DNA from: Candidatus Dojkabacteria bacterium
GTDB lineage: Bacteria > Patescibacteriota > Dojkabacteria > J137
Assembly (NCBI GenBank): GCA_040006935.1
Contig: JBDTVZ010000003.1
Location: forward strand, 139,988-203,987
DNA length: 64,000 nucleotides
Direction of reading: 5' to 3'
Of this stretch, positions 1-64,000 are shown one piece after another. The notes beneath the pieces were generated by a model that had not been told where the DNA came from, did no database searches, and saw only the letters and a list, made by a program, of their open reading frames with translations. The stretch's first letter is position 1. Every line of letters starts with the position of its first letter. Both the position numbers and the translations under genes were made by a program.

Positions 1-1
1 A

Positions 2-1390
2 GCACCAGGGAATATCATTCCAGGAATTCTTGTTTTTGAAAATAACCCAATAACTTTAGAAGCCAGAAAAATGAGGGGAGAAATGAGTGAAGGAATGATT
101 TTAGCAGAAGATGAATTTGTATTGAGTCATGATCACGAAGGAATCTATATAGTTAAGAGTGAAGAGTTAACAGTGAATAGTAATCTAATTGGGAAGTCGA
201 TCCTTGATGTTTTAACTTCTGAGCAGATGAAAGTTATCGAAAGAAATGCTGGGATTATTGAGATTACCACAGAGCTACAGCATAGGATTGATTTAATTAG
301 ATCTATCGCAGGAAATGGTGGAGAAATTGTAGGAGAAGATGAATTACCGGCGATTTTAACTTCTGGAGAAAAACTATTCACATACGATGGATTTGAACCA
401 TCGGGACAAATGCATATTGCCCAAGGAATTATCAGATCTGTAAATACAAATAAAATGATAGATGCAGGATTCACATTTAAAATGTGGGTAGCAGATTGGT
501 TTGGATATTTAAATAATAAAATGGGTGGAGATTTAGATAAGATTAAAAAAGTTGGAGAATACTTTATTGAAATTTGGAGAGCAAGTGGAATGAATGTTGA
601 TGGAGTTGAATTTTTATGGACTTCCGATTTTGCAAAACAACCATGGTATTGGGAATTAGTAATGAAAGTAGCAAAAGCAACTACATTAAAAAGAGCATTA
701 AGAACAACAGAAATTATGGGCCGAGCAGAATCTGATGATTTAACTGCAGCTCAAATACTCTACCCTTGCATGCAAGTGGCAGATATCTTTGGAGTGATGA
801 AATGTCAGGTTACTCAGTTAGGAATGGATCAAAGAAAAGCAAATATGTTGGCAAGAGAAGTTGGCCCAGAAATAGGTTTTTGGAAACCAGTTGTAGTTAG
901 CCACAGTATGTTACAAGGTCTTGGGAAACCAGCACCTAAAGACTCAGATACAGTAACAAGAGCAATCTCCATGAAAATGTCTAAATCAAAACCAGATACA
1001 GCAATTTTCATGACAGATACTTTTGAAGATGTAGAAAGAAAGATTAATAAAGCATACTGTCCAGAAGGAGAAGTTGACGATAATCCAATCTTGGATTACT
1101 GCAAACAAATTATTTTCCAAGCAAATTATTTAAAACGAAAAACACCATTGTTAGAAAATGGAAAATTCAAAATAGTAAGAGATGAAAAATTTGGTGGAAA
1201 TGTAGAATACTCTACTTATGAAGAATTAGAAAGCGACTATAAAGAGAAGAAATTATTCCCATTAGATTTAAAAGTTGCAGTTATTAAATACTTGGATGAA
1301 TTATTAAAACCAGTAAGAGAACATTTTGAAAACGATCCAAAAGCAAAAGCAATTTTGGAAGAAGTGAAGAGTTATCAAGTAACCAGATAG
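2..1390 (+). CDS. tyrS: Tyrosyl-tRNA synthetase, archaeal/eukaryotic type, 5'-partial. The reading frame is open to the window edge, and the N-terminal part carries the tail of a Trbp111/EMAP-like tRNA-binding domain.
   Basis: Class I motifs GFEPSGQMHIAQG (HIGH-like) and KMSKS are present. The stretch NKMIDAGF...ADWFGYLNNKMGGDLDKIKKVGEY resembles archaeal TyrRS. The upstream in-frame residues ...GEMSEGMILAEDE match the C-terminal signature of tRNA-binding (Trbp111/MetRS-C) domains. There is no stop codon between position 2 and the ATG at 71. Confidence 0.85.
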   Translation, partial: APGNIIPGILVFENNPITLEARKMRGEMSEGMILAEDEFVLSHDHEGIYIVKSEELTVNSNLIGKSILDVLTSEQMKVIERNAGIIEITTELQHRIDLIRSIAGNGGEIVGEDELPAILTSGEKLFTYDGFEPSGQMHIAQGIIRSVNTNKMIDAGFTFKMWVADWFGYLNNKMGGDLDKIKKVGEYFIEIWRASGMNVDGVEFLWTSDFAKQPWYWELVMKVAKATTLKRALRTTEIMGRAESDDLTAAQILYPCMQVADIFGVMKCQVTQLGMDQRKANMLAREVGPEIGFWKPVVVSHSMLQGLGKPAPKDSDTVTRAISMKMSKSKPDTAIFMTDTFEDVERKINKAYCPEGEVDDNPILDYCKQIIFQANYLKRKTPLLENGKFKIVRDEKFGGNVEYSTYEELESDYKEKKLFPLDLKVAVIKYLDELLKPVREHFENDPKAKAILEEVKSYQVTR

Positions 1391-1560
1391 TTTCTTGTCA
1401 TTGCGAGCACGAAGTGCGTGCCAATCTCGTTAGAATCAAACTTACGGGATTGCCTCGTCCCATCCTGGGACACCTGACATTATAAGTCCTTCTAAGAATT
1501 TACTAATCTCCCTGTTAGTCTCTAGTATTGAACAGCACCACTTACAGGAGGATTCACAAT
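1391..1560. other. GC-rich, hairpin-dense non-coding island A at a convergent gene junction.
   Basis: The intergenic stretch is locally GC-rich in an AT-rich context. Hairpins include gcacg-aagt-gcgtgc and gtccca-tcc-tgggac. It shares the 11-mer gcacgaagtgc with island C (24.5 kb) in inverted orientation. Confidence 0.3.
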
Positions 1561-1735
1561 GGTTGTTGAGTTATTGTTATTAACAACAAACAAATAAATT
1601 ATAATACCTACAATTACAACAAGCACGACAGCTACAATTACCATCATCATACTGTTGTCTTCTTCTACTATAACTGCATCTTAACTCTTAACCTTATTTC
1701 TAAGATTAAGAATAAGATAAAGATTGAGAATTAAG

Positions 1736-2347
1736 TTATAGAACTATATCTCCACATGACATATACACACTACTCTCAGCTGCAGACTTGTGAACATTAA
1801 TTGCAATATTTCCAAGAGCTTTCAATGCAGAAATTGATGTATCCAACATTGTTACTGAAGCTCCATCTACAACATCAGTTAAAGGAAATACAACAGTGCC
1901 AGGAGTAGGACAGCTTCCCATATGAATATGTGCAGGTTCAGGTGTACTCACTCCAGTTGGAAAATGAAGGGTAACTTGAACTTGACTTCCAACTTCAGTA
2001 AGGACTGCAGTTCCATCTTGTTCTGAACCATTTTGTGCTGTAAGAATGAATTCATTATTATCATTAGATACAGAGCTGCTAACAGGTGCTGGTGGATTCA
2101 CAACTGGAACCGGCGCAGGTGCAGGTGTAACTGGTGCTACATAATTATTTCTTAACATTAAGAATGCAATGATACCGATTATCACAATAACAATAACAGC
2201 TATTACTGCTATCATCATTCCTCTAGACGAGTCATTGTCTTGCACTGTTGTAGAACTTTCTGTCGTCGCTGTAGAAGTTTCTGTTTCCATAGAAAAAAAT
2301 AAAAAATAATTATATTTTATTATTAGCCTTAAAAAATTTAATTGCAA
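1736..2347 (-). CDS. Membrane-anchored protein with a Thr/Ser-rich N-terminus, one TM helix, a Pro/Ala/Val-rich linker and a C-terminal ~110-aa His/Cys-containing beta-rich domain (possibly Cu/Zn-SOD-like or CHRD-like).
   Basis: TM segment MMIAVIAVIVIVIIGIIAFLML; linker PVTPAPAPVPVVNPPAPV. The C-terminal motifs HIHMGSC and ...NVHKSAAESSVYMSCGDIV resemble SodC FHVHE.GSC and ...ACGVI. Confidence 0.45.
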   Translation of the reverse strand: MQLNFLRLIIKYNYFLFFSMETETSTATTESSTTVQDNDSSRGMMIAVIAVIVIVIIGIIAFLMLRNNYVAPVTPAPAPVPVVNPPAPVSSSVSNDNNEFILTAQNGSEQDGTAVLTEVGSQVQVTLHFPTGVSTPEPAHIHMGSCPTPGTVVFPLTDVVDGASVTMLDTSISALKALGNIAINVHKSAAESSVYMSCGDIVL

Positions 2348-2413
2348 CCCTAAAAGTAGTTCTTCCCCTTATCTTCTGATATTATCTACATATATAAATT
2401 TATTAATTAAAAT

Positions 2414-2935
2414 ATGGATACTATTCAAATAATTCTAATTGTTGTGATTACACTATTGTTCCTCTTCTTTATTTTCTACAGAAAAGTTATACATGTGGCC
2501 TTCGTGTTTATTACAATAATCTTTTTTTTCTCCTTGATCAGCACAATAGCAGCAATATTTATGCCTCAATTATTTCAAACAGGAACTGAATTTTTGGTGA
2601 AAGACACAGCTTTTGCAGTACAATTAAAAAACTTTGACGGAACAATCACCGAGATAGGTAAACTCCCAACAGGCGTTCTTAATAATATTCAAAATTTCTT
2701 TAATCAAAATAATAATTCAACTTCAGAATTTAAATCAGATTTATACAATCAATTCGTAATATTTGTTGCTGGAGTTCTAAGGATAGGAGTTTTAGTGCTT
2801 GGATTATTTCTCATGGCAATCTCAATTTATATCAGATACTCATACTCAGGTTTAAATGAAAGCATCAAGTTAAAACACAGAGTAGATGAACTAGAAAATC
2901 AACTTCAAATGCTTCAGTCAAAGGTATCTCAATAA
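2414..2935 (+). CDS. Hypothetical membrane protein with 2-3 TM helices and a C-terminal coiled-coil.
   Basis: Hydrophobic N-terminal segments are present. The C-terminal KLKHRVDELENQLQMLQSK has heptad character. Confidence 0.45.
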   Translation: MDTIQIILIVVITLLFLFFIFYRKVIHVAFVFITIIFFFSLISTIAAIFMPQLFQTGTEFLVKDTAFAVQLKNFDGTITEIGKLPTGVLNNIQNFFNQNNNSTSEFKSDLYNQFVIFVAGVLRIGVLVLGLFLMAISIYIRYSYSGLNESIKLKHRVDELENQLQMLQSKVSQ

Positions 2936-3002
2936 ACTTTGATAAAAACTTAGAAAACGCTTAAAATATAATAGGTATTAGATAATTTTCAATATCAATT
3001 AA

Positions 3003-6000
3003 ATGGATAGAGCTGTTTTTCTAAGGAGAATAATTAAGAGGCATGAGGACGTTGCTACTCTTATTAAAAAAGGAGAAAGACAAACTTTCATAGATATCTT
3101 AAAAGTAATTGCATTAGTACTAATGATAGTAACCCATGTAATTGCTATTGCTACGGACTACTCTGCAAACAATCAAGTAATTTCATACATCGGTCTCATT
3201 GGAGGAATTGGTTCATTTTCCACGTTCCTTTTTATGTCAGGAATGAATGCATTTTATTTCTTCGATCATCACTTAGATGAAAACCAATTACATTATTTTA
3301 AAAGTCTTTTTGTAAGAGTAGTTAAAATTTTCATAGCTTTTATAATACTATCAATTGTATATTTGGTGATATTTAATAAACTCTACCTTGAAACATATCC
3401 AATCCAAAGTCTCTTCAAAAATCTCTATGATTCCCTAACAGTTGGCCCAATGCCAGAATTCAGTGAGTACTTAATTGCAATCGCTATATTCACAGGTGGG
3501 GGTATATTCTTTTCAAAAATTTATAAATGGATATCCAAATCAATTGTTCGCGCTATATTCGTTGGAGGAATTCTATACACTTTAAGTTGGATATTATTTA
3601 GGACAGTTACTTTACCAGCTCGACTTAATGTATTCGCAGCAATATTATGGGGAAAAACTTTTGATGGCCTTAGAATTCATTCTTTCCCAGTTTTACAATA
3701 TTCAATTCTTTTCTTTCTCGGGCTAGCTTTTGCAAGATATTATAAAAATAATCCTGAAACTTTATCTAAATTAAAACTTTCTGCAATTGCCGTAATATCT
3801 TCAATAACACTTACAGGTGTTGCGCTTATAATTTACAATTTTTATGCTATATCCACTTTCTATCCTCTGCCACTTGAAGGTAGATTCCCCCCATCGCTAG
3901 GCTTTCTTTTCCTTAGCTCAATCATAGTATTTATTTCACTTATAGTTGCAATTTTAATTGCTACCAAAGTTCCATCTAGGATTAGGAAGATATGTGAATT
4001 TATGGGTAAACGATCATTATCTATTTTAGTTTGGCATTTAATCCTGCTATTTGGCTACAGGCTTCTTATACAGAAAGGGATAATTACTTCTCAGCCAAGA
4101 GATATTGGGGGAATTTTACTTTTATCGATAGCAATAATTTTCTTAAGTGTACTAATCAGCTGGGTATATACTCTATTCGTTACAAGAGTTGTAGAAGGAA
4201 GTTTAAAAAAAGAATCTTATTTCCTCATACATACAATATTTCCAATAACTTTAATGATTTTGTCTCTTTTAGGTATTATGATGTTAATTTATAGTAGATT
4301 TACACTTTACGCAGGGAATATTCCAGATAATATTTCAAACTTCAAACGTGTAATCTTACTTCCAGAACAAGATCCATTTTGGGCTAACGATGATTACAAA
4401 GTAAAACAACAAATCACCTTAGAAAACAAAACATCGAACATAGCACTGCAGGGAACTTTTGTGTCCTTTACCTTTGATCATTCAAAAGCTGTAGCAGAAA
4501 AAAATGCACTCAGTCCATCAGGAAATGATATTAGAATCTACTATTGGAATGTCAAAATTAATGCATTCGAGGAATTACCAATTTTAATAGAGTCACCTAA
4601 TACTGCAAATACAAAAATTACATTCATTCTTCAATCAGATTTGCTAGCAAATGAACAAAATACTAATTATTATCTTTACTATGGTAATTGGGAAATGAAG
4701 GAACCAGAAAAACTCACAGTCCCAGAAAATACATTAACATTTTCGGGCAATTTAAGTCTAAGTGGGGAAGTGGTTCACAAAATTGCCTTAAGTTTAAGTA
4801 GAGAGTGGCTATTATTAAAACCTGAGACAAAAGAATTGCTAGATACTCTGAGTGCAAATATAAATTTACCTGAAAATTTATCTGCAGATAAATATTTTTT
4901 AAGTTTCACTCTTTTTAATTCTGAAGGCAATATAGTTCAAACAAAAGACGTAGATGTAACTACCACAACAACATATACAATCTCTCCCGACATTGCTGGC
5001 CTTGGCCCTTCTCTTTATACTCTACAAGCACAACTAATAAAATTTGATAATAATTTAGAAGTGATCACTTCATATAAAACTCCTTTTAGAATAACTTACC
5101 CAATGTATGTAACCTGGAGTTTTGATTGGGATGGTTGGGATGCTTCAGATTATGATCTTTATAAAATTAATGATGTAGCAAATAGATATACTATTCCAGT
5201 CACTCAATTATTCAACCCAAGAATTTATGTTGCAGATCAATTTTCTGCAAACGGTTTTATCGGAAGAGTATCTACAGAAAGAGCAACTTATTTAACAAAT
5301 TGGGTTTTAAATAGGCATAATCAGTTTGGAGATGAAATTGGGATGCACTTACATATGTTCTCTGATATGGTTACAGAAGCAGGAGTTTCCCCTCGTCCTG
5401 GGCGTGTGGTTGGTGCTATGTATGGAGATGCAATGACTAGTGATTTTACAGAAACAGAGCTAGAAAAGATTATGAATTGGGGTTTTGGAAAATTTGAAGA
5501 ACATGGCTTACCAAGGCCAATTACTTACCGAGCGGGAGGTTGGTTTGCATCACCTCAAGTTTTACAAGCAGCCCAAAATACTGGATTTTTAATAGACTCA
5601 AGTGGTAGAACTGGTGGAACAATCAATCCAACTTCAGCCTATAGTACTCAAGTTCCCTGGAATTTACTTTCTACTACATGGCCTTATAAGCCAAATGTTA
5701 ACGATATGAATAGATGGGATGGGGACAGAACAAGTATTTTTGAGTTCCCTGATAATGGAGCGGACTCATATTGGTTTACTGCAGAACAGTTAATAAATAG
5801 ATTCCAAGACAATATGAAGATAACAACAAATGGAGTTCTTATGCATCCACAAGTACTTACATATTTAACTCATCCACACTGGTTTACAATAATAGACGAA
5901 CCTAAAGTAAGAAATCTTTTTGATTATGTTTCTCAATTCAAATACAATGATAATTCGGGACCAGTCATTTTCACTACTTTAGAAAAAGCATATCAAGATT

Positions 6001-6032
6001 GGGATAAAATAAATGATGTTAATGGAAGTTAA
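3003..6032 (+). CDS. Acyltransferase-3 (OatA-like) family polytopic membrane protein fused to a large extracytoplasmic C-terminal domain.
   Basis: The N-terminal DILKVIALVLMIVTHV matches the D..LR......V...H motif of the acyltransferase_3 family and is followed by about 10 TM helices. The ~600-aa C-terminal soluble region contains GMHLHMFSD and a possibly esterase/deacetylase-like segment. Confidence 0.6.
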   Translation: MDRAVFLRRIIKRHEDVATLIKKGERQTFIDILKVIALVLMIVTHVIAIATDYSANNQVISYIGLIGGIGSFSTFLFMSGMNAFYFFDHHLDENQLHYFKSLFVRVVKIFIAFIILSIVYLVIFNKLYLETYPIQSLFKNLYDSLTVGPMPEFSEYLIAIAIFTGGGIFFSKIYKWISKSIVRAIFVGGILYTLSWILFRTVTLPARLNVFAAILWGKTFDGLRIHSFPVLQYSILFFLGLAFARYYKNNPETLSKLKLSAIAVISSITLTGVALIIYNFYAISTFYPLPLEGRFPPSLGFLFLSSIIVFISLIVAILIATKVPSRIRKICEFMGKRSLSILVWHLILLFGYRLLIQKGIITSQPRDIGGILLLSIAIIFLSVLISWVYTLFVTRVVEGSLKKESYFLIHTIFPITLMILSLLGIMMLIYSRFTLYAGNIPDNISNFKRVILLPEQDPFWANDDYKVKQQITLENKTSNIALQGTFVSFTFDHSKAVAEKNALSPSGNDIRIYYWNVKINAFEELPILIESPNTANTKITFILQSDLLANEQNTNYYLYYGNWEMKEPEKLTVPENTLTFSGNLSLSGEVVHKIALSLSREWLLLKPETKELLDTLSANINLPENLSADKYFLSFTLFNSEGNIVQTKDVDVTTTTTYTISPDIAGLGPSLYTLQAQLIKFDNNLEVITSYKTPFRITYPMYVTWSFDWDGWDASDYDLYKINDVANRYTIPVTQLFNPRIYVADQFSANGFIGRVSTERATYLTNWVLNRHNQFGDEIGMHLHMFSDMVTEAGVSPRPGRVVGAMYGDAMTSDFTETELEKIMNWGFGKFEEHGLPRPITYRAGGWFASPQVLQAAQNTGFLIDSSGRTGGTINPTSAYSTQVPWNLLSTTWPYKPNVNDMNRWDGDRTSIFEFPDNGADSYWFTAEQLINRFQDNMKITTNGVLMHPQVLTYLTHPHWFTIIDEPKVRNLFDYVSQFKYNDNSGPVIFTTLEKAYQDWDKINDVNGS

Positions 6033-6034
6033 AT

Positions 6035-8056
6035 ATGTTCACAGAAATATTAAAAAATATAGGATTTGATAATTTTTTAATAATAGTTTTATCAACTATA
6101 CCTTTCTTTATATTTGTATTTTTAGATTTAATAATACTAAGAAAATCTCCAGAGAATAAATCTTTAAAATCTTTAATTTGGAGGAATAGATTTTTTATTT
6201 TAGGAACAATATTTGTAACAATAATCGCAGGATTTATTCTGATCGCAGCATCCTACTTCACAACAATTCCTACAATAATTTCATCAAAACCAGCTAGTAG
6301 TTTAAACTGGTCAAATTATACAGAACCAGTCGAAATTAAATTTAATGTTCCAGTAAAAATTAGTGCACTCCAGCCGAAAATAGTTCCAGGGATACAAGGC
6401 GATTGGGTTTGGGAAAGATTCTTATTAAGTGATTATACAATCAAGGGTAAATTTATACCTTCACAAACAGAAATGCCTGAGCAAAGGATTGTTGTATACA
6501 TAGTTGGTGCTCAAAGGTTTTTAATTCCGGGAGAAAACCACGAATTAGCACTTAACTTTTTAGCACCAACAGCTCCAATAATATTAAAATCAATTCCTTC
6601 TGATAATGCATCAGAAGTGGAAAGAGAAACTACTTTTAAAATTTATTTTAATAAAATAAACTACTATCTCTCCGATTGGACTTATACAATTGACCCTGCG
6701 ATAGACACAACTGTTTCAAATGAATTCGCTGATTATTTAGAAATTACACCCAAAACTATTTTGGCAGGCGATACACAATATAAAATTACTCTACAAAGAA
6801 AACCAATATCCTACGATTTGCAAACAAAGAATTTTATAGTTAAAGGTGATCCTGATTATACTTTTACAACAACTTTTCATACAGCAAAAGATGCGCTAAT
6901 AGAATCAATCACTCCCCAAGGAACAGGTGTAGATGCCACAACAACTATCAAAGTAAAATTTAGTTCTGAGATGGATAGGCAAACTGTTGAAGATAATTTT
7001 GAAATTAATCCTTCTGCAAGCGGGACTTTTACATGGACAGATAACAAAAGCTTCGAATTTAAACCAAATGAAATATTAGCAAAAGGGCAAGTTTATACAA
7101 TTACTTTAAAAAGTGGAATTACAAAAAAAGACGCAGGTGCTACGCAAAAAGACTTAAAATATTCTTTTGAAACGATAGGTGCCATTAAAGTTTTGTCTTT
7201 CTCACCAACTGATGGCGCAGCTAATGTAAATGAGTCATCAGGAGTATTAATAAAACTCGACCAGGATGTTGATCATGCTTCTGCAGAATCTAGTTTTCAA
7301 ATCACACCCGCAGTTGACGGACATTTTATTTGGAATGGAATAGATTTAATTTTTACTCCAAACTATAGTCTTCCATTTAATCAAACTTTCACTGTATTAT
7401 TTAAAAAAGGAGTTAAATCGATTCATGGTATAGATTTACAAAATGATGTGACTTTTAGCTTTGCAATAAGATCACAAGAAAGCATTGTTGGTGGAGTCCC
7501 ACAATTATATCAGCCATATGGTTCATTTTCATGTAATGTTTATGCGGGACTAATGGCATTATCTTGGAAAGGCTACAATTTAAGCGCAGCCGGACTAATA
7601 TCGGAAACAGGTTACGATGAAGGTCAATACAATGGGCAATGGACAGGAGATCCATACGTAGATTACGTTGGTAATTCTGATGGAAGCTGGGGATATGGAA
7701 TGTATTGGACTGCATTGCAAATACCTTTTAATAACCGAGGTATCGCAACTCAAATTAAAGAAGGCTGGAATGTTCAAGAATTAGCTCAAAGTATTTTAGA
7801 CGGACATCCTGTAATCATTTGGAGATACAATGGCGAAAGTGCGAATTATGATAAAAATTGGACTGCATCAGATGGAACTTATGTACATGGAATTAACGGT
7901 CAACATGGTGGACTTGTGATTGGTGTAAGAGGTTCAATTTCCAATCCGGATTCGTTTCTAGTAAACGATCCATGGTATGGTCAATATTGGTATAGTGCAG
8001 ATTACTTGGATTACACTTGGTCCCGGATGAACAGAACCGCAATGATTGTTTATTAG
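6035..8056 (+). CDS. Secreted or membrane-anchored protein with Ig-like repeats and a C-terminal papain-fold C39-like cysteine peptidase domain.
   Basis: N-terminal TM helices, central Big/SbsA-Ig-like beta-rich repeats, and a C-terminal Q...SFSCNVYAGLMAL ... HGGLVIGV ... VNDPWYG arrangement matching the Cys/His/Asp(P) order of Peptidase_C39_2-like domains. It abuts the upstream gene with a 2-nt gap, which suggests an operon. Confidence 0.55.
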   Translation: MFTEILKNIGFDNFLIIVLSTIPFFIFVFLDLIILRKSPENKSLKSLIWRNRFFILGTIFVTIIAGFILIAASYFTTIPTIISSKPASSLNWSNYTEPVEIKFNVPVKISALQPKIVPGIQGDWVWERFLLSDYTIKGKFIPSQTEMPEQRIVVYIVGAQRFLIPGENHELALNFLAPTAPIILKSIPSDNASEVERETTFKIYFNKINYYLSDWTYTIDPAIDTTVSNEFADYLEITPKTILAGDTQYKITLQRKPISYDLQTKNFIVKGDPDYTFTTTFHTAKDALIESITPQGTGVDATTTIKVKFSSEMDRQTVEDNFEINPSASGTFTWTDNKSFEFKPNEILAKGQVYTITLKSGITKKDAGATQKDLKYSFETIGAIKVLSFSPTDGAANVNESSGVLIKLDQDVDHASAESSFQITPAVDGHFIWNGIDLIFTPNYSLPFNQTFTVLFKKGVKSIHGIDLQNDVTFSFAIRSQESIVGGVPQLYQPYGSFSCNVYAGLMALSWKGYNLSAAGLISETGYDEGQYNGQWTGDPYVDYVGNSDGSWGYGMYWTALQIPFNNRGIATQIKEGWNVQELAQSILDGHPVIIWRYNGESANYDKNWTASDGTYVHGINGQHGGLVIGVRGSISNPDSFLVNDPWYGQYWYSADYLDYTWSRMNRTAMIVY

Positions 8057-8706
8057 TTATAGAAGATTTCTTCTCGTAATAAAATCATTAAAAAAGCAGA
8101 ACATAGCAATCCTAATATGATTGTATCTAAATACACCTGCTCTCTTTCGAAACCTGTTCCATCTAGAACTAAGAAAGTACTTTTATCAAAGTTACCTTTT
8201 AAATTTTCTGCTATTTTTTCTTTAACGCTATCTTCTAATTTATTCAACTGACTATCATTCACTGTATTTATATTGCCAGGTTCGTTTAGCTTAGAGATTA
8301 GATCATCTCCAAATCCAGAATTATCGATTTTTTTAATTATCCCCTGAAAAACTACATTGGAAGAGCTTTTGATTTTATCCGCCGAAATCCTAGCGATTAA
8401 CTTATCTCCAAATTTTTCAAAACCTACATAATAGACCTTGCCAGAATCATCGCCTAAAACTCTAAGATAGTTAATATTTGCATTAATCAAAACAGTATCA
8501 TTTTCTTTTAGAGTTTTGAGAGTTTCTTCAAAAGTAGATTCATCTAAAGTTTTAATAGGCCGATTTACAATTTCTAATGCACTGTAATTTACTAATAGTG
8601 TGAGTAAAATTGAAGCACCAACTGCAAGAAGAAGCTTAAATACCTTAGGGAAATTATAATTTAATTTTATATTTTTAATATCCATATTATTTTTCAATTC
8701 CCACAA
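8053..8706 (-). CDS. Hypothetical signal-anchored exported protein.
   Basis: Hydrophobic N-terminus KVFKLLLAVGASILLTLLV. It lies directly downstream of the putative anti-sigma gene. The real start is probably the internal Met at about 8685. Confidence 0.45.
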   Translation of the reverse strand: MWELKNNMDIKNIKLNYNFPKVFKLLLAVGASILLTLLVNYSALEIVNRPIKTLDESTFEETLKTLKENDTVLINANINYLRVLGDDSGKVYYVGFEKFGDKLIARISADKIKSSSNVVFQGIIKKIDNSGFGDDLISKLNEPGNINTVNDSQLNKLEDSVKEKIAENLKGNFDKSTFLVLDGTGFEREQVYLDTIILGLLCSAFLMILLREEIFYN

Positions 8707-10231
8707 GATTAAAATCTTTATTAATCATTTTATCAATATCTGATGATTTAAATAAGTATTTATATTGATTATAAGTAAATAATAAATACTTATTGGAACT
8801 TTCTTCAGAAAATGAGACTGGTACTCTAGAAGTATAAATGTTTGCCTTTACATTTATTCCATTTATTTCAAAGTTGGTTATAGCTTTCGAATCGAGATCG
8901 CCGAGTAAAATATTGGAATCAGCAACATCCGCATTGAAAACTTGAGCAGAAGTTTCAAATCCATCATCAATGGCATACTCCATAAGTGGAACTGTTTTTA
9001 AATTAATACCATTTAAATAATCTGCATCTGTTTTATAGAACTTTCTATCTTGTGAAGCTACTTCTTCAAAATTTGCAATTCTTATATTGATTATTTCTCC
9101 ATCCACAGGGACTAAATCTATCTTATCTGTAAGTATTGAGTTAAGTGTTTCTATTGGATTCAAATCTGAGATGTCTATTATATTCAGATCATTTGAAATT
9201 GTTTGGAAATTTTCCTTCACAGTTTCAAAATTTATATCTTGTTTAATAATTGAAAATTGAGTTCTTTTAATAAGGTTGTTTTCACTTTTATCATTATTTG
9301 CAAATACTTCAATCATTGATAATGAGAAGTCAGACGAACTGAACCATTTTTTATCAATTAAATTAATTCTTTCGTCTCCACAGTTAGATTGTGCAGATGA
9401 ACTAATTACATAAAAATCCTCATTACCTCTTCTCACAACTGCTAAGGTACTGGACACAGGATCGAAATATTTACCTTGCTCAAAAGCAGGTAGGTAAGAA
9501 ACGGGGAAAGATGTTGGAATTGTACTTGCTAAAGTTTCTGAATTTATTATTATTCCATAATTACCATTTTTTGTATAAAGGCTTGCAACATCATTATCAG
9601 TATTGTTCAATTGAATAGATTCAATTGTATTTCCCGATGAGTCTTTATTTATAACTCTGTATAGATAGCCTCCATTTGAACTTGTAAAAGTAAAAATTTC
9701 CTGTGACTTCACACTAGTATCTACCAATAACTTACAAGCACTACTCATCTCGCCAAGCTCAAAGTTACTTCTTGTATAACTGTAATTGTAATTCTTAGGA
9801 GCTGCTTCCGGAGCAATCATTTTAAGATCTTTAGCTAATGCACCTGTGTCTTGGAAGCTCTGAATATTATCGTTATTTAAACTTTGTGCTATTAAAATAT
9901 CTGGATTATTCTTAACTATAGATCCAATTATTGAAGAAGTTTCGTTGGACGGAACTGCGGCCACATCAGAAATATTTGACTGACTTTGGCTACTATTGAA
10001 AGTAGCAACACCAGCAATGGAAACGATGGCAATAGAAAGTACCACAATCGAAATTGACAATACGTTAATACTCTTCTCGTTAAAGAAAAAAAATGTGGGC
10101 TCAAAGGGAAGTTTGTATGAGTCCACAAATCTTGCTTTTAAAGAGTTCCTGAAAGAATGACTTGGTACAGATGAACTCTGTTTCAAATCTTCAAGTATAT
10201 TCTGATTTTCATTATCCTCAAAGGTTTCCAT
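8687..10231 (-). CDS. Putative anti-sigma factor: short cytoplasmic N-terminus, a single TM helix and a large extracytoplasmic domain.
   Basis: It lies immediately downstream of an ECF sigma gene, with a 30-nt gap and the same strand. It has about 55 aa before the TM helix VLSISIVVLSIAIVSIAGVA. The architecture is typical of ECF anti-sigma factors. Confidence 0.45.
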   Translation of the reverse strand: METFEDNENQNILEDLKQSSSVPSHSFRNSLKARFVDSYKLPFEPTFFFFNEKSINVLSISIVVLSIAIVSIAGVATFNSSQSQSNISDVAAVPSNETSSIIGSIVKNNPDILIAQSLNNDNIQSFQDTGALAKDLKMIAPEAAPKNYNYSYTRSNFELGEMSSACKLLVDTSVKSQEIFTFTSSNGGYLYRVINKDSSGNTIESIQLNNTDNDVASLYTKNGNYGIIINSETLASTIPTSFPVSYLPAFEQGKYFDPVSSTLAVVRRGNEDFYVISSSAQSNCGDERINLIDKKWFSSSDFSLSMIEVFANNDKSENNLIKRTQFSIIKQDINFETVKENFQTISNDLNIIDISDLNPIETLNSILTDKIDLVPVDGEIINIRIANFEEVASQDRKFYKTDADYLNGINLKTVPLMEYAIDDGFETSAQVFNADVADSNILLGDLDSKAITNFEINGINVKANIYTSRVPVSFSEESSNKYLLFTYNQYKYLFKSSDIDKMINKDFNLVGIEK

Positions 10232-10261
10232 ATACTTTAATAGTGTAAATTAGTGTACAAA

Positions 10262-10801
10262 TTAGTCATTGGTATCCTCCACCTTAGCATTTAGTTCTAG
10301 TGCTTGCCTAATAGATTTTAACCCTCTCTTTTGAGTGGTTTTTACATAATTCATGTCCTTGCCAAGCTTCTGCGCTATTTCTTCTAAACCAAGTTTCTCT
10401 ATAAATCTTAGCCTAATAACCTCTCTCTGCTTGGATGGAATTTGATCTAGAATTTTTAAAAGCTTTTCTTCTGGCGTCTCTTCATTCTCGGCAGTCCTTA
10501 CAACCTCTGCGGCATATTCTTCAAAATTCTCATCTAAGGCGGAAAATGGAATTCCTTCTTGATATTTCTTTCTTAAATATTGCATAAAAATATTTTTACC
10601 CACACCATAAAGGAATGCAGTAATATTATCAACTTGCTTGTGCTCATTAAGCAATTTTACAAAAGTAAGAAACGTTTCACTTGTTAGGTCCTCAGCAATA
10701 TTTTTATTTAAAGTCTTATAGTAGAAGAACTTATAAATACGATCAAAGTGGCTATCGTATATAAGTGATAAATCGTTTTTACTTACTCTTTTGTTTCCCA
10801 T
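10262..10801 (-). CDS. RNA polymerase sigma-70 family (ECF-type) sigma factor.
   Basis: Region 2 (IYDSHFDRIYKFFYYKT...EDLTSETFLTF) and region 4 HTH (REVIRLRFIEKLGLEEIAQKLGKDMNYVKTTQKRGLKSIR) are recognisable. Confidence 0.8.
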   Translation of the reverse strand: MGNKRVSKNDLSLIYDSHFDRIYKFFYYKTLNKNIAEDLTSETFLTFVKLLNEHKQVDNITAFLYGVGKNIFMQYLRKKYQEGIPFSALDENFEEYAAEVVRTAENEETPEEKLLKILDQIPSKQREVIRLRFIEKLGLEEIAQKLGKDMNYVKTTQKRGLKSIRQALELNAKVEDTND

Positions 10802-10820
10802 CTAGTTCTTTTAAGACTTT

Positions 10821-11510
10821 GTGATGACTTACATCAAACAATTTTTTCTGATATATTCAATTCAGATTATACATTGTTTTTCTAAGTATATGGTTTCCAA
10901 AAAGATTCTGCCTTTTGACTTTGCCCTCAACAAAGTAGTTTGGTTGCTTACTTTATCCGACATTTTTACTTGGGGACTTAGTCTGGTCATTAATGGATTT
11001 ATTGGTCTGTATCTCGCACAAAGATTTGGCATTGATGCCATTCAAATGGTGGGGATTGGAACAGCTTTTTTTTACGGAGCAAGAGTAATTACACAAATTC
11101 CAATAGGAATTATTAGTGATAAAATTAAAAAAGATAAAGATGATATAACCTTCCTTTTCTTTGGTAACTTATTAATGGGGGTACCGTATTTATTTTTCCC
11201 ATCGATTTCATCACCACTAATGTTTTACTTTCTTCAATTCATAATAGGATTTGGAGGAGCAATGAATTTAGTAAATTGGAGAAAACTATTTGCTGCAAAT
11301 CTTCAATCGCAAAAAGAAGGTCTATCTTACGCAACATATGATAGTGTTATGAGTTTTGCAATGCTTATATTCAGTATTTTTGCTGGAGTTCTTGCAGGTA
11401 TAGGCAAAGATTATTTTGACCTAGTTATGATATTAGTCGGCCTACTAACAGTTTCGAGTGGTTTATGGGCGATTTTAATATTCTTCGATAATAAAAGAAA
11501 GTCAATGTGA
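10821..11510 (+). CDS. Polytopic membrane protein, about 6 TM, MFS-like half.
   Basis: Repeated hydrophobic segments; no catalytic motif recognised. Confidence 0.4.
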   Translation: MMTYIKQFFLIYSIQIIHCFSKYMVSKKILPFDFALNKVVWLLTLSDIFTWGLSLVINGFIGLYLAQRFGIDAIQMVGIGTAFFYGARVITQIPIGIISDKIKKDKDDITFLFFGNLLMGVPYLFFPSISSPLMFYFLQFIIGFGGAMNLVNWRKLFAANLQSQKEGLSYATYDSVMSFAMLIFSIFAGVLAGIGKDYFDLVMILVGLLTVSSGLWAILIFFDNKRKSM

Positions 11511-11619
11511 GTATTATTAGAGATTATTTTGACGCCAGCATATCTTGCCAAATTCATCAAAATACGTAATACTATTAAGGTAAACTCAATTTGAGTTGTA
11601 TTCTTTAATCTAAAATTTC

Positions 11620-12954
11620 TTGACAAGATTTATTAATAAACAAAAAGCATTAATATCGAACCTTCGCGCAGGTAATCCATCACAAAAAATTAAAGTTATA
11701 GGTGTAACTGGTTCGAGAGGCAAAACTGTAGTAACCGAACTACTCTATCATCTATTTAAAAATGCTGGGATGAAGGTGGGTTTCATTTCCTCTACTGGGT
11801 ATACAGACAACATGGAAGAAGTTCAAAACGATTTAAGCGCAAATTTTGTTGAGGCGGGGGAATTGCATACCCTTCTGGATTCTATGATTAAGAATCAACT
11901 AGAATTTGCAATTGTAGAAATGACAGCTAAAAATTTACTGGATAAAAAATACGAAGGCTTAACCTTAGATTCAGGAATTATTACAAATATAATTGGAGAT
12001 GATAGTTCATATTTCCAAGATTGGTTTGAATATGCCAACACAAAGCTTGAATTCATAAGCAAAATTAGAGATAAAGGATTACTTATTCTAAATGACGACG
12101 AACCTCAAGTTGTAAATTGGCTACTATCCCAAGGCGATAATTTAGACAGAGATGTTTACGTTTACCCAATTTCAAGCAACGAAACTAAAGTTGAAGAACA
12201 GAATTTAGCACGAGGTTCTACGTTTGTTTGGGACGATAGAAAAATAATTACACCAAGTAGTCATAAAAATGCAATATTAAATAATATTCAAGCAATAAAA
12301 TTAGCTGAATCCTATAAACCGGATCCTAAAATGGCTTCATATACAGAAAATTTCAGTATACCTAAAGGAAGAATGGAAGTTATCGAAAGTAATCCATTTA
12401 CCGTGATAATTGATTATGCATATACTCCATCGATGCTTGAAGATTCCCTGGAACATATCTCGGAACTTAAAGATCCAAACGCAAAAATAATAACCGTATT
12501 TGGTTGTGCAGGAGAAAGAGAACACACAAGACGTCAAATGGGAGCAATCTCTGCTAAGTATAGTGACATTACAATACTAACTGCGGAGGATCCAAAATCA
12601 GAAAAAGTTTTTGATATTAATTCAGAGATTGTTGAGGTTGCACAAAATTATGGAGGAGTGCTTGTGGAGAGAATAAGTTCTACTGATGAATATAAAATGG
12701 TAAATAAAGATAATTTAAAGCAAAGAATCGAAAGAGTTACTACAAATCAAGATCATCCAATTGTTGCGTTTGATGCAGATGATTTTACTTCAAGACTAGA
12801 TGCAATCAATTTTGCCATTAAACACGCACAGCCAGGAGATGTAGTTTATATTACTGGGAAAGGCCACGAATCCACTTTGGCTTTTGATGGAATAGAATAT
12901 GAATGGAGTGATCATGAGGCGGTGAAGGTAGCATTAAATCAGCTAACAATTTAA
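11620..12954 (+). CDS. Mur ligase family protein with central ATPase and C-terminal domains. The canonical N-terminal substrate domain is absent or very short.
   Basis: P-loop VIGVTGSRGKT at residue ~27, GIITNIIGDD in the middle domain, and DYAYTPSMLEDSLEHI in the C-terminal domain. The ORF as tracked starts with TTG. Confidence 0.7.
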   Translation: MTRFINKQKALISNLRAGNPSQKIKVIGVTGSRGKTVVTELLYHLFKNAGMKVGFISSTGYTDNMEEVQNDLSANFVEAGELHTLLDSMIKNQLEFAIVEMTAKNLLDKKYEGLTLDSGIITNIIGDDSSYFQDWFEYANTKLEFISKIRDKGLLILNDDEPQVVNWLLSQGDNLDRDVYVYPISSNETKVEEQNLARGSTFVWDDRKIITPSSHKNAILNNIQAIKLAESYKPDPKMASYTENFSIPKGRMEVIESNPFTVIIDYAYTPSMLEDSLEHISELKDPNAKIITVFGCAGEREHTRRQMGAISAKYSDITILTAEDPKSEKVFDINSEIVEVAQNYGGVLVERISSTDEYKMVNKDNLKQRIERVTTNQDHPIVAFDADDFTSRLDAINFAIKHAQPGDVVYITGKGHESTLAFDGIEYEWSDHEAVKVALNQLTI

Positions 12955-13315
12955 AAGATCCCAATTGTTATTCAAATTTGTAGGGAACGTCAACCGTGCC
13001 TGCCTTGCATGTCGGCAGACACGGTCGGCATCCCTCGAGATTCGGAAAGTAAAATTTGCTAACGAGTTTTAAAATATGGACAGCCCAAACCCCCTGGTTT
13101 GCTTTTGGGGCTGTATGACCTCACCCTAACCCTCTCCTTGAAAGGAGAGGGAACATCACTTGGGATTCCAGCCTGCATGAAACCACGTAATAGTTCTGCA
13201 GGCCATTATTTTAGATTTGCTGTATCAATGAGATTGCTTCCCTTCGACTGCGCTCCGTGCCTGAGGCAGGTAAGCAGGCCGCAATGACATTTGGTATAGT
13301 AAGATTTCGATTCCT
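12955..13315. other. GC-rich, hairpin-dense non-coding island B at a convergent gene junction; possibly a structured ncRNA.
   Basis: A nested stem ccgtgcctgcc-N9-ggcagacacgg, hairpins cctctcc-ttgaaa-ggagagg and cagcccaaa...ttggggctg, and a repeated ccgtgcctg motif. There is no convincing ORF; the 62-aa ORF in the track is probably spurious. Confidence 0.3.
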
Positions 13316-15523
13316 TTAATAAAATTTCAACATATCTAATGCTTTCGTTTCGACATTATTCTCTTCAATATATTTCTGTTCGTTAGAGATTAGTCTTCCC
13401 TTCAATTCTTCATCACTTAATATTTCATCAACTCCAGATGCAACTGATTCTGAGGAATTATTTTCTATTCTAAAGCATTCGTCTTTAAATTCTGAAAACT
13501 GTTTTATATTTGTAATTATTACGGGATTTAATGCAGCTAATCCTTTCCTGACTGCTGCGCTTGCGGACTCTCCAACATCTGAATAATTAAACACACTTAA
13601 ATCAGAGCTCTGGAGTAATATTTCAATTATTTCATCGGGTAAAAAATCTGTGAAGAATCTTACATTTTCGCCAAGTTGTTCTTCCTGGATTGTCTCCAAA
13701 CATTTTTTATACAATCCACTGGAATGTATATTATTCGCACTTACTGCGTTTAAGCAAAGTAATAAAATATCAGGATATGTTTTCTTTAAGGTTTCCACAG
13801 CCCAAATCACTTCGGGAATTCCTTTGTTTGTATTTAGCAAACCATGAGTTGCGATTATAGGAAAATAATTATTTAATTCTAATTTATTTTTTAAAATATT
13901 TTTATTTCTCTTTTTGAATATAATATTAAAATGTTTGAATAAAACAATATTATTTAAGCCCTGGCTTGCGTACTCATAATCCTCGGTATTATGAATCAAT
14001 ACTTTATCTGCAAGTTTAAGGCCACCAACTTCTTTAATAAAATCAAAGTTTGTATTTCTCACTGCATGTAATGTTACTATTACTTCAATTTTTTCACTTT
14101 TCAAACTTTCAATCAACTTTGTCAAGGACTGAGGCGAAAAGTAATTTCCTGAATGATATTGAATATGAACAATATTAATATTTTTTTCTTTTGTAAATTT
14201 TAAAAATTCTGCAAAATTTTCTTCTCCAGTTTTCCAAAGTCTTAATACATTAGAATCATCTTTATCCGATCTATCAGCAATATCTTTATTCGCTACAAAA
14301 TAAAAAGATTTGAACGAAGACTGAATGGACTTATAAAGATCTTCTGAATAATCTGCGATTCCGCTCTCATCGTTGATTGGTGTAATTATTGCAATATTTT
14401 TCTCTTTCAAATCCGCTATCTTTTCAATTTCATTTACAAATTCTATAGTTTTCACAGCGGAGTTATTCCAAGTATATTTATCTGCAGTTTCACTAGCTAA
14501 TTTAATTTTATGCTCAAATTTTTCTGGATGGTCGTAAATTTCTCTCATTTTATTTCCTAAATCATTCACATCAGGCTCAGCCCATTTTGCACCAAGATTT
14601 ACAAGCTCAGAATCTTTTGCAAATTCAAGTTTGTAATCAACCAATATCGAATTGGTTTCATTACAAAAATCTAAGTAAGCACTGTAATTCGTAGCAATTA
14701 CAGGAGTCCCCAAATACATTGCTTCAAGTATCGGCAGTCCGAATCCCTCTGCTCTGCTTGGATAAACTTCACAGTCGGCTGTTGAATGTAAATTAGCAAG
14801 ATCTTGTTCTGTTAAATCTGGATTATTAATATGAATAACTTCTGGAGAATTTTCTTTCTTTAATTGAGTCAATAATTTATCAACTTCATTATCTGGTCCA
14901 GGGAAACTTTTTATTATTAAAGTTACATCGTCTTCATTAGTAAATTTATCAAAATATGCTTTTAAAAGAACGTCAATACCTTTTCTTTTCTTCGCAGTAC
15001 TTATGTGTAGGAATTTAAACTTCTTATTAGTTTTTAATTCATAAGGAGAAGTCTTTATATTCAGTAAAGAATCATCTAAGGCATTTGGAATAACTTTAAT
15101 TGGAACACTTATGCCAGAATTAATCAAAATATCTTTAGTGAAATTACTAGCAACCATTACACCGTGAATATTTTCGTTTATCTCTTTAACCCAAATTTCA
15201 GGATACACCGATTCTTCCCACGCAATATAAATAAATTTAATCTTTCCAGGAAGATCTTTAAGTCCATGTAAATTAGAAATACCTTTAGGAAAATTATTAT
15301 AAATCACAACATCAGTTTCGTTTCTATTAAATTGAACAAGATCTTTTAATTCTGATCTTGAATTTAATTCTTCAATAGTTGGAACAAAATCAATTTTATT
15401 TTTCTCTCCGTAAAAATTTACCTTGTAAGAATTTAATTTGGAAAGAGCAATTCCTAAGCCTCGATTAACTCGAGCAAGACTATAGTTTGTAAAATATGGA
15501 CCGACAATTTGAAGAGTTTTCAT
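13316..15523 (-). CDS. Tandem two-module GT4-family glycosyltransferase.
   Basis: The first module carries the EGFGLPILEAMYLGTPVIAT motif (E-x7-E GT4 signature). The second module has a degenerate version of the same motif. Confidence 0.75.
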   Translation of the reverse strand: MKTLQIVGPYFTNYSLARVNRGLGIALSKLNSYKVNFYGEKNKIDFVPTIEELNSRSELKDLVQFNRNETDVVIYNNFPKGISNLHGLKDLPGKIKFIYIAWEESVYPEIWVKEINENIHGVMVASNFTKDILINSGISVPIKVIPNALDDSLLNIKTSPYELKTNKKFKFLHISTAKKRKGIDVLLKAYFDKFTNEDDVTLIIKSFPGPDNEVDKLLTQLKKENSPEVIHINNPDLTEQDLANLHSTADCEVYPSRAEGFGLPILEAMYLGTPVIATNYSAYLDFCNETNSILVDYKLEFAKDSELVNLGAKWAEPDVNDLGNKMREIYDHPEKFEHKIKLASETADKYTWNNSAVKTIEFVNEIEKIADLKEKNIAIITPINDESGIADYSEDLYKSIQSSFKSFYFVANKDIADRSDKDDSNVLRLWKTGEENFAEFLKFTKEKNINIVHIQYHSGNYFSPQSLTKLIESLKSEKIEVIVTLHAVRNTNFDFIKEVGGLKLADKVLIHNTEDYEYASQGLNNIVLFKHFNIIFKKRNKNILKNKLELNNYFPIIATHGLLNTNKGIPEVIWAVETLKKTYPDILLLCLNAVSANNIHSSGLYKKCLETIQEEQLGENVRFFTDFLPDEIIEILLQSSDLSVFNYSDVGESASAAVRKGLAALNPVIITNIKQFSEFKDECFRIENNSSESVASGVDEILSDEELKGRLISNEQKYIEENNVETKALDMLKFY

Positions 15524-15540
15524 TTATTCTTCTTAAAATA

Positions 15541-16137
15541 TTACATCTTAACAAACTCGTCTGGATTACCAAGTAGAAGAACAATGTCCTGCATCATTAA
15601 ATCCAAAAGTAATTGATCTCTTCGTCTCTTTCTTAATTGAAACTCAGAAGGTTTTAAAACCATGTAATGAATTTCTTTGTTGAATTCATATTGAGCTTTT
15701 GTAACAATATCTTCCAGAACTTTTAAATCAACATTTCCAACAATAACCATATCAATAATCTGAACTCCCATGAAGATTCCTTTTGTGAAAGAAGGAGTTA
15801 GAAATGCATATTCAATTTCACCAAGCCTCTTCTCGTTATTTATAATTTCCCCTCCTAGTCCATATGATTTATGGAAAATTCCAATGAGTTCACTAATAAA
15901 AGGATGGTTGCCATTTAGTTCAAAATATTTTCTATTTCCTTTTGCTTCGGATTTAACAATCTTTGTTTCCTCTAATCTACTCAATTCCCTTCTCACAGCG
16001 TTAATTTCTTCTTTTAATTCTCTTACTGCACCTCGTAAATGAATAGGTTTGTCCGGATTCATCAAGAAATACCTTAGAGATTTAATCCTGACTTTTGATA
16101 TAAATATATGCTCTAAAGATTTTATAGTTAAGCTCAT
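15541..16137 (-). CDS. Hypothetical protein with an N-terminal winged-helix-like DNA-binding region.
   Basis: LRGAVRELKEEINAVRRELSRLEETKIV resembles an ArsR/wHTH recognition region. The function is unknown. Confidence 0.4.
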   Translation of the reverse strand: MSLTIKSLEHIFISKVRIKSLRYFLMNPDKPIHLRGAVRELKEEINAVRRELSRLEETKIVKSEAKGNRKYFELNGNHPFISELIGIFHKSYGLGGEIINNEKRLGEIEYAFLTPSFTKGIFMGVQIIDMVIVGNVDLKVLEDIVTKAQYEFNKEIHYMVLKPSEFQLRKRRRDQLLLDLMMQDIVLLLGNPDEFVKM

Positions 16138-16232
16138 TTAAATAGATCTAAAAGTTTAAATATTAGATAGTATAATAAATTTGCTCTGTATAGTCTATAC
16201 GTTTTGTAAAAGAAGGAGATTTTAGATGATAA

Positions 16233-16276
16233 AGTAAAAATAAAAATTGCTCGCAAGCCAAAAAACCTACGAGCAA
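16233..16276 (-). terminator. Rho-independent terminator downstream of fic.
   Basis: A 7-bp stem ttgctcg...cgagcaa (16247-16276) followed by a U-run on the minus strand (complement of aaaaataaaaa at 16236-16246). Confidence 0.5.
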
Positions 16277-16300
16277 TCGAATACATTGCTACTACATTTA

Positions 16301-17395
16301 TTAAATACTATCGTTATTCATGATTTGAATTAAATCTCTATTAAAATAAAGATTATAAATCCCACTTTTACCAGCTTCTATTAAACCAGTCTCAGCAAGT
16401 AACTTTAGGTTTCTACTTGCAGTATCAGCACCAACATTCATAGTAGTACTAAGCAACTTCGGCGAAATTACAGGAAAAGTAAATAATTTATCTACAATCA
16501 TATCCAGATTATGTATCAGTTTTGTAGATTCACTACTTCTTAATTTTTCTAAGAACTTATCGTAAGTATCATTAACTTTTGTTACTAATTCTAATGTTGC
16601 CTTAGACTGACTGTAAAATGCATCAAGCATGAAAGAAATATATGCTTCCCAATTGCCAAGAGAAGTAACTTCATTAAGAACAGTGTAGTATTCAGGTCTG
16701 TGTTTATTTATATAGTTACTAACATATAAAATAGGTATCCCAATTACATTATCCTCAACCAATTGTAAAAGCATCAAAATTCTTCCAGTTCTACCGTTTC
16801 CATCTCCAAAAGGGTGAATTGCTTCGAACTGATAATGACATATAGCACACTTTATTAATGGGTCTAAGTCATTAGTACTTTTATCATTGACGTAATTTTC
16901 CCAGTTACTCATATAATCTGGAATAGAGCTAGATATAGGAGGGGTATAAACAATAGAACTAGTACTTTTGTTCATTATTTGATTTTGTAAATTTCTGTAA
17001 CTACCATCTCCTGAAAGTAATATTTTTTGTATACCTGTTATTAGTCTTGTACTTAAACCCAATTCAGAGAGATTTTTAAATCCCCACATTGCTGCATCTC
17101 TATATTTTATAACCTGGCTTTCATTAGAACCTCTTTGTGATTCGGGAAAAACTTCATTTTGTAAAACATCAATAATTTGTGTCTCAATATTTTCGATTTT
17201 CGAACTATCAACGGCTTCTTTAATTAATGTAGGGTAAGTTAAAAGCAATGGCTCAGGAATTGAACGACATGCACCCTTTAATTCCCCAAGGAGGGCTCTA
17301 GTATTACCAATTTTCTCAAAGAATTTACTTTTATCAAAAGTAGCATTTGTTGGTAATTTAGCCAGTAGATGGGGCTTATTTGGATCAAAAGTCAT
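16301..17395 (-). CDS. fic: Fic/DOC family protein (AMPylase-type) with a C-terminal winged-helix domain.
   Basis: Canonical Fic motif HPFGDGNGRTGRILM. The start is assigned to the internal Met (MTFDPNKPHLL...). The tracked ORF extends to 17530 across a repeat-rich, non-protein-like region. Confidence 0.8.
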   Translation of the reverse strand: MTFDPNKPHLLAKLPTNATFDKSKFFEKIGNTRALLGELKGACRSIPEPLLLTYPTLIKEAVDSSKIENIETQIIDVLQNEVFPESQRGSNESQVIKYRDAAMWGFKNLSELGLSTRLITGIQKILLSGDGSYRNLQNQIMNKSTSSIVYTPPISSSIPDYMSNWENYVNDKSTNDLDPLIKCAICHYQFEAIHPFGDGNGRTGRILMLLQLVEDNVIGIPILYVSNYINKHRPEYYTVLNEVTSLGNWEAYISFMLDAFYSQSKATLELVTKVNDTYDKFLEKLRSSESTKLIHNLDMIVDKLFTFPVISPKLLSTTMNVGADTASRNLKLLAETGLIEAGKSGIYNLYFNRDLIQIMNNDSI

Positions 17396-17419
17396 AAGAT
17401 TTAAATAATATTTATATTT

Positions 17420-17540
17420 AATTATACCCAACACATTGGATTTTGTCAAAATATCCAATGTGTTGGCTCTGATACATTGGATGATACCATGTGTTATTAA
17501 AAATACATTGTATTCTTTATAAGTATCCAATGTGTTCCAG
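17420..17540. promoter_or_regulatory. Cluster of four or more copies of an ACATTGGAT / ATCCAATGT palindromic motif in the fic upstream region; candidate operator array.
   Basis: cccaacacattggat (17428-17442) and its exact inverted copy atccaatgtgttgg (17453-17466), plus atacattggatgatacc (17472-17488) and gtatccaatgtgttcc (17524-17539). Confidence 0.4.
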
Positions 17541-17541
17541 T

Positions 17542-17569
17542 AAAAAAGAGCCCATTTGGGCTCTTTTTT
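17542..17569. terminator. Bidirectional rho-independent terminator downstream of recA.
   Basis: aaaaaa-gagccca-tt-tgggctc-tttttt: a perfect 7-bp GC-rich stem flanked by an A-run and a T-run. Confidence 0.6.
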
Positions 17570-17584
17570 AGATTTTACTTTCTT

Positions 17585-18619
17585 TTAAACCATTCCCGCA
17601 GCTTTCTTTACCTCTGTCCAAACTTCTTTTAATAATTTTTGATCTTTTTTCAAAAGTTCTTTCACCCCTTCTCTTCCTTGTCCTAGGTTTTCACCGTTTC
17701 TTTTAAACCAAGCTCCTGCTTTTTCAATAACATTGTATTTCAAAGCAGCGTCTAATAAACTAGAAACTTTATCAATACCCTCTCCGTGAATAATTTCAAA
17801 TTCTGCTTCTCTAAATGGAGGAGCAACTTTGTTCTTAACAATTTTGACTCTTACTACATGTCCAATAATATTCTCATCTTTAGTAATTTTCTCTTTAGAT
17901 CTAATATCCATTCGGATAGATGCATAGAATTTAAGCGCATTTCCTCCAGTTGTAGTTTCTGGATTTCCAAACATAACTCCAATCTTCATTCTCAATTGGT
18001 TGATAAAAATAATTGTGGTGTTTGTTTTGCTTGCTATACCTGTAATTTTTCTTAATGCTTGACTCATAAGTCTAGCTTGTAATCCCATATGTGAATCTCC
18101 CATTTCACCATCAATTTCTGCTTTAGGTGTTAATGCAGCAACAGAGTCGACAACAATAATATCCACAGCACCTGATCGTAAAAGTGTTTCTAAAATCTCT
18201 AATGCTTGCTCACCATAGTCTGGTTGAGAAACTAACAAATCGTCAGTTTTAATTCCTAATTTTTTTGCATAACCTGAATCAAATGCATGCTCAGCATCAA
18301 TAAATGCAGCAATCCCACCAGCTTTTTGTGCTTCAGCTAAAATACTTAAAGCTAAAGTAGTTTTACCAGAAGACTCTGGACCATAGATTTCAATAATTCT
18401 TCCCTTTGGAACTCCACCAGTTCCTAGTGCAATATCGAGCGACAATGCTCCTGTTGGAATAGAATCTATTTTCTTGATCTTATCTTCAGCTAAAGTCATA
18501 ATTGCACCTTCGCCGTACTGCTTGGTTATTTGAGCCATAGCCATTTTTAAGGCCTCTGCTTTGGCAGTGTTAGTAGTCTGAATTACTGGTTTCTCTTTTT
18601 CATCGGAATGTTTTGCCAT
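17585..18619 (-). CDS. recA: Recombinase RecA.
   Basis: [19 protein letters not shown] Walker A and full-length RecA-like sequence ([14 protein letters not shown]2 region). Confidence 0.95.
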
Positions 18620-18782
18620 AAGTTAGCTAAGTTAATATGTATTTGATTTATAAAAGTTTTGTATTACTATTTTAATCGATTTTAGGGTAGTAAGACAAGT
18701 TTTATATTCAACTGTAAATCAAATCTTAATCTACAAGTATTCGATTTTAGAATATATGAACTTGGAATGTCAAGAAGAAATG

Positions 18783-20021
18783 TTATTTTAAGAGTAGCTG
18801 TTCGAAGAAATATAATAATTTTCGAAAAGAATTATTCTCCATTCTCATAGTATATATAGGATTATAGTATTTTCTTAATAGTGATTTTAAGAAGGGAATC
18901 TTAATTAAATTTTTCTCCCATGTATCTTTAAATTCAAAATAACCTAATTTTAAATGGTAGTTAAAAGAAGGTTTTGAAAGTTTATTTAGATATAAGTTAT
19001 GCCAAATATTATGCGTAAAGTATTCTGAGCCTTTTATACATGAGAAGAATTTAAATCTTTTATCTTCTGTATAAATATTATTGAAATCTTGTTGATTAAA
19101 CTCACTATCATGACCAATACCTTTCTTGTAACTTAGAACAAATACTGGTTTTTGAATAGCATTAAATTCTATGAATTTATCCACGTATTCGTTATTTTGA
19201 CCTCTTTCGTTTGGGAGGGAATGGTTTTCGAATAAGATGTAATCTTGGTTCTTTTCTAAAAATTTAATATCTGTTCCAAACATTTCTTTTGAATTAAATT
19301 TAGGATCAAAACTATTTGTCCCAAACTCCATTTTACCTTTATGGACAATTTCTGAAATTTCTGAAATAAATTGATTTGTACTTTTAACCCTAAATTTAAG
19401 ATATTCAGAAGTGTTTAAATCTTCTATCACATCAGGAATCTCTTTAGAATAGTCATTATAGAATTTATTGATACAAACACTACATTTGCATCCAGCAAAT
19501 GTAAATAATTGATTCGAGCTGTAAGAAGGAATGGGAATTTGCCCCATTTGAATATTATCTATAAATATTCCATCAAATCCAAGGTTATAGGTTTTCTGAA
19601 TTTTTTGAATTAAATAATTTTTAAATTCAGGATTATTCAAACAAACAACCTTTCTCCCTCTATAATAAGAAACTAATCGTCCTTTCTCATCTTTGCAAAA
19701 CCAATCTTTATCCTTATAGTCTTCGTAAACTAAATTTGTACCTTGAATGTAAGCATGCAATTTAATCCCTAGTTTCTTAAAATTATCTAATTTAGATAGC
19801 AGAAAATCGTATTGCTCTTGCTCACTTTTTTCCGAAAATCCCCATGAATATGAAGCCCAAAAATCGGTAATATTGAAAATCTCTTTAACCTTAGCCAAAT
19901 ATTCATAGTCATAACTTTTCATCAAACTACCAATATCAATTTTAGGATTGAAGAATTTTAAATTAGTCATTCGAATTGTATCTGGTCCAGCCCAGCAATA
20001 GTAGCCTACACGATCATTCAT
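18783..20021 (-). CDS. Hypothetical TIM-barrel glycoside-hydrolase-like protein (GH114-like GFDGIFID motif).
   Basis: GFDGIFIDN resembles the G(F/Y)DG(V/I)(F/Y)LD motif of GH114/GHL families. No signal peptide. Confidence 0.4.
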   Translation of the reverse strand: MNDRVGYYCWAGPDTIRMTNLKFFNPKIDIGSLMKSYDYEYLAKVKEIFNITDFWASYSWGFSEKSEQEQYDFLLSKLDNFKKLGIKLHAYIQGTNLVYEDYKDKDWFCKDEKGRLVSYYRGRKVVCLNNPEFKNYLIQKIQKTYNLGFDGIFIDNIQMGQIPIPSYSSNQLFTFAGCKCSVCINKFYNDYSKEIPDVIEDLNTSEYLKFRVKSTNQFISEISEIVHKGKMEFGTNSFDPKFNSKEMFGTDIKFLEKNQDYILFENHSLPNERGQNNEYVDKFIEFNAIQKPVFVLSYKKGIGHDSEFNQQDFNNIYTEDKRFKFFSCIKGSEYFTHNIWHNLYLNKLSKPSFNYHLKLGYFEFKDTWEKNLIKIPFLKSLLRKYYNPIYTMRMENNSFRKLLYFFEQLLLK

Positions 20022-20065
20022 AAATAATTGTTAATTAAAGAAAGTATATCAGTTTCAAAATAAAA

Positions 20066-20088
20066 AAAGACACCCTTGCGAGTGTCTT
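20066..20088 (-). terminator. Terminator hairpin downstream of the HD-domain gene.
   Basis: aagacac-ccttgcga-gtgtctt stem-loop; on the minus strand it is followed by a U-run (complement of aaaaaaa at 20062-20068). Confidence 0.5.
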
Positions 20089-20112
20089 AAAGAATTCAAA
20101 ACTAGATTTATT

Positions 20113-20736
20113 TTATTTAAACATTCCTTTACTCACAGCTTCATCTCTTATTGTAGTATATAGCTTCGTTATAATCTCTGAAAACTCATGTCGTGGAAGT
20201 TGCCTTGAATCTAACGCCTCTACAGTTCCATGTTCTCCGTCATCGGCTACATTTTTCCACCCTACTTCGTGAAAAGTTCTGTGTAAAACAGGATCTAATC
20301 GATCAATTGATTTAGCTATCATAGCTTCTACGCTTTCTCTTTTCTCACATTCTTCCCATAAATTTCTAAATTCATCTTTAAGGTCATCAGGTAAAAGATT
20401 GGTCATTTCATAAAAAGCAGCTCTTTCTTTTTCTTCCTTATCAACTCTTGCAGATGTATCCCAGGTCTTAGTATCACCAGTCTCAATCTCAGCCATATCG
20501 TGGATAATTGCCATTTTAATCATTTTCAATTGATCTATCTTTAAAGCTAATTCTTTTTCCAGCCTGGAAGCAAATAGCATGCAGATTAAAGCTACTGACC
20601 AAGAATGCTCAGCATCGTTTTCGAATGATCCGTCAGGTTTTGGAGTAAATCTATATGTGGTTTGAAGTTTACGAGCAATACGTAAGAATTCAATTATTTT
20701 AGAAATGTCAGAGCCTAATAATTCTAGACCTTCCAT
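20113..20736 (-). CDS. HD-domain phosphohydrolase (YfbR-like 5'-deoxynucleotidase family).
   Basis: HSWSVALI ... AIIHDMAEIETGD (H...HD...D metal-binding motifs). Confidence 0.8.
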   Translation of the reverse strand: MEGLELLGSDISKIIEFLRIARKLQTTYRFTPKPDGSFENDAEHSWSVALICMLFASRLEKELALKIDQLKMIKMAIIHDMAEIETGDTKTWDTSARVDKEEKERAAFYEMTNLLPDDLKDEFRNLWEECEKRESVEAMIAKSIDRLDPVLHRTFHEVGWKNVADDGEHGTVEALDSRQLPRHEFSEIITKLYTTIRDEAVSKGMFK

Positions 20737-21828
20737 TTATTTATTCTCTTTTACAATCTCAACTAATTTCTTAATTCCATTATTCCTTGTCATGAAAGTT
20801 CTCAATTGTTCTCTCATTGCAGGATTCCCTTTGTATTGTACTTTCAATACCTTATCCTCAACTTTTTCAATTTCTTTTTCCATATCTTCCTCTGTCGGGA
20901 TTAATTTTTCCTGAACAGCAAGGTTAATCGAAAGAATATCTGTGAAAGCCCCTTTAGTGATATCAGCTTCCCATTCTTTTTTAATATCATCCATTGATTT
21001 ATTCTGTGTCTTTAAGTATGTATCTAATTCCAGATTTATCTTTTTAAGTCTATCCTCAAAAGCGTGTTCTCTTCTATGTAACTCTTCGTGAACTAAATCT
21101 GAAGGAACTTCAAAATCTATAACTTTCATAGCTTCATCTAAAACTTTACTAGTAAATTCCTCCTCAGCTTGATTATCTTTTACTTCCTGTAAACTTTCTT
21201 TTACCTTACTTTTTAAACCCTCAACTGTCTTTTCATCTTCGTAGCCAAGTTCCACCACAAGTTCATCAGTAATTTCAAATGGCTTTACTTCTGACTTCGC
21301 TGAAGCTTCGTCAGATAAATCCTTATTCTTTTCATTTTTCTCATTCTTGCTCTCCCACTTCTCTTTTGGTAAAGTCGATTGAATAATGTTTCTAATTACC
21401 ATATCAACTTCTACATCTGTAACTGCTTCTTTCTTTACTGCAACTTTAATTTTTTTTAAATCTGAAATTTTGATTTCTGGAGAGTTAAATATTGAGAAAT
21501 TAAATGTGATGGATCCGTCTTTATTAAAATCTTTAAAATCATATTGAACTTTTGAAATTGGATTTAATTTTTCTTCGCTTAAAACTTCAAAGGCAACTTC
21601 TGGAAGAATTCTATTTACAGTCTCATTTAAGACGTCCATTGCAATTTTCCCCTCAATCATCTCTTTTGGAGCTTTCCCTGGTCTGAAACCCGGGACTTTA
21701 ACGTTTTTAGCTAGGTTATTAAACACTTTGGTCTGAACTTCCTTTTGATAAGTCTCTTTTACTGTTACTTCAAAAGTATAGTGATTTTTATGTTGATCAA
21801 TTTTCTTATATGAATATTTATCTGACAT
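20737..21828 (-). CDS. tig: Trigger factor, N-terminal ribosome-binding domain plus C-terminal domain; the PPIase domain appears absent.
   Basis: Signature GFRPGKAPK ribosome-docking motif at residue ~47. 363 aa versus ~430 for a canonical TF. No FKBP-type segment seen. Confidence 0.75.
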   Translation of the reverse strand: MSDKYSYKKIDQHKNHYTFEVTVKETYQKEVQTKVFNNLAKNVKVPGFRPGKAPKEMIEGKIAMDVLNETVNRILPEVAFEVLSEEKLNPISKVQYDFKDFNKDGSITFNFSIFNSPEIKISDLKKIKVAVKKEAVTDVEVDMVIRNIIQSTLPKEKWESKNEKNEKNKDLSDEASAKSEVKPFEITDELVVELGYEDEKTVEGLKSKVKESLQEVKDNQAEEEFTSKVLDEAMKVIDFEVPSDLVHEELHRREHAFEDRLKKINLELDTYLKTQNKSMDDIKKEWEADITKGAFTDILSINLAVQEKLIPTEEDMEKEIEKVEDKVLKVQYKGNPAMREQLRTFMTRNNGIKKLVEIVKENK

Positions 21829-21837
21829 TACATTTTA

Positions 21838-22215
21838 TTAATAAGTATCTATATCATCGCCGTCTCCGTATGGATTATCCATATCGAAATCTTCTTTGTC
21901 TAAATAAGGATCTTCATCCTTCATATTTACCTCTTCATCAACCCATTCCCCATCTTCATCCTCATCTGCTTCTGATGTTGGCAACTTTTTTACTACAACT
22001 TCCTCGGCTGCATCATTATCCGAAACCTGTATCTCACCCATTGTATAAGTAGTGTCATCATCTTCCTCAGGGGAAACTTCTGTGGGATAACCATCGTCAC
22101 CCATTATAGGTTCATCACTAATTATGGGATCTAACACAACATCCTCATCTGTCGAAGATTTTTTTATTTTCTTTGCACTTTTTGCTAGGTCAGTATTTAA
22201 TTTTGATTTAGCCAT
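21838..22215 (-). CDS. Highly acidic small protein (D/E-rich), function unknown.
   Basis: 125 aa with many Asp/Glu runs (EEDDDTTY, EADEDEDGEWVDEE). Immediately downstream of tig with a 9-nt gap. Confidence 0.45.
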   Translation of the reverse strand: MAKSKLNTDLAKSAKKIKKSSTDEDVVLDPIISDEPIMGDDGYPTEVSPEEDDDTTYTMGEIQVSDNDAAEEVVVKKLPTSEADEDEDGEWVDEEVNMKDEDPYLDKEDFDMDNPYGDGDDIDTY

Positions 22216-22289
22216 AATACTTTAGTTAATAAATAACTAGGTTTCAAAATATAACATAGATACGTCCTTTGTCAATACCCAAGGAGCTT

Positions 22290-23369
22290 CTAATATTCTT
22301 TAATGATACTCTCGGCGCAATGTTCCCAGGAAAATTTTTCTAGAAAATCCTCCTTAGGTTTCTTCTTCTTTATTTCGATTAATTCCTTCATTTTCATATA
22401 AATATCCCAATAATCATTCTGATCTGCATAAAGTGCATTCTCACCCATAACTTCTTTTAATACTTTTATATCACTACACAGAACCGGTAAACCTCTTGCA
22501 TATGCCTCGATTGGTGGAATCCCAAATCCTTCGTAAAAACTACAATACATAAATCCTCGTGCAAGGTCGAAAATATACGGAAGTTCTTCCTCAGGTACAT
22601 ATCCTGTAAAAATCACTTTGTCTTCCAGCCCAAATCTCTCTACCATTTCGAAGATTTCTTCATAATACCACCCTTTTTTCCCAACAATAACATAGCACAT
22701 ATCTGGCTCTTCTCTGCTTAATTCTGTAAATGCTCTAATCATTCGCAAGTGGTTCTTCCTAGGTTCTAGAGTACTCACACTTAATAGAAACTTTTTTGGG
22801 AGATTATATTTCCTTATAACTTTCTCTTGTTCTGAAATATTTTTAGGCTCAAAAGTCCATTTATGGAGGCCAGCTCCGGCAATAAAAATCTTCGATTGGG
22901 AAAATCTAGCATATTCGATTAATTCATCTCTAATTGTATTACACAATAAACTAATTTTGTAAGCTCTTCTTAATGCTAAATCAAGAAGAATTCTATACAT
23001 AAAACCAGCCTTCCGGCTAAAATATTGGGGGAATTTAATTGGCGCAAGATCATGGACCATTTGTATTGTCTTTGGGAAAAATATCGCAAAAGCAAAATTA
23101 GATGGAGAAATAAGCAAATCATACTTTTCTTCTTTAAGCATTCTAGAAACCTTCCAAATCCACTTGAAACCACCTCTTCCATCTACTATTTCTAGAACTT
23201 TAAAATTTTTTCGAAGATCTTTAAATTCCAGATTTTTCTTATTATTAGTTATTAATGTATACTCATTGATTTCATCAACTTTACTAAGTGCTTCTACAAT
23301 GCTCTGCGCGTAATAACCAATTCCTGCCTTAGTTGTAGTTATCATTGAGATATCGATAGCTATTTTCAT
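22290..23369 (-). CDS. GT4-family glycosyltransferase.
   Basis: C-terminal EGFGIPPIEAYARGLPVLCSD motif. Confidence 0.8.
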   Translation of the reverse strand: MKIAIDISMITTTKAGIGYYAQSIVEALSKVDEINEYTLITNNKKNLEFKDLRKNFKVLEIVDGRGGFKWIWKVSRMLKEEKYDLLISPSNFAFAIFFPKTIQMVHDLAPIKFPQYFSRKAGFMYRILLDLALRRAYKISLLCNTIRDELIEYARFSQSKIFIAGAGLHKWTFEPKNISEQEKVIRKYNLPKKFLLSVSTLEPRKNHLRMIRAFTELSREEPDMCYVIVGKKGWYYEEIFEMVERFGLEDKVIFTGYVPEEELPYIFDLARGFMYCSFYEGFGIPPIEAYARGLPVLCSDIKVLKEVMGENALYADQNDYWDIYMKMKELIEIKKKKPKEDFLEKFSWEHCAESIIKEY

Positions 23370-23412
23370 ATGATATACTGCTACTGCAAAATTAAGACTA
23401 AAAACCGAATAA

Positions 23413-24516
23413 ATGATTAATCAAATTTCGTTAAAAAACTTCAGGAACCTTGACCTGGAAAGCATAAAGCTTTCACCTCAATCAAACGTCATTATAGCAC
23501 CAAACGGAAGTGGTAAAACCAACTTTATTGAATCAATTTACTTTCTTGTATTGGGAAAATCATTTAAACCAGTGGAGAATAATATCCAACTAATCGGACC
23601 AAAGGAAAAGTTTTTCAGAATAAATCTAGAGGCCGAAAATAATGATTCTTACGAGCTTGTTATATCTAACGAAGATAATAGATTTACAAGAAAACTAAGC
23701 TTAAATACAAAAAAAATTCCAGTTTCTAAAATTCTCGATCGCTTACCAATATTGTTATTCGCTCCAAATTCAGTTGACCTTGTGGCCAATGAGCCAGGAC
23801 TTCGCAGAGATGATTTGGATAATTATTTATCTATGATCGACTCCACATATCGACAAAATACCGAGTCATATCAAAAAGTTCTCAAAAATAGAAATGTTTT
23901 AATTAAAATGATTAGAGAAGGAAAATCCTCCAGAAATGAACTCTCCTTCTGGACAAACAAAATCGCAGATTTAGCAGATTATATTTTCAAAACTAGATTG
24001 AAATTTTTTAAAGAAATTAATGAATTCCTAGATGAAACCGTAATTCAAATGAAGATTCTGGATTTAGAAACTAAGATCACAAGCCTTTATATAGAATACA
24101 AGCCCAACTTAGAAAGTGAAATAGAATCGTTCAAATTAAATCTTCTCAATAAATATGAGGAAAATATAGATAAAGAAATAATTGTAGGTAAAACACTATA
24201 CGGTACTCATAAAGATGACTTTAGCATTTTAATGAATGGAGAAAATCTCAGATTCTATGGTTCGAGAGGTCAACAAAGGCTTGGGGTTCTTCTTTTCAAG
24301 TTAAGCCAATCCAATCACTATTTCAGTCTTAAAAGTACAAAACCATTATTCTTAATCGATGACTTGATGAGTGAATTAGATGATTTTAATAGAGTTTTGG
24401 CTGCGGACTTGGTCTTAGGGAGTGGAAATCAATTTATCCTAACTTCAGCGGACGAAGATGAAGTTCCAGAAAAACTACAAAGTATTTCAAACTTGATTAA
24501 ATTAAAGCAAAGCTAA
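23413..24516 (+). CDS. recF: DNA replication and repair protein RecF.
   Basis: N-terminal LKNFRNL...PNGSGKTNFIESIYFL Walker A, GSRGQQRLGVLLFKLSQ signature and LFLIDDLMSELD Walker B; 367 aa. Confidence 0.8.
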   Translation: MINQISLKNFRNLDLESIKLSPQSNVIIAPNGSGKTNFIESIYFLVLGKSFKPVENNIQLIGPKEKFFRINLEAENNDSYELVISNEDNRFTRKLSLNTKKIPVSKILDRLPILLFAPNSVDLVANEPGLRRDDLDNYLSMIDSTYRQNTESYQKVLKNRNVLIKMIREGKSSRNELSFWTNKIADLADYIFKTRLKFFKEINEFLDETVIQMKILDLETKITSLYIEYKPNLESEIESFKLNLLNKYEENIDKEIIVGKTLYGTHKDDFSILMNGENLRFYGSRGQQRLGVLLFKLSQSNHYFSLKSTKPLFLIDDLMSELDDFNRVLAADLVLGSGNQFILTSADEDEVPEKLQSISNLIKLKQS

Positions 24517-24696
24517 ATATGGACCGTTGAAAGTTTTGTGTGCTTGTCCAACGGTAAAAATCCCTCGGCACTTCGTGCCACTCCCTTTTCAAAGGGAGAT
24601 TTCGCAATTCCTCCTTTTAAGGAGGTGGCCAGCTTTAGCTGGACGAAGGATGTTTACCGCACCGAAAGCAAGTCATAGACTTTGTGCGGTCCATAT
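24517..24696. repeat. GC-rich structured element C bounded by perfect 10-bp terminal inverted repeats (atatggaccg / cggtccatat); MITE-like or structured ncRNA.
   Basis: TIR at 24517-24526 and 24687-24696. Internal stems accgttg/caacggt, ggcac-ttc-gtgcc, ctccc-ttttcaaa-gggag, cctcc-ttttaa-ggagg, ccagc-ttta-gctgg and accgcac/gtgcggt. It shares gcacttcgtgc (reverse complement) with island A. The 63-aa ORF in the track is probably spurious. Confidence 0.35.
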
Positions 24697-24714
24697 TAGA
24701 ATTATTTTTAGGAA

Positions 24715-25116
24715 TTAGTCTTCAGGAAATAGGATGTTGAAATCCTTAATATTCTTAACTTCTTTCAAAGCGATAAGAGCGTCTAAAATCTCATTATTGT
24801 CTAAGATTTCTGCATTGGTATATTTTCTCATTTCTGAATTTGAAATATCAGTTTTGATTACAGCTTTCCTACCGGCTAAAACTCCTTCTGAAGGTGAGTT
24901 TAGAAACATGACGTAGCTGTTACCACAATTGTGGCAATCTAATCTACAAGAAATTCCATTAGGATCCTGATTGATTATTTCAACATCATTTTTATTATGT
25001 TTAGCACCACATTTATCACAAAAATTTGGGATAAGCGCAGTTAGTTGCTGTGTTAATTGTGAGTTATTTGCATTTCTTGGTGGCATAGTTTTATTTAAAA
25101 AAATAAATCTTAGCAC
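24715..25116 (-). CDS. Small zinc-ribbon protein (CxxC...CxxC), function unknown.
   Basis: CDKCGAKH ... CHNCGNSY pairs of cysteines. Confidence 0.45.
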   Translation of the reverse strand: MLRFIFLNKTMPPRNANNSQLTQQLTALIPNFCDKCGAKHNKNDVEIINQDPNGISCRLDCHNCGNSYVMFLNSPSEGVLAGRKAVIKTDISNSEMRKYTNAEILDNNEILDALIALKEVKNIKDFNILFPED

Positions 25117-25153
25117 TTTAATTATATACCTGCTAATAGCTATTTGGCAATAA

Positions 25154-25528
25154 TTAAATTTGTATGTATTCGAAATGCTCTATTTTAGACGTCTTATTTG
25201 GGTATGTTTGAATTGCCACAAAATCTACTCTCCACGGTTCTGATTTTAAATTATTTTTTAAAAGCCATTTATCGATTGTTTTCCTTAGGAAATATTTCTT
25301 TCTCTTCGTTAAAGATTGGTATACAGAGAAGGGAGAAAACACATTTAAACTTTTTACTTCTATAAATACGTAAAATCCGTCAAAGCTCATAATTAAATCA
25401 ATCTCTCCGCCTTTTACAGTAAAGTTCTTCTCAATTAATGTAAAACCTTTCTTTTGAAGAAATTTTAAAGCTAAATCCTCGGAATCTCTACCCTTTTCTC
25501 TATTTGAGACAGGGTTTTGCAAATTCAT
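25154..25528 (-). CDS. YraN/UPF0102 family (PD-(D/E)xK-like) protein.
   Basis: EDLALKFLQKKGFTLIEKNF...GEIDLIM...VFIEVKS matches the family pattern. Confidence 0.75.
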   Translation of the reverse strand: MNLQNPVSNREKGRDSEDLALKFLQKKGFTLIEKNFTVKGGEIDLIMSFDGFYVFIEVKSLNVFSPFSVYQSLTKRKKYFLRKTIDKWLLKNNLKSEPWRVDFVAIQTYPNKTSKIEHFEYIQI

Positions 25529-25540
25529 TTAAGAAGTGGA

Positions 25541-25930
25541 TTAACGCTTTGAATATTGCTCTGCTCTTCTTGCCTTTCTCAAACCTGGTTTCTTTCTTTC
25601 AACCATTCTAGGGTCTCGAGTAATAAGTTTAGCAAGTTTAAGCTGTTTCTTTTTCTCTGGGAACATTTTTGCAATTGCTCTAGAAATAGCATGTTGAACG
25701 GCTTCTAGTTGTGAGTATTTCCCACCACCAACTACTTTAGCAGTGAATGAGTAGGACTTAGGGTCCAAATCAGTTGCCTTAAATGGAACATCTAGTTTCA
25801 TTTGGTCAACATCATGAACATAAAGTTTATCAACGGGTTTTTCGTTAATTTGGTTTGTTCCAGCCTTCTTATACAATCTCAAAGTTGCTACTGATGTTTT
25901 TCTTCTTCCTATTGTGTAAATGTATTCCAT
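25541..25930 (-). CDS. rpsI: 30S ribosomal protein S9.
   Basis: C-terminal ...RKKPGLRKARRAEQYSKR signature. Confidence 0.95.
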   Translation of the reverse strand: MEYIYTIGRRKTSVATLRLYKKAGTNQINEKPVDKLYVHDVDQMKLDVPFKATDLDPKSYSFTAKVVGGGKYSQLEAVQHAISRAIAKMFPEKKKQLKLAKLITRDPRMVERKKPGLRKARRAEQYSKR

Positions 25931-25949
25931 ATTCTTAATTTATTTAATA

Positions 25950-26396
25950 TTAAATTGATAATTTCTTTACATCTAAAGGAGTTGGGTTCTGAGCTTCGTG
26001 AATGTGCTCTGCTCCACTGTAAATCTTAAGATTAGCCATCATTTTATCGGCTTGCTTTGTTCTTGGAAGCATTCCTCTTATTGCATTTTCTAATGGTCGT
26101 CCAGGAAATTTTCTCATCACTTCATCTAAACTCTGAAACTTTAATCCACCGGCAAATCCAGAATAACTTTTATAAAATTTAGTCATTCCTCGTTTTGGAG
26201 TGTAGTCTAGTTTAGCTGCGTTTATAACTACAACTTTAGTTTTTGGTTCGTGATAATCCCTTACTAATTTATCCATTTTACCTTGTAGAATTTCTGCAAC
26301 TTTCGAAGCAACTATTCCTATTCTTTTTCCTTGTGCATCTACGATGTACCAATTCTCTTTAATGTCTTTTTGTGATACTGAACTTGTCTTTTTCAT
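25950..26396 (-). CDS. rplM: 50S ribosomal protein L13.
   Basis: N-terminal WYIVDAQGKRIGIVASKVAEILQGK pattern; the standard position upstream of rpsI. Confidence 0.9.
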   Translation of the reverse strand: MKKTSSVSQKDIKENWYIVDAQGKRIGIVASKVAEILQGKMDKLVRDYHEPKTKVVVINAAKLDYTPKRGMTKFYKSYSGFAGGLKFQSLDEVMRKFPGRPLENAIRGMLPRTKQADKMMANLKIYSGAEHIHEAQNPTPLDVKKLSI

Positions 26397-26414
26397 CTTA
26401 TTTTATATTTTTAA

Positions 26415-26897
26415 TTATTTAGATTTGGTTACCTTTGAAACTGCTTTTTTCACTCTGCCAGCAACTGACTTCTTATCTTCTTTCTTCTTTTTCTGATCCA
26501 ACATTTTCTCTACCTCAGATTTCTTCCCTTTCTCTGAGTAGTTAACAAGCATTATATAAGCTTGCTCTGCATTATCTCCTTTTCTAGGTAAAGTCTTGAT
26601 TACTCTTGTGTATCCAGAATTTCTGTCTTGGCATTTTGTTTCTACAACTGTGTAGAATCTTTCAATTGCTCTATCGTTAGAAGCAAAGAAATTCGTTACC
26701 ATTTGCTTCCCACTTACAGTATTTCTTTTTGCATGTGTTACCAGTCTATCAAACTGAGATTTCACAATCTTAGCTTTACTAGGAGTAGTTTTAATTTTCT
26801 CTGCAATAACCAAGTCTAATACTAAGGATCTAACAAGAGCATCTTTATGAGCTGTTGTTTTGCCTTGCATTCTGTTTTTTTTGATTCCTTTCTTCAT
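26415..26897 (-). CDS. rplQ: 50S ribosomal protein L17 with a Lys-rich C-terminal extension.
   Basis: N-terminal HKDALVRSLV... L17-like; the standard position after rpoA; 160 aa versus ~120. Confidence 0.85.
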   Translation of the reverse strand: MKKGIKKNRMQGKTTAHKDALVRSLVLDLVIAEKIKTTPSKAKIVKSQFDRLVTHAKRNTVSGKQMVTNFFASNDRAIERFYTVVETKCQDRNSGYTRVIKTLPRKGDNAEQAYIMLVNYSEKGKKSEVEKMLDQKKKKEDKKSVAGRVKKAVSKVTKSK

Positions 26898-27865
26898 TAT
26901 ACTAATTTAATACTATATTTCTTTAATACATCAAGTAATTCTAAGTAAGACTTGCTTCCCATTCCTCTAATACTTGCAACTTCTTCCTCTGTAAGTCCTT
27001 CAAGTTTTCTAAGATTATCGTAATTTGATTTTAGTAAAGCATTCGTTAATCTTGTTGATAGGTTTAAATCTACAACTTTAATTGGAGCTTCCTTTACAAC
27101 AACTTTAGCCTGCTCTTCTTGTTCTTTTTGTAAAGCATTAACGGCAATAGTTACTTCCTTTCCAGTTAGCATTTGCTCTGTTTGAGTAATCAAGTGGCTA
27201 GTCATTTGATTTAGAATATCTGATGCAACATGAAGTGCCTCTACAGCAGTTACTGCTCCATTTGTTTCAATAACTAAGTCTAATTGATCCAGTTCAGTTT
27301 CTCTACCAACTCTCGCTGGGGAGATTGAATAAGTTACAAGCTTTACTGGTGAGTAGTTAGCATCAAGCGGTAACACTCCTAGCTCTTTTCGCATTTCTTC
27401 CTTAGGAAGAGAATAACCAACTCCTCTTTCGATTGTTAATTGAGCTTTAAATTTAGCTTTTGCGCTTGTTAGTCTTGTAATTACATATTCAGGATTAATA
27501 ACCTCAATATTTTGATTCTTCTCGATATCGCCAGCAGTTACTTCTACAACCTGCCCGTTTTTTCCGTTAATATTGATCTCTACTGTCACTGGCTCTAAAG
27601 ATTTAGAAACTACAACAACATTTTTTAAAGCAAGGGCAACTGTTAAGATATCATCACTTAATCCTTCCATAGAAGTATATTCATGATCGACACCATCGAT
27701 TTTCACTGCAGTGATTGCAGATCCAGGGATACTAGATAACAATGTCCTTCTTAAGAATGTCCCCAATGTACTTCCGTAACCATATGGCAAAGGTCCAATT
27801 TGGAACGTTACGGAATTATTTTCTCCTTGTACCTTTTTTATATTGAACTGTTTAAGTGAAATCAT
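26897..27865 (-). CDS. rpoA: DNA-directed RNA polymerase subunit alpha.
   Basis: N-terminal domain pattern (IGPLPYGYGSTLGTFLRRTLLSSIPG) and the C-terminal domain; TAATG overlap with rplQ. Confidence 0.9.
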   Translation of the reverse strand: MISLKQFNIKKVQGENNSVTFQIGPLPYGYGSTLGTFLRRTLLSSIPGSAITAVKIDGVDHEYTSMEGLSDDILTVALALKNVVVVSKSLEPVTVEININGKNGQVVEVTAGDIEKNQNIEVINPEYVITRLTSAKAKFKAQLTIERGVGYSLPKEEMRKELGVLPLDANYSPVKLVTYSISPARVGRETELDQLDLVIETNGAVTAVEALHVASDILNQMTSHLITQTEQMLTGKEVTIAVNALQKEQEEQAKVVVKEAPIKVVDLNLSTRLTNALLKSNYDNLRKLEGLTEEEVASIRGMGSKSYLELLDVLKKYSIKLV

Positions 27866-27892
27866 AGAATCTTTTTAATTAAGAGTTAATTA

Positions 27893-28492
27893 TTATCTAG
27901 AGTAAAGTTCAATTATTAATCTTTCTTTAATTGTCTTGTCCATGTCATCTCTAACAGGGTCATTTTTTACTTTACCGCCTTTTTCTAATTTAGTTAGCCA
28001 GTTAGGTACTACAGCAGCTTTATTTTGCTCTGTAATTTCTTTCATGTAAGTTGCTGACGATAAATCATCGTTTATTTTAATTTCATCACCAGGTTCTAAA
28101 ACTGTTGAAGGGATATTATGTTTTCTCCCATTAAGAGTAATATGTCCGTGTGTTACAAACTGTCTTGCTTGCCTTCTTGTAGTTGCAAATCCTAATCTAT
28201 AAACTACATTATCTGCTCTAAGCTCTAATAACTGTACAAGTCTCAATGCTGTGTTTCCTGGGGATTTTCTAGCTAATTTATAAAATCTAACAAATTGTGC
28301 TTCATTCAAGCCAAACATTCTCTTAACTTTTTGTTTTTCTCTGAATTGGATAGCGTAATCTGAAGGTCTCTTTTTAAGCACTGGGAATTGACCAGGTAAA
28401 GATGTTCTTCTCTTCCATTTATCGGAAGATCCAAGGACTGTTTCGCCTTCTCTTCTATTTATTCTCCATTTTGCACCTGTATATCTAGACAT
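27893..28492 (-). CDS. rpsD: 30S ribosomal protein S4.
   Basis: MSRYTG..., the RLDNVVYRLGFA-like segment and an S4 domain. Confidence 0.95.
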   Translation of the reverse strand: MSRYTGAKWRINRREGETVLGSSDKWKRRTSLPGQFPVLKKRPSDYAIQFREKQKVKRMFGLNEAQFVRFYKLARKSPGNTALRLVQLLELRADNVVYRLGFATTRRQARQFVTHGHITLNGRKHNIPSTVLEPGDEIKINDDLSSATYMKEITEQNKAAVVPNWLTKLEKGGKVKNDPVRDDMDKTIKERLIIELYSR

Positions 28493-28545
28493 AATTTAAT
28501 TTAATAAATTTATTTATACCCCTTGCATACGCTTGGGACGAACTA

Positions 28546-28959
28546 TTATTTCTTTGGTTTCTTTCTTGGTTTAGTTCCTCCGTGTGGTACAGGAGTTTTA
28601 TCAATTAACGCAGTGATTCTTAATCCTGCTGTTCTAATTCCTTTTACTGCTGCTTGTCTTCCGATTCCAACTCCGTCAACTATAACCTCAGACTCTCTCG
28701 CGCCTTGTTGAACCGCTTTTAATGCAGCATCCTCTCCAGCTTTAGTTGCAGCGTAAGCTGTACTTTTCTTACTCCCTTTGAATCCTACTAATCCACAGCT
28801 TGAATAAGAGATAACATTTCCTGCATAATCTGTAACACTAATAATAGTATTATTATATGTAGAATTTACTCTAACAAGAACCTTTGGAACTGAAACTTTG
28901 TTCTTTTTTTTCTTTACTACTTGTTTATCTACTTTTTTTGCTGCTGCTGATTTAGCCAT
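28546..28959 (-). CDS. rpsK: 30S ribosomal protein S11 with a Lys-rich N-terminal extension.
   Basis: ...GRQAAVKGIRTAGLRITALIDKTPVPHGGTKPRKKPKK, a typical S11 C-terminus. Confidence 0.9.
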   Translation of the reverse strand: MAKSAAAKKVDKQVVKKKKNKVSVPKVLVRVNSTYNNTIISVTDYAGNVISYSSCGLVGFKGSKKSTAYAATKAGEDAALKAVQQGARESEVIVDGVGIGRQAAVKGIRTAGLRITALIDKTPVPHGGTKPRKKPKK

Positions 28960-28981
28960 TTACTAATACTTAATTTAAATA

Positions 28982-29362
28982 TTATTTTGTGATTTTAACG
29001 TTTAATCCTCCTACAGGTCTAGCTTTACCTTTTCTAGTACGAGTATTGCTTCTCGTATTTTGACCTCTTACAGTTAGATTCGCCTTGTGTCTCAAGCCTC
29101 TATAGGCTCTAATATCTTTTAATCTTTTAATTGCTTGGAAAACTTTTTGTCTAACTTGTCCTTCTGTGGGAACATTCTTTTCAATGTATCCGTAGATTCT
29201 CTTGATTTCATCGTCTGTAAGCTCTCTTCCTTTTGTATCAGGTTTAACTTTAGTTGCGCCTAAAATTTTTTGTGAAGTTGATAATCCAATACCAAAAATG
29301 TAAGTTAGGCCTATTTCTATCCTCTTGTCATTTGGGATTTCTATACCAGCAATTCTAGCCAC
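28982..29362 (-). CDS. rpsM: 30S ribosomal protein S13.
   Basis: MARIAGIEIPNDKRIEIGLTYIFGIG N-terminus. Confidence 0.95.
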   Translation of the reverse strand: MARIAGIEIPNDKRIEIGLTYIFGIGLSTSQKILGATKVKPDTKGRELTDDEIKRIYGYIEKNVPTEGQVRQKVFQAIKRLKDIRAYRGLRHKANLTVRGQNTRSNTRTRKGKARPVGGLNVKITK

Positions 29363-29405
29363 AATATTATAATTAATAATTATATAGAGAAACTTCTCTT
29401 AAGTA

Positions 29406-29558
29406 TTATCCTTGTCTCTGCTTATGTTTAGGGTTTACTTTGCAATAAACATAGTAAGTAGGTCTCATTGAAACCTTTCCTTTAGAAATAACTTTCTTAT
29501 TTCTTTTCACTATGTAGCAATACCTACATCTTTTTTTTATTCCTGATTTTACTTTCAT
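29406..29558 (-). CDS. rpmJ: 50S ribosomal protein L36 carrying a ~12-aa internal insertion. Not in the supplied ORF track because it is shorter than 60 aa.
   Basis: Manual translation of the minus strand gives [50 protein letters not shown]. The consensus L36 ends ...[12 protein letters not shown]. It lies between rpsM and infA as in the canonical operon. Confidence 0.7.
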
Positions 29559-29646
29559 GTTTTAAAATTCAAATTAGCAAATGCATTTATAACAAATTCC
29601 AGGCTAAATGTAAAGCCTATCGTGCCCACGAGGCACATAATGACTT

Positions 29647-29958
29647 TTAACTGACTACAGCTTCAGGTGCTTTCCTATCTGTTAGTCTGAAAACAATTAT
29701 TCCACTATCTATGTCATAAAGGCTTACTTTAATTCTGACTTTATCTCCTCTCTTAATCTCAATAAACCTATTCCTCATTTTACCTGAAACATAGCAAATT
29801 ACACTATGTTTTAAACCTTTAAAATCAACATCCACTTTATATCTCATTTCCGGGTATACGTGTTCAACAACACCTTCAAGGGTAATTTTGTCATCTTTCT
29901 TGATTTTTTGCTCTTTAACACCTTCCACTGCCGGTTTTTTGTTCATTTTTGTTTTCAT
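29647..29958 (-). CDS. infA: Translation initiation factor IF-1 with a ~30-aa N-terminal extension.
   Basis: ...GVVEHVYPEMRYKVDVDFKGLKHSVICYVSGKMRNRFIEIKRGDKVRIKVSLYDIDSGIIVFR matches the IF-1 S1-like fold sequence. Confidence 0.85.
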   Translation of the reverse strand: MKTKMNKKPAVEGVKEQKIKKDDKITLEGVVEHVYPEMRYKVDVDFKGLKHSVICYVSGKMRNRFIEIKRGDKVRIKVSLYDIDSGIIVFRLTDRKAPEAVVS

Positions 29959-30013
29959 TTTGAAAAGTTCGTGAATTCTACTAAATTAAATTGAATATAT
30001 CAATATGTTATGA

Positions 30014-30769
30014 CTATATTTCGCCCTTTTTCTTTTTCTCAGTTCTGAGCTTAATTCCAGTTATTATTAAAATAATAGCTAGAATAACTGTGAAAGCGCT
30101 GCCAAAGTCATCGCTGACACCAGTAACAGGTATGATTGTAGTCCCAGTAGTACTTCCGGTCGTTTGGTTCGGTGGAGGGGGAGGCGGTGTTGTCCCTGTC
30201 GTTCCGCCAGCAGTTGCAGTTTTTACCTGTACAGTAAGCTGGTTAGGTGTAAAAGCAACTCCAACTCCACTTTGTCTAATTAATCTACTTCCATTTACAT
30301 CCTGGAATATTTTTATAGTTGGGCTCCCTGCAGCTTGTGCTTGAAATTGTATTTCGGCAACATCTCTATTAACTTGAAAAGGATTCCCACTATCTACTTT
30401 AGCTATTAGAGTAATTCTACCATTCTGAGAAACTGTATTGTCAGTAGCAGGATCCGCCACAGTAAATATAGTATCTAATAGTTTAACTTGGGTACCGGTA
30501 GTGTTTGTGTCTTGATCAACAACTTGAAGCTTAGTTGAATCAAAATCGATAACTACTCGATACTCATTAATAGTTACGGTGTTTGTTTTAACTTCGACTG
30601 TAACTGTAAACTTCTCACCAACTTCTACAGATGTTTTGTCTGATCGTAAAAGCATGCTGGCAGTAACAGTACTACCACCGCTAACATCTATCGGTCCAAA
30701 CGTAGGCTGTGCAGCCGCATCTAGAGTTTGGGCTTTTACAATTGGAAATAAATTAATCAAATTGGACAC
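30014..30769 (-). CDS. Cell-surface protein with a Thr/Gly/Pro-rich stalk and a C-terminal sortase-type sorting-signal-like tail (IPVTG + hydrophobic + basic).
   Basis: ...TTGTTPPPPPPNQTTGSTTGTTIIPVTG-VSDDFGSA-FTVILAIILIITGI-KLRTEKKKKGEI. Confidence 0.55.
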   Translation of the reverse strand: MSNLINLFPIVKAQTLDAAAQPTFGPIDVSGGSTVTASMLLRSDKTSVEVGEKFTVTVEVKTNTVTINEYRVVIDFDSTKLQVVDQDTNTTGTQVKLLDTIFTVADPATDNTVSQNGRITLIAKVDSGNPFQVNRDVAEIQFQAQAAGSPTIKIFQDVNGSRLIRQSGVGVAFTPNQLTVQVKTATAGGTTGTTPPPPPPNQTTGSTTGTTIIPVTGVSDDFGSAFTVILAIILIITGIKLRTEKKKKGEI

Positions 30770-30882
30770 AAAAAACTACCTCAAATATAAGTTTAATAAC
30801 ATTATACATTTTTTCGAAACTTGAGCCAGGGTTTTGGTTATAATTTAATAGTTTTTAGTTCATAGCTTTTAGTTTTTTAGAA

Positions 30883-31683
30883 ATGACTCATTTTAAAATA
30901 TCAGTTGTAATCGTTACTTATAATAGTGAAAACGACATTAGAGAATGTCTTGATAGTTTAAAAGATCAAACTTTTAAGGACTTCAATATTGTAGTTGTAG
31001 ACAATGCTTCGAAAGATGATACAGCTAAAATTGTAAAAGATAATTATGCTGATTTTGTGCATTTATTAGAATTGTCAGAGAATAGATTCCTAACAGGTGG
31101 AAATAATTATGGAATGAAATTTTGTATAGAAAATTTTGAATCGGAGTTTGTTTTAGTATTAAATCCCGATGTTAAATGTGAGAGTAACTTAATCGAATCT
31201 CTACTAGTCCCAATGTCTGATCCTATTGTTGGAGCTACTGGTCCAAAGGTAAAGTTCTATCGAAATCAAAATGAAGGTTTAATAAACTCGGCAGGCCTTC
31301 TCTTTGATGGTTTTAATCAAGCGTATGATATTGGTTTTATGGAAAAAGATGAGGGGCAATTTGATGAAGAAAAAACTGTATTTGGAGTAACCGGAACTGC
31401 AATTCTATTTAGATCCAGCATGCTTAAAGAGATTGGTTTTTATTGGGAGAAAATTAAACTTTATTTAGATGAAGTAGAAATGTTTATTCGTATGCAAAAA
31501 ACTGGTTGGAAAGTAATTTATACTCCAAAAACAACAATACACCATAAATATATGCAATCTACTGATAAAATGAAGCTAGGAAGAGTAGAAAAGGTAAAAA
31601 AAGAAGCTTGGCTATGGATTGCAATGAGGCACTATTCTTTAAGAGCAAAGCTAGCTATGATTAAATTATATTTGTTTAAATAA
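30883..31683 (+). CDS. GT2-family glycosyltransferase.
   Basis: ISVVIVTYNSENDIRECLDSLKDQTFKDFNIVVVDNASKDDT (GT-A N-terminal signature with DxD). Confidence 0.8.
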   Translation: MTHFKISVVIVTYNSENDIRECLDSLKDQTFKDFNIVVVDNASKDDTAKIVKDNYADFVHLLELSENRFLTGGNNYGMKFCIENFESEFVLVLNPDVKCESNLIESLLVPMSDPIVGATGPKVKFYRNQNEGLINSAGLLFDGFNQAYDIGFMEKDEGQFDEEKTVFGVTGTAILFRSSMLKEIGFYWEKIKLYLDEVEMFIRMQKTGWKVIYTPKTTIHHKYMQSTDKMKLGRVEKVKKEAWLWIAMRHYSLRAKLAMIKLYLFK

Positions 31684-31686
31684 ATT

Positions 31687-32655
31687 ATGGAGACGGCAAT
31701 TATCATAGTGAACTATAAAACTCCGTGGTATTTAAATAAGTGTTTAGAAAGTGTTTTCGAAAATACTTCGGACTTTCATATATTTATCGCCTTAAATTCT
31801 AACGATGAAGCGTCTTTAAAAGTAGTTAATAAATTTAAGAAAAAATATCCAAACGAAATTACTGTAATTGATAATAAGAAAAATTTAGGATTTGTGGGTG
31901 GTGTAAATTCTGCTTATTCACAAGCAATAAAATATGAACGAGTATGTTTATTAAATAGTGATACTATAGTAACGCCTGAATGGTTAATGGAGTTGAATAA
32001 AGTACTTGATGAAAATGATGATGTGGTGCAAGTGTCACCAGATTCAAATTCATTTTATGTTGATAAAAGTTTATGGAGATTTTCAAAATTACTGCCTCCT
32101 TTTTTAAGTAGATTGTCTTACTTGCAAATTTATACTAATTCACTCCCAGTTTCTACAAACTATGATGATCGTTTTAAAGAAATAAAATTTTATGAGTACA
32201 ATGAGTTCTATAAATTCTGTGCTGGTTTTTGTAATGTTTTCAAAAGTAAATACTTTAAAAATTTAGGATACTTTTGCGATCCAAACATAGTTCACGGTTA
32301 TTGGGACGATTTTGATTTATCAATGTATTTAAGAAAATTTGGAACTATTGGTTGGACCAACAGTTCTTACGTTTTTCATTATGTAAATATAAGTTTTAAT
32401 AAAATATCGGAAGAGAAAAAAGGAATGAAAGAAGAGTTGAATCTATTGAATGGATTATATGTAATGGATAAGTGGTCCAAGGAAGTTTTGGAAGGAATAA
32501 AAGAAATGGGACCAGAAGAATTAGAAGCAAGGCATGATTCCTATGTTGTAAATATGGCTTTAAAATATTTAGAACGTGTAAAAGAAGGTGCAAAATTTAC
32601 AGAGTATATTCAAACAATTCCGGCAAAATCAATTGGTGAAAAATTCCTAGGTTAA
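31687..32655 (+). CDS. GT2-family glycosyltransferase.
   Basis: AIIIVNYKTPWYLNKCLESV...; a 3-nt gap from the upstream GT2. Confidence 0.7.
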   Translation: METAIIIVNYKTPWYLNKCLESVFENTSDFHIFIALNSNDEASLKVVNKFKKKYPNEITVIDNKKNLGFVGGVNSAYSQAIKYERVCLLNSDTIVTPEWLMELNKVLDENDDVVQVSPDSNSFYVDKSLWRFSKLLPPFLSRLSYLQIYTNSLPVSTNYDDRFKEIKFYEYNEFYKFCAGFCNVFKSKYFKNLGYFCDPNIVHGYWDDFDLSMYLRKFGTIGWTNSSYVFHYVNISFNKISEEKKGMKEELNLLNGLYVMDKWSKEVLEGIKEMGPEELEARHDSYVVNMALKYLERVKEGAKFTEYIQTIPAKSIGEKFLG

Positions 32656-34073
32656 GGTCTTACGATATAAACATTATTATCAAAGTTCACAACTTCGCTA
32701 CCTTTCAATTCTTTGAAAAAATCTTCAGATCTTTCAGAACTTTTCTTAAAAATATAAACAGCTTTTTCTTTATTATTAAAAGCATCGTCTACTCCGAAAA
32801 TTGTTGCATTATTTAAATCTCGGTTCGCAAAATATATTACTTCTGGAACATCTGCATAAATTTTTTCATCTGCTTTTACATAACTCCTTAACCAATCTCC
32901 AGCTTCAGTGATTCCAGGTTCTATTTGGCTTCGAGTTTGCTGATTAAAAATTAAACCACCTCGTGTAAATATTAGTCCTGAAAATATTACCTGCAAAATA
33001 CAAATCATAATTATGATTAGTGAACTTTCAATTCTTGATTTAAGACCCACTAATATCTCATTGAAAAATAAACAAATAGAAATTATTGCTAATGGAATCA
33101 CTGTTATGAAATATCTCATCAAGCCTGCTGTTCCAAATAAACCAAATTTCCAAAATAAAACTTGGAGAAGAAAAAATAATGAAAATGAAAATATAATCCC
33201 AAATTCAATCCATTTTTTATTTCTAAAATATTTAAAAATATAAACAGCTGAAATCATAAATAAAGTAATAATCAACGGGTCTAGTTTAAAAAATCCTTCA
33301 AGATAATATGGATAACCACCATGACCGTATTTACCTACGGTTAAAGGATATCCACTATCGATAATATAAAAAATTCTTCCAGTCATTAGAAATCCGAAGA
33401 AGTCCCATATAATAGTCGGCAATAATAATAAAATGAGATTTAAGAAATATGATTTAAAATTTATGAATTTCTTAAGTCTTAAATCATAAATCAAATAAAC
33501 TATGAATATCACAACAAAGAATAAGCCTTCAATTCTAACCAAAGGTAATAATCCAAACATTAAACTCGAAAGTTTGAATTTTTTCTTTAATAGAAAATAA
33601 ATTCCAGCAATTAAAAATAATGCAAAAATTGGTTCTGTCATAATGCTTAAGCTTCCTCTTAGCATGAGGAAGGAAAAATTAGTAAGAACTAGTCCTAGAA
33701 TTTGTATTTGGAAATTACATTTAAGCACTTCTAAAATTTTAAGTACCAAATAGCTTGTCAGTAAAGTTAATAAAATAGTAAGTATTTGCACTGGAAAAAG
33801 ATTCGTAATACCAAATACCATTATCACTAAACCGTAAAGATAAATATAGCCAGGTTTTGACCAAACACCAATTCCGATATTTAAATTATGAGGAAAGTTT
33901 GTAAATAAAGTTTTAGCCTCTAGGAAATGCATATACTCATCTGCTTCCCATCCAAAACCATTTAATTTGGTAAGCAAGAATATTTTAACTAGAAAAATTC
34001 CACAGAGAATAAGTAAGATGATTAAAGACTTATTTCTTAACAATTGTTTTGTAAATTTAAGTTGCTGAATCAT
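32652..34073 (-). CDS. GT-C fold glycosyltransferase, PMT/ArnT (GT39/GT83)-like polytopic membrane protein.
   Basis: About 12 TM helices. A first-loop FGWEADEYMHFLEAKT motif resembling the DE..H/F loop-1 motif of the PMT/ArnT family. Confidence 0.6.
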   Translation of the reverse strand: MIQQLKFTKQLLRNKSLIILLILCGIFLVKIFLLTKLNGFGWEADEYMHFLEAKTLFTNFPHNLNIGIGVWSKPGYIYLYGLVIMVFGITNLFPVQILTILLTLLTSYLVLKILEVLKCNFQIQILGLVLTNFSFLMLRGSLSIMTEPIFALFLIAGIYFLLKKKFKLSSLMFGLLPLVRIEGLFFVVIFIVYLIYDLRLKKFINFKSYFLNLILLLLPTIIWDFFGFLMTGRIFYIIDSGYPLTVGKYGHGGYPYYLEGFFKLDPLIITLFMISAVYIFKYFRNKKWIEFGIIFSFSLFFLLQVLFWKFGLFGTAGLMRYFITVIPLAIISICLFFNEILVGLKSRIESSLIIIMICILQVIFSGLIFTRGGLIFNQQTRSQIEPGITEAGDWLRSYVKADEKIYADVPEVIYFANRDLNNATIFGVDDAFNNKEKAVYIFKKSSERSEDFFKELKGSEVVNFDNNVYIVRP

Positions 34074-34147
34074 CTATTAATTGAGTACATTTTTGTGGTG
34101 AAAGATAGTAAAATTACCTCTATTCAATCAATTTTAACATTAAATTA

Positions 34148-34879
34148 ATGAGCAAATTATCAATTGTAATTCCTGTATGGAACGAAGAAAGAACTCTCGA
34201 AGAACTTGTGAGAAAGGTTTATTCAGTAGATCTTCCAAGAAACTTTGAAAAAGAATTTGTAATTGTTAATGATGGTTCTAAAGATAAGTCATGGCAGATA
34301 ATGCTAAAACTTGCTACTGAATTAAAAAATGTAAAAGCAATTCAAAATGAAAAAAATATGGGGAAATCTCAAACAGTTCGGAATGGAATCTTAAAAACAA
34401 CTGGAGAATTCGTAATTATTCAAGATGCAGATTTAGAATACGATCCAAATGAAATTCAAAATTTGCTAAAGCTTGCTTTAGATAAAAATCTAGACGTAGT
34501 TTATGGAAATCGATTTGGTAAAGATAACAAAGTAATCTACTGGTTAAATTATATTGGCAATAGATTTCTTTCAGTATTTTCAAATGTCTTTACTCTTCCA
34601 CGAGTTAAAGTTTGGATTCCAGATATGGAAGTTTGTTATAAATTAGTTAAGGGAGATGTTTTTAGAGAAATTGCAAAAGATATTACAGCGAAATCGACTT
34701 TTGGATTGGAACCAGAAGTTACAGCAAAACTTTCGAAATATAAAGAAAACGGAAAACATTTAAAATTTGGAATTGTTCCAATTAGTTACTTCCCGAGAAG
34801 TATGGCTGAGGGAAAGAAAATGCATGCAGTCAAAGATGGATTAAAAGCAATGGTGGAAATAATAAAATATAACCTATAA
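34148..34879 (+). CDS. GT2 polyprenyl-phosphate glycosyltransferase (DPM1/ArnC/GtrB-like).
   Basis: LSIVIPVWNEERTLEEL...VIVNDGSKDKS...IIQDADLEYDP; a short soluble GT-A of 243 aa. Confidence 0.75.
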   Translation: MSKLSIVIPVWNEERTLEELVRKVYSVDLPRNFEKEFVIVNDGSKDKSWQIMLKLATELKNVKAIQNEKNMGKSQTVRNGILKTTGEFVIIQDADLEYDPNEIQNLLKLALDKNLDVVYGNRFGKDNKVIYWLNYIGNRFLSVFSNVFTLPRVKVWIPDMEVCYKLVKGDVFREIAKDITAKSTFGLEPEVTAKLSKYKENGKHLKFGIVPISYFPRSMAEGKKMHAVKDGLKAMVEIIKYNL

Positions 34880-34881
34880 TC

Positions 34882-35601
34882 ATGAGTATTAAATCTAATG
34901 ATAAAATCTACGTAATCATTCCGGCTTTTAACGAAGAACCTGTCATCTCTCAAGTTATTAAATCTGTTCAACAAGAAGGCTTTGAAAACATAATTGTTGT
35001 AAACGATGGTAGTTTTGATAATACCTCAACCGTTGCAAAAGAAACTGGTTGTATAGTTTTAGATCATTTAGTTAATCGAGGAAAAGGTGCAGCAACACAA
35101 ACAGGAATGGATGCTGCAAAACTTCTAGATGCAGATTACGCCGTGACTTTAGATGCTGACGGTCAGCATAACCCTGCAGACATTCATGAAATTCTAAAAC
35201 CCTTATTAAGTAAAGAAGTGGATGTCTCTCTCGGGAGTAGGTTCTTAAGTAAGCAGCCCATTCCTTTTTCAAGAGTTTTTGCAAACAAAGTTGGTAATTT
35301 AATTACGTTTTTATTCTACGGTATTCATGTATCAGACAGTCAGTCGGGATTCCGTGGATATAATACCAAAGCTTTAAAAACAATTTACACAACTTTTGAT
35401 CGATATGAATTTGAATCCGAAATAATTCATCAAATAAATATTCATCAATTAAAATATAAAGAAGTTCCAATTACGGTTTCATACTCAAATTATTCTCAAA
35501 ATAAATGGAAGAATATAAACAAAGGGACTCAAGTTTCGCAAACATTTCTTAATGGTTTCAATATGCTTTTTAGAATGATTATTAGAAGTATTACAACATG
35601 A
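34882..35601 (+). CDS. GT2 polyprenyl-phosphate glycosyltransferase (GtrB/ArnC-like), second copy.
   Basis: IYVIIPAFNEEPVISQVIKSV...VVNDGSFDNT...TLDADGQH. Confidence 0.75.
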   Translation: MSIKSNDKIYVIIPAFNEEPVISQVIKSVQQEGFENIIVVNDGSFDNTSTVAKETGCIVLDHLVNRGKGAATQTGMDAAKLLDADYAVTLDADGQHNPADIHEILKPLLSKEVDVSLGSRFLSKQPIPFSRVFANKVGNLITFLFYGIHVSDSQSGFRGYNTKALKTIYTTFDRYEFESEIIHQINIHQLKYKEVPITVSYSNYSQNKWKNINKGTQVSQTFLNGFNMLFRMIIRSITT

Positions 35602-35945
35602 CAGAAATATTTACTTATCAAATTATAGTTCTAATAGTTTGCGCACTATTAGTTTTGAGAACAATTTATTATTTTCTAAAAGGAATAAAATCTTTTAGAG
35701 AAGTAATTCTAGCAATTATAATTTGGGGAACATTTAGTTTAGTTAGTTTATTTCCTGTTGTTCTTCAAGACTTTGCACATTTACTTGGTTTTCAGCTTGG
35801 AGTTAATGCTGTATTAGTAATCTCAACTATAATCATTTTCTTCCTACTCTTAAGACTAATTGTTCGTGCAGATACACAAGAAATGATAATTACAAGATTA
35901 GTTAGAAGTTTAGCGTTAGAAGATTTAATGAAAAATAAGAATTAA
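35598..35945 (+). CDS. Small 3-4 TM membrane protein accompanying the GtrB-like GT2 (DUF2304/GtrA-like role).
   Basis: Hydrophobic 115-aa protein; 4-nt overlap with the upstream GT2. Confidence 0.4.
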   Translation: MTEIFTYQIIVLIVCALLVLRTIYYFLKGIKSFREVILAIIIWGTFSLVSLFPVVLQDFAHLLGFQLGVNAVLVISTIIIFFLLLRLIVRADTQEMIITRLVRSLALEDLMKNKN

Positions 35946-35954
35946 TTTCTAACT

Positions 35955-37100
35955 ATGGAAAAGATTGCTCTGGTTCTATATTATTACCAACCGTACGTAA
36001 GCGGACTTAGCAAATATGCCCAGACGATTGCAGAGGAACTTGCTGCCTCCGGAAATTACGAAGTGACTGTAATTACTTCCAAATATGAATCTTCAATTTC
36101 TCCCAACGAAACTATCAATAATGTAAAAGTATTAAGAAAGAAAGTATGGTTGAGTTTTGGGAAAGGAGTAATTGCGCCTGGAATAATTTGGGAATTATTT
36201 AAAAAAAGAAATAAATTCGATAAGGTTTTTGTTTTTGTTCCTTTTGGTGAGGCTGGAATAATCCCATTGGTTATAAATAAAAACAAACTATTTTCATTTT
36301 ATGTTTGCGATATAAATCTAGGAAAAAGTTTTATTATGAAGATAGTGGAAAAAATATCTTTTTTGTCAGCGAGAGTTTTATTAAATCGTTCTAAAAAAAT
36401 AATTCCTCTAAGTGACGACTACATGTTTCATTCAAGGATATTTAAGGAAAATGATAAGTCTAAGGTAATTTCATTATTTCCAAAAATAGAAGAGCCAGAT
36501 TTATCCGTTACAAAAGATCAAGTTGCTCAATACAAGTCTAGATACGGAATAAAAGAAAATGATTTTGTAGTTGGATTTTTAGGAAGAATAGTTTTTGAAA
36601 AAGGAATTGAATACTTAATTGATACAGTACCTCTACTCAAAGACAAAATAAAAAATCTTAAAATATTCATCGGTGGGGATTATAAAAACGTTCGAGGTGG
36701 AAGTGTATACGATAATTTAAAAGATAAAATAGAAAGTTATAAAGAAAATATTATTGTTACTGGATTTGTACTCGAGGAAGAAAAATCTTTATTTCTCCAT
36801 AGTTCAAATGTTTTTGTTCTTCCAAGTATTGATCCATTGGAGGCTTTTGGAATTGTTCAAGTTGAATCCATGATATGCGATGTTCCAGTAATTGCATCCT
36901 CTCTATTTGGTGTGAGAGAAGTTGTTAACAATACTAAATTTGGTTTCCTGGCTTCCCCAAAATCATCGGAGGAGCTTGCCGAAAAAATTATGCAAGTTTA
37001 TGAAAATGCTGATAAACTAAAGCCGTACAAGGATGAATATAAAAAATATTATTCGAATGAAATTTGGAAAAAACAATTATATAAAATTTTAGCTAATTAA
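35955..37100 (+). CDS. GT4-family glycosyltransferase.
   Basis: C-terminal PSIDPLEAFGIVQVESMICDVPVIAS motif. Confidence 0.75.
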   Translation: MEKIALVLYYYQPYVSGLSKYAQTIAEELAASGNYEVTVITSKYESSISPNETINNVKVLRKKVWLSFGKGVIAPGIIWELFKKRNKFDKVFVFVPFGEAGIIPLVINKNKLFSFYVCDINLGKSFIMKIVEKISFLSARVLLNRSKKIIPLSDDYMFHSRIFKENDKSKVISLFPKIEEPDLSVTKDQVAQYKSRYGIKENDFVVGFLGRIVFEKGIEYLIDTVPLLKDKIKNLKIFIGGDYKNVRGGSVYDNLKDKIESYKENIIVTGFVLEEEKSLFLHSSNVFVLPSIDPLEAFGIVQVESMICDVPVIASSLFGVREVVNNTKFGFLASPKSSEELAEKIMQVYENADKLKPYKDEYKKYYSNEIWKKQLYKILAN

Positions 37101-37102
37101 CT

Positions 37103-37804
37103 ATGCAGTTTGTTAAAGAAGATCAAAAATATTTTAACTCAAAGTATTTCAATAATAATGGTCAAAGCGGAGATAGATTAGCTCTTCAATTTTACTTTGA
37201 TATTCTAAAAAATTATTTAAAAGACGGAAAAGTTTTTGAATTTGGTTGTGGTGAGGGATATTTGTCTAAAAGAATTGCAACTAAATTTGATAGTTATGCG
37301 TACGATTTATCTGAATACTGTAGAAATAAAACCAAAGAGATTTCACCAAAATCTACAATAATAAATGCTGAAGCTGATTTCCCCTCAGATTCTTTTAATG
37401 CAGTGGTTACTCTTCATACATTAGAACATGTCCCAAATCCGCCGGAAACATTAGCTCTATTAAACAAATCCTTAAAAGTAGGAGGAATATTATTATTTGT
37501 TGTCCCTAACCCAAATGGATTAGGCCATAAAATAAAAAGAGAGAAATGGTTTGGATATAGAGATACTACACATATTTCCATGTATGAAAGTAGCAAATGG
37601 AAAGAGTTAGTTAAGTCATCAGGGTTTGAAATTGTAAAAACGGCATCTGATGGATTCTGGGATGTTCCCTATGTAAAATATCTTCCAAATATCCTACAAA
37701 AATTAATCTTTTTCCCAAGTGCTGGAATACAAGTTATTCTAAAAAGACTCTTCTTACCCGATTGGTTTGGAGAAGATTTAATTATGGTTGCAAGAAAGAA
37801 ATGA
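37103..37804 (+). CDS. Class I SAM-dependent methyltransferase.
   Basis: Motif I VFEFGCGEGYLS. Confidence 0.75.
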   Translation: MQFVKEDQKYFNSKYFNNNGQSGDRLALQFYFDILKNYLKDGKVFEFGCGEGYLSKRIATKFDSYAYDLSEYCRNKTKEISPKSTIINAEADFPSDSFNAVVTLHTLEHVPNPPETLALLNKSLKVGGILLFVVPNPNGLGHKIKREKWFGYRDTTHISMYESSKWKELVKSSGFEIVKTASDGFWDVPYVKYLPNILQKLIFFPSAGIQVILKRLFLPDWFGEDLIMVARKK

Positions 37805-38181
37805 AAAAAAAATCTATGTTCACACTAATCGATATCATTCTCTTTATATCCATTACAATAATTGCATCTATTGCAAATGTATTATTAAAAATTGGATCCG
37901 GTAAATTTATTTCGTATATTAATCCTGTACAATTCGTAACAGACAACCTCACAATACTTTTGGGTTATGTTTTGTATCTTATTCCTTTATTTCTAACAGT
38001 TATGTTATATAAAAAATTTAAGGTGAGTTTAGTTCAAACTGTGGCAGCAAGTGTTTATATTCTGACTCCATCATTGGCTGTAATCGTAGGGGTGGAAAAT
38101 TTAAATATTTATAAAGTAATAGGAATTGGATTAATAACCACGGCAGTGATTTATATAGTAAATTTAAGCTCTAAAGAATAA
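37801..38181 (+). CDS. SMR/EamA-like 4-TM small membrane protein (ArnE/ArnF-like putative lipid-linked sugar flippase subunit).
   Basis: About 126 aa with 4 hydrophobic helices; ATGA overlap with the methyltransferase stop at 37801-37804. The tracked start at 37762 is probably too early. Confidence 0.5.
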   Translation: MKKKSMFTLIDIILFISITIIASIANVLLKIGSGKFISYINPVQFVTDNLTILLGYVLYLIPLFLTVMLYKKFKVSLVQTVAASVYILTPSLAVIVGVENLNIYKVIGIGLITTAVIYIVNLSSKE

Positions 38182-38522
38182 TGCAAATACTGGATATCTT
38201 ATTAATAATTATTGATGTGAGTATTACCTCTCTAGGTGGAGTATTCCTCAAAGTAGGGGCTACTCGCAAAAATTTATTGGTGAAGCTTTTCTTTGTTGGC
38301 TTAGGAATTGGGATTTATCTTGGAATGTCCTTCATTACAGTCTTCCTATATTCAAAATATAGCATTGTTTTCGTACAAACAGCATTAGCTTTTACATATG
38401 TGACAACTCCTCTATTTGCAATGATTTTTCTTAAAGAAAAGGCTAGTAAAAAGATATTTCTTGGTCTATTGCTAATTGTAATAGGTGTGTTCTTTGTTAG
38501 TTATGGAAACTCTATAAACTAG
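38181..38522 (+). CDS. SMR/EamA-like 4-TM small membrane protein, the paired partner (ArnE/ArnF-like).
   Basis: 113 aa with 4 hydrophobic helices; TAATG overlap with the upstream paralog. Confidence 0.5.
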   Translation: MQILDILLIIIDVSITSLGGVFLKVGATRKNLLVKLFFVGLGIGIYLGMSFITVFLYSKYSIVFVQTALAFTYVTTPLFAMIFLKEKASKKIFLGLLLIVIGVFFVSYGNSIN

Positions 38523-38538
38523 TTCTTCTGCTTTGGAA

Positions 38539-39390
38539 TTAAATCTTAAATGCCAGTATTCCCAACATATAAAATCCCCAAATAACTACTAAAGTAATTA
38601 GCGGTTTGCTTTTAAATAAAGCAGACACAGGATCCTCTACTAGCTCTCCTGAAAATAATTCATAGAAATAAAGCATGAATCCTAGTACAACAAAAACTAT
38701 AGAAAGTTCAAAGGCCAAGCTTTTGGTAGTAGTGTATAAAGAATAGAACAAAATCGTGCTGAAAGAGGCAAGAGTGAGTACATATTTCAGAAAGTCATTA
38801 GTGTAGTGTTCCAGAACTTTTCTACTAGAACTGCCATTATTTGCCAGTTCCGCGTATCTTTTCCCTGAGCCTAGGAATAAAGCAAAGAAAAATGTTGTTA
38901 ATAAAATCCACGAAGACAAATCTACACCTGTCACAATACCTCCTGCCAACACTCTGATAATGTAGAATACTGCGAGAACAATAATATCCACTACAGCGAC
39001 ATGTTTTAAGTAAGTAGTATAAAGAATGTTGAGTATTAAATAGGTCACTAGAATCAAAACAAAGCTTGTTTCTAAATATAATGCAATAAAGATTGAAATT
39101 ATCAAAAGAATAGCTGCTAAAACCCAAGCAAATGATACACTTATAATATTTGCAGCAATTGGTCGAGTTTTCTTTTTAGAATGTTTACGATCACTTTCAA
39201 CATCTCTAATATCATTGAAAATATAAACTGTGCTTGCCATTAGCGAAAAACTTACGAATGCAAGAATATTAACTAAGTCTTTATTGAAATGTATAAATTC
39301 ACCAGAAAATATTAAAGGAAGGAATAAGAATCCATTCTTAACCCACTGGTGAACTCTCATTAATTTTAGAATGCTTTTTAATTTCTTCAT
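38539..39390 (-). CDS. UbiA-family prenyl-phosphate 5-phosphoribosyltransferase-like enzyme (DPPR synthase / Rv3806c-like).
   Basis: NDIRDVESDRKHSKKKTRPIAANIIS closely matches the ND..DvE.DR.HP.K..RPIA signature of the decaprenyl-phosphate phosphoribosyltransferase subfamily. The start is assigned to MKKLK, giving an ATGA overlap with the PAP2 stop. Confidence 0.65.
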   Translation of the reverse strand: MKKLKSILKLMRVHQWVKNGFLFLPLIFSGEFIHFNKDLVNILAFVSFSLMASTVYIFNDIRDVESDRKHSKKKTRPIAANIISVSFAWVLAAILLIISIFIALYLETSFVLILVTYLILNILYTTYLKHVAVVDIIVLAVFYIIRVLAGGIVTGVDLSSWILLTTFFFALFLGSGKRYAELANNGSSSRKVLEHYTNDFLKYVLTLASFSTILFYSLYTTTKSLAFELSIVFVVLGFMLYFYELFSGELVEDPVSALFKSKPLITLVVIWGFYMLGILAFKI

Positions 39391-39881
39391 ATAATTGTGA
39401 TATTTAAAGTACCGACAATTATACCTAAACATATGCTAAATAGCACATCTGATGCGTAATGATGTTTTAGAGTTATTCTTGAAAGTGCAACTAGGAATGC
39501 ATAACATGTCACCACAATCCCAAGATAAAAATTCAAGTTAAAGCACAATGGTAAGATTTGGAATGCTGTAAATGTATGTGCTGATGGAAACGAATATTGA
39601 TCGGGTCCAAGTCCAGTAAGTCTTTTCAAATGAGATTTACTAGGCTCTACCGGCCTTGTTCGTTTGATAATTCTTTTTAATATGAAAATAAAAATATCTG
39701 CAATAAAGAACACTACAATATTCAAAAGAATAGTATTATTCAAAAATACGAAGTTGATAAACAAAAAGAAAATATAAGTTATTTTTGGGTTAATCGAAAA
39801 AATTAGAATTAAATTTCTAATTTTTGATTTCCTTAAAAACTCTGTTTTTTCAAATACAAAATTGTCTAATTCGTTGATCAT
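39387..39881 (-). CDS. PAP2-family membrane phosphatase (Rv3807c-like).
   Basis: PAP2 motifs KRTRPVEP ... PSAHT ... SRITLKHHYASD. Confidence 0.75.
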   Translation of the reverse strand: MINELDNFVFEKTEFLRKSKIRNLILIFSINPKITYIFFLFINFVFLNNTILLNIVVFFIADIFIFILKRIIKRTRPVEPSKSHLKRLTGLGPDQYSFPSAHTFTAFQILPLCFNLNFYLGIVVTCYAFLVALSRITLKHHYASDVLFSICLGIIVGTLNITII

Positions 39882-39882
39882 A

Positions 39883-40104
39883 TTATAAAGCAGTTCTACC
39901 CATAATCAGATTAAGCAAATCTTTAACACTTATCAAAGCTACTTTTATCCCATGTACTTTATCTGGAGTAAGTGCAAAAACAAAATAATCTATAAAGAAA
40001 ATTAAAAATACGATTAATATTAGTGACTCTATAACTATTTTATTTTGGACTAGTTTTTTAAATATTTGTTTCATAAATTGCATAAGTATGTAAATCGCTT
40101 GCAT
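39883..40104 (-). CDS. Small hydrophobic protein between the PAP2 and GT-C genes.
   Basis: 73 aa with 1-2 TM helices; it overlaps the GT-C 3' end by 47 nt. It may be real or may reflect an alternative C-terminus of the GT-C. Confidence 0.3.
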   Translation of the reverse strand: MQAIYILMQFMKQIFKKLVQNKIVIESLILIVFLIFFIDYFVFALTPDKVHGIKVALISVKDLLNLIMGRTAL

Positions 40105-42304
40105 TAGTTAAACCAAATCTAATTTTTGATATTGAATTATATTTTAAAGGTATTGTTTGTGTTCCAAACATCACACCATTTCCATTTTCGGGAGCAAAAT
40201 CCAAGTTGACAAATGTCTCATCATTTCCTAGGAATATATGGAAAAATATTGCAGGATTCTCAATTTCGTCGGGTTTATTTAAATAAAATTCGATACTAAA
40301 GGTTTTAACTCCATAAACTTCGGTAAGTTTATAATCTTTAATCACAACCGCTTTACTAATATCGTTTTCAAATGTTTTTTCTGAAAGGGTCTTTTTAGTT
40401 GAAGTATTTGGTTTATATGCAAATAGGAAATGAGGTCCATCAATATCCGTAATTAATTTTTCGAATAACTCTGGATGTTTATTAGCAATTGCTGCTTCTG
40501 GCATTCCGTCCAAAACAACTACATAAACTGGGTTAACTTTAGCAACTGCATCTAGCCACACTGAATCGTCACCTGGTCTTGCGGGAACAAAAACAACGTC
40601 ATTACTAAAGTCTTTATTGTACAGAGCATAAGGAAACCAAATTTTATCTCCTATTACTACACTCTGATTTTTGCCTAGTGTAGTATTAATAAGTATATTC
40701 ATGTCCCGTGTCTTGAGTGAACTTGCATAACTAATATTATCCGCATTTATTAATTGTTTGATAGTATCTACCGGTCTAAAAAAAGTTCCATCTATAGTCA
40801 GTACAAAACTTAATCCAAATAATAAAAATAGAACTATAAGTACAATATAGCGTCCCAATTTAGAAGTAATATACTTATTTAATAAATATATGAACGGAAT
40901 TATTCCAGCTATACATATAAATCCCGTATAGTGTGGAATCCAATTCCCTGGAAGCACAAGTAATATTAAAGTAGGAACTATTATAAAAATAAATAAATCT
41001 AAATATTTCTTTAAAATCGAAATTAAAAAAACAATCAGCATACTTGGTAATAAGAATACAAACCAAATCGAACCAAACCCATCTAATTTGCCATCAGCTA
41101 TATAATAAACTCCAGACCATCCTTCTCTCTCCTCCCAAACATAGATTAACCTTTGTATAAGATTTCTACTTTCAATTTGAGGTAGGCTATTAGTAAAATC
41201 TAAACCAGCCCATTCACCCGGGAAATGTATCCCTAAAACTGTAAATTCCACTGGGAATAATGGATTACCAAAGTAGTACCAACTCCTAAAATACCAAAAT
41301 GAGCCAAGTACAAACATCGCTACAATAATAAATCCAGTGAGAATTACTAAAGGTTTAAAGATTTTTCTCCAACCAATTTGTTTGAATAAAACTATTAAAA
41401 ACCCTAAATAGAAAACAAGAACATAAATTATCGCAGAAGATTTTGATCCAAAAATTATTCCTAAAGATAAACAGATCCCAACAAAAAGTGTAAGATTTTT
41501 TCTTTTGAAAACTTCTTTAAAATTTATATTTAACAGGAGATATAAAGAAGCCATTAATAAGGTCCACATTGTAATGTCTACTTTTTCGGTTTTTGAGACT
41601 AATAATAATATTGGTATGCTATAAACTAAAAGTCCTCCAATAATTGCAAATCTTTTCTTAGATCCAAAATGACGACAAAGTAAGTAAATAACTCCACTTA
41701 GGGAAATGAGAAAGTACATATTAGTTATTTCTGCAAGGACGTCACTTCGGAAGAAAATCATATTCCATAAATCCAGAAGTTCGATATCATGTGGGAAACT
41801 AATGGTATACAAATGTGTATAATCAAAGTACCTTATTTGACCAGTTTTAATAATATCGGCTACAAATCCTAGATGATAATGATAATCATCCCACGAAGTA
41901 GGCGGATGAACTATAATCAGAATCAAAAGATTAGTTAAAGTAAATATTGCGAGAATAATAAATGCCCACAAAATAATATCTCTTTTATTAACTTTCTTGA
42001 ATTCATTATTAAAATTCTTTAATTTACTTAACAATATCTTTGGTCTAAATCTGGAGACATAAAGTAATATAAGTGATATCCCAATATTTAGAGTAAATAA
42101 TTCAACTGGGTATAAACGTTTAAGAATTAGTCCCAAGAAGAAAGAAGTTAGAATAATTTGAGTAATTCCAAATATGAAAGTAAGTATAAAATTGAATCGT
42201 CTTTGTAAATTAAACTTCTCTTTGAAAAACCAGTACCAACCTAAAATCAGAAAGGAATTTATGATTATATATGCGAGTAAATTTATTAGGAATGACTCAG
42301 TCAT
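40058..42304 (-). CDS. Large GT-C fold polytopic membrane glycosyltransferase (arabino/ribofuranosyltransferase-like; lipid-linked donor user).
   Basis: 748 aa. About 13 or more TM helices in the N-terminal 500 aa with a WDDYHYH loop motif after an early TM helix, and a soluble ~230-aa C-terminal domain. Confidence 0.55.
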   Translation of the reverse strand: MTESFLINLLAYIIINSFLILGWYWFFKEKFNLQRRFNFILTFIFGITQIILTSFFLGLILKRLYPVELFTLNIGISLILLYVSRFRPKILLSKLKNFNNEFKKVNKRDIILWAFIILAIFTLTNLLILIIVHPPTSWDDYHYHLGFVADIIKTGQIRYFDYTHLYTISFPHDIELLDLWNMIFFRSDVLAEITNMYFLISLSGVIYLLCRHFGSKKRFAIIGGLLVYSIPILLLVSKTEKVDITMWTLLMASLYLLLNINFKEVFKRKNLTLFVGICLSLGIIFGSKSSAIIYVLVFYLGFLIVLFKQIGWRKIFKPLVILTGFIIVAMFVLGSFWYFRSWYYFGNPLFPVEFTVLGIHFPGEWAGLDFTNSLPQIESRNLIQRLIYVWEEREGWSGVYYIADGKLDGFGSIWFVFLLPSMLIVFLISILKKYLDLFIFIIVPTLILLVLPGNWIPHYTGFICIAGIIPFIYLLNKYITSKLGRYIVLIVLFLLFGLSFVLTIDGTFFRPVDTIKQLINADNISYASSLKTRDMNILINTTLGKNQSVVIGDKIWFPYALYNKDFSNDVVFVPARPGDDSVWLDAVAKVNPVYVVVLDGMPEAAIANKHPELFEKLITDIDGPHFLFAYKPNTSTKKTLSEKTFENDISKAVVIKDYKLTEVYGVKTFSIEFYLNKPDEIENPAIFFHIFLGNDETFVNLDFAPENGNGVMFGTQTIPLKYNSISKIRFGLTNASDLHTYAIYETNI

Positions 42305-42423
42305 TAGTTACAACAATAATTAGGTATAATATTAAATAGTTTATAACATAATACTTAAAATATGGACAAATATCTAAACTACAGTAGAGTTATGGGATTG
42401 AATATAAATCAATATATATTATA

Positions 42424-43698
42424 ATGAATCCCATGGATAAAATAAAAAAATTTATTGGTATATATCAAAATTTTGGTCTAAGTTACTTTCTGGATTTGAT
42501 TATCAGAAAAGCATCCTTCGGGAAGATAAATTTAAATATTAAACCTAATTTTGATAAATTTCTAGAAAACAATGTTTCATCGGATCACTCAAAGAAACAA
42601 ATTATCTTCTTTGTCCCTTGGTTTACTTTTGGGGGAACAGATATTGTAAACTACACGCTCCTTAATAATATGGACCAAACTAAATTCCAGTTCCATCTCT
42701 TCTCTACAATCCGAGGAGCAAACAATATTTGGTTTGATAAATTTAAAGCTATTAATAACGAAATTTTTCATCTTCCTGATTTAATATCAGAAGATAATTA
42801 CGAAGAGTTGATAAAAAAGTATATTAAGTATGTGAATGCAGAGACTTTTTTTGTTTCTAATTCATCTAAAGGTTATGACTTAATCCCATTCGTCAGAAGA
42901 GAATTCCCTCAAATTAAGATAGTCGATCTTTTACATGGACAAGGAGGCTCTAAAGAAAGTGGTGGTTTCCCAGAATATTCTAAAAATCTAGATAAATATA
43001 TTGATACAAGAATTGCAATTAATAATTTCTTAAAGAACTATTTAATAGAAAAATATAATATAGATCCTAAAAAAATAACAGTAATCCAAAATGCTATTGA
43101 ATTCAGTGATAAAGTGGAGAAAGGTATATATAGATCAAAACAAAAAGTGGATGAGAACGAATTTGTTGTTACGTACTTAGGAAGATTAGCACCAGAGAAA
43201 CATCCTGAAATTATTGTAAAAATAGCAAATGAGCTTGTTAATAATCAAGGTGTGGGAAATATCAGCTTTTTTATTGGAGGCGATGGACCACTTTTCGACG
43301 AGGTATCCAAAGAAATTCGAACTTTAAAACTAGGAAATAAAATTCATCTATTAGGCTATTATCCGAATAATGAAGCGGTCAAAATTCTAAGTGATTCTAA
43401 CCTTCTTGCTGTGACATCTGAGATGGAAGGTTCTCCCATTGTAATTCTAGAAGCAATGAATTTAGGAGTACCCGTCCTAGCAAGTAAAGTTGGTGGAATT
43501 CCAGAACAAGTGGACGATCAAATAACTGGCGTATTGATAGAGTTCAATGAGAACTTTGTAGAAACGGCCGCCCAAGAAATTCTTGAGTTGAAAAATAATA
43601 GAGAAAAGCTCTCCTCAATGGGTTTAAAATCCAAAGAGAAAGCAACAACAACTTTTTCAGTTAAAGAGATGATTTCGAAGTACGAAAGTTCACTTTAA
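42424..43698 (+). CDS. GT4-family glycosyltransferase.
   Basis: EGSPIVILEAMNLGVPVLASKVGGIPE. Confidence 0.8.
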   Translation: MNPMDKIKKFIGIYQNFGLSYFLDLIIRKASFGKINLNIKPNFDKFLENNVSSDHSKKQIIFFVPWFTFGGTDIVNYTLLNNMDQTKFQFHLFSTIRGANNIWFDKFKAINNEIFHLPDLISEDNYEELIKKYIKYVNAETFFVSNSSKGYDLIPFVRREFPQIKIVDLLHGQGGSKESGGFPEYSKNLDKYIDTRIAINNFLKNYLIEKYNIDPKKITVIQNAIEFSDKVEKGIYRSKQKVDENEFVVTYLGRLAPEKHPEIIVKIANELVNNQGVGNISFFIGGDGPLFDEVSKEIRTLKLGNKIHLLGYYPNNEAVKILSDSNLLAVTSEMEGSPIVILEAMNLGVPVLASKVGGIPEQVDDQITGVLIEFNENFVETAAQEILELKNNREKLSSMGLKSKEKATTTFSVKEMISKYESSL

Positions 43699-46521
43699 GA
43701 TTTCGTTAAATGCTTTCTGCATTTCTTTTAAAGAAAACTCTCTTTCAACTGTTTCTCTAGCATTTTTACCTATACCTTGAACAATCTTTTTATCTTCTGC
43801 TAAAAGACTAACAATAAGATCTGCAAAATCATTAACTAAGTTATTGCCATATTCAATTAAGAATCCGTCCCTGCCGTGTTCAACCATTTCCGGTATTCCA
43901 CCAACTTTAGTACTTATAACAGGAACTTCCATCGCCATACTTTCTAACGTACTTACTGGCATTCCCTCCATTTCAGAAACTATTAATGAGTAATCTGTAT
44001 CTTTTAATATGTAGGGTGCTTCAGAATTTTGAAAAAAATCTGTAAAGAAAACTGATTCATTAAGTTTTAAATCTTCAACTTCAGTTTGTAGTTCCTTCAA
44101 CATTGGACCACCACCAGCAATTATTAATTTTACATTCCTTATTTTTCGAACGTTTATTAATTCATTTGCAATTTCAACAAGTTTTTCAGGACTCTTATCA
44201 AAATTTAACCTGCCTAAATAACTTAGAACAATATCTTTTGCACTCATTTTAAATTTCTTTCGATACTTCCCAGCCTCAAATTTTGTAGGATCAAATTTGT
44301 TTAAATCTATTCCATTATGGACGACCAAGATCTTTCCTGGATTTACTCCATACTCGTTCACCATTAATTCCTTAAGCATTTTACTAGCCACGATATGAGT
44401 TTCAATATGTTCATCAAATTGGACGCAGTATTTAGGGTAACCACCACCTTCGTTTTTCATACCTTGCGCTTGGATCAGGTCCATAATCCTTATCTTTGGA
44501 AATACTTTTTTAATCTCAGGAATCATGTCAAATCCAGCTTGGCTATTTCCAATCAAAATAGTATCTATGTGGCCTAGTTTTATATACTCCTTAATAAATG
44601 CAAAATAGAAGTTTTCATTTACATACTCAGACAAGTGGAACATATTTGGAGTAAGTTTTTTAAATTCTTTCTCCCAAGTATGGTTTGATAAAAGAGTTGT
44701 AAAAACGTGAGTATTAAATTCCTTTGGATTTAATCCGGCAATAGTATCCAGCATTAACTTATCAAAGCCTCCGGCAACAAGCCACGGAAAAATAAACATA
44801 ATATTTTTCTTATCTTCATTAAATTTAGCGCGATCATTTATGAATGTAGAAATATTATTATAGTCATCTCTGATTGAATATTTCATTACAAATCTTTTCT
44901 GAGGATCGAGGTTTAATATTAAATTATTACTTTCTTCGAATAAGTATAATTTTGTATTGCCAATTCCAGTTTCAAGCTTGCCAATCGCAAAGTCTATATG
45001 TTCCTCTTTTAAATCAAAAGACTCTTTATCCTTGTCATCATTAAGAATGGCTACAATTTGTAACTTTGGATATCTCATCTTAATTTCAGGAAGATGTAAA
45101 TATAAAAAGTTTGATTTGGATACAATTAAAGTAGAGGTTTTTCTGGTCTCGATTAGGTAGTATAAAATCTCACGCCAGTTATCTTTATTTGGATAAAGTT
45201 TCCCGAGATGGAAAATGTCACTAGTTAAATCCTCAAAATTATAAGGAGATTCAAGTAAATAACTTTCGAAATCACTAGTTGTAACAAAACCTATGTTAGC
45301 ACCAGTAATTAATTTAGTTTTACTTGCGAAATTGTAAATGTATCTAGATTCATCTTCTATTCCTAAAGTTTCGGCAACAAATAGTATATGAGTTCTTTGA
45401 TTATCATTGGTTCGATCTGCATCCAATAAATTTAGTAGGGGATTTTTTACTGTATATTTCTTAAGTTTGTTTACAATATTTTGAATATACTTTCGGTTGG
45501 TAATTGCCTTAATATGTTTATTCCTTATTGTACTTACCCAATGCATATGCCTATCGTGTGATTTCTGACTCTCTGTGTGTCCATGTCTTCTATATAAAAG
45601 TAAAGGTTCGTGAACAATATCACTTGCAGCACTCTGCTCTGCCATTGATATCCAGAAATCCCAATCCTCGTAACCTTTTATTTTTGAATCATAAGGACCC
45701 ACTTTCATTCCTAATTCCCTTCTAAAAATTGCAGAACAATGTTGAGTATTTTCATGAACAATTGATCGAATATCTAAAATTCCACGTTCAAAGGTAAAGC
45801 TGGCATCTCCAAATTCTTTATGCCATGTATTACATACGTCTAAATTCCCAAGTTCAAGCTTAAGTAAACATTTTTCTAAATATGTAGGTTTAAGTTTATC
45901 GTCTGCATCTAATCTACAAATATATTTTCCTTTAGCGTGCCTAACTCCATTGTTAAACGCTCCTGGAATATAGGTATTTTCTTCTTGAAAAATAACTCGA
46001 GTCTTAGGTTTTTTGAGACTGTGGATAATATCAATCGAATATGGTTCAGTCGAAGCATCATCTACAATTATAATTTCAAAATTCTGGAAAGTCTGGTTAA
46101 GTACAGAGTCCACTGCTTGTTCTATGTATCTACCATAGTTGTGATATGGAATAACTACGCTGACAAGTGGTGCACCTTTTTTCCATTTTGTTAATTCCAC
46201 TTCTACAGGTAAACTGGGTTTAACAACAACGGGTTGAATAGTATTTGGAGTCATTCGTGCCTTTATGGCTCGAGTCGGGGGATTTAAAATTCTTTTTGCT
46301 CTCTCGGGTAATATTAATTTCCCTATTAAGTAAACACTTCTGAAAATCTTTCTCGGCACAGTATCAAACCTGAAAGTGGAGTAAAAGCGGTAAAATGCGT
46401 TATCCCTTAATATATATGAATCGTATTCTACTCTTTTATTGATTGCATCTAGCTCCCTATTTCTATTTAATAAAAATGTTCTTTCCTTTTCCAAAAAGGC
46501 TTTTTCATCAAGATCGTCCAT
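43690..46521 (-). CDS. Bifunctional GT2 (N-terminal) - GT4 (C-terminal) fusion glycosyltransferase, 943 aa.
   Basis: N-terminal LVSVVIPYHNYGRYIEQAVDSVLNQTFQNFEIIIVDDAS...RLDADD and C-terminal EGMPVSTLESMAMEVPVISTKVGGIPE. Confidence 0.75.
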   Translation of the reverse strand: MDDLDEKAFLEKERTFLLNRNRELDAINKRVEYDSYILRDNAFYRFYSTFRFDTVPRKIFRSVYLIGKLILPERAKRILNPPTRAIKARMTPNTIQPVVVKPSLPVEVELTKWKKGAPLVSVVIPYHNYGRYIEQAVDSVLNQTFQNFEIIIVDDASTEPYSIDIIHSLKKPKTRVIFQEENTYIPGAFNNGVRHAKGKYICRLDADDKLKPTYLEKCLLKLELGNLDVCNTWHKEFGDASFTFERGILDIRSIVHENTQHCSAIFRRELGMKVGPYDSKIKGYEDWDFWISMAEQSAASDIVHEPLLLYRRHGHTESQKSHDRHMHWVSTIRNKHIKAITNRKYIQNIVNKLKKYTVKNPLLNLLDADRTNDNQRTHILFVAETLGIEDESRYIYNFASKTKLITGANIGFVTTSDFESYLLESPYNFEDLTSDIFHLGKLYPNKDNWREILYYLIETRKTSTLIVSKSNFLYLHLPEIKMRYPKLQIVAILNDDKDKESFDLKEEHIDFAIGKLETGIGNTKLYLFEESNNLILNLDPQKRFVMKYSIRDDYNNISTFINDRAKFNEDKKNIMFIFPWLVAGGFDKLMLDTIAGLNPKEFNTHVFTTLLSNHTWEKEFKKLTPNMFHLSEYVNENFYFAFIKEYIKLGHIDTILIGNSQAGFDMIPEIKKVFPKIRIMDLIQAQGMKNEGGGYPKYCVQFDEHIETHIVASKMLKELMVNEYGVNPGKILVVHNGIDLNKFDPTKFEAGKYRKKFKMSAKDIVLSYLGRLNFDKSPEKLVEIANELINVRKIRNVKLIIAGGGPMLKELQTEVEDLKLNESVFFTDFFQNSEAPYILKDTDYSLIVSEMEGMPVSTLESMAMEVPVISTKVGGIPEMVEHGRDGFLIEYGNNLVNDFADLIVSLLAEDKKIVQGIGKNARETVEREFSLKEMQKAFNEILK

Positions 46522-46545
46522 AAAATTCTTTTAAATAATTATAAT

Positions 46546-47553
46546 TTGATATATATTCATTGTATGAATCCTGTAAGAAACATTATACCTAAAGTTAAAA
46601 CAATAATTAAAGAATTCCTTGGTTTAAACTACCCATATGTTTATGTTCAAAGACGACTTAGCTCTTTTGCAAAAGTCGTTTCTCCAATCTCTAATAAGGA
46701 AGTATATAACAAAGAGGTAGATATTATAATGCCTATCTATAACAGATTAGCGGAAACAAAAATGGCTATTGAGTATTTATTTAAGAATGCCAATATAAAA
46801 TTCAAACTAATCCTTGTTGATAATAACTCAGATAATAAAACGCAGGAATATCTTAAGAATTTATCACATAAAAATATTAAAGTAATTTTTCTTAAAGAAA
46901 ATCTTGGTGCTTCAATCGCCCGAGAATCTGGATTAAAAGAGTCACAGAATGAGTTTGTAGCATTTGTTGATAACGATATCTTAATCATGCCAAATTACTT
47001 TGAAAATCTTCTAACAACAATTCAAACTGATAATAAAATTGCTGGGGTCCAATCCAAAGTTGTTCTACCAAATTTAAAGATTCAAATAAATACTCCAACT
47101 TTCATGATAAAAGATCAAGATATTGTCTTCACAGATAAAGATATTGACAAAAAATTCGACGACAAATCCACTTTTGAATCTAAAACATGTAACTATATTC
47201 CAATAGGTGCAACTTTATGGAGAAGAGAAGTTTTTAACAGGTTCAGCTTTGACGAAGGAATGAATACAGCTTTTGAAGATAATGACTTCGCATATTCTGT
47301 ATATAAGGGAGGATATATTTTTAGAAACTGTCCTAAAGCAATTGCTTTGCATATAAATTCAGAATTCTCTCCCAAAACCATTCAAGATAATAGTTATATG
47401 GCAGGAAGATATTCAAATGATAAATTACTCAAAAGTCTTAAAATCTTCTATAAAAAACATCAGCTAATTTTCTATTTTAAGACTAAAGAAGGGTTTGCTA
47501 AATATTTAGGTTTTAGCAATCCAGAAGAATATGAAAACTCCCTCAAAGCCTAA
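46546..47553 (+). CDS. GT2-family glycosyltransferase.
   Basis: VDIIMPIYNRLAETKMAIEYL...LVDNNSDN...FVDNDI. Confidence 0.7.
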   Translation: MIYIHCMNPVRNIIPKVKTIIKEFLGLNYPYVYVQRRLSSFAKVVSPISNKEVYNKEVDIIMPIYNRLAETKMAIEYLFKNANIKFKLILVDNNSDNKTQEYLKNLSHKNIKVIFLKENLGASIARESGLKESQNEFVAFVDNDILIMPNYFENLLTTIQTDNKIAGVQSKVVLPNLKIQINTPTFMIKDQDIVFTDKDIDKKFDDKSTFESKTCNYIPIGATLWRREVFNRFSFDEGMNTAFEDNDFAYSVYKGGYIFRNCPKAIALHINSEFSPKTIQDNSYMAGRYSNDKLLKSLKIFYKKHQLIFYFKTKEGFAKYLGFSNPEEYENSLKA

Positions 47554-48488
47554 AGTACTTGCCCATTAAATATCTTCAAGAACCAACTTAACAATTTGTA
47601 TGGAGGTGTAGATTTTATTTTAGTTATTTTGTTCTTTAATCTATCTAATTCTTCACTTTTTACGGATAAGATTTTTTCTGTCTCGACTAATTCATTAAAG
47701 ACTTTCTTATTCTCAGCAACTAATATATCGTAATCATTTATCGTTGCAATGATTCTTTTTTCCTCTTGTAAAATTATTTCAATATAATTTTTTTTATAAA
47801 ACTCTTCGTTATTCTCAATTACTTTTCTCAAGAGTTCAATTTTCCTCTTCCTCGCCTCAACTATCATTGAATTTTTCTTTACTCGATAATTAAATAATTC
47901 TTCTGGAATACAAATCCACTTATAACCTTTCGCAATAATTGAAATCCAAAAACTCATATCCTCAAATCCACCATGTGCCATGTTTGAAGAATATCCCCCA
48001 ACTTCTTCCCAAACCTTGCGCTTAAACATTGAAGCAACATGAACTCCAGTACCTCCCTCTGTTGCTAACTTCATTGGATCGTAATCCGAAGTTTTCCAAA
48101 GTTCATCGATTTCACCAAAAGTTCTTACCCAGGTTGTTGCTATTGCAACTTTTTCATCAGAATTATCTAATGCACTTACACATTTTTCTAAAAATTGCGG
48201 AAAATATTTATCGTCAGCATCAAGGCAGCAAATATATTCACCTTTTGCAATTTTAATACCATTGTTTCTTGCATTGGGAAGCCCTTGATTTTCAGTAGTC
48301 AGTACTTTTGTTTTTGGTTTATTGTAATTAGCTAATAGCTTATTAGTTGCCTCATCAGTAGAACCATCATTAACAATGATAATTTCAAAGTCTTGGAAAG
48401 TTTGTGCAAGAACTGAGTTTACTGCCTCATCAACATATTCTCCATGGTTATAGCAAGGAATTACAACTGAGACTTTAGGTTCAGCCAT
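47550..48488 (-). CDS. GT2-family glycosyltransferase.
   Basis: VSVVIPCYNHGEYVDEAVNSVLAQTFQDFEIIIVNDGSTDE...CLDADD. Confidence 0.8.
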   Translation of the reverse strand: MAEPKVSVVIPCYNHGEYVDEAVNSVLAQTFQDFEIIIVNDGSTDEATNKLLANYNKPKTKVLTTENQGLPNARNNGIKIAKGEYICCLDADDKYFPQFLEKCVSALDNSDEKVAIATTWVRTFGEIDELWKTSDYDPMKLATEGGTGVHVASMFKRKVWEEVGGYSSNMAHGGFEDMSFWISIIAKGYKWICIPEELFNYRVKKNSMIVEARKRKIELLRKVIENNEEFYKKNYIEIILQEEKRIIATINDYDILVAENKKVFNELVETEKILSVKSEELDRLKNKITKIKSTPPYKLLSWFLKIFNGQVL

Positions 48489-48489
48489 T

Positions 48490-49185
48490 TTACTTATTTT
48501 TAATAAATATCATTGCATTCTGTGATAGCCACCATGCAACTTTCTTTTCTTTTAAACTTTCTCTCATTTTCATCGTATCTTCCTTTTTATATTCAAATCC
48601 TTGTTCCTCAAAAAGTTTAATCCAATATTCATTAGGCTGCTCATTAATATGGTCATCTCCACCTTGTCCCGGAATCGCAGCAGTAAAGAATAGCTTATCT
48701 GCATGTCTTGTCATATTACCAACTAAAGTAGAAGCAAATTTAGCCTGTAAATGCTCTGCAACTTCTATACAGATTACAAGATCAAATTTTTTCCCTAACT
48801 CTAACTTCTTTCTTAAATCGAAAACTTGAATATATTTAGGATCAACTAATGCATTTTGTTTTGCCCAGTCGCTTCCATCAACCCCCTGTGCATCAACCCC
48901 CCGTTTCAAAAATTCTCTTAGGTAAGGACCATTTCCGCAACCAACGTCCAGCAATGTTTTAGGTTGAAAATAATTATATAGTTCATCAATAAATCTATTC
49001 ATATTGGGAAGATTTGAAATATCTTCGTAATATTCGCCATTATAAATTGTGCTAATTTCATTTTTACCCTGTACTCTTGCAAGGAATTTCCTAACTTTAT
49101 ATTCTAAAGATTTAGAAGCTCTGAAGATTACGTATTTGAAGCCGTGATTCTTGAAATATAAATAGTAATTTGAAAAAAGATTCAT
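48490..49185 (-). CDS. Class I SAM-dependent methyltransferase.
   Basis: Motif I LLDVGCGNGPYL; 1-nt gap to the downstream GT2. Confidence 0.7.
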   Translation of the reverse strand: MNLFSNYYLYFKNHGFKYVIFRASKSLEYKVRKFLARVQGKNEISTIYNGEYYEDISNLPNMNRFIDELYNYFQPKTLLDVGCGNGPYLREFLKRGVDAQGVDGSDWAKQNALVDPKYIQVFDLRKKLELGKKFDLVICIEVAEHLQAKFASTLVGNMTRHADKLFFTAAIPGQGGDDHINEQPNEYWIKLFEEQGFEYKKEDTMKMRESLKEKKVAWWLSQNAMIFIKNK

Positions 49186-49252
49186 AACATTATCTGATAA
49201 AATATTGCTACAATTATAATCTAAAAAAGTAATTTGTTATACAGATTTTATT

Positions 49253-50209
49253 ATGCTAAATGAGATTAGAGATATTTTATTATCGATAGTTCTATTTATT
49301 TTTTTTAAACCTGTTCTTCTTGTTGGTAGACTTCTGCTATCTAAGAAAGCTTATAAGGCGCTTTCATTTAAATTAATAACCTTCACTAACAATGTTTTCG
49401 GTTATTATCGAGATCAATTATCCGATTATAATAAAATAAAATATGACATGAGGAAATATCGAGATACTTACGATAGAAAAGGGTTAGAATTATATTTTCA
49501 ATTAGTCTCGGCAGAGGATTTATTTTTAAATAAAAAAATCTTAGATTTTGGTTGTGGAGTAGGTGGAAAAGCTTTAGAAATTTTAAAATATAATCCAGAG
49601 CACGTTATGGGAATTGATTTATCGAAAAGAGATATCGATTATGCTAAGGAACTTTTAAATGATTCGAATAAATCAAAATTGTTTTTTGAATATAAAGATA
49701 TTCTCGACCTCAAAGATCCTGAATCATTCGATAGTATCGTATCTTTCACAGTCTTTGAACATGTGGATACTCCCTTGTTATTACCAATTCTTGATAAAAT
49801 GTACGAACTATTAAAAAAGAATGGAAATTTATTAATAGTATTTAATCATTTTAATGATAGATTCGGTTCCCATCTAAAAGAATATATTTTCCATCCATGG
49901 CCTCAAAGTTTATTTGATGAGGAAATGATTTACGAATACTGGAATCAGTCACTAATTTCAGATAAGAACTCAAATGATAATAGTTATTTCCCGAAAAATT
50001 ACAGACATGGAGTAGGAAACCATAATGAAGATTGTTATATAAATCTAAATAAATTAAATATCAGTGATTTCGAGAAGATAATTAAGCAGACTAAATTTAA
50101 ATATGTAGACAGATACGATTATTCTCGATTGAAGATTCTAGATAAGTTAAATTTTCTACCTTCTAAATATCTACAAGGATCTAGTGTTTATTATCTTAAG
50201 AAGGGTTAG
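49253..50209 (+). CDS. Class I SAM-dependent methyltransferase.
   Basis: Motif I ILDFGCGVGGKALEIL. Confidence 0.65.
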   Translation: MLNEIRDILLSIVLFIFFKPVLLVGRLLLSKKAYKALSFKLITFTNNVFGYYRDQLSDYNKIKYDMRKYRDTYDRKGLELYFQLVSAEDLFLNKKILDFGCGVGGKALEILKYNPEHVMGIDLSKRDIDYAKELLNDSNKSKLFFEYKDILDLKDPESFDSIVSFTVFEHVDTPLLLPILDKMYELLKKNGNLLIVFNHFNDRFGSHLKEYIFHPWPQSLFDEEMIYEYWNQSLISDKNSNDNSYFPKNYRHGVGNHNEDCYINLNKLNISDFEKIIKQTKFKYVDRYDYSRLKILDKLNFLPSKYLQGSSVYYLKKG

Positions 50210-50210
50210 A

Positions 50211-51503
50211 TTAATCTAATTTTGTAACAGTGAATTGTGGTTCCACAAATACTTTACCCCAACGTACTTGTTTGTAGTAAACATCAATCTTTTCAAAGTT
50301 TGCAAGTTGATGTAGATCTTGATAATAAGGTGGGTAATCTAAACCTTCACTTATTACAAATGAAACGTAATAAATTCCAGGATTTAGTGGTAGATTTGCT
50401 TCGCATTCATATTCTAAAATATTTCCAATTTTTACTGGTGGGGTTTTTAAAGGCTTAAGATTATATGTTGAATGTAATCCATATAGTTGATGATTAATAT
50501 CATCTTTAATCATTACACCTAATATCATTTGATTGTTTGTATCAATATTAGATTTAACTTTAACTTTGAACTTAAAATTCTGATTACTTTCCAATTTCAA
50601 AGTAGACTTGCCTGTGTGGTCAATAAATTCGTAACTTATGATTTCTGCCTTCTCTCCACCGATTGTATAACTTAACTCATGAGCTCCCACTTCGGTTGTA
50701 TTGTCGTTTTTCTTTTCTTTTTTCTCCTTTCCTTTCACATCTTTTTTACTCGTACCTTCTGTTTCTTGAAATAACTGCTCATATATATAAGTTACCTTGT
50801 CTGGTTTACCATCTTCTACTAATTCATGATGATCAATTAGAATTGCTCTATCGCAAAGATCTCTAACTGCCTGCATACTATGTGATACAAAAAGAATAGT
50901 TTTTTGCTCTTGTTTTAATCTTTTTATAACTTCAAAAGATTTTTTTTGGAAAGCTAAATCACCAACGGCTAAAATTTCATCCAATAAAAATACATCTGCA
51001 TCAGTTTGAATTGCAATTGAGAAGGCTAGCCTTACAACCATTCCACTGGAGTAATTCTTCACTGGAGTGTCTATAAATTCTCTTAATTCCGCAAAATCTA
51101 TAATATCGTTAAGTTTGTTATCTAAGAATTTTTTAGTCATTCCTAGAATTGTCCCGTTTAGATAAATATTTTCTTTACCAGACAATTCAGGATTGAATCC
51201 AACTCCTAGTTCTAGAAAAGGAACTAGTTTTCCATTTATCTTAACTTTACCACCTTTATCGGGAGAATAAATCCCTGCAATGATTTTCAAGAGAGTGCTT
51301 TTTCCACTTCCGTTTTTACCTACAACTCCTACAAATTCTCCTTTTTTTATTTCAAAACTAATATTTTTTAAAGCTTTAAAATGCCTAGATTTCCCTTGAT
51401 TAAAGAAAGAACTAAATAAAGATCTCAGAGTTTCTTTTTTATCATCTCTTAATAAGAAAGTTTTAGAAACATTTTGAATTGTAATTGCATTATCCTTATT
51501 CAT
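50211..51503 (-). CDS. wzt: Polysaccharide ABC exporter ATP-binding protein (Wzt/TagH-like) with a ~160-aa C-terminal extension.
   Basis: GKNGSGKSTLLKIIAG Walker A, LSGG-like YSSGMVVRL, a Walker B; then a Lys-rich linker and a beta-rich C-terminal domain. Confidence 0.8.
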   Translation of the reverse strand: MNKDNAITIQNVSKTFLLRDDKKETLRSLFSSFFNQGKSRHFKALKNISFEIKKGEFVGVVGKNGSGKSTLLKIIAGIYSPDKGGKVKINGKLVPFLELGVGFNPELSGKENIYLNGTILGMTKKFLDNKLNDIIDFAELREFIDTPVKNYSSGMVVRLAFSIAIQTDADVFLLDEILAVGDLAFQKKSFEVIKRLKQEQKTILFVSHSMQAVRDLCDRAILIDHHELVEDGKPDKVTYIYEQLFQETEGTSKKDVKGKEKKEKKNDNTTEVGAHELSYTIGGEKAEIISYEFIDHTGKSTLKLESNQNFKFKVKVKSNIDTNNQMILGVMIKDDINHQLYGLHSTYNLKPLKTPPVKIGNILEYECEANLPLNPGIYYVSFVISEGLDYPPYYQDLHQLANFEKIDVYYKQVRWGKVFVEPQFTVTKLD

Positions 51504-51504
51504 T

Positions 51505-52284
51505 TTAGAAAAATTCCGCTATTTGTTTAACTTTGTAATTAAAATAGATCCAACCTAGAATCACAATTAATACGCTAACTGCGAAGTAAGCCAACATCAA
51601 GGGTAAATTAATATCACCATAAATTCCAAACCCTGCTCTAACCTGATTTAAAATTATTCCAATAGGATTGAATCTTATTATCTTAGCTGTAAATGAATCA
51701 AATAAACTATTGTCCACCACATACATAATTGGTGTTGCCCAGAATAATAGAAAGAATGCGAGTTCGAAAATATTTTTTAAATCTCTAAACCTAACTGTAA
51801 GAATACTTGTAAAAAAAGATAAACCTAAATTAAATAAGAAAATAATCAGTGTCAAAAACAGAACATACAAAATTCCCATTGGGTTTATTTCTTTACCCTG
51901 CAGAACTAATATTATAAAAATGAAAATTAGATTAATGAACAAATTTATTACACCACTAAACAATGCACTGATTATCGCTATCTGCCTTGGGAAATTAACT
52001 TTCAATATAATATGCGCTCTTTCCAATAGTGACATCTGTCCTAGTATTGCGAGCTCATTAAAGTATGTATAAAAAACTATTCCAATTAATAAATATAAGG
52101 GGTAATTTTCTATACTTTGACTTGATATCTTAGACCACACAAAGTACATTACAAGAAATGTAGCGTATGGTTTGATTAAAACCCATAGAATACCAAGAAT
52201 TGAATTCTGATATCTCATCTTAAAACTCGTTTTCACCAGCTCATTCAGAAGGTCAATTTTTGCTCTATCAATTATTTTTGCCAT
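51505..52284 (-). CDS. wzm: ABC-2 type polysaccharide exporter permease (Wzm/TagG-like).
   Basis: 259 aa with 6 TM helices in ABC-2 topology; a 1-nt gap to wzt. Confidence 0.75.
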   Translation of the reverse strand: MAKIIDRAKIDLLNELVKTSFKMRYQNSILGILWVLIKPYATFLVMYFVWSKISSQSIENYPLYLLIGIVFYTYFNELAILGQMSLLERAHIILKVNFPRQIAIISALFSGVINLFINLIFIFIILVLQGKEINPMGILYVLFLTLIIFLFNLGLSFFTSILTVRFRDLKNIFELAFFLLFWATPIMYVVDNSLFDSFTAKIIRFNPIGIILNQVRAGFGIYGDINLPLMLAYFAVSVLIVILGWIYFNYKVKQIAEFF

Positions 52285-52319
52285 AAAAATGATTATATCA
52301 TTAAAGATTGTTCTTTTTA

Positions 52320-55049
52320 TTATTCGTAGTAATACCTAGTATTAACAGCACCATCAGACGTTCTAACAGCTTGGAATAATTTACTACTCATGTAAGCCAT
52401 AGTAATATTGCTAGCCATAGTAATATTTTTAACCCAAGGTTGCCAAGTATTCCCATCTGTTGTATATCGAGTCCAAACAGCATTATCAAACCCTCTGACA
52501 GATTGAAATAATTTTATTGTACTAAATGATTGCATTGAAACCTCGTATGGTGTGGTCCCCCCATCCATAACCCAAGATTGCCAGGTATTCCCATCAGTCG
52601 AGTATCGAGTCCAGATATGATTATCCCACCCCCTCACAGATTGATAAATTCTTGCATTAAATACGCTAAGCGTAGGATTTGAAGGAGTTCCTCCATCTCT
52701 GATCCAAGGTTGCCAAGAAGATCCATCAAAGTATCTGGTCCAGACTGCACCTTCAAATCCTCTCACTGCTTGATACAATCTGTTACCCGTTGGACCACTA
52801 GGATCAAATGAAGCCATACTTATTTCTCCGGGAGTTGTCCCCCCATCTTTAGACCATGCCTGCCAAGCTGCACCATCGAAATACCTATTCCAAACATTAT
52901 TATCTCCGCCTCTCACTGTTTGGTAAAGTCGACTTGTTCCGTATGCTGCCATAGAGATTTTTCCTGCTGTCCCCCCATCATTTACCCAAGGTTGCCAAGT
53001 ATCTCCATCAGTTGTGTACCTAGTCCAAACTCTTCCATCTACACCCTGCACCACTTCAAACAAAAAGTCTTGAGAACCATTATTAAAATAAGCAAGCGTT
53101 GGAGTAATTAAAGAACTCCCACTACTAACCCAAGGTTGCCAAGTATTTCCGTCTGTTGAGTATCTAATATAGACTCTGGAGTCATATCCTGTTACTGCTT
53201 GGTAAACCCTTTCAGTCCCTCCAAATGTAGTCGTAGCCATTGCAACGTCGTAAGGTGTTCCACCATTTCGTTGCCAGGAAGACCAAGAATATTGACTTAC
53301 TGAATTCAAAGCATTTTGCGCATCCAAAAGTCCATAACCTGTATCTAAATCTAAGCCACCGCCGCTACCCACGCTACCATTTGCACTACTTCTCAATATA
53401 GTTTTCACATCTACAGGAGCTAAGGAATCTGACTTGGCTCTTAGCATCACAGCCACTGCTGTTACTTGCGGTGCCGCAAAAGATGTTCCTTCCCAAAATT
53501 TATTACCAAAAGTTGTAAAACTACGAGATGTTACAGGAGTTACAGACCATGAGTCTGCGTCTTGAAAAGTTTGAGCATAAGCTGCACTTCCAGCTACGCC
53601 ACTACCACTTGCGTTCCCAACTGGTGCTACTAAATCTAATCCTGTCCCATAACTTGCATAATCTGCTTTAGTATCTGATGTGTTAGTAGCTCCAACAGCA
53701 ATTACATTTCCATAAGAATTTGTATAAGCTGCCGGATATTCGATAGATGATAGATTTTGATTTCCACTTGCTGCAACTAGAAGCACACCTAATCCATTTG
53801 CATAACTAATTGCACTTTCTACTGTTGCACTTGGTGAAGTTAATCCAGCAATACTTAAGTTTATAACTTTGGCACCGTGATTTGCTGCGTAACGAATGCC
53901 TTGTGCAATTGTGAAAGTTGTACCAGTACCAGTGTAATCTAAGACTTTAATAGGCATAATTGTAGTTTTAAATGCCGCCCCAAAACTGCTAGTGCCATTG
54001 TCCGTTAAAGAGGTGATCATATTTGTTACATATGTCCCGTGCCCATCGTCATCGTTTGGATGACCTTCTTTCGTTACCCATGAGACTTGAGCATCGCAAT
54101 CCGCATTCCATTCAGCATCAGTTGGAATTAAAGCAAGATTATCCACAACAGCTATAAAATCTACACCATGCAAGTCATCGCAAATTAAATTTGCATCGTC
54201 ATCATGGCCTGTGTAATTCTCTAAAGAGTTTGTCCAAATATTTATCCCATTTATTTCCGGTGCAGCAGTAAAGTTTAAAGGAGTTCTGTCGGCAAAAGTT
54301 CCACCACCTAGGTTTTCTCGATAAGTTGCTCCAGTATTTGTTTCGAATGCTAATCCAGTATCAAGCACTGCAACTGTTAATGTACTCGAGCCACCGCAAA
54401 GAGTTCCGGATGGGCAACCTTGATCTTTAAATGCCTCAGGAAGTTTAGTTTTAGTATGGAACCAGTGATTAGTATTATTAAAATCGTTAGGTTTCGCAGT
54501 AGATCCCGTAACTGTCCAACTATCTTTTTTTACAATTTGATCTGTTTCAATATATTCAACAGAATCATCTAAATTAAACCTTGTCATCTGATCAATCTTT
54601 TTATCTTCACCATCTTGATCTTTATCAATTTTTATTAACCTTACATCTTCTCCAAAAAACTTTGTAAATCTTGAAGGCACTGTGTTTTCTGGTGCTACTT
54701 CTTGCGTAACACGATTTGCAGATTCCTCATCGTTGAATTTAACTATAAAAAAATCATTTTTAGACTCTTCAGCAATAGCTTTTTTTACTTTCTCAACAGC
54801 ATTATTAACTTTTTCTTCACCGAAATCTCTGTACCTTTCCTGGAGATTTGATTCTAGGTCTTCTGGAATTTGTCTCGGTGCAAGATCAGTTGCTATTGGT
54901 TCGTTTGTCGAAACAGGCAAGGAAACAACTCCATCTTGTGCAGATAAAGTTCTTGAATGAAATGCAGGCAAGAGAATTAGAACTATAAATAGTAAAGAAA
55001 TAACTTTAGAAGGTGTATTTTTTAATTTTGTGAGTTCGCAATATTTCAT
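52320..55049 (-). CDS. Secreted subtilisin-like (S8) serine protease fused to a C-terminal 7x tandem ~47-aa W-x-x-W repeat (beta-propeller / lectin-like) domain.
   Basis: Catalytic triad contexts VAVLDTGLA (D), HGTYVTNMI (H) and GTSFAAPQVTAV (S). The C-terminal 322 aa contain seven copies of ...(V/L)(Y/F)Q.VRG.D..VWTRY..DG.TWQPW..DGGT... The start is set to the Met preceding the signal peptide; the tracked ORF starts at 55142. Confidence 0.8.
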   Translation of the reverse strand: MKYCELTKLKNTPSKVISLLFIVLILLPAFHSRTLSAQDGVVSLPVSTNEPIATDLAPRQIPEDLESNLQERYRDFGEEKVNNAVEKVKKAIAEESKNDFFIVKFNDEESANRVTQEVAPENTVPSRFTKFFGEDVRLIKIDKDQDGEDKKIDQMTRFNLDDSVEYIETDQIVKKDSWTVTGSTAKPNDFNNTNHWFHTKTKLPEAFKDQGCPSGTLCGGSSTLTVAVLDTGLAFETNTGATYRENLGGGTFADRTPLNFTAAPEINGINIWTNSLENYTGHDDDANLICDDLHGVDFIAVVDNLALIPTDAEWNADCDAQVSWVTKEGHPNDDDGHGTYVTNMITSLTDNGTSSFGAAFKTTIMPIKVLDYTGTGTTFTIAQGIRYAANHGAKVINLSIAGLTSPSATVESAISYANGLGVLLVAASGNQNLSSIEYPAAYTNSYGNVIAVGATNTSDTKADYASYGTGLDLVAPVGNASGSGVAGSAAYAQTFQDADSWSVTPVTSRSFTTFGNKFWEGTSFAAPQVTAVAVMLRAKSDSLAPVDVKTILRSSANGSVGSGGGLDLDTGYGLLDAQNALNSVSQYSWSSWQRNGGTPYDVAMATTTFGGTERVYQAVTGYDSRVYIRYSTDGNTWQPWVSSGSSLITPTLAYFNNGSQDFLFEVVQGVDGRVWTRYTTDGDTWQPWVNDGGTAGKISMAAYGTSRLYQTVRGGDNNVWNRYFDGAAWQAWSKDGGTTPGEISMASFDPSGPTGNRLYQAVRGFEGAVWTRYFDGSSWQPWIRDGGTPSNPTLSVFNARIYQSVRGWDNHIWTRYSTDGNTWQSWVMDGGTTPYEVSMQSFSTIKLFQSVRGFDNAVWTRYTTDGNTWQPWVKNITMASNITMAYMSSKLFQAVRTSDGAVNTRYYYE

Positions 55050-55128
55050 ATTAATACATTGTTTTGATGAAATTTTACATACAATCCAAAGAAAAGTACA
55101 ATGATATATATATTTATTAGTAGTTAGT

Positions 55129-55548
55129 ATGAATTTCTTCACAAGAAATATTATCCCAGGATGTGTTTCTATATTAATATCCCTAGTATTGTCTGTTTGT
55201 ATAGGTGTAGTTTATTGGCAATTTAGCGTAGCTTCCACCTCGGCGTTAAAAGATCAATCAGGTGTAGGTGCATATGGTTTCGCAATGATTTGTCTAATTA
55301 TTTGTTTGCTTCCAGTAGTAATGATAGGTATGAATGTTCTGATAACATTATTTTTCTTTAAAAATGAGAAAAAACTTTTACCTGTAAATATATTAGTCTC
55401 TATAGTATTAGCATTTATTCTTCTGATATGCAGTGGAGTGACTATTGTGGGTTATTCCATAGTTTCAGGAAGCTATTTACAACGTTCTGCAGAAGGAACC
55501 TGTCACGGATTGGATTGCTTTAGAGGAATTTATACGAGAGATTATTAA
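55129..55548 (+). CDS. Hypothetical 4-TM membrane protein.
   Basis: Hydrophobic segments; no motif recognised. Confidence 0.35.
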   Translation: MNFFTRNIIPGCVSILISLVLSVCIGVVYWQFSVASTSALKDQSGVGAYGFAMICLIICLLPVVMIGMNVLITLFFFKNEKKLLPVNILVSIVLAFILLICSGVTIVGYSIVSGSYLQRSAEGTCHGLDCFRGIYTRDY

Positions 55549-56048
55549 CTAAAAAGAGTTAGATCCTTTTCTTGGCTATCGCTAGATAAATTAGGATCTA
55601 ACTTTTTCAAAAAATCAATTTGAGATGGGTTAATTTTCTTTGATGCTGTTTGCAAGTCAAACCATTCTCCCTTATCAACTTCTGGAATCTGCATCTTTTT
55701 ACCAGATTTAGGCGGCCAGTCTATTACTATTAGATTACTTTTGACTTGTATGTCTCCAAAGTCGGTTTCGTAAGCAAAGGCATGTATAATTTTACCTGAT
55801 TTCATTCTAACTTCTCCGATATCTTTAAATTTAGATATGTCGATTTGTAGATCTAAACCTAATTCTTCTTTGACTTCGCGAATTGCTGTATCTTTTAAAT
55901 CTTCACCTTCCTCTACTAAACCTTTAGAAATACTCCAAGCACCTGAATCTTTTTTTGCCCAAAAAGGTCCACCTGGATGAACAAGAAAGACCTTTGGAAT
56001 ATTAGAATCTTTTTTGAATAATAAAATTCCAGAAGAAATTTTATTCAT
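55545..56048 (-). CDS. NUDIX hydrolase.
   Basis: Nudix box GLVEEGEDLKDTAIREVKEELGL (G-x5-E-x7-REVxEExGx). Confidence 0.8.
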   Translation of the reverse strand: MNKISSGILLFKKDSNIPKVFLVHPGGPFWAKKDSGAWSISKGLVEEGEDLKDTAIREVKEELGLDLQIDISKFKDIGEVRMKSGKIIHAFAYETDFGDIQVKSNLIVIDWPPKSGKKMQIPEVDKGEWFDLQTASKKINPSQIDFLKKLDPNLSSDSQEKDLTLFS

Positions 56049-57112
56049 AGTGGCAGATTATTTATATTATTATCTTCTGAATTTCGTACGATAAAATCAG
56101 TTAGACTCATTACAGGGGCTAGGTTAACGTCTTGCTTTATTATGTTTTTCAAATCTACGACAATATGCTTTATTGCTTTCTGAGTATTACTTGAAACATT
56201 TGTTATTGCTTCTAAAACTAGAACAAATTCAATTAATAATGTAAAGGTGATTCCTGGATTTATTATTGAAGTTTTTTCTAGTAAGTTCCTCTCTACAAAA
56301 ATGATCTCGTTAATTTTAGTATAAACATATTCCTCTGTAAGCTGCTGATTACTAAAGCCTCCAACTTGCAAAATAAATGCTGTTAACCTTTTCCCTGCCC
56401 CTACTATATGTTCATCTTGAAGCAATTCTTCGATTGTTGCACCATTATATTTATCCAATTTCTCTAATTTGTATTTATCTTCCCTCCAACCACCATGAAT
56501 ATTTATAATTAAATTCCTAAGCAAGTCATTTTGGTCCAATTGATCCATTGTAGCTCGTATAGTTGCGCTCGATGTAAGGTTATCGATAGCTGTTTTTAAT
56601 TTATTTAAACTTTGTAAGAAAGGCTCTTTGTAATCACTATTAGTAAGTTCAACGAGTGAATTCTGATCGACACTCTGTTCAATCTCTTTCCCAATTAACA
56701 TCATTGCAAGAAAGATAGCCGCGTCCCCCCAGTTATCGTTTGCTACTGCCCATCTTACGGTTAGTTCTTCAATCCACCTATTAAGATTTTCTGGAGTAAT
56801 ATTTTTTAGAGTGTTTTGGACGCTTTCGTATTCTAAAGTAGTCATAGTTTCTTCATATGGATCTAAAAGTTGTAGAAAAAGGGATTTCTTATCCTCCACA
56901 TTCCAGTCAGCATTTTTTACAGCTTGCATAAAATCAAAAGGAAGCATTCCAGGGTGAAATTTTTCTGTTCTTGGATAGCCTGGTTCCTTTCCTACTGATC
57001 TGAGCCCTCTCTTCCAGCTTTCAAACCCAAATCTTGCGGCGGATGTTCTAATTGTATTGTCTATGGAATCTATTTGTTTTTCGTCAACAGATTCCACCAT
57101 GTCATCTATCAT
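56045..57112 (-). CDS. Hypothetical protein, translationally coupled to the downstream NUDIX gene by a 4-nt overlap.
   Basis: Long ORF with no recognisable motif. Confidence 0.45.
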   Translation of the reverse strand: MIDDMVESVDEKQIDSIDNTIRTSAARFGFESWKRGLRSVGKEPGYPRTEKFHPGMLPFDFMQAVKNADWNVEDKKSLFLQLLDPYEETMTTLEYESVQNTLKNITPENLNRWIEELTVRWAVANDNWGDAAIFLAMMLIGKEIEQSVDQNSLVELTNSDYKEPFLQSLNKLKTAIDNLTSSATIRATMDQLDQNDLLRNLIINIHGGWREDKYKLEKLDKYNGATIEELLQDEHIVGAGKRLTAFILQVGGFSNQQLTEEYVYTKINEIIFVERNLLEKTSIINPGITFTLLIEFVLVLEAITNVSSNTQKAIKHIVVDLKNIIKQDVNLAPVMSLTDFIVRNSEDNNINNLPL

Positions 57113-57133
57113 ATCTTTATATGAAATAATTAA

Positions 57134-59428
57134 TTACCAAATAGTATACATTAAACTTCTAAAATCACCTTTGCCCTTAGGCACTTCACTCCAAATCTTT
57201 TCTGTTATAAATGGAATGAATGGATGTAGCATTTTTAGGTATTCTTTTAGAGTATATAACAAAATATTTTTCATCTCTTCTTTTTCTTCTTTACTAGGCT
57301 CAGAAATAATTTCTCCTGTTTCTTTATTCTTAACTACATTTATATGCTTCTTACTTTCTTCAATAAGAATGTCACAGAATGTGTGCCAGAACTCATCATA
57401 AAGAGTTTCTGTCGCATAACCAAATTCAAAACTATCAATATTTTTAGTAACCTTTTCTTTTACAGATTTAATATGTTCAAATATTTTCTTTGAAAGATCT
57501 AATTTTAATTCTTTCTCATTCAATTCTTGATTAACAGCTTCAAGATCCTGCATTACAAACTTTGATGCATTCCAAAGCTTATTATTAAACTGTTTAAAGT
57601 TCTTTAACTTGTCTGGAGAAATTACATAAGATCCACCAGCAGAATTCTGATAAAAATAAGCCATTCTTAAAGCATCGCTTCCATATTCTGTTTTAATTTG
57701 GTCTACATCTATAATATTGCCTTTAGATTTACTCATTTTCTGACCATCTTTCCCTAAAACTAAACCAGTTAGAAATAAATGTTTGAAAGGAATTTGTTTG
57801 TGTTTAAAATATGTAAACATCATCATTCTAGAATCCCAGTTTTCTAAAATATCTGAAGCAGAAACTAAAACACTTGTTGGAAAAAATTTATCCATCAAAT
57901 TGTATTTAGTTAAAGTTGCGTAAACCCATTGTCCGGAGCTAAACCAGGTATCTAAAACATTTTCATCTTGCATCCAACCCGCACCTGGATTTTCTTTTTG
58001 AACTTTTAGATGATTAGGATTTGAATAATCTAATTCTTTTTTTTCACCATTTACTTCAATAAATTCTTTTACTAAGCCTTGGTCATCTATTTCTTCGAAA
58101 ACTTTTCCAGCATACCAAACTGGAAGCCTGTATCCCCACCATAAACTTCTCGAAATTGCCCAGTCTCTAAGATTATCCATCCAATGATTAAACTTTTGTA
58201 CCATATTGTCAGGATGAATTTGAACATCTCCTTTCTTTACCATGTCTATCGCAGCTTCTTTTAAGCCATCATATTTTAAATACCATTGAGAAGACATTAA
58301 AGGTTCTACAATCGCTTTTGTTCTTTCTGTAATTAAAATATTTTGTTTTATAGATTCTTCTTTTTCTAATTGCCCTGCCCCTTTTAAATCCTCAATAATT
58401 TCAGGAAGAGCTTCTTTGTATTTTCTTCCTTTATATTTTTCTGGAGTCAATCCAACTAATTTGAGTTCTTGCGAAACAACGTTTCGATAACTAATTTTTT
58501 TATCAGGATTTGTTGAGTTCCATTCCATCATAATTTGATAGTCATCTTGTGCATGTGCAGGAGTAATTTTTAAAGCACCTGTTCCAAAGTCAGTTAAAAC
58601 TCTTGGACTTGTAATAACCGGAATTTCAATACTAGTTAAAGGAATTATTAAAGTTTTTCCAATAAAATCTTTGAACCTCGAATCTTTTGGATTAACAGCA
58701 ACTGCAGTATCTCCAAACATTGTTTCTGGTCTTGTTGTTGCAACAGTTATAAAGTCATCGGAATCTAAGATTTTATATTTAATATAATAAATCTTTCCAT
58801 CTCTTTCTTCCCTTAAGCATTGATTATCTGCAACTGCAGTTCTAGCTTTCGGATCCCAATTTACAATTCTAACTCCTTTATAAATTCGACCATCTTTATA
58901 CATTTCTACAAATGTATCTAAAACGATTTTTACAATTTCTGGGTCTAATGTGAAAGTATCTCTTTCAAAATCAGCGGATAATCCAATTTCTCTTTCGTCC
59001 TTAGCAGCAATATCAATATTTTTCATAAAGAATTCCATCATTTCTTTATAAAAATCTTCTCTATTCATTTCAAATTTATTTCTACCTTGCTTTTCCAAAA
59101 CCTCTCGAACAAAAACACCTTCGCCTTCTAATCCTGCATGATCTTTTCCAGGTAAAACTAAAACTTTTTTACCCTGCATACGAGCGTAACGAGCCATAGC
59201 ATCTTGATAGGCATATCCAGAAATATTACCAACATGAGGACGTGCGTATGCATTGGGTGGCGGACAAATTAAAGTCCAAGCCTCTCTAACATCAGATTTC
59301 ATTTCTTCTGTGGATTTAACTTTATCAACAACAGGATCAAACTCTGGTTTGTAGAATTTATTGTCTAGCCAAAATTTTAGAATCTTTGGTTCCTCTATCT
59401 GAGGATTGTAGGGACCATCTGTAAGCAT
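57134..59428 (-). CDS. valS: Valyl-tRNA synthetase, short form (764 aa; no long C-terminal coiled-coil).
   Basis: CPPPNAYARPHVGN (PPPN...HxGH region), KDHAG, TTRPETMFGDTAVAVNPKD (CP1 editing), DWAISRSLWWGYRLPVWY and KMSKSKGN. Confidence 0.85.
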   Translation of the reverse strand: MLTDGPYNPQIEEPKILKFWLDNKFYKPEFDPVVDKVKSTEEMKSDVREAWTLICPPPNAYARPHVGNISGYAYQDAMARYARMQGKKVLVLPGKDHAGLEGEGVFVREVLEKQGRNKFEMNREDFYKEMMEFFMKNIDIAAKDEREIGLSADFERDTFTLDPEIVKIVLDTFVEMYKDGRIYKGVRIVNWDPKARTAVADNQCLREERDGKIYYIKYKILDSDDFITVATTRPETMFGDTAVAVNPKDSRFKDFIGKTLIIPLTSIEIPVITSPRVLTDFGTGALKITPAHAQDDYQIMMEWNSTNPDKKISYRNVVSQELKLVGLTPEKYKGRKYKEALPEIIEDLKGAGQLEKEESIKQNILITERTKAIVEPLMSSQWYLKYDGLKEAAIDMVKKGDVQIHPDNMVQKFNHWMDNLRDWAISRSLWWGYRLPVWYAGKVFEEIDDQGLVKEFIEVNGEKKELDYSNPNHLKVQKENPGAGWMQDENVLDTWFSSGQWVYATLTKYNLMDKFFPTSVLVSASDILENWDSRMMMFTYFKHKQIPFKHLFLTGLVLGKDGQKMSKSKGNIIDVDQIKTEYGSDALRMAYFYQNSAGGSYVISPDKLKNFKQFNNKLWNASKFVMQDLEAVNQELNEKELKLDLSKKIFEHIKSVKEKVTKNIDSFEFGYATETLYDEFWHTFCDILIEESKKHINVVKNKETGEIISEPSKEEKEEMKNILLYTLKEYLKMLHPFIPFITEKIWSEVPKGKGDFRSLMYTIW

Positions 59429-59447
59429 AATAAGATTGTAAAAGTTA

Positions 59448-59807
59448 TCAGTTATCAGAAATCAGATTTTTCTGAAAAGAGTAAATCATTTTTCTAATTT
59501 CTATTATCTCACTTTGAATTTTAATTTTCGTGTCTTCTTTTATTAATAATAATTTGAATGAGATTTCAATGAAAGTAAATAATTCATTTAATGAGCCTAC
59601 CGCAATGTTCATAAAGTTAATAAAATCTTTCTTTGTTCTTCTGCCAGCACCTTCGGCAATATTTGCCGGAACAGAAGTGGAGCATCTTCTTATTTGAGAA
59701 ATAAGTCCATATTTTTCTGACTCTGGAAAAGTTTTAGTAATTCTGTAAATCTCAACAGAAAGATCCAATGATCTTTTCCAAATATTCATCTTAGTAAAAT
59801 CTTGCAT
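59448..59807 (-). CDS. Four-helix-bundle protein of the 23S-rRNA-intervening-sequence protein family.
   Basis: ...IWKRSLDLSVEIYRITKTFPESEKYGLISQIRRCSTSVPANIAEGAGRRTKKDFINFMNIAVGSLNEL matches the family consensus. The start is assigned to an internal Met (59807); the tracked start at 59909 adds a non-conserved extension. Confidence 0.7.
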   Translation of the reverse strand: MQDFTKMNIWKRSLDLSVEIYRITKTFPESEKYGLISQIRRCSTSVPANIAEGAGRRTKKDFINFMNIAVGSLNELFTFIEISFKLLLIKEDTKIKIQSEIIEIRKMIYSFQKNLISDN

Positions 59808-60076
59808 TTCTGATAGCTGAAAACTGATATCTGAGGACTGTTTGTACAGTGTTACCACCTCTATTCCGCAAGTGAAGCTTGCAGCACTCATTAATGCTAT
59901 AACGGGCAACCCGGAAAGTTCTACTTAATTTCTTCTTTCTACATTCCTTAGTGACGTTAGGCTAAGGTTTATCGTATTTATGAGATTATACAGTGGGTAT
60001 TTGTAATTTACAATAATATTTACAAAGTATAATTATTACTGATAATATAGAGTAATTATCCTTTAGTTTAATTCAA

Positions 60077-60616
60077 ATGACAGATACTAAATCCAATACT
60101 GTTAAAGAACAGGCAAATCAATTTATTAACAAAATGAGTAATGATTATCTTGTAATAAGGAATTTATTAGGATTATCGTGTTTTGCGCTAGCATTTGGCT
60201 TATTTTTATCCTACGCATTTGTTAGAGGAGATCTAGTTAAAACTGCAGTGGCATTAATGGGAATTGTAGTTATGTTTTTAGGGTCTGGACTTATTTTAGA
60301 ATTCATTTTAAAAACTGTTGCACTTGAAAATAATCCCAATGTTAAGAGATTCAGTGCATTATTCTCTGTGAATATGATTTTAGGATTGGCAGTCCCATTA
60401 TTCATCATCAACATGATTATGTGGGGAGTTGTTCAACTATTTTCTCAAATAACTAATTACGGAACTGCATTATGTGAAATTAGACAAAGTTTTGTGAGGT
60501 TCTACTATTACAATGGAATTTTCTTTACTGTGAATGAATTTATTAAGTTAGTTGTAGTGACTTCATTTTTCGTATTTGTATTTGGAGCTTTGGTAGAAAG
60601 ATACTGGAAGAAATAA
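60077..60616 (+). CDS. Hypothetical membrane protein, about 4 TM.
   Basis: Hydrophobic helices; followed by a strong terminator. Confidence 0.5.
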   Translation: MTDTKSNTVKEQANQFINKMSNDYLVIRNLLGLSCFALAFGLFLSYAFVRGDLVKTAVALMGIVVMFLGSGLILEFILKTVALENNPNVKRFSALFSVNMILGLAVPLFIINMIMWGVVQLFSQITNYGTALCEIRQSFVRFYYYNGIFFTVNEFIKLVVVTSFFVFVFGALVERYWKK

Positions 60617-60631
60617 TCTTACCAAGACATT

Positions 60632-60659
60632 AAAAAAGGCCGATTGCTCGGCCTTTTTT
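60632..60659. terminator. Bidirectional rho-independent terminator between the membrane-protein gene and pyk.
   Basis: aaaaaa-ggccg-attgct-cggcc-tttttt. Confidence 0.7.
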
Positions 60660-60673
60660 CTAATAAATTTCAA

Positions 60674-62068
60674 TTAGATGTTTATCACTTCAAAGATATT
60701 TGGGAAGTACTCACCCCCTCCAAATGGAGTTTTACAGATTAAAAGTACTTTTTCTCCCTTATTCACAAACCCTTCCTTTAAAGATTTCTCTACGATACTT
60801 TTAATTGCAGCATCTCTATCTGTATGAGTTTCTTCTTGTACAAATGCATTAAAGATTCCCTTGCTCAACATTAAGGTTCTCATGTAAAAATCTGAGCTTA
60901 CAAATGCATAAATAGGTTGTTTGATAGAATGTCTTCCAAGCAATCTAGCAGTTGTACCGGACTTAGAAACTACAATTACTTTACTAATTTCGTCTTCAGA
61001 ATTAATACATAATTCCGCAGCAGCTTTTGTTAAAGCATCGGTGGAATTTGTTGAGTGTGCCTTATATTTTACAATTTGAGGTTCAATCTGAGGTTCTATC
61101 TCGGTTGCAATTTTTGTCATATATTTTACCGCCTCAACAGGATATTCGCCTGTAGTAGTTTCTGCAGACAACATAATTGCATCTGTTCTTAATAAAATTG
61201 CAGTAGCTACATCGTTTACTTCTCCTCTTGTTGGCCTTGGATTGCTAATCATAGATTCGAACATTTGAGTTGCAGTAATTACTGGCTTTCCTGCTTCGTT
61301 ACACTTTCTAATTAACATTCTCTGCACCATTGGAACTTTTTCCAATCCTAATTGAAGCCCTAAATCTCCTCTCCCGATCATAATTCCATCAACCTCTGGA
61401 AGAATTTCATCAATGTTATCTACTCCTTGTTGGTTTTCGATTTTTGCAATTAATTTCATTTTATCTCCCATCACAGCTCTCACTTCTTTTGCGGCGGCAG
61501 CACTTCTAATGAAAGATGCCGAGACAAAATCCCAATTTAGGTCTATACAATGTTTAATATTTTCTTTATCTTTCTCTGTTAACGTAGTGGCACCGTATTC
61601 TGCGTTAGGAATTGTTATGCCTTTTGCAGGTTTCAAAACATTCCCATAAGTTACTTCACAATGCATTTGTCCATCTTTAATTTCTTTTATAATCAATTCT
61701 GTATCTCCATCGCCTACTATAATTCTTTGCCCAGCTTTTAAGTATTTATATAAATCTGGGTAACTAAGTGGGTATATTTCATCCTTGTCTGAAGATCCTA
61801 TAATTACTGGATCACCAATATTCAAATGCTTTTCTTCTGCGAATTTATTTAATCTAATTTGCGGACCTTTAACATCAATCATTAATGAAACTCTATCGCT
61901 TACATCTCGAACTAGCTTGCTTACTTTCTCTAGTTCTTCTCTATCGGCAAATGCTCCATTAACTCTTGCAACATTCATACCTGATTCGATCATATTTTTC
62001 ATTACTGTTGGATCCCATGTTGAAGGTCCAATTGTTACAACTATCTTCGTTTTTTTATTATAGTCCAT
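60674..62068 (-). CDS. pyk: Pyruvate kinase.
   Basis: TKIVVTIGPST..., MVARGDLG-like IMIGRGDLGLQLG, the catalytic core and a C-terminal regulatory domain. Confidence 0.9.
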   Translation of the reverse strand: MDYNKKTKIVVTIGPSTWDPTVMKNMIESGMNVARVNGAFADREELEKVSKLVRDVSDRVSLMIDVKGPQIRLNKFAEEKHLNIGDPVIIGSSDKDEIYPLSYPDLYKYLKAGQRIIVGDGDTELIIKEIKDGQMHCEVTYGNVLKPAKGITIPNAEYGATTLTEKDKENIKHCIDLNWDFVSASFIRSAAAAKEVRAVMGDKMKLIAKIENQQGVDNIDEILPEVDGIMIGRGDLGLQLGLEKVPMVQRMLIRKCNEAGKPVITATQMFESMISNPRPTRGEVNDVATAILLRTDAIMLSAETTTGEYPVEAVKYMTKIATEIEPQIEPQIVKYKAHSTNSTDALTKAAAELCINSEDEISKVIVVSKSGTTARLLGRHSIKQPIYAFVSSDFYMRTLMLSKGIFNAFVQEETHTDRDAAIKSIVEKSLKEGFVNKGEKVLLICKTPFGGGEYFPNIFEVINI

Positions 62069-62205
62069 AAAATTTTATAAAAATTATCTAATATCAATGT
62101 GAAATTGTAGCATAAAGCCTCTAGTATTTTCTCTAAAATAGGACTAGAAAACAATATGGTCGACATGTTATTCTTTATTGGCGATTTTATTTATTATCTA
62201 TTTTT

Positions 62206-62418
62206 ATGAAAGACTCTATTGAAGAAAACGGAACTGTTGAAAAGTTAGGTGAGATTAATAATCCATTGGTAGAAATTCCTGTCGATGAAATTGCTAAGTA
62301 CAGAGAATTAATAAATAGTGCAAGAATTTCATCAGTAGTAAAAGAAGAATTAACAAGTATGTTGATTGAAGGGAATACAAATTTCCTAAATGCATTTGAA
62401 GCATATACTTCAATTTAA
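62206..62418 (+). CDS. Small hypothetical protein of 70 aa.
   Basis: An ORF in the pyk-eno intergenic region with no recognisable similarity; it could be non-coding. Confidence 0.25.
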   Translation: MKDSIEENGTVEKLGEINNPLVEIPVDEIAKYRELINSARISSVVKEELTSMLIEGNTNFLNAFEAYTSI

Positions 62419-62426
62419 TTTTAATA

Positions 62427-62452
62427 CTACACCTCTCAACTTGGAGGTGTAG
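62427..62452. terminator. Terminator-like perfect 9-bp hairpin downstream of eno.
   Basis: ctacacctc-tcaacttg-gaggtgtag; the flanks are A/T-rich but lack a clean U-run. Confidence 0.45.
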
Positions 62453-62460
62453 TAAAATAC

Positions 62461-63702
62461 CTATAATTCTTCCTCAATTCTTAATAATTCATTGTACTTA
62501 GCGGTCCTCTCTCCTCTACTGGGTGCTCCTGTTTTAATTTGTCCACAGCCAGTTCCAACTGCAATATGAGAAATTGTTACATCTTCAGTTTCTCCACTTC
62601 TGTGAGAAATTACATTGTTCCAGCCAGCATCCGAAGACATCTTCATTGCGTTTAGAGTCTCTGTCAATGTTCCAATTTGATTAACTTTAACAAGTAATGC
62701 GTTACATGCTTTTTCTACAATTCCTTTCTCTACTCTCTTTACGTTTGTAACTAATAAATCATCTCCAACAATTTGGATTTTACTTCCAACTTTCGCTGTA
62801 AATGCTGTCCAATGTGACCAATCATCTTCTGCAAATGGATCCTCAATACTTCTAAAAGGATATTTTTCGACCCATCCTTCTAATGTAGCCATCCATTCAT
62901 CTGCAGATAACTCCTTGTTTTCAGTTTTTAAAGTGTAAGTTCCTTTTTCTGCATTGTAAAATTCACTAGAAGCAACGTCGATTGCAAAGAATATATCTTT
63001 TCCTAATTCATAACCAGCTTTTGAAATAGCTTCAGAAATTACCGTAAATGCTTCCTCATTATTTTTAAACCCTGGAGCATATCCACCTTCGTTTCCAATG
63101 TTTATGTTCAAACCTTTCTCTTCTAAGATTTTTCCTAAGTTTAGGAAGATTTCACAAGCAGCTCTTAATTGTTCGTGGTATGGTTTATTCTCTACAACAA
63201 TCATAAACTCTTGAATATCAGTTGCCCAGTTTGCATGCTTTCCTCCATTCATAATATTGAACATTGGACTTGGAAGTTTCATTTCTGGTTTTCCATAAAT
63301 TTCGTTTACATATTTATACAATGGAATTTTTTGAGATGCTGCCATTGCGTGTGCAAAAGCTAATGAGATTCCTAAAATTGCATTTGCTCCTAAAACAGAT
63401 TTAGTTTCAGTTCCATCTTTTTGAATTAACCAAGAGTCTAATGCATCTTGAGTATCAAACATCATTGCAGATAATTCTTCGCTTAAATTATTTACATTCG
63501 CTACTGCTTTGTTAACAGACTTTCCTAAAAAGTTAGATTTGTCCCCATCTCTAAGTTCTAGAGCCTCGTGAGTTCCAGTAGATGCCCCGCTTGGAATTGC
63601 AGCTCTTCCCATAGATCCGTCTTCTAAGTAAAGGTCAACTTCGATTGTTGGAGTCGCTCGAGAATCGATAATTTGCCTTGCGTGAACTTTTCTAATTTTC
63701 AT
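62461..63702 (-). CDS. eno: Enolase (phosphopyruvate hydratase).
   Basis: MKIRKVHARQIIDSRATPTIEVDL..., SHRSGETED, VKVNQIGTLTET. Confidence 0.95.
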   Translation of the reverse strand: MKIRKVHARQIIDSRATPTIEVDLYLEDGSMGRAAIPSGASTGTHEALELRDGDKSNFLGKSVNKAVANVNNLSEELSAMMFDTQDALDSWLIQKDGTETKSVLGANAILGISLAFAHAMAASQKIPLYKYVNEIYGKPEMKLPSPMFNIMNGGKHANWATDIQEFMIVVENKPYHEQLRAACEIFLNLGKILEEKGLNINIGNEGGYAPGFKNNEEAFTVISEAISKAGYELGKDIFFAIDVASSEFYNAEKGTYTLKTENKELSADEWMATLEGWVEKYPFRSIEDPFAEDDWSHWTAFTAKVGSKIQIVGDDLLVTNVKRVEKGIVEKACNALLVKVNQIGTLTETLNAMKMSSDAGWNNVISHRSGETEDVTISHIAVGTGCGQIKTGAPSRGERTAKYNELLRIEEEL

Positions 63703-64000
63703 TGCTTAGTTTTAAAAAATAATTAAATTCGAATGTAAAACACCTGATTATAGTTTTTTAGAGATTTGTTTTCAACTCAAATTGTTGATGATTTGTACAG
63801 ACAGATATTCAGATTTCACATTTACCTGTTATAATCCTAGTAAATCTAAATGCTTGGTGGCTTTGGATTCGAATGGTATCCAGGAAACTGGTGCACGATC
63901 TTTAAAAATCCGGTGTACTAAAATATACGTCGAAAAGAGTTCATGATTATTCAGGGATTCTTTTCGACGTATAGAAATAACACCTAATTGTGAACGACAA

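Follow-up and report, generated by a model that had tools for sequence, protein, structure and literature searches.

A gene module in an uncultured, ultra-small member of Candidatus Dojkabacteria (WS6/Dojkabacteria) probably decorates a surface polysaccharide with a pentofuranose (D-ribofuranose being the likeliest) on the outer side of the cytoplasmic membrane. The DNA analyzed is a 64-kb stretch of a 213.5-kb contig (hereafter, the window), in which three minus-strand open reading frames (ORFs) were confirmed at positions 38539-39432, 39387-39881, and 40058-42304. They belong to a larger module, of seven genes or more, that also includes a 63-aa microprotein ORF, an SMR/ArnEF-like pair of small membrane proteins, and a conserved GT4 glycosyltransferase, the whole being embedded in a Wzm/Wzt glycan cluster. 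The genes concerned, together with a variable accessory gene, are as follows:

38539..39390, minus strand: predicted polyprenyl-phosphate 5-phosphoribosyltransferase (PPPRS/DPPRS, Rv3806c family), 283 aa (NF008978, PDB 8j8j, residue matches)
39387..39881, minus strand: PAP2 phosphatase, 164 aa (PF01569), predicted polyprenyl-P-ribose-5-phosphate 5-phosphatase (Rv3807c role)
39883..40074, minus strand: microprotein ORF, 63 aa from M11 (73 aa if the ORF is taken to 40104)
40058..42304, minus strand: GT-C, 748 aa, predicted polyprenyl-P-pentofuranose:glycan transferase
38181..38522, plus strand: small membrane protein, 113 aa, about four hydrophobic segments, SMR/ArnE-like
37801..38181, plus strand: small membrane protein, 126 aa, paralog of the 113-aa protein
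37103..37804, plus strand: SAM methyltransferase, 233 aa (PF13489, 87 bits), the variable accessory gene between the GT4 gene and the small-protein pair
35955..37100, plus strand: GT4 glycosyltransferase, 381 aa (PF00534, 121 bits)

An earlier note on this DNA had missed both the small ORF (39883-40074) and the functionally linked plus-strand genes (35955-38522).

The functional start of ORF 38539-39432 is probably M15, at position 39390. The UbiA homolog scored 211.9 bits against the NCBIfam model for decaprenyl-phosphate phosphoribosyltransferase (NF008978; cut-off, 207) and aligned with the structure of Rv3806c (PDB 8j8j) at 38% identity over 266 aa (E = 3e-47). It is identical to Rv3806c at 12 of the 13 residues that contact PRPP, Mg, or decaprenyl phosphate in that structure (R22, K28, Y70, N73, D74, D77, D81, K87, R90, Y138, K143, and Y157), Q135 being replaced by N. 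The residue roles are those given in the structure paper, according to which K28, Y70, and Y157 are phosphoribose-specific and absent from prenyl-transferring UbiA enzymes (PMC10994848). The signature motif FNDIRDVESDRKHSKKKTRPIAAN highlighted in the earlier note is present in the sequence, and the substrate and metal residues are invariant across the eight closest homologs. With the ND..D...D..H motif likewise invariant among them and the protein falling into the DPPR-synthase clade rather than that of the MenA/UbiA quinone enzymes, the proposed Rv3806c identity stands, and the predicted reaction is the conversion of PRPP to polyprenyl-P-beta-D-ribofuranose-5-P. The NCBI pipeline already names this protein "decaprenyl-phosphate phosphoribosyltransferase," and in one related locus (L014) the synthase homolog is immediately preceded by a PRPP synthetase gene of the same operon. 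An aromatic prenyltransferase (MenA, UbiA, or CyoE, acting in quinone, haem, or chlorophyll synthesis) that adjoins PAP2 and membrane-protein genes by chance would fit the general Pfam UbiA match (78.6 bits) and the label "4-hydroxybenzoate polyprenyltransferase" that JGI gives to close homologs. However, the MenA, UbiA, CyoE, ChlG, and GGGP synthase models reach at most 61 bits versus ~212 for DPPRS, the match to an archaeal UbiA structure has 26.5 bits versus 165 bits for Rv3806c, and the phosphoribose-binding residues are kept alongside the PRPP synthetase linkage; model scores, structure match, and phosphoribose residues refute this identity, which has next to no chance of being correct.

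The PAP2 protein matches PF01569 with 61 bits, and its translation shows intact KxxxxxxRP, PSAH, and SRxxxxxHxxxD motifs. Its identity to the PAP2 protein that precedes DPPRS in Tsukamurella is 34% over 96 aa (E = 2e-9). These similarities make the Rv3807c-type 5-phosphatase role suggested in the earlier note credible. The proposed ATGA coupling was also recovered: the PAP2 stop overlaps the UbiA start in this way in the window, in related loci L001, L008, L010, and L012, and in Rhodococcus and Tsukamurella. Locus L006 and a Lactococcus plasmid have a HAD-IB phosphatase in place of PAP2, and the phosphoribose-phosphatase domain of Citrobacter youngae ORF15 belongs to the HAD superfamily (PMC11127046).

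Transcription in the window proceeds from GT-C through the microprotein ORF and PAP2 to UbiA, the four genes forming one translationally coupled operon. The M. tuberculosis gene order aftB-ubiA-Rv3807c, to which the locus had been likened, does not hold: in Rhodococcus and Tsukamurella, which served as stand-ins for Mycobacteriales, the genes are transcribed in the order PAP2-DPPRS-AftB, with AftB downstream, whereas the GT-C gene of the window lies upstream of PAP2-UbiA. What the two arrangements have in common is limited to the PAP2-UbiA pair with its ATGA overlap. The microprotein ORF overlaps the stop of the GT-C gene, and its own end lies 1 nt ahead of the PAP2 ATG. Its product has a basic N-terminus, a single transmembrane helix, and a DYFxxx(L/M)TxDK motif, and is 40% identical to its counterpart in L001 (tblastn, E = 5e-13). 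In each of the nine loci, which range from 28 to 49% GC, an equivalent ORF of 50-73 aa overlaps the GT-C stop or comes after it, and gene callers had already annotated it in L001, L006, L010, and L014; that the microprotein is an accessory subunit of GT-C is a guess.

The 748-aa protein had been described as a GT-C, and its fold, nearest to those of ArnT and PMT, bears this out. About 13 transmembrane helices (residues 1-504) are followed by an alpha/beta domain (~533-630) and a C-terminal, CBM-like beta-sandwich (~637-746). Relatives of the protein carry Pfam PMT_2, and comparison with AftB revealed no sequence similarity. The synthase gene adjoins the GT-C gene in nine of nine loci, and a distant GT-C relative is encoded beside PAP2-DPPRS-GtrA in Streptomyces viridifaciens. 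The catalytic loop (residues 136-142) was modeled with low confidence, which counts against our preferred reading.

The two small membrane proteins are paralogous (hhalign probability 98.2%, E = 5.8e-14), and their genes overlap, the 126-aa start with the methyltransferase stop (ATGA) and the 126-aa stop with the 113-aa start (TAATG). The pair is kept in five related loci; in L001, L002, L003, and L010, the 113-aa protein is 40-56% and the 126-aa protein 42-56% identical, and the former is present also in L014. Sub-threshold matches of the 113-aa protein to Pfam EamA (E = 3.8e-4) and NCBIfam ArnE (E = 2.3e-3), a full-length match of its L001 ortholog to the SMR protein EbrA (E = 4e-7), a match of the L010 ortholog to ArnE (E = 1e-3), and a profile match to the DMT protein LicB (E = 0.047) make the pair a candidate heterodimeric flippase for a lipid-linked pentose, these similarities being weak. 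A possible role for the 381-aa GT4 is building the acceptor residue. Its counterparts in L001, L002, L003, and L010 are 52-63% identical, and that in L006 is 30% identical; a GT4 of the same size adjoins GT-C in L012 and L014, and genomes of Anaerolineales and Cellvibrionales encode homologs (28-33% identity) close to PPPRS genes. The simple model does not account for the role of this tightly co-conserved enzyme, which is counted against it. The 233-aa methyltransferase has a homolog in L006 (37% identity), its position being occupied in L010 and L012 by methyltransferases of other families. The surrounding glycan cluster, with backbone synthesis genes assigned by Pfam, comprises the following:

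32652-34073: membrane protein, 473 aa
34148-34879 and 34882-35601: two GtrB/GacI-like polyprenyl-phosphate sugar synthases
42424-43698, plus strand: GT4, backbone synthesis
43690-46521, minus strand: GT2-GT4 fusion, 943 aa, backbone synthesis
46546-47553, plus strand: GT2, backbone synthesis
47550-48488, minus strand: GT2, backbone synthesis
48490-49185, minus strand: methyltransferase (Pfam)
49253-50209, plus strand: methyltransferase (Pfam)
50211-51503, minus strand: Wzt, ABC ATPase (PF00005) with a C-terminal Wzt_C carbohydrate-binding domain (PF14524)
51505-52284, minus strand: Wzm, ABC-2 permease (PF01061)

Wzm and Wzt presumably export the acceptor polysaccharide, and ABC transporter genes are present in L006 and L008 as well.

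The earlier note had found no DprE1/DprE2 pair in the window, and the searches agree: the window ORFs of 100 aa or more contained neither FAD_binding_4/ALO nor classical SDR domains, and six-frame tblastn of the window with 26 DprE1-like and 26 DprE2-like queries returned zero matches. Nor were DprE1/DprE2 homologs found in the eight related loci, each read up to ~10 kb on either side where the contig allows. Since the UbiA homolog belongs to the DPPR-synthase clade, the PAP2 protein is a credible phosphatase, a GT-C is encoded alongside, and the window has no DprE1/DprE2, direct use of polyprenyl-P-ribofuranose by the GT-C, as suggested in the earlier note, is the most economical reading, within the scope of the window. 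Homology and residue conservation establish the synthase family, the PAP2 motifs, and the GT-C fold, and comparative genomics establishes the genetic linkage of the module. The UbiA-family enzyme would move ribose-5-phosphate from PRPP onto polyprenyl phosphate, the likely lipid carrier; the coupled PAP2 would take off the 5-phosphate, yielding polyprenyl-P-beta-D-Ribf; the paralogous SMR/ArnEF-like pair would flip this product to the outer leaflet; and the GT-C, possibly with the microprotein, would put the ribofuranose, apparently unepimerized, on a glycan made by the surrounding GT2/GT4 enzymes and exported through Wzm/Wzt. In acceptor binding, the GT-C may be helped by its C-terminal beta-sandwich; with an inverting enzyme, as in C. 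youngae, the anomeric outcome would be alpha.

Two alternatives retain lipid-linked ribose and change its fate. The ribose could be epimerized to D-arabinofuranose by DprE1/DprE2 encoded elsewhere in the genome, and the GT-C would then act as an arabinofuranosyltransferase, as is known from Mycobacteriales, from pilin glycosylation in Pseudomonas aeruginosa, and from other Araf glycans of bacteria. The synthase and PAP2 do belong to the Rv3806c/Rv3807c families and share their ATGA coupling, and in M. tuberculosis dprE1/dprE2 are likewise not adjacent to ubiA, the window being only part of the genome. The donor tolerance of C. youngae ORF12, which took both Ribf and Xylf donors in vitro, indicates that at least one pentofuranose GT-C accepts several pentoses (PMC11127046). 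However, apart from the lack of DprE1-like sequences in the window and the eight related loci, a survey of 80 diverse synthase loci outside Actinobacteria found both DprE1/DprE2 genes within 7 kb of the synthase in 23, among them every locus with a GtrA-type transporter (13 of 13) and none with a transporter of the small EamA/SMR type encoded in the window (0 of 8), and DprE1/E2 homologs accompany the candidate systems of Araf-containing glycans described by Kelly et al. (PMC11127046); arabinofuranose is therefore unlikely. Quite unlikely, too, is that an unlinked or unrecognized ORF13-like SDR turns the lipid-linked ribose into a different pentofuranose (xylofuranose, for example), or that the ribose undergoes a modification such as methylation before transfer. 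A single GalE-like SDR, ORF13 of C. youngae O2, does switch Ribf to Xylf (PMC11127046), an Epimerase-family SDR adjoins the synthase in Saccharibacteria locus L066, and in the window as well as in L006, L010, and L012, a methyltransferase gene separates the GT4 gene from the flippase genes. But no Epimerase-family or any other SDR gene was found in the window, the SDR pairs of related loci are best read as Gmd/Rmd- or PseB/FnlA-type nucleotide-sugar enzymes, and the methyltransferases vary in family by locus, with none in L001, L002, and L014.

In principle, the GT-C could draw on another donor, a polyprenyl-P-hexose or -HexNAc made by the GtrB/GacI-like synthases, leaving lipid-linked ribose to serve, for instance, the 473-aa membrane protein or another purpose. 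Two DPM1/GtrB-type GT2 genes and a GacJ/Rv3632-type DUF2304 gene indeed lie 3-4 kb away, and some distant GT-C superfamily members occur in clusters without a synthase, such as an ArnA/C/D-like cluster in Haloarcula. Against this very improbable arrangement stand the constant company of this GT-C subfamily and the synthase and their shared, translationally coupled operon; in the six related loci searched, moreover, the DUF2304 gene and the 473-aa protein have no homolog, and the PpgS-like GT2 is only weakly similar (~28-29% identity).

Direct ribofuranosylation by a GT-C from undecaprenyl-P-Ribf has been demonstrated in C. youngae O1, where alpha-ribofuranose side chains are added by a three-component system of ORF15 (PPPRS-PRP), ORF14 (transporter), and ORF12 (GT-C/GT136) (Kelly et al., PNAS 2024, PMC11127046). 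As in that system, an Rv3806c-like synthase would lead from PRPP to a polyprenyl-P-Ribf donor with removal of the 5-phosphate (here predicted from genes), next to a small EmrE/ArnE-like transporter, a GT-C that ends in a beta-sandwich or CBM and is structurally nearest ArnT, and a Wzm/Wzt (Wzt_C) ABC-transporter glycan cluster with methyltransferases, there for O-antigen. Both lack an epimerase (here, within the window), direct transfer of Ribf being biochemically proven there and predicted here. The Dojkabacteria module differs in its separate, mycobacteria-like PAP2 instead of an N-terminal HAD fusion, its heteromeric transporter candidate, its extra microprotein ORF and co-conserved GT4, its host, a candidate-phylum bacterium and not a Gram-negative with LPS, and, by family description, its GT-C, whose relatives are PMT_2 whereas ORF12 is EpsG-like by CDD. 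With the M. tuberculosis decaprenyl-phospho-arabinose pathway (Rv3806c, Rv3807c, DprE1/DprE2, Rv3789, AftA/B/C/D, and EmbA/B/C), the module shares the synthase family with its active site, the phosphatase superfamily, the overlapping PAP2-synthase order, and a GT-C encoded alongside; in contrast, its loci lack DprE1/DprE2, its GT-C is unrelated in sequence to AftB and lies upstream, its transporter candidate is SMR/ArnEF-like rather than GtrA-like (Rv3789), and its neighbors form a Wzm/Wzt cluster rather than a galactan/mycolate locus. In the ArnC/ArnE-ArnF/ArnT system for lipid A L-Ara4N, the donor is also a polyprenyl-monophosphate pentose, and the ~113/126-aa pair resembles the heterodimeric ArnE/ArnF flippase in size and, weakly, in sequence, but the Dojkabacteria synthase is UbiA-type and PRPP-dependent, not a GT2 acting on a UDP-sugar, ArnA, ArnB, and ArnD genes are absent from the locus, and the acceptor is presumably a polysaccharide rather than lipid A. 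D-arabinofuranosylation of type IV pilin in P. aeruginosa similarly has an Rv3806c-type synthase and a separate phosphatase feeding a GT-C outside Actinobacteria, but that system includes DprE1/DprE2 homologs and modifies pilin (PMC11127046), whereas the window has neither such genes nor a pilin context.

The suggestion in the earlier note that a pathway to polyprenyl-phospho-ribofuranose would be unusual in this kind of organism does not survive the C. youngae O1 precedent (PMC11127046) and the presence of synthase homologs in at least 571 species-representative genomes from many phyla, one Saccharibacteria MAG included. A lipid-linked ribose pathway of this kind was already published in 2024, and the Dojkabacteria module is a variant of it, not a new pathway.

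The three minus-strand genes that the earlier note had read as a lipid-linked pentofuranose pathway, encoding a GT-C, a PAP2 protein, and a UbiA homolog, are all present, and they lie next to a microprotein ORF and a set of linked plus-strand genes:

40058-42304, minus strand: GT-C glycosyltransferase, 748 aa
39883-40074 (the ORF extends to 40104), minus strand: microprotein ORF, 63-73 aa, single transmembrane segment, 1 base before the PAP2 start
39387-39881, minus strand: PAP2 protein, 164 aa, probable phosphatase
38539-39390, minus strand: UbiA homolog, 283 aa, predicted synthase of the lipid-linked donor
37801-38181 and 38181-38522, plus strand: two small membrane proteins, paralogs of each other (hhalign 98.2%), transporter candidate
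37103-37804, plus strand: methyltransferase
35955-37100, plus strand: GT4 glycosyltransferase, 52-63% identity across related loci

The UbiA homolog is a member of the Rv3806c family of decaprenyl-phosphate 5-phosphoribosyltransferases (DPPRS), and the corresponding catalytic activity is predicted from its sequence. The protein scores 211.9 bits against the NCBIfam model for decaprenyl-phosphate phosphoribosyltransferase (NF008978; cut-off 207) and 185-198 bits against three sister DPPRS models, compared with at most 61.3 bits against each of the models for quinone, heme, chlorophyll, and GGGP prenyltransferases; an archaeal UbiA protein matched it with 26.5 bits only. The alignment to the Rv3806c structure is full-length (8j8j; E = 3.1e-47, 38% identity, query residues 6-272 and chain residues 16-292). 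When the residues of Rv3806c that contact PRPP, Mg2+, and decaprenyl phosphate (PMC10994848) were mapped onto the synthase, 12 of the 13 proved identical, the exception being the conservative replacement of Q135 by N121. Retained are the NDxxDxxxD motif (N59, D60, D63, and D67) and the cluster of basic residues (R12, K73, R76, and K129, equivalent to R22, K87, R90, and K143 of Rv3806c), as well as K18, Y56, and Y143, which correspond to K28, Y70, and Y157, the residues that, along with Q135, set the phosphoribosyltransferase apart from prenyltransferases of the UbiA superfamily. The substrate- and metal-binding residues are invariant across the eight closest homologs of the synthase. By both model and structure, the protein thus groups with DPPRS rather than with the MenA/UbiA quinone prenyltransferases, and the UbiA motif quoted in the earlier note is present and conserved; neither of the outcomes that the note named as refuting its reading was observed. 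The ORF is readable from 39432, and a start at M15 (39390) produces an ATGA overlap with the PAP2 stop codon and the 283-aa length of the NCBI protein, to which the NCBI pipeline already assigns the synthase name. In one of the related metagenomic loci (L014), a gene for ribose-phosphate pyrophosphokinase, that is, PRPP synthetase, is located directly upstream of the synthase gene and overlaps its start (2810-4634) within a single operon, and this gene context independently supports PRPP as the donor.

The 164-aa PAP2 protein probably corresponds to the Rv3807c-type 5-phosphatase, a substrate specificity predicted from its motifs and its coupled position. It matches PF01569 with 61 bits, carries all three readable catalytic motifs (KxxxxxxRP, PSAH, and SRxxxxxHxxxD), and shares 34% identity (E = 2e-9) with the PAP2 protein that precedes DPPRS in Tsukamurella. 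The PAP2 and synthase genes overlap by ATGA not only in the window but also in four of the related loci from metagenomes and in the two Mycobacteriales records, those of Rhodococcus and Tsukamurella. In another related locus (L006) and in a Lactococcus plasmid, the equivalent place beside the synthase is taken by a HAD-IB phosphatase, HAD being the superfamily of the phosphoribose-phosphatase domain that is fused to the synthase of Citrobacter youngae (PMC11127046). That phosphatases of two different families occur in this place speaks for the synthase product as their substrate.

The 748-aa protein, which is identical to the hypothetical protein ABI721_04890 encoded on a 213,507-bp contig of a Candidatus Dojkabacteria bacterium MAG, matches no Pfam or NCBIfam model and no PDB sequence. 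When 1.84 billion representative proteins were searched with a profile, 9802 relatives were recovered, 351 of them at E <= 1e-30, and among 44 sampled relatives, 14 match PMT_2 (PF13231) and 4 match PMT (PF02366). The AlphaFold2 model built from eight homologs (pLDDT 74.9, pTM 0.74) predicts approximately 13 transmembrane helices followed by an alpha/beta domain and a C-terminal beta-sandwich, with a fold nearest to those of ArnT and Pmt4. The Pfam matches of the relatives, taken together with this fold, suggest that this GT-C belongs to the ArnT/PMT structural class (GT83/GT39). The helix at 110-132 is followed by an invariant SWDDYxYH loop, with D139 conserved in at least 90% of distant members; modeled at low confidence, this loop is, by analogy with other GT-C enzymes, likely to be the catalytic acidic loop. 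Close members of the subfamily (32-48% identity), for which there is no Pfam or NCBIfam model, were seen only in the Dojkabacteria MAG and in metagenome contigs. A third homolog search with a 44-member profile made few additions, a scan of the genome collection with the GT-C profile yielded no matches, and the profile showed no similarity to the GT-C candidate of the Lactococcus plasmid or to a 473-aa membrane protein encoded elsewhere in the window. Among the distant relatives, a 623-aa hypothetical protein of Streptomyces viridifaciens plasmid pKVP1 (23% identity, E = 6e-11) is encoded divergently from a compact PAP2-DPPRS-GtrA operon (24224-28629 of L015, the record of this plasmid), with no annotated DprE1/E2 within 10 kb. 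A Haloarcula relative belongs to an Arn-like cluster that lacks the synthase, indicating that the wider GT-C superfamily is not limited to pentose donors.

The proposed equivalence of this GT-C to AftB (GT89) was rejected. The GT-C profile aligned to the Rhodococcus AftB ortholog with an hhalign probability of 0.04%, AftB is not the closest structural neighbor, and the gene is not downstream of ubiA. Transcription in Rhodococcus and Tsukamurella proceeds from PAP2 through DPPRS to AftB, whereas in the window it runs from the GT-C through the small ORF and PAP2 to UbiA. Hence, of the synteny with Mycobacterium tuberculosis asserted in the earlier note, the PAP2-UbiA pair with its ATGA overlap is common to both, but the GT-C gene lies upstream and the AftB gene downstream. 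As a separate observation, the AftB orthologs of Rhodococcus ruber (9917-11788 of L005) and Tsukamurella tyrosinosolvens (20842-22848 of L011) are labeled "flagellar motor control protein ZomB" in RefSeq, apparently through a misannotation that has been propagated; although filed as plasmids, the two records contain the core cell wall genes glf, fadD32, and pks13.

Conservation of the module was assessed in eight related metagenomic loci with 28-49% GC (L001, L002, L003, L006, L008, L010, L012, and L014). A member of the GT-C subfamily (32-48% identity) is encoded near the synthase gene in all nine loci, the window included, and in all nine, a microprotein ORF (50-73 aa, single-pass) overlaps or abuts the GT-C stop codon. 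The microprotein ORFs carry a DYFxxx(L/M)TxDK motif. The two small membrane proteins have no PDB sequence match, and their similarity to SMR, ArnE, and EamA transporters is weak and below threshold (ArnE, E = 2e-3; EamA, E = 4e-4), with an ortholog from L001 matching EbrA at E = 4e-7. The synthase, phosphatase, transporter candidate, and GT-C are all encoded within 37801-42304, inside a cluster of GT2, GT4, Wzm, and Wzt genes, and the set recurs in the related loci. New and most useful here are the microprotein ORF, the pair of SMR-like proteins, the GT4 conserved with them, and a GT-C subfamily that is tied to the synthase and not covered by existing models. The closest named homologs of the synthase (approximately 40-44% identity), from seven Anaerolineae/Chloroflexota loci (L017-L019, L022, L035, L045, and L077), are paired with a GHMP-family kinase and have no GT-C, so these were set aside as uninformative for the module. 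Several of the Anaerolineae loci encode a homolog of the module GT4 (28-33% identity) a few kilobases away, suggesting that this GT4 family is connected with lipid-ribose synthases that depend on PRPP.

Which pentose the module would supply depends on the 2'-epimerase pair DprE1/DprE2, and its absence from the window, as noted earlier, was corroborated in two ways. Among window ORFs of 100 aa or more, Pfam scans detected no FAD_binding_4/ALO or classical SDR domain, and a six-frame tblastn search with 26 DprE1-like and 26 DprE2-like proteins from other bacteria found no match in the window. A DprE1-like gene is likewise missing from the eight related loci, in which the sole DprE2-like match is a generic FabG-type SDR in L001. 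Neither the 64-kb window nor these eight loci contain an epimerase resembling ORF13 of C. youngae O2. Gene pairs of the Epimerase family located beside the module in L001, L002, L008, and L010 were considered as possible lipid-pentose epimerases, which would have mirrored the difference between the C. youngae O1 and O2 systems; however, NCBIfam models identify them as Gmd (390 bits) with an Rmd/LegB-like protein, or as a PseB/FnlA-like protein with another SDR, and this candidate was rejected because these are nucleotide-sugar enzymes. To calibrate the absence, neighbors were clustered for 80 synthase loci (L020-L099) from species-representative genomes of many phyla. An FAD_binding_4 protein of approximately 430 aa and an SDR of approximately 250 aa both lie within 7 kb of the synthase in 23 of the 80 loci, and in 15 of the 54 loci for which 5 kb or more is available on either side. 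Loci whose transporter is of the GtrA type have the pair in 13 of 13 cases, those with a small EamA/SMR-type transporter in 0 of 8, so that the type of transporter may predict arabinose versus non-arabinose systems; by its transporter candidate, the window would fall in the small EamA/SMR class. Given that arabinose makers outside Actinobacteria usually have linked epimerase genes and the window has none, the gene content of the 64 kb of genome examined favors ribofuranose as the predicted pentose. The survey also brought up a Saccharibacteria MAG in which the synthase is accompanied by an SDR and three large polytopic proteins.

The closest functional precedent is the three-component system of C. 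youngae O1 (PMC11127046). Its synthase resembles Rv3806c and has a HAD phosphatase fused to it, its transporter is a small protein of the EmrE/ArnE-like type, and its GT-C, the founding member of GT136, carries a CBM at the C-terminus. This GT-C adds alpha-Ribf directly from undecaprenyl-P-Ribf (Kelly, Duong, Nothof, Lowary, and Whitfield, PNAS 2024, PMC11127046) to an O antigen that is exported via Wzm/Wzt. In C. youngae O2, a GalE-like SDR turns the donor into Xylf, candidate systems for Araf-containing glycans are accompanied by DprE1/E2 homologs, and further candidate pentofuranose systems were reported in Gram-positive bacteria and one phage (PMC11127046). The Dojkabacteria locus repeats the logic of the O1 system, including the context of Wzm and Wzt with a Wzt_C domain, and its GT-C resembles the GT136 enzyme (ORF12) in the succession of a membrane domain and a C-terminal beta-rich CBM. 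The two differ in that the Dojkabacteria phosphatase is a separate PAP2 protein, a heteromeric pair is the candidate for the transporter, no existing family model covers the GT-C subfamily, a conserved microprotein and a GT4 are added, and the host is a candidate-phylum bacterium. The two GT-Cs are also set apart by description, ORF12 being EpsG-like according to CDD and the relatives of the window GT-C matching PMT_2/PMT. Direct ribofuranosyl transfer by the GT-C, the central idea of the earlier note, is therefore a published mechanism, and with the synthase family widespread, the pathway can neither be called unusual nor does it introduce a new principle. What stands of the earlier interpretation is the synthase, the phosphatase, the GT-C, and the probable ribofuranose, without the AftB homology, the gene order, or the rarity.

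The lipid-ribose module sits within an approximately 21-kb glycan-biosynthesis cluster (approximately 30.9-52.3 kb) of six GT2s, three GT4s, a 943-aa GT2-GT4 fusion, three methyltransferases, a DUF2304 protein, and a Wzm/Wzt ABC exporter, the ATPase of which bears a Wzt_C carbohydrate-binding domain. In E. coli O9a and C. youngae O1, export is terminator-coupled, with the CBM of Wzt reading a terminal methyl-phosphate. The layout of 48490-52284, where two methyltransferase genes directly adjoin those for Wzm and the Wzt_C-containing Wzt, resembles these systems. Directly adjoining Wzm is a gene for a 940-aa S8 subtilase (52320-55142, minus strand) in a segment with a GC content of 0.39 versus approximately 0.31 elsewhere, and L006 contains a Peptidase_S8 gene (18248-20392) a few genes away from ABC transporter genes. 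A second possible lipid-monophosphate-sugar system is located near the module (34882-35601, 35598-35945, and 34148-34879, plus strand; 32652-34073, minus strand). In it, the gene for a PpgS/GacI-like GT2 (NF058614, 136.8 bits, below the cut-off) overlaps that for the DUF2304 protein of the GacJ/Rv3632 family, members of which stimulate PpgS/GacI-like synthases (bioRxiv 10.1101/180810). The same system includes a further, AglJ/GtrB-like GT2. Its last member is a polytopic protein of 473 aa in which helix 1 is followed by an acidic EADEY loop, making it a candidate GT-C (its single-sequence AF2 model is poor, with pLDDT 47). The window as a whole has a low GC content of approximately 31%, no tRNA or Rfam RNA was found in it, and promoter-like sites were fewer than in shuffled sequence. 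It also encodes a homolog of the 23S rRNA intervening-sequence protein (PF05635, 128.7 bits; 59448-59909, minus strand) and a Fic/DOC-domain protein (16301-17530, minus strand), both unrelated to the module.

In a speculative and, in our estimate, quite improbable scenario, the GT-C subfamily would constitute a new glycosyltransferase family operating as a two-subunit enzyme with the microprotein that always accompanies it, the co-conserved GT4 would modify the lipid-bound ribose, for instance by extending polyprenyl-P-Ribf prior to flipping, and the unit transferred on the outside of the cell would comprise more than one pentose. If true, transfer of a multi-sugar unit by a GT-C-microprotein enzyme would go beyond the published three-component scheme. 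On the favored reading, a ribofuranose module of the C. youngae type, the locus would extend the three-component pentofuranose pathway to a candidate phylum, for which our library searches returned no prior report: on the synthase in Patescibacteria/CPR, and on GT136 or three-component pentofuranose systems since the 2024 paper, they turned up only Kelly et al. and its commentary.

Surface glycans are plausible mediators of host attachment and phage recognition. To our knowledge, candidate-phylum bacteria such as Dojkabacteria (formerly candidate division WS6) have not been cultured, and next to nothing is known about the chemistry of their envelopes. The uncharacterized GT-C subfamily, the conserved microprotein, and the co-conserved GT4 are candidates for biochemistry, and the locus predicts that this bacterium would produce a ribofuranose-decorated polysaccharide, with the ribofuranose derived from PRPP via a lipid-linked donor.

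What the first reader, a model, noticed from the sequence alone, without database searches (positions are those of the whole stretch)
52320..55142. Subtilase fused to a seven-repeat W-x-x-W beta-propeller-like domain directly upstream of the glycan exporter
After a complete S8 catalytic domain, the last ~320 aa consist of seven ~47-aa repeats with an almost invariant (L/I)(Y/F)Q.VRG.D..VW.RY..DG..WQ.W..DGGT core. Their periodicity and conservation are consistent with a 7-bladed propeller of the tachylectin/PLL lectin type. The gene sits 35 nt upstream of wzm-wzt on the same strand. A glycan-targeted secreted protease would be an unusual combination.
Basis: partly seen in the sequence, partly recalled or inferred. 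Interest (0 to 1): 0.6.

Follow-up and report, generated by a model that had tools for sequence, protein, structure and literature searches.

The report
Secreted subtilase with PLL-type lectin propeller
A candidate-phylum (Dojkabacteria) bacterium encodes a secreted subtilisin-type protease whose tail is a seven-bladed propeller related to the sugar-binding PLL lectins of Photorhabdus; the fusion is real and uncharacterised, but it recurs in related genomes and is a new variant of known parts, not a new kind of system.

Summary
A 909-aa gene (52320-55049, minus strand; the 940-aa ORF has a spurious 5' extension) encodes a signal peptide, a complete S8 subtilase with an intact Asp/His/Ser triad, and seven W-x-x-W repeats. 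It ends 35 nt before wzm-wzt.

The repeat domain is a PLL-family (PropLec7A, Pfam Beta-prop_PLL) heptabladed propeller:
- A profile search of the PDB gives E 5e-33.
- The AlphaFold model has pLDDT 91.7.
- The top 22 Foldseek hits are all PLL/PHL lectins (TM 0.81-0.84).
- Tachylectin is not matched.

The Trp residues of the PLL hydrophobic sugar pocket are kept in 5 of 7 sites, but the polar ligand residues are not. Sugar binding is therefore inferred and the specificity is unknown.

The fusion is not rare. At least 34 of the 154 best homologous clusters carry an S8 domain. The same propeller also follows M23, CHAP, lipase and LamG domains.

All interpretable S8-propeller loci lie inside or at the edge of glycan-synthesis clusters, often next to methyltransferases. 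Adjacency to wzm itself is not conserved.

Best reading: a secreted protease is targeted by a lectin module to a surface glycan, probably the cell's own. Novelty: new variant of a known kind. Interest is moderate.

The parts
52320..55049 (-). Coding sequence of the subtilase-propeller protein (909 aa plus stop). The mechanical ORF extends to a GTG at 55142.
   Evidence: ORF list. The 100%-identical GenBank protein P0155 is 909 aa, 'S8 family serine peptidase [Candidatus Dojkabacteria bacterium]'.
54936..55049 (-). Sec-type signal peptide, MKYCELTKLKNTPSKVISLLFIVLILLPAFHSRTLSA|Q. It has a Lys-rich n-region, a 15-residue hydrophobic core and a small-x-small (L-S-A) site. There is no lipobox.
   Evidence: Sequence inspection and hydropathy: mean Kyte-Doolittle 3.06 for VISLLFIVLILLPAF. 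Homologues share the same N-terminal layout. No dedicated predictor was available.
54531..54752 (-). Propeptide-like region (FFIVKF ... VEYIETDQIV), resembling the I9 inhibitor/chaperone propeptide of subtilases.
   Evidence: Conserved block in the alignments of homologues. There is no Pfam I9 hit, so the assignment is by motif and position only.
53331..54383 (-). Peptidase_S8 catalytic domain. Asp261 is at 54360-54362, His368 at 54039-54041, Asn461 at 53760-53762 and Ser554 at 53481-53483. Four invariant Cys (243, 249, 321, 349) lie in insertions.
   Evidence: Pfam PF00082 E 1.5e-38. Triad and Cys columns are invariant. Closest solved relatives are savinase/M-protease/thermitase, E 4e-32 to 1e-24.
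52323..53294 (-). Seven-bladed PLL-type (PropLec7A / Beta-prop_PLL) propeller, residues 617-940. W-x-x-W motifs are at 53274-53285, 53130-53141, 52986-52997, 52854-52865, 52704-52715, 52572-52583 and 52434-52445.
   Evidence: Repeat analysis. PDB sequence hits to the PLL family. AlphaFold2 model pLDDT 91.7, pTM 0.90. Foldseek top 22 hits are all PLL family.
52285..52319 (-). 35-nt spacer between the protease stop and the wzm start. It contains TGATATAAT (52292-52300), an exact extended -10 consensus 7 nt before the wzm ATG. No terminator-like hairpin is present.
   Evidence: Sequence. Only 4 TGNTATAAT matches occur in 64 kb. No minus-strand terminator was found in the scan.
51505..52284 (-). 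wzm: ABC-2 type permease of a glycan ABC exporter.
   Evidence: Pfam ABC2_membrane E 9.8e-13.
50211..51503 (-). wzt: ABC ATPase with a C-terminal Wzt_C carbohydrate-binding domain.
   Evidence: Pfam ABC_tran E 3e-21 and Wzt_C E 3.4e-19.
30883..50209 (.). The rest of the glycan-synthesis cluster: GT2 and GT4 glycosyltransferases, three class-I SAM methyltransferases (49253-50209 +, 48490-49185 -, 37103-37804 +), a UbiA-type prenyltransferase and a PAP2 phosphatase.
   Evidence: Pfam scans.

Best explanation
The gene encodes a Sec-exported, catalytically competent subtilisin-type (S8A) protease with a C-terminal targeting module. That module is a seven-bladed propeller homologous to the PLL/PHL lectins of Photorhabdus.

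By analogy with those lectins, the inter-blade pockets lined by the W-x-x-W tryptophans bind sugars multivalently. This would hold the protease on a glycan-coated surface.

The surface I think most likely is the cell's own envelope glycopolymer, made by the flanking glycosyltransferase/methyltransferase cluster and exported by Wzm-Wzt. The enzyme would then work at the cell surface, in the way Cwp84 of Clostridioides difficile or choline-binding hydrolases are held on wall polymers.

Shown here: domain architecture, intact triad, fold, homology to the PLL family, recurrence of the fusion, and embedding in glycan clusters.
Inferred: secretion, sugar binding, identity of the ligand, and the protease's substrates.

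My sub-estimates:
- PLL-type propeller: 0.95
- It binds a carbohydrate: about 0.65
- That carbohydrate is the cell's own glycan: about 0.4
For: - Protease: S8 domain and invariant Asp/His/Ser/Asn.
- Export: signal-peptide-like N-terminus and four invariant Cys, suggesting an extracytoplasmic protein.
- Propeller homology: phmmer against PDB hits only the PLL family (E 1.2e-14 to 2.9e-9). The profile gives E 5.4e-33 to 3e-21, with the next family (Kelch) at 1e-4.
- Propeller fold: model pLDDT 91.7 and pTM 0.90, with all five models at or above 89.7. The top 22 Foldseek hits are PLL, PLL2-5 and PHL (E 3e-15 to 1e-13, TM 0.81-0.84). There is then a gap to sialidases at 6e-9 and TM 0.56.
- Pocket aromatics: PHL residue numbering reconstructed from the alignment matches every residue named in PMC5584973. 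The second Trp of W-x-x-W is kept 7/7, the W199 equivalent is Trp in 5/7, and the W202 equivalent is Tyr 7/7.
- Portable module: the same propeller follows M23 (9), CHAP (7), S8, lipase, C2, C10, C39, YkuD and LamG domains, and also stands alone.
- Context: S8-propeller genes lie in or at the edge of glycan clusters in the window, L066, L081/L082, L083, L085, L086, L087 and L088. A SAM methyltransferase is the next gene in L085, L086 and L088. Two propeller proteins with other architectures (L089, L090) are not in such clusters.
- Ligand class: PLL-family hydrophobic sites bind fucose and other 6-deoxy and O-methylated sugars (PMC5584973, PMC12203525).
Against: - No binding data exist for any member outside Photorhabdus.
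- The polar ligand residues of PLL/PHL are not conserved. The T194 equivalent is Y/V/G/F/W/F/S, the E188 equivalent is Tyr/Phe, and the Gln is absent.
- Pfam's own models do not detect the domain in this protein.
- Synteny with valS-hyp-NUDIX on the other side is just as conserved as that with the glycan cluster, so position may only reflect genome conservation in a small genome.
- I ran no genome-wide background test for glycosyltransferase or methyltransferase neighbours.
- In the complete Dojkabacteria genome L066 the gene is broken over three frames, so it is dispensable there, or the assembly has errors.
- A CHAP-propeller protein lies in a WXG100/FtsK-SpoIIIE locus. That fits a module aimed at other cells rather than at self.
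Confidence: 0.5

Rival explanations
1. The propeller targets glycans on another organism, a host or prey cell, rather than on the producer. Dojkabacteria belong to the candidate phyla radiation, whose members are thought to live attached to other microbes and to scavenge building blocks. A lectin-guided protease, along with the related lectin-guided M23/CHAP wall hydrolases, would then attack or harvest the partner's surface.
For: - The same module is fused to peptidoglycan hydrolases M23 and CHAP.
- In Candidatus Vecturithrix a CHAP-propeller gene lies beside WXG100 and an FtsK/SpoIIIE ATPase. That is a type-VII-like secretion setting typical of exported effectors.
- The characterised PLL lectins all act on foreign (insect or human) glycans.
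- The propeller diverges much faster than the protease among orthologues: 34-37% against 59-69% identity, and 8 repeats against 7. This fits adaptation to varying targets.
Against: The consistent placement of S8-propeller genes within the producer's own glycan clusters is not explained by this reading. The fast divergence fits equally well with tracking the producer's own hypervariable glycan cluster. No host is known for this lineage.
Confidence: 0.25
2. The propeller is not a lectin. It serves as a protein-binding, substrate-gating or folding/stability domain of the protease, like the P-domain of kexins or the propeller of prolyl oligopeptidases. The similarity to PLL lectins would then be only structural ancestry.
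For: The polar sugar-ligand residues of PLL/PHL are replaced. Many propellers bind proteins, and a weak Kelch match appears in the profile search (E 1e-4).
Against: - The domain occurs on many unrelated enzymes and on its own, so it is not a protease-specific accessory.
- The only significant sequence relatives with known function are lectins.
- The pocket tryptophans are the best conserved positions of the repeat across the family.
Confidence: 0.12
3. The neighbourhood with wzm-wzt has no functional meaning. The protease gene is a conserved flank of a variable glycan island and is transcribed separately.
For: - In L081, L082 and L083, 4.4-4.7 kb of variable genes, some on the opposite strand, separate the protease gene from wzm.
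- More distant relatives have no wzm-wzt within 8 kb.
- An exact TGNTATAAT box lies in the 35-nt gap, 7 nt before the wzm ATG.
- The valS-hyp-NUDIX flank is equally conserved.
Against: Three separate synteny groups (window type, L085/L088 type, L086/L087 type) all place S8-propeller genes among glycosyltransferases and methyltransferases. No terminator separates the gene from wzm here. L066 repeats the direct adjacency, with a 47-nt gap.
Confidence: 0.35

Closest known systems
PLL-family heptabladed lectins of Photorhabdus (PLL, PLL2-5, PHL; UniLectin class PropLec7A, InterPro IPR007132/DUF346, Pfam Beta-prop_PLL PF26607)
   Same: - Seven W-motif repeats of about 47 residues.
- The repeat signature R-L-x-x-x-V-R-G-x-D-N-x-(V/L)-W ... 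W-x-x-W-x-x-x-G-G aligns position by position.
- The same seven-bladed fold, TM 0.81-0.84.
- The pocket tryptophans are kept in most blades.
   Different: - About 22% identity.
- It is a C-terminal module of a 909-aa enzyme, not a stand-alone 40-kDa lectin.
- It has no Cys, so the disulfide-linked oligomers of PLL/PHL are not possible.
- The Thr of the hydrophobic site and the Arg/Glu/Gln of the polar site are replaced.
- It has an extra invariant Arg (T-R-Y) and an Asp-box-like S/T-T-D-G-x-T-W loop that the PLLs lack.
- It is not detected by the Pfam models.
- The organism is a CPR bacterium, not an insect pathogen.
Wall-polymer-anchored surface proteases and hydrolases, e.g. Cwp84 of Clostridioides difficile (CWB2 repeats binding PSII), choline-binding hydrolases of pneumococcus, lysostaphin (SH3b). 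Cited from general knowledge, not tested here.
   Same: The logic is the same: a secreted hydrolase plus C-terminal repeats that bind an envelope glycopolymer non-covalently. For Cwp84 the gene also lies next to the polymer's synthesis locus.
   Different: The binding module is unrelated (a propeller rather than CWB2, choline-binding or SH3b repeats). The catalytic class differs from Cwp84. Binding to the envelope is inferred here, not shown.
Multidomain bacterial subtilases (S8A) with C-terminal accessory domains (PPC, PKD, Fn3, P-domain)
   Same: Signal peptide, propeptide, S8A core related to savinase and thermitase, and a C-terminal non-catalytic domain.
   Different: The accessory domain is a PLL-type lectin propeller. 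I found no characterised subtilase with this module (literature searches).
BP39L/CV39L seven-bladed lectins (PropLec7C), and AAL/AFL six-bladed fucose lectins
   Same: These are propeller lectins with inter-blade sugar sites. BP39L superposes well on the model (TM 0.80-0.83).
   Different: There is no significant sequence similarity: 11-12% identity, and they are absent from the profile search. AAL-type lectins have six blades and reach only TM about 0.6.

Membership tests
PLL-family / PropLec7A / Beta-prop_PLL propeller | Seven tandem W-motif repeats of about 45-50 residues | tested here: met
   Seven W-x-x-W units at 620-900, 41-50 residues each, with 45% mean pairwise identity.
PLL-family / PropLec7A / Beta-prop_PLL propeller | Significant sequence similarity to solved family members | tested here: met
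   phmmer E 1.2e-14 (PLL5) to 2.9e-9. Profile E 5.4e-33 to 3e-21 for PLL5, PLL2, PLL4, PLL and PLL3, with the next family at 1e-4.
PLL-family / PropLec7A / Beta-prop_PLL propeller | Seven-bladed beta-propeller fold superposable on PLL/PHL | tested here: met
   Model pLDDT 91.7 and pTM 0.90 with 27 strands. Foldseek top 22 hits are all PLL family, TM 0.81-0.84. The single-sequence model gave the same result.
PLL-family / PropLec7A / Beta-prop_PLL propeller | Two tryptophans forming the hydrophobic (fucose / O-methyl) pocket between blades (PHL W199 and W214) | tested here: met
   W214 equivalent is kept 7/7. W199 equivalent is kept 5/7 (Tyr in unit 1, Asn in unit 7). Residue roles are from PMC5584973.
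PLL-family / PropLec7A / Beta-prop_PLL propeller | Polar ligand residues (PHL T194 of the hydrophobic site; R186, E188 and Gln of the polar site) | tested here: not met
   T194 equivalent is Y, V, G, F, W, F, S. E188 equivalent is Tyr/Phe in 7/7. R186 equivalent is Arg 4, Lys 2, Phe 1. The Gln is not conserved.
PLL-family / PropLec7A / Beta-prop_PLL propeller | Detection by the curated Pfam models (PF03984 DUF346, PF26607 Beta-prop_PLL) | tested here: not met
   No hit at E up to 10 in the local Pfam, which lacks PF26607. The precomputed Pfam for the identical protein P0155 lists only PF00082. Relatives P0162, P0074, P0044 and P0086 do carry PF26607.
PLL-family / PropLec7A / Beta-prop_PLL propeller | Measured binding of fucose or O-methylated sugars | not testable with these tools
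   Needs recombinant protein with a glycan array or ITC.
PLL-family / PropLec7A / Beta-prop_PLL propeller | Stand-alone single-domain lectin, often a disulfide-linked oligomer | tested here: not met
   The domain is the C-terminal third of a 909-aa protease. There is no Cys in residues 617-940.
Subtilase family S8 (subfamily S8A) | Peptidase_S8 domain above the curated threshold | tested here: met
   133.2 bits against a cut-off of 21.8.
Subtilase family S8 (subfamily S8A) | Catalytic triad in the order Asp-His-Ser, plus the oxyanion Asn | tested here: met
   D261 (VAVLDTG), H368 (GHGT), N461 (ASGN) and S554 (GTSFAAP), all invariant in 16 homologues.
Subtilase family S8 (subfamily S8A) | Signal peptide and I9-type propeptide | tested here: inconclusive
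   The signal-peptide-like N-terminus is judged by inspection and hydropathy. A conserved propeptide-like block exists, but there is no Pfam I9 hit.
Named S8 equivalogs (mycosin, dentilisin PrtP, QhpE, PatA/G) | Score above the NCBIfam curated cut-off | tested here: not met
   The best is mycosin at 129.7 bits against a cut-off of 278.75. All four are below their cut-offs.
Tachylectin-2 / AAL / PVL lectin propellers | Sequence or fold match, with 5 (tachylectin-2), 6 (AAL) or FG-GAP-type 7 (PVL) blades | tested here: not met
   None is hit by the profile search at E up to 10. AAL, AFL and AofleA appear only at TM 0.57-0.63. No tachylectin chain is among the top 50 hits of either search.
BNR / Asp-box (sialidase-type) propellers | Canonical Asp-box S-x-D-x-G-x-T-W and a six-bladed sialidase fold | tested here: not met
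   The loop reads S/T-T-D-G-x-T-W, one residue shorter than the canonical box. Sialidases reach TM 0.52-0.58. Some homologues do give weak BNR_2 hits (7 of 72).
Wzm/Wzt ABC-transporter-dependent glycan export locus (as a member of the operon) | Co-transcription or conserved adjacency with wzm-wzt | tested here: inconclusive
   Here: same strand, a 35-nt gap and no terminator, but a TGATATAAT box in the gap. Adjacency is repeated in L066. It is not repeated in L081-L083 (4.4-4.7 kb apart) or in L085-L088 (none within 8 kb).

The most novel reading that the evidence does not exclude
The propeller reads the chemical signature of the cell's own exported glycan: a methyl-capped or 6-deoxy sugar terminus made by the neighbouring methyltransferases. 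This would be the same kind of terminal mark that the Wzt_C domain reads inside the cell before export. The protease would thereby be tethered to the glycan coat.

Propeller and glycan cluster would then diversify together. That would explain why the lectin module is swapped or diverged between orthologues while the protease core stays conserved. It would make S8-propeller genes a built-in reporter of glycan type in uncultured CPR bacteria, and a source of lectins for methylated sugars.
Probability: 0.15. Interest if true: 0.7.

Novelty: new variant of a known kind. Interest (0 to 1): 0.4.

Why it matters
The PLL lectins have been studied only as stand-alone virulence lectins of one insect-pathogen genus. 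A 2025 study states that their binding-site organisation is not described outside the family (PMC12203525).

This work shows that the same propeller is a widespread portable module. The exhaustive search found 2281 representative clusters. It is attached to proteases and wall hydrolases, notably in candidate-phyla-radiation bacteria, whose surface biology and partner recognition are largely unknown.

A third of this protein (about 320 residues) is unannotated in GenBank and Pfam. Naming it gives a concrete, cheap experiment: express the propeller and probe glycans and cells. That experiment could reveal what these uncultured cells display or recognise.

The recurrent placement among glycosyltransferases and methyltransferases, together with the family's known taste for O-methylated and 6-deoxy sugars, gives a specific ligand hypothesis.

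It remains an incremental finding. Both parts are known, the fusion is common in its lineage, and no function has been demonstrated.

Tried and rejected
- **Pfam and NCBIfam on the repeat domain.** No usable hit. There was only a sub-threshold CHB_HEX_C match (21.3 bits against a cut-off of 23.6), which I treat as noise.
- **DNA-level tandem repeats.** None found.
- **Horizontal transfer, suggested by the GC bump at 52-54 kb (0.39 against about 0.30).** Rejected. The excess is in codon positions 1 and 2. GC3 is 0.24, like the neighbouring genes, so it reflects Gly/Thr/Ser/Trp-rich composition.
- **Other copies of the propeller in the window.** None.
- **The search for related loci with the full-length alignment.** The patterns chosen were generic S8 motifs, so 79 of the 80 loci are ordinary subtilases. 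Only L066 was informative.
- **Exact look-up of the window protein in the contig index.** Not on record.
- **The word-indexed homologue search.** It saw only 6 to 15 relatives of the propeller. The exhaustive HMMER search was needed.
- **tRNA and Rfam scans of the window.** Nothing found.
- **Tachylectin, AAL, PVL, sialidase/Asp-box and Kelch/WD40 readings.** Considered and rejected on the profile and fold results.
- **A protease-specific folding or P-domain role.** Rejected because the module occurs on unrelated enzymes and alone.
- **A control for neighbourhood enrichment using the 79 generic S8 loci.** Considered and dropped. Queries derived from CPR genes would bias detection towards the test set.

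Full report
**Observation.** The ORF described is present at 52320..55142 on the minus strand (940 aa from a GTG).
- The likely true start is the ATG at 55049 (Met32). The identical GenBank protein is P0155, 909 aa, 'S8 family serine peptidase [Candidatus Dojkabacteria bacterium]', on a 213.5-kb contig, and it begins there.
- The upstream extension overlaps a divergent plus-strand membrane-protein ORF at 55129..55548.
- The window therefore comes from a Dojkabacteria (candidate phyla radiation) genome of about 31% G+C.
- The gene ends 35 nt before wzm (51505..52284, ABC2_membrane), which abuts wzt (50211..51503, ABC_tran + Wzt_C).

**Anatomy of the protein.** From the N-terminus:
- The N-terminus (MKYCELTKLKNTPSK-VISLLFIVLILLPAF-HSRTLSA|Q) has the three regions of a Sec signal peptide.
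- A conserved propeptide-like block follows (FFIVKF...VEYIETDQIV). It has no Pfam I9 hit.
- Pfam Peptidase_S8 covers residues 254-604 (E 1.5e-38).
- Asp261, His368, Asn461 and Ser554 are invariant across 16 homologues. Four Cys in insertions are invariant among orthologues.
- The closest solved relatives are classical S8A enzymes (savinase, M-protease, thermitase).
- None of the named NCBIfam equivalogs reaches its cut-off.

**The repeats.** Residues 617-940 contain seven W-x-x-W units.
- They start at 620, 668, 716, 760, 810, 854 and 900, are 41-50 residues long, and share 45% mean pairwise identity.
- The chain begins with the second half of a unit and ends with the first half of one. This is the arrangement that closes a propeller ring.
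- No repeat is visible at DNA level.
- The local G+C bump is confined to codon positions 1 and 2 (GC3 0.24, as in neighbouring genes). It is compositional and not a sign of transfer.

**Fold and family.**
- Pfam does not recognise the domain.
- A direct search of PDB sequences hits only the PLL family: PLL5 1.2e-14, PLL4 2.9e-12, PHL 1.2e-11, PLL 7.7e-10.
- A profile of ten homologous domains raises this to 5.4e-33 to 3e-21. The next family (Kelch) is at 1e-4, and there is no tachylectin, AAL, PVL or sialidase hit.
- A single-sequence AlphaFold model was only moderately confident (pLDDT 77 in one of five models).
- With the ten-sequence alignment, all five models reach pLDDT 89.7-91.7 and pTM 0.90, with 27 strands.
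- Foldseek against the PDB gives PLL, PLL2-5 and PHL as the 22 best hits for both models (E 3e-15 to 1e-13, TM 0.81-0.84, about 22% identity).
- A five-order gap follows, to sialidases (TM about 0.56) and AAL-type lectins (TM about 0.6). BP39L superposes well (TM 0.80) but without sequence similarity.
- The family is UniLectin class PropLec7A (IPR007132). Pfam's name for PF26607, which is recorded on several relatives, is Beta-prop_PLL.

**Sugar-binding residues.** I rebuilt the PHL numbering from the printed alignment. It reproduces every residue named in the PHL structure paper (PMC5584973): G171, V172, T194, W199, W214, R186, E188, W202 and others. Aligning PHL repeats with the seven units here gives:
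- Second Trp of W-x-x-W (PHL W214): kept 7/7.
- First Trp (W163/W211): kept 7/7.
- W199 equivalent: Trp in 5/7.
- W202 equivalent: Tyr in 7/7.
- T194 equivalent: never Thr.
- E188 equivalent: always Tyr or Phe.
- Arg of the polar site: only partly kept.

The aromatic framework of the hydrophobic pocket survives, but the specificity-determining polar residues do not. An invariant Arg (T-R-Y) and Gln (L-Y-Q) are specific to this subfamily. Sugar binding is therefore a reasonable inference, but the ligand cannot be transferred from the PLL lectins.

**Distribution.**
- An exhaustive HMMER search of 1.84 billion representatives finds 2281 proteins at E up to 1e-3, 666 at up to 1e-10 and 90 at up to 1e-30.
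- Of the 154 proteins in hand, 29 have an S8 domain by phmmer, and 5 of the 72 others scanned have one by Pfam.
- The other partners are M23 (9), CHAP (7), PA14, PPC, lipase/alpha-beta hydrolases, calpain-type C2, C10, C39-like and YkuD.
- LamG partners and stand-alone propellers also occur.
- The propeller is thus a portable module, and S8 + propeller is a recurrent architecture. Several examples are annotated from Dojkabacteria.
- I found no paper describing the fusion.

**Context.**
- The window's gene heads a 21-kb stretch of GT2/GT4 glycosyltransferases, three SAM methyltransferases, a UbiA-type prenyltransferase and a PAP2 phosphatase, in addition to wzm-wzt.
- Orthologues at 43-48% identity keep the order valS - hypothetical - NUDIX - (variable gene) - S8-propeller - glycan genes - wzm - wzt(Wzt_C). 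However, 4.4-4.7 kb of variable genes (GT2, epimerases/dehydratases, acyltransferase, LamG protein) lie before wzm (L081-L083). L084 ends too early to tell.
- In the complete genome L066 the protease gene lies 47 nt before wzm-wzt, as in the window, but it is split over three reading frames.
- More distant S8-propeller genes (31-38% identity; L085-L088) have no wzm-wzt within 8 kb, yet they again sit among GT2, GT4, UDP-glucose dehydrogenase, a Wzx-like flippase or YfhO.
- In those loci a class-I methyltransferase is the very next gene in three of four cases.
- Two propeller proteins of other architecture are not in such clusters. One is a CHAP-propeller in a WXG100/FtsK-SpoIIIE locus and the other is a stand-alone propeller.
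- The conserved feature is therefore embedding in methyltransferase-containing glycan clusters, not adjacency to the exporter. I could not run a genome-wide background test.

**Co-transcription.** No terminator-like hairpin separates the gene from wzm. However, the 35-nt gap contains TGATATAAT, an exact extended -10 consensus. It is one of only four in the window (7.1 expected by chance), and it ends 7 nt before the wzm ATG. wzm may therefore have its own promoter, possibly giving a leaderless mRNA.

**Module evolution.**
- Between the window protein and its orthologues the catalytic domain is 59-69% identical, but the propeller only 34-37%. The orthologues also have eight repeats with a longer loop.
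- The window's propeller is closer to P0011, a LamG + seven-repeat propeller protein encoded immediately downstream of the orthologous protease in L083 (43% identity over the whole domain, 250 bits). Against that protease's own propeller it scores only 31% and 87 bits.
- The binding module has evidently been exchanged or has diverged quickly at this locus, which also carries a variable glycan cluster.

**Mechanism.** My preferred reading is a Sec-exported, self-activating subtilase held on a glycan-bearing surface by a multivalent PLL-type lectin propeller.
- I favour the cell's own envelope glycopolymer as the ligand, because of the recurrent genomic embedding (about 0.4).
- Host or prey glycans come second (about 0.25), supported by the M23/CHAP fusions and the type-VII-like context of one relative.
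- A non-lectin role is least likely (about 0.12).
- The PLL family's preference for 6-deoxy and O-methylated sugars (PMC5584973, PMC12203525), together with the neighbouring methyltransferases and Wzt_C, suggests a methylated glycan terminus as a candidate ligand. This is speculative (about 0.15).

**Verdict.** It is wrong about tachylectin, overstated about rarity, and imprecise about what is conserved in the neighbourhood. The finding is a new variant of known kinds: a PLL-type lectin module on a subtilase, in a CPR lineage. It is moderately interesting, mainly as an entry point to CPR surface glycobiology and as an annotation gap.

Noticed in passing
L066:7300-10260 (Candidatus Dojkabacteria bacterium KatS3mg085, complete genome): The S8-propeller gene upstream of wzm-wzt is split over three reading frames with internal stops. 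It is either a pseudogene or the assembly has frameshift errors. If real, the protease is dispensable in that lineage.
   Followed up: partly
L083:8908-10773: Immediately downstream of the orthologous protease lies P0011, a LamG_3 domain plus a seven-repeat propeller. It is 43% identical to the window's propeller, closer than the orthologue's own eight-repeat propeller (31%). This suggests exchange of the lectin module between neighbouring genes.
   Followed up: partly
window 52323-53294 versus P0156, P0158, P0159, P0160: Among orthologues the catalytic domain is 59-69% identical but the propeller only 34-37%. The orthologues also have eight repeats with a longer 'TDGSxDxxGxxVW' loop. The binding module evolves much faster than the enzyme.
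   Followed up: partly
window 52292-52300 (-): An exact extended -10 consensus, TGATATAAT, lies in the 35-nt gap and ends 7 nt before the wzm ATG. No Shine-Dalgarno sequence is visible. wzm may be made from a leaderless or very short-leader transcript.
   Followed up: partly
L089:1679-8581 (Candidatus Vecturithrix granuli): A CHAP-propeller protein (P0137) lies just downstream of WXG100 and FtsK/SpoIIIE-type ATPase genes, with HNH-domain genes nearby. This looks like a type-VII-like secreted effector locus using the same lectin module.
   Followed up: no
L085:10637-11542, L086:10585-11295, L088:10741-11604: In three of four distant S8-propeller loci the next gene downstream is a class-I SAM methyltransferase. 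In L083 the Wzt ATPase itself carries a Methyltransf_21 domain.
   Followed up: partly
window 59448-59909 (-): A 23S_rRNA_IVP family (four-helix-bundle) protein gene lies just upstream of valS. The same arrangement occurs in L081, so this flank is conserved across Dojkabacteria.
   Followed up: no
window 40058-42304 (-) and 32652-34073 (-): Two large ORFs (748 and 473 aa) inside the glycan cluster have no Pfam match at E up to 0.001. They could be uncharacterised membrane glycosyltransferases or polymerases.
   Followed up: no
window 55129-55548 (+): A small three-helix membrane-protein ORF (weak DUF2569 match, below threshold) diverges from the protease gene. In the orthologous loci this slot holds a different gene (an epimerase/dehydratase in L081-L083), so the slot is variable.
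   Followed up: no
window 52323-53294 (-), loop before each W-x-x-W: The loop S/T-T-D-G-x-T-W resembles an Asp-box (S-x-D-x-G-x-T-W) but is one residue shorter. This probably explains the weak BNR_2 and DUF6242 Pfam hits on some homologues, and why sialidases are the next-best fold matches.
   Followed up: partly
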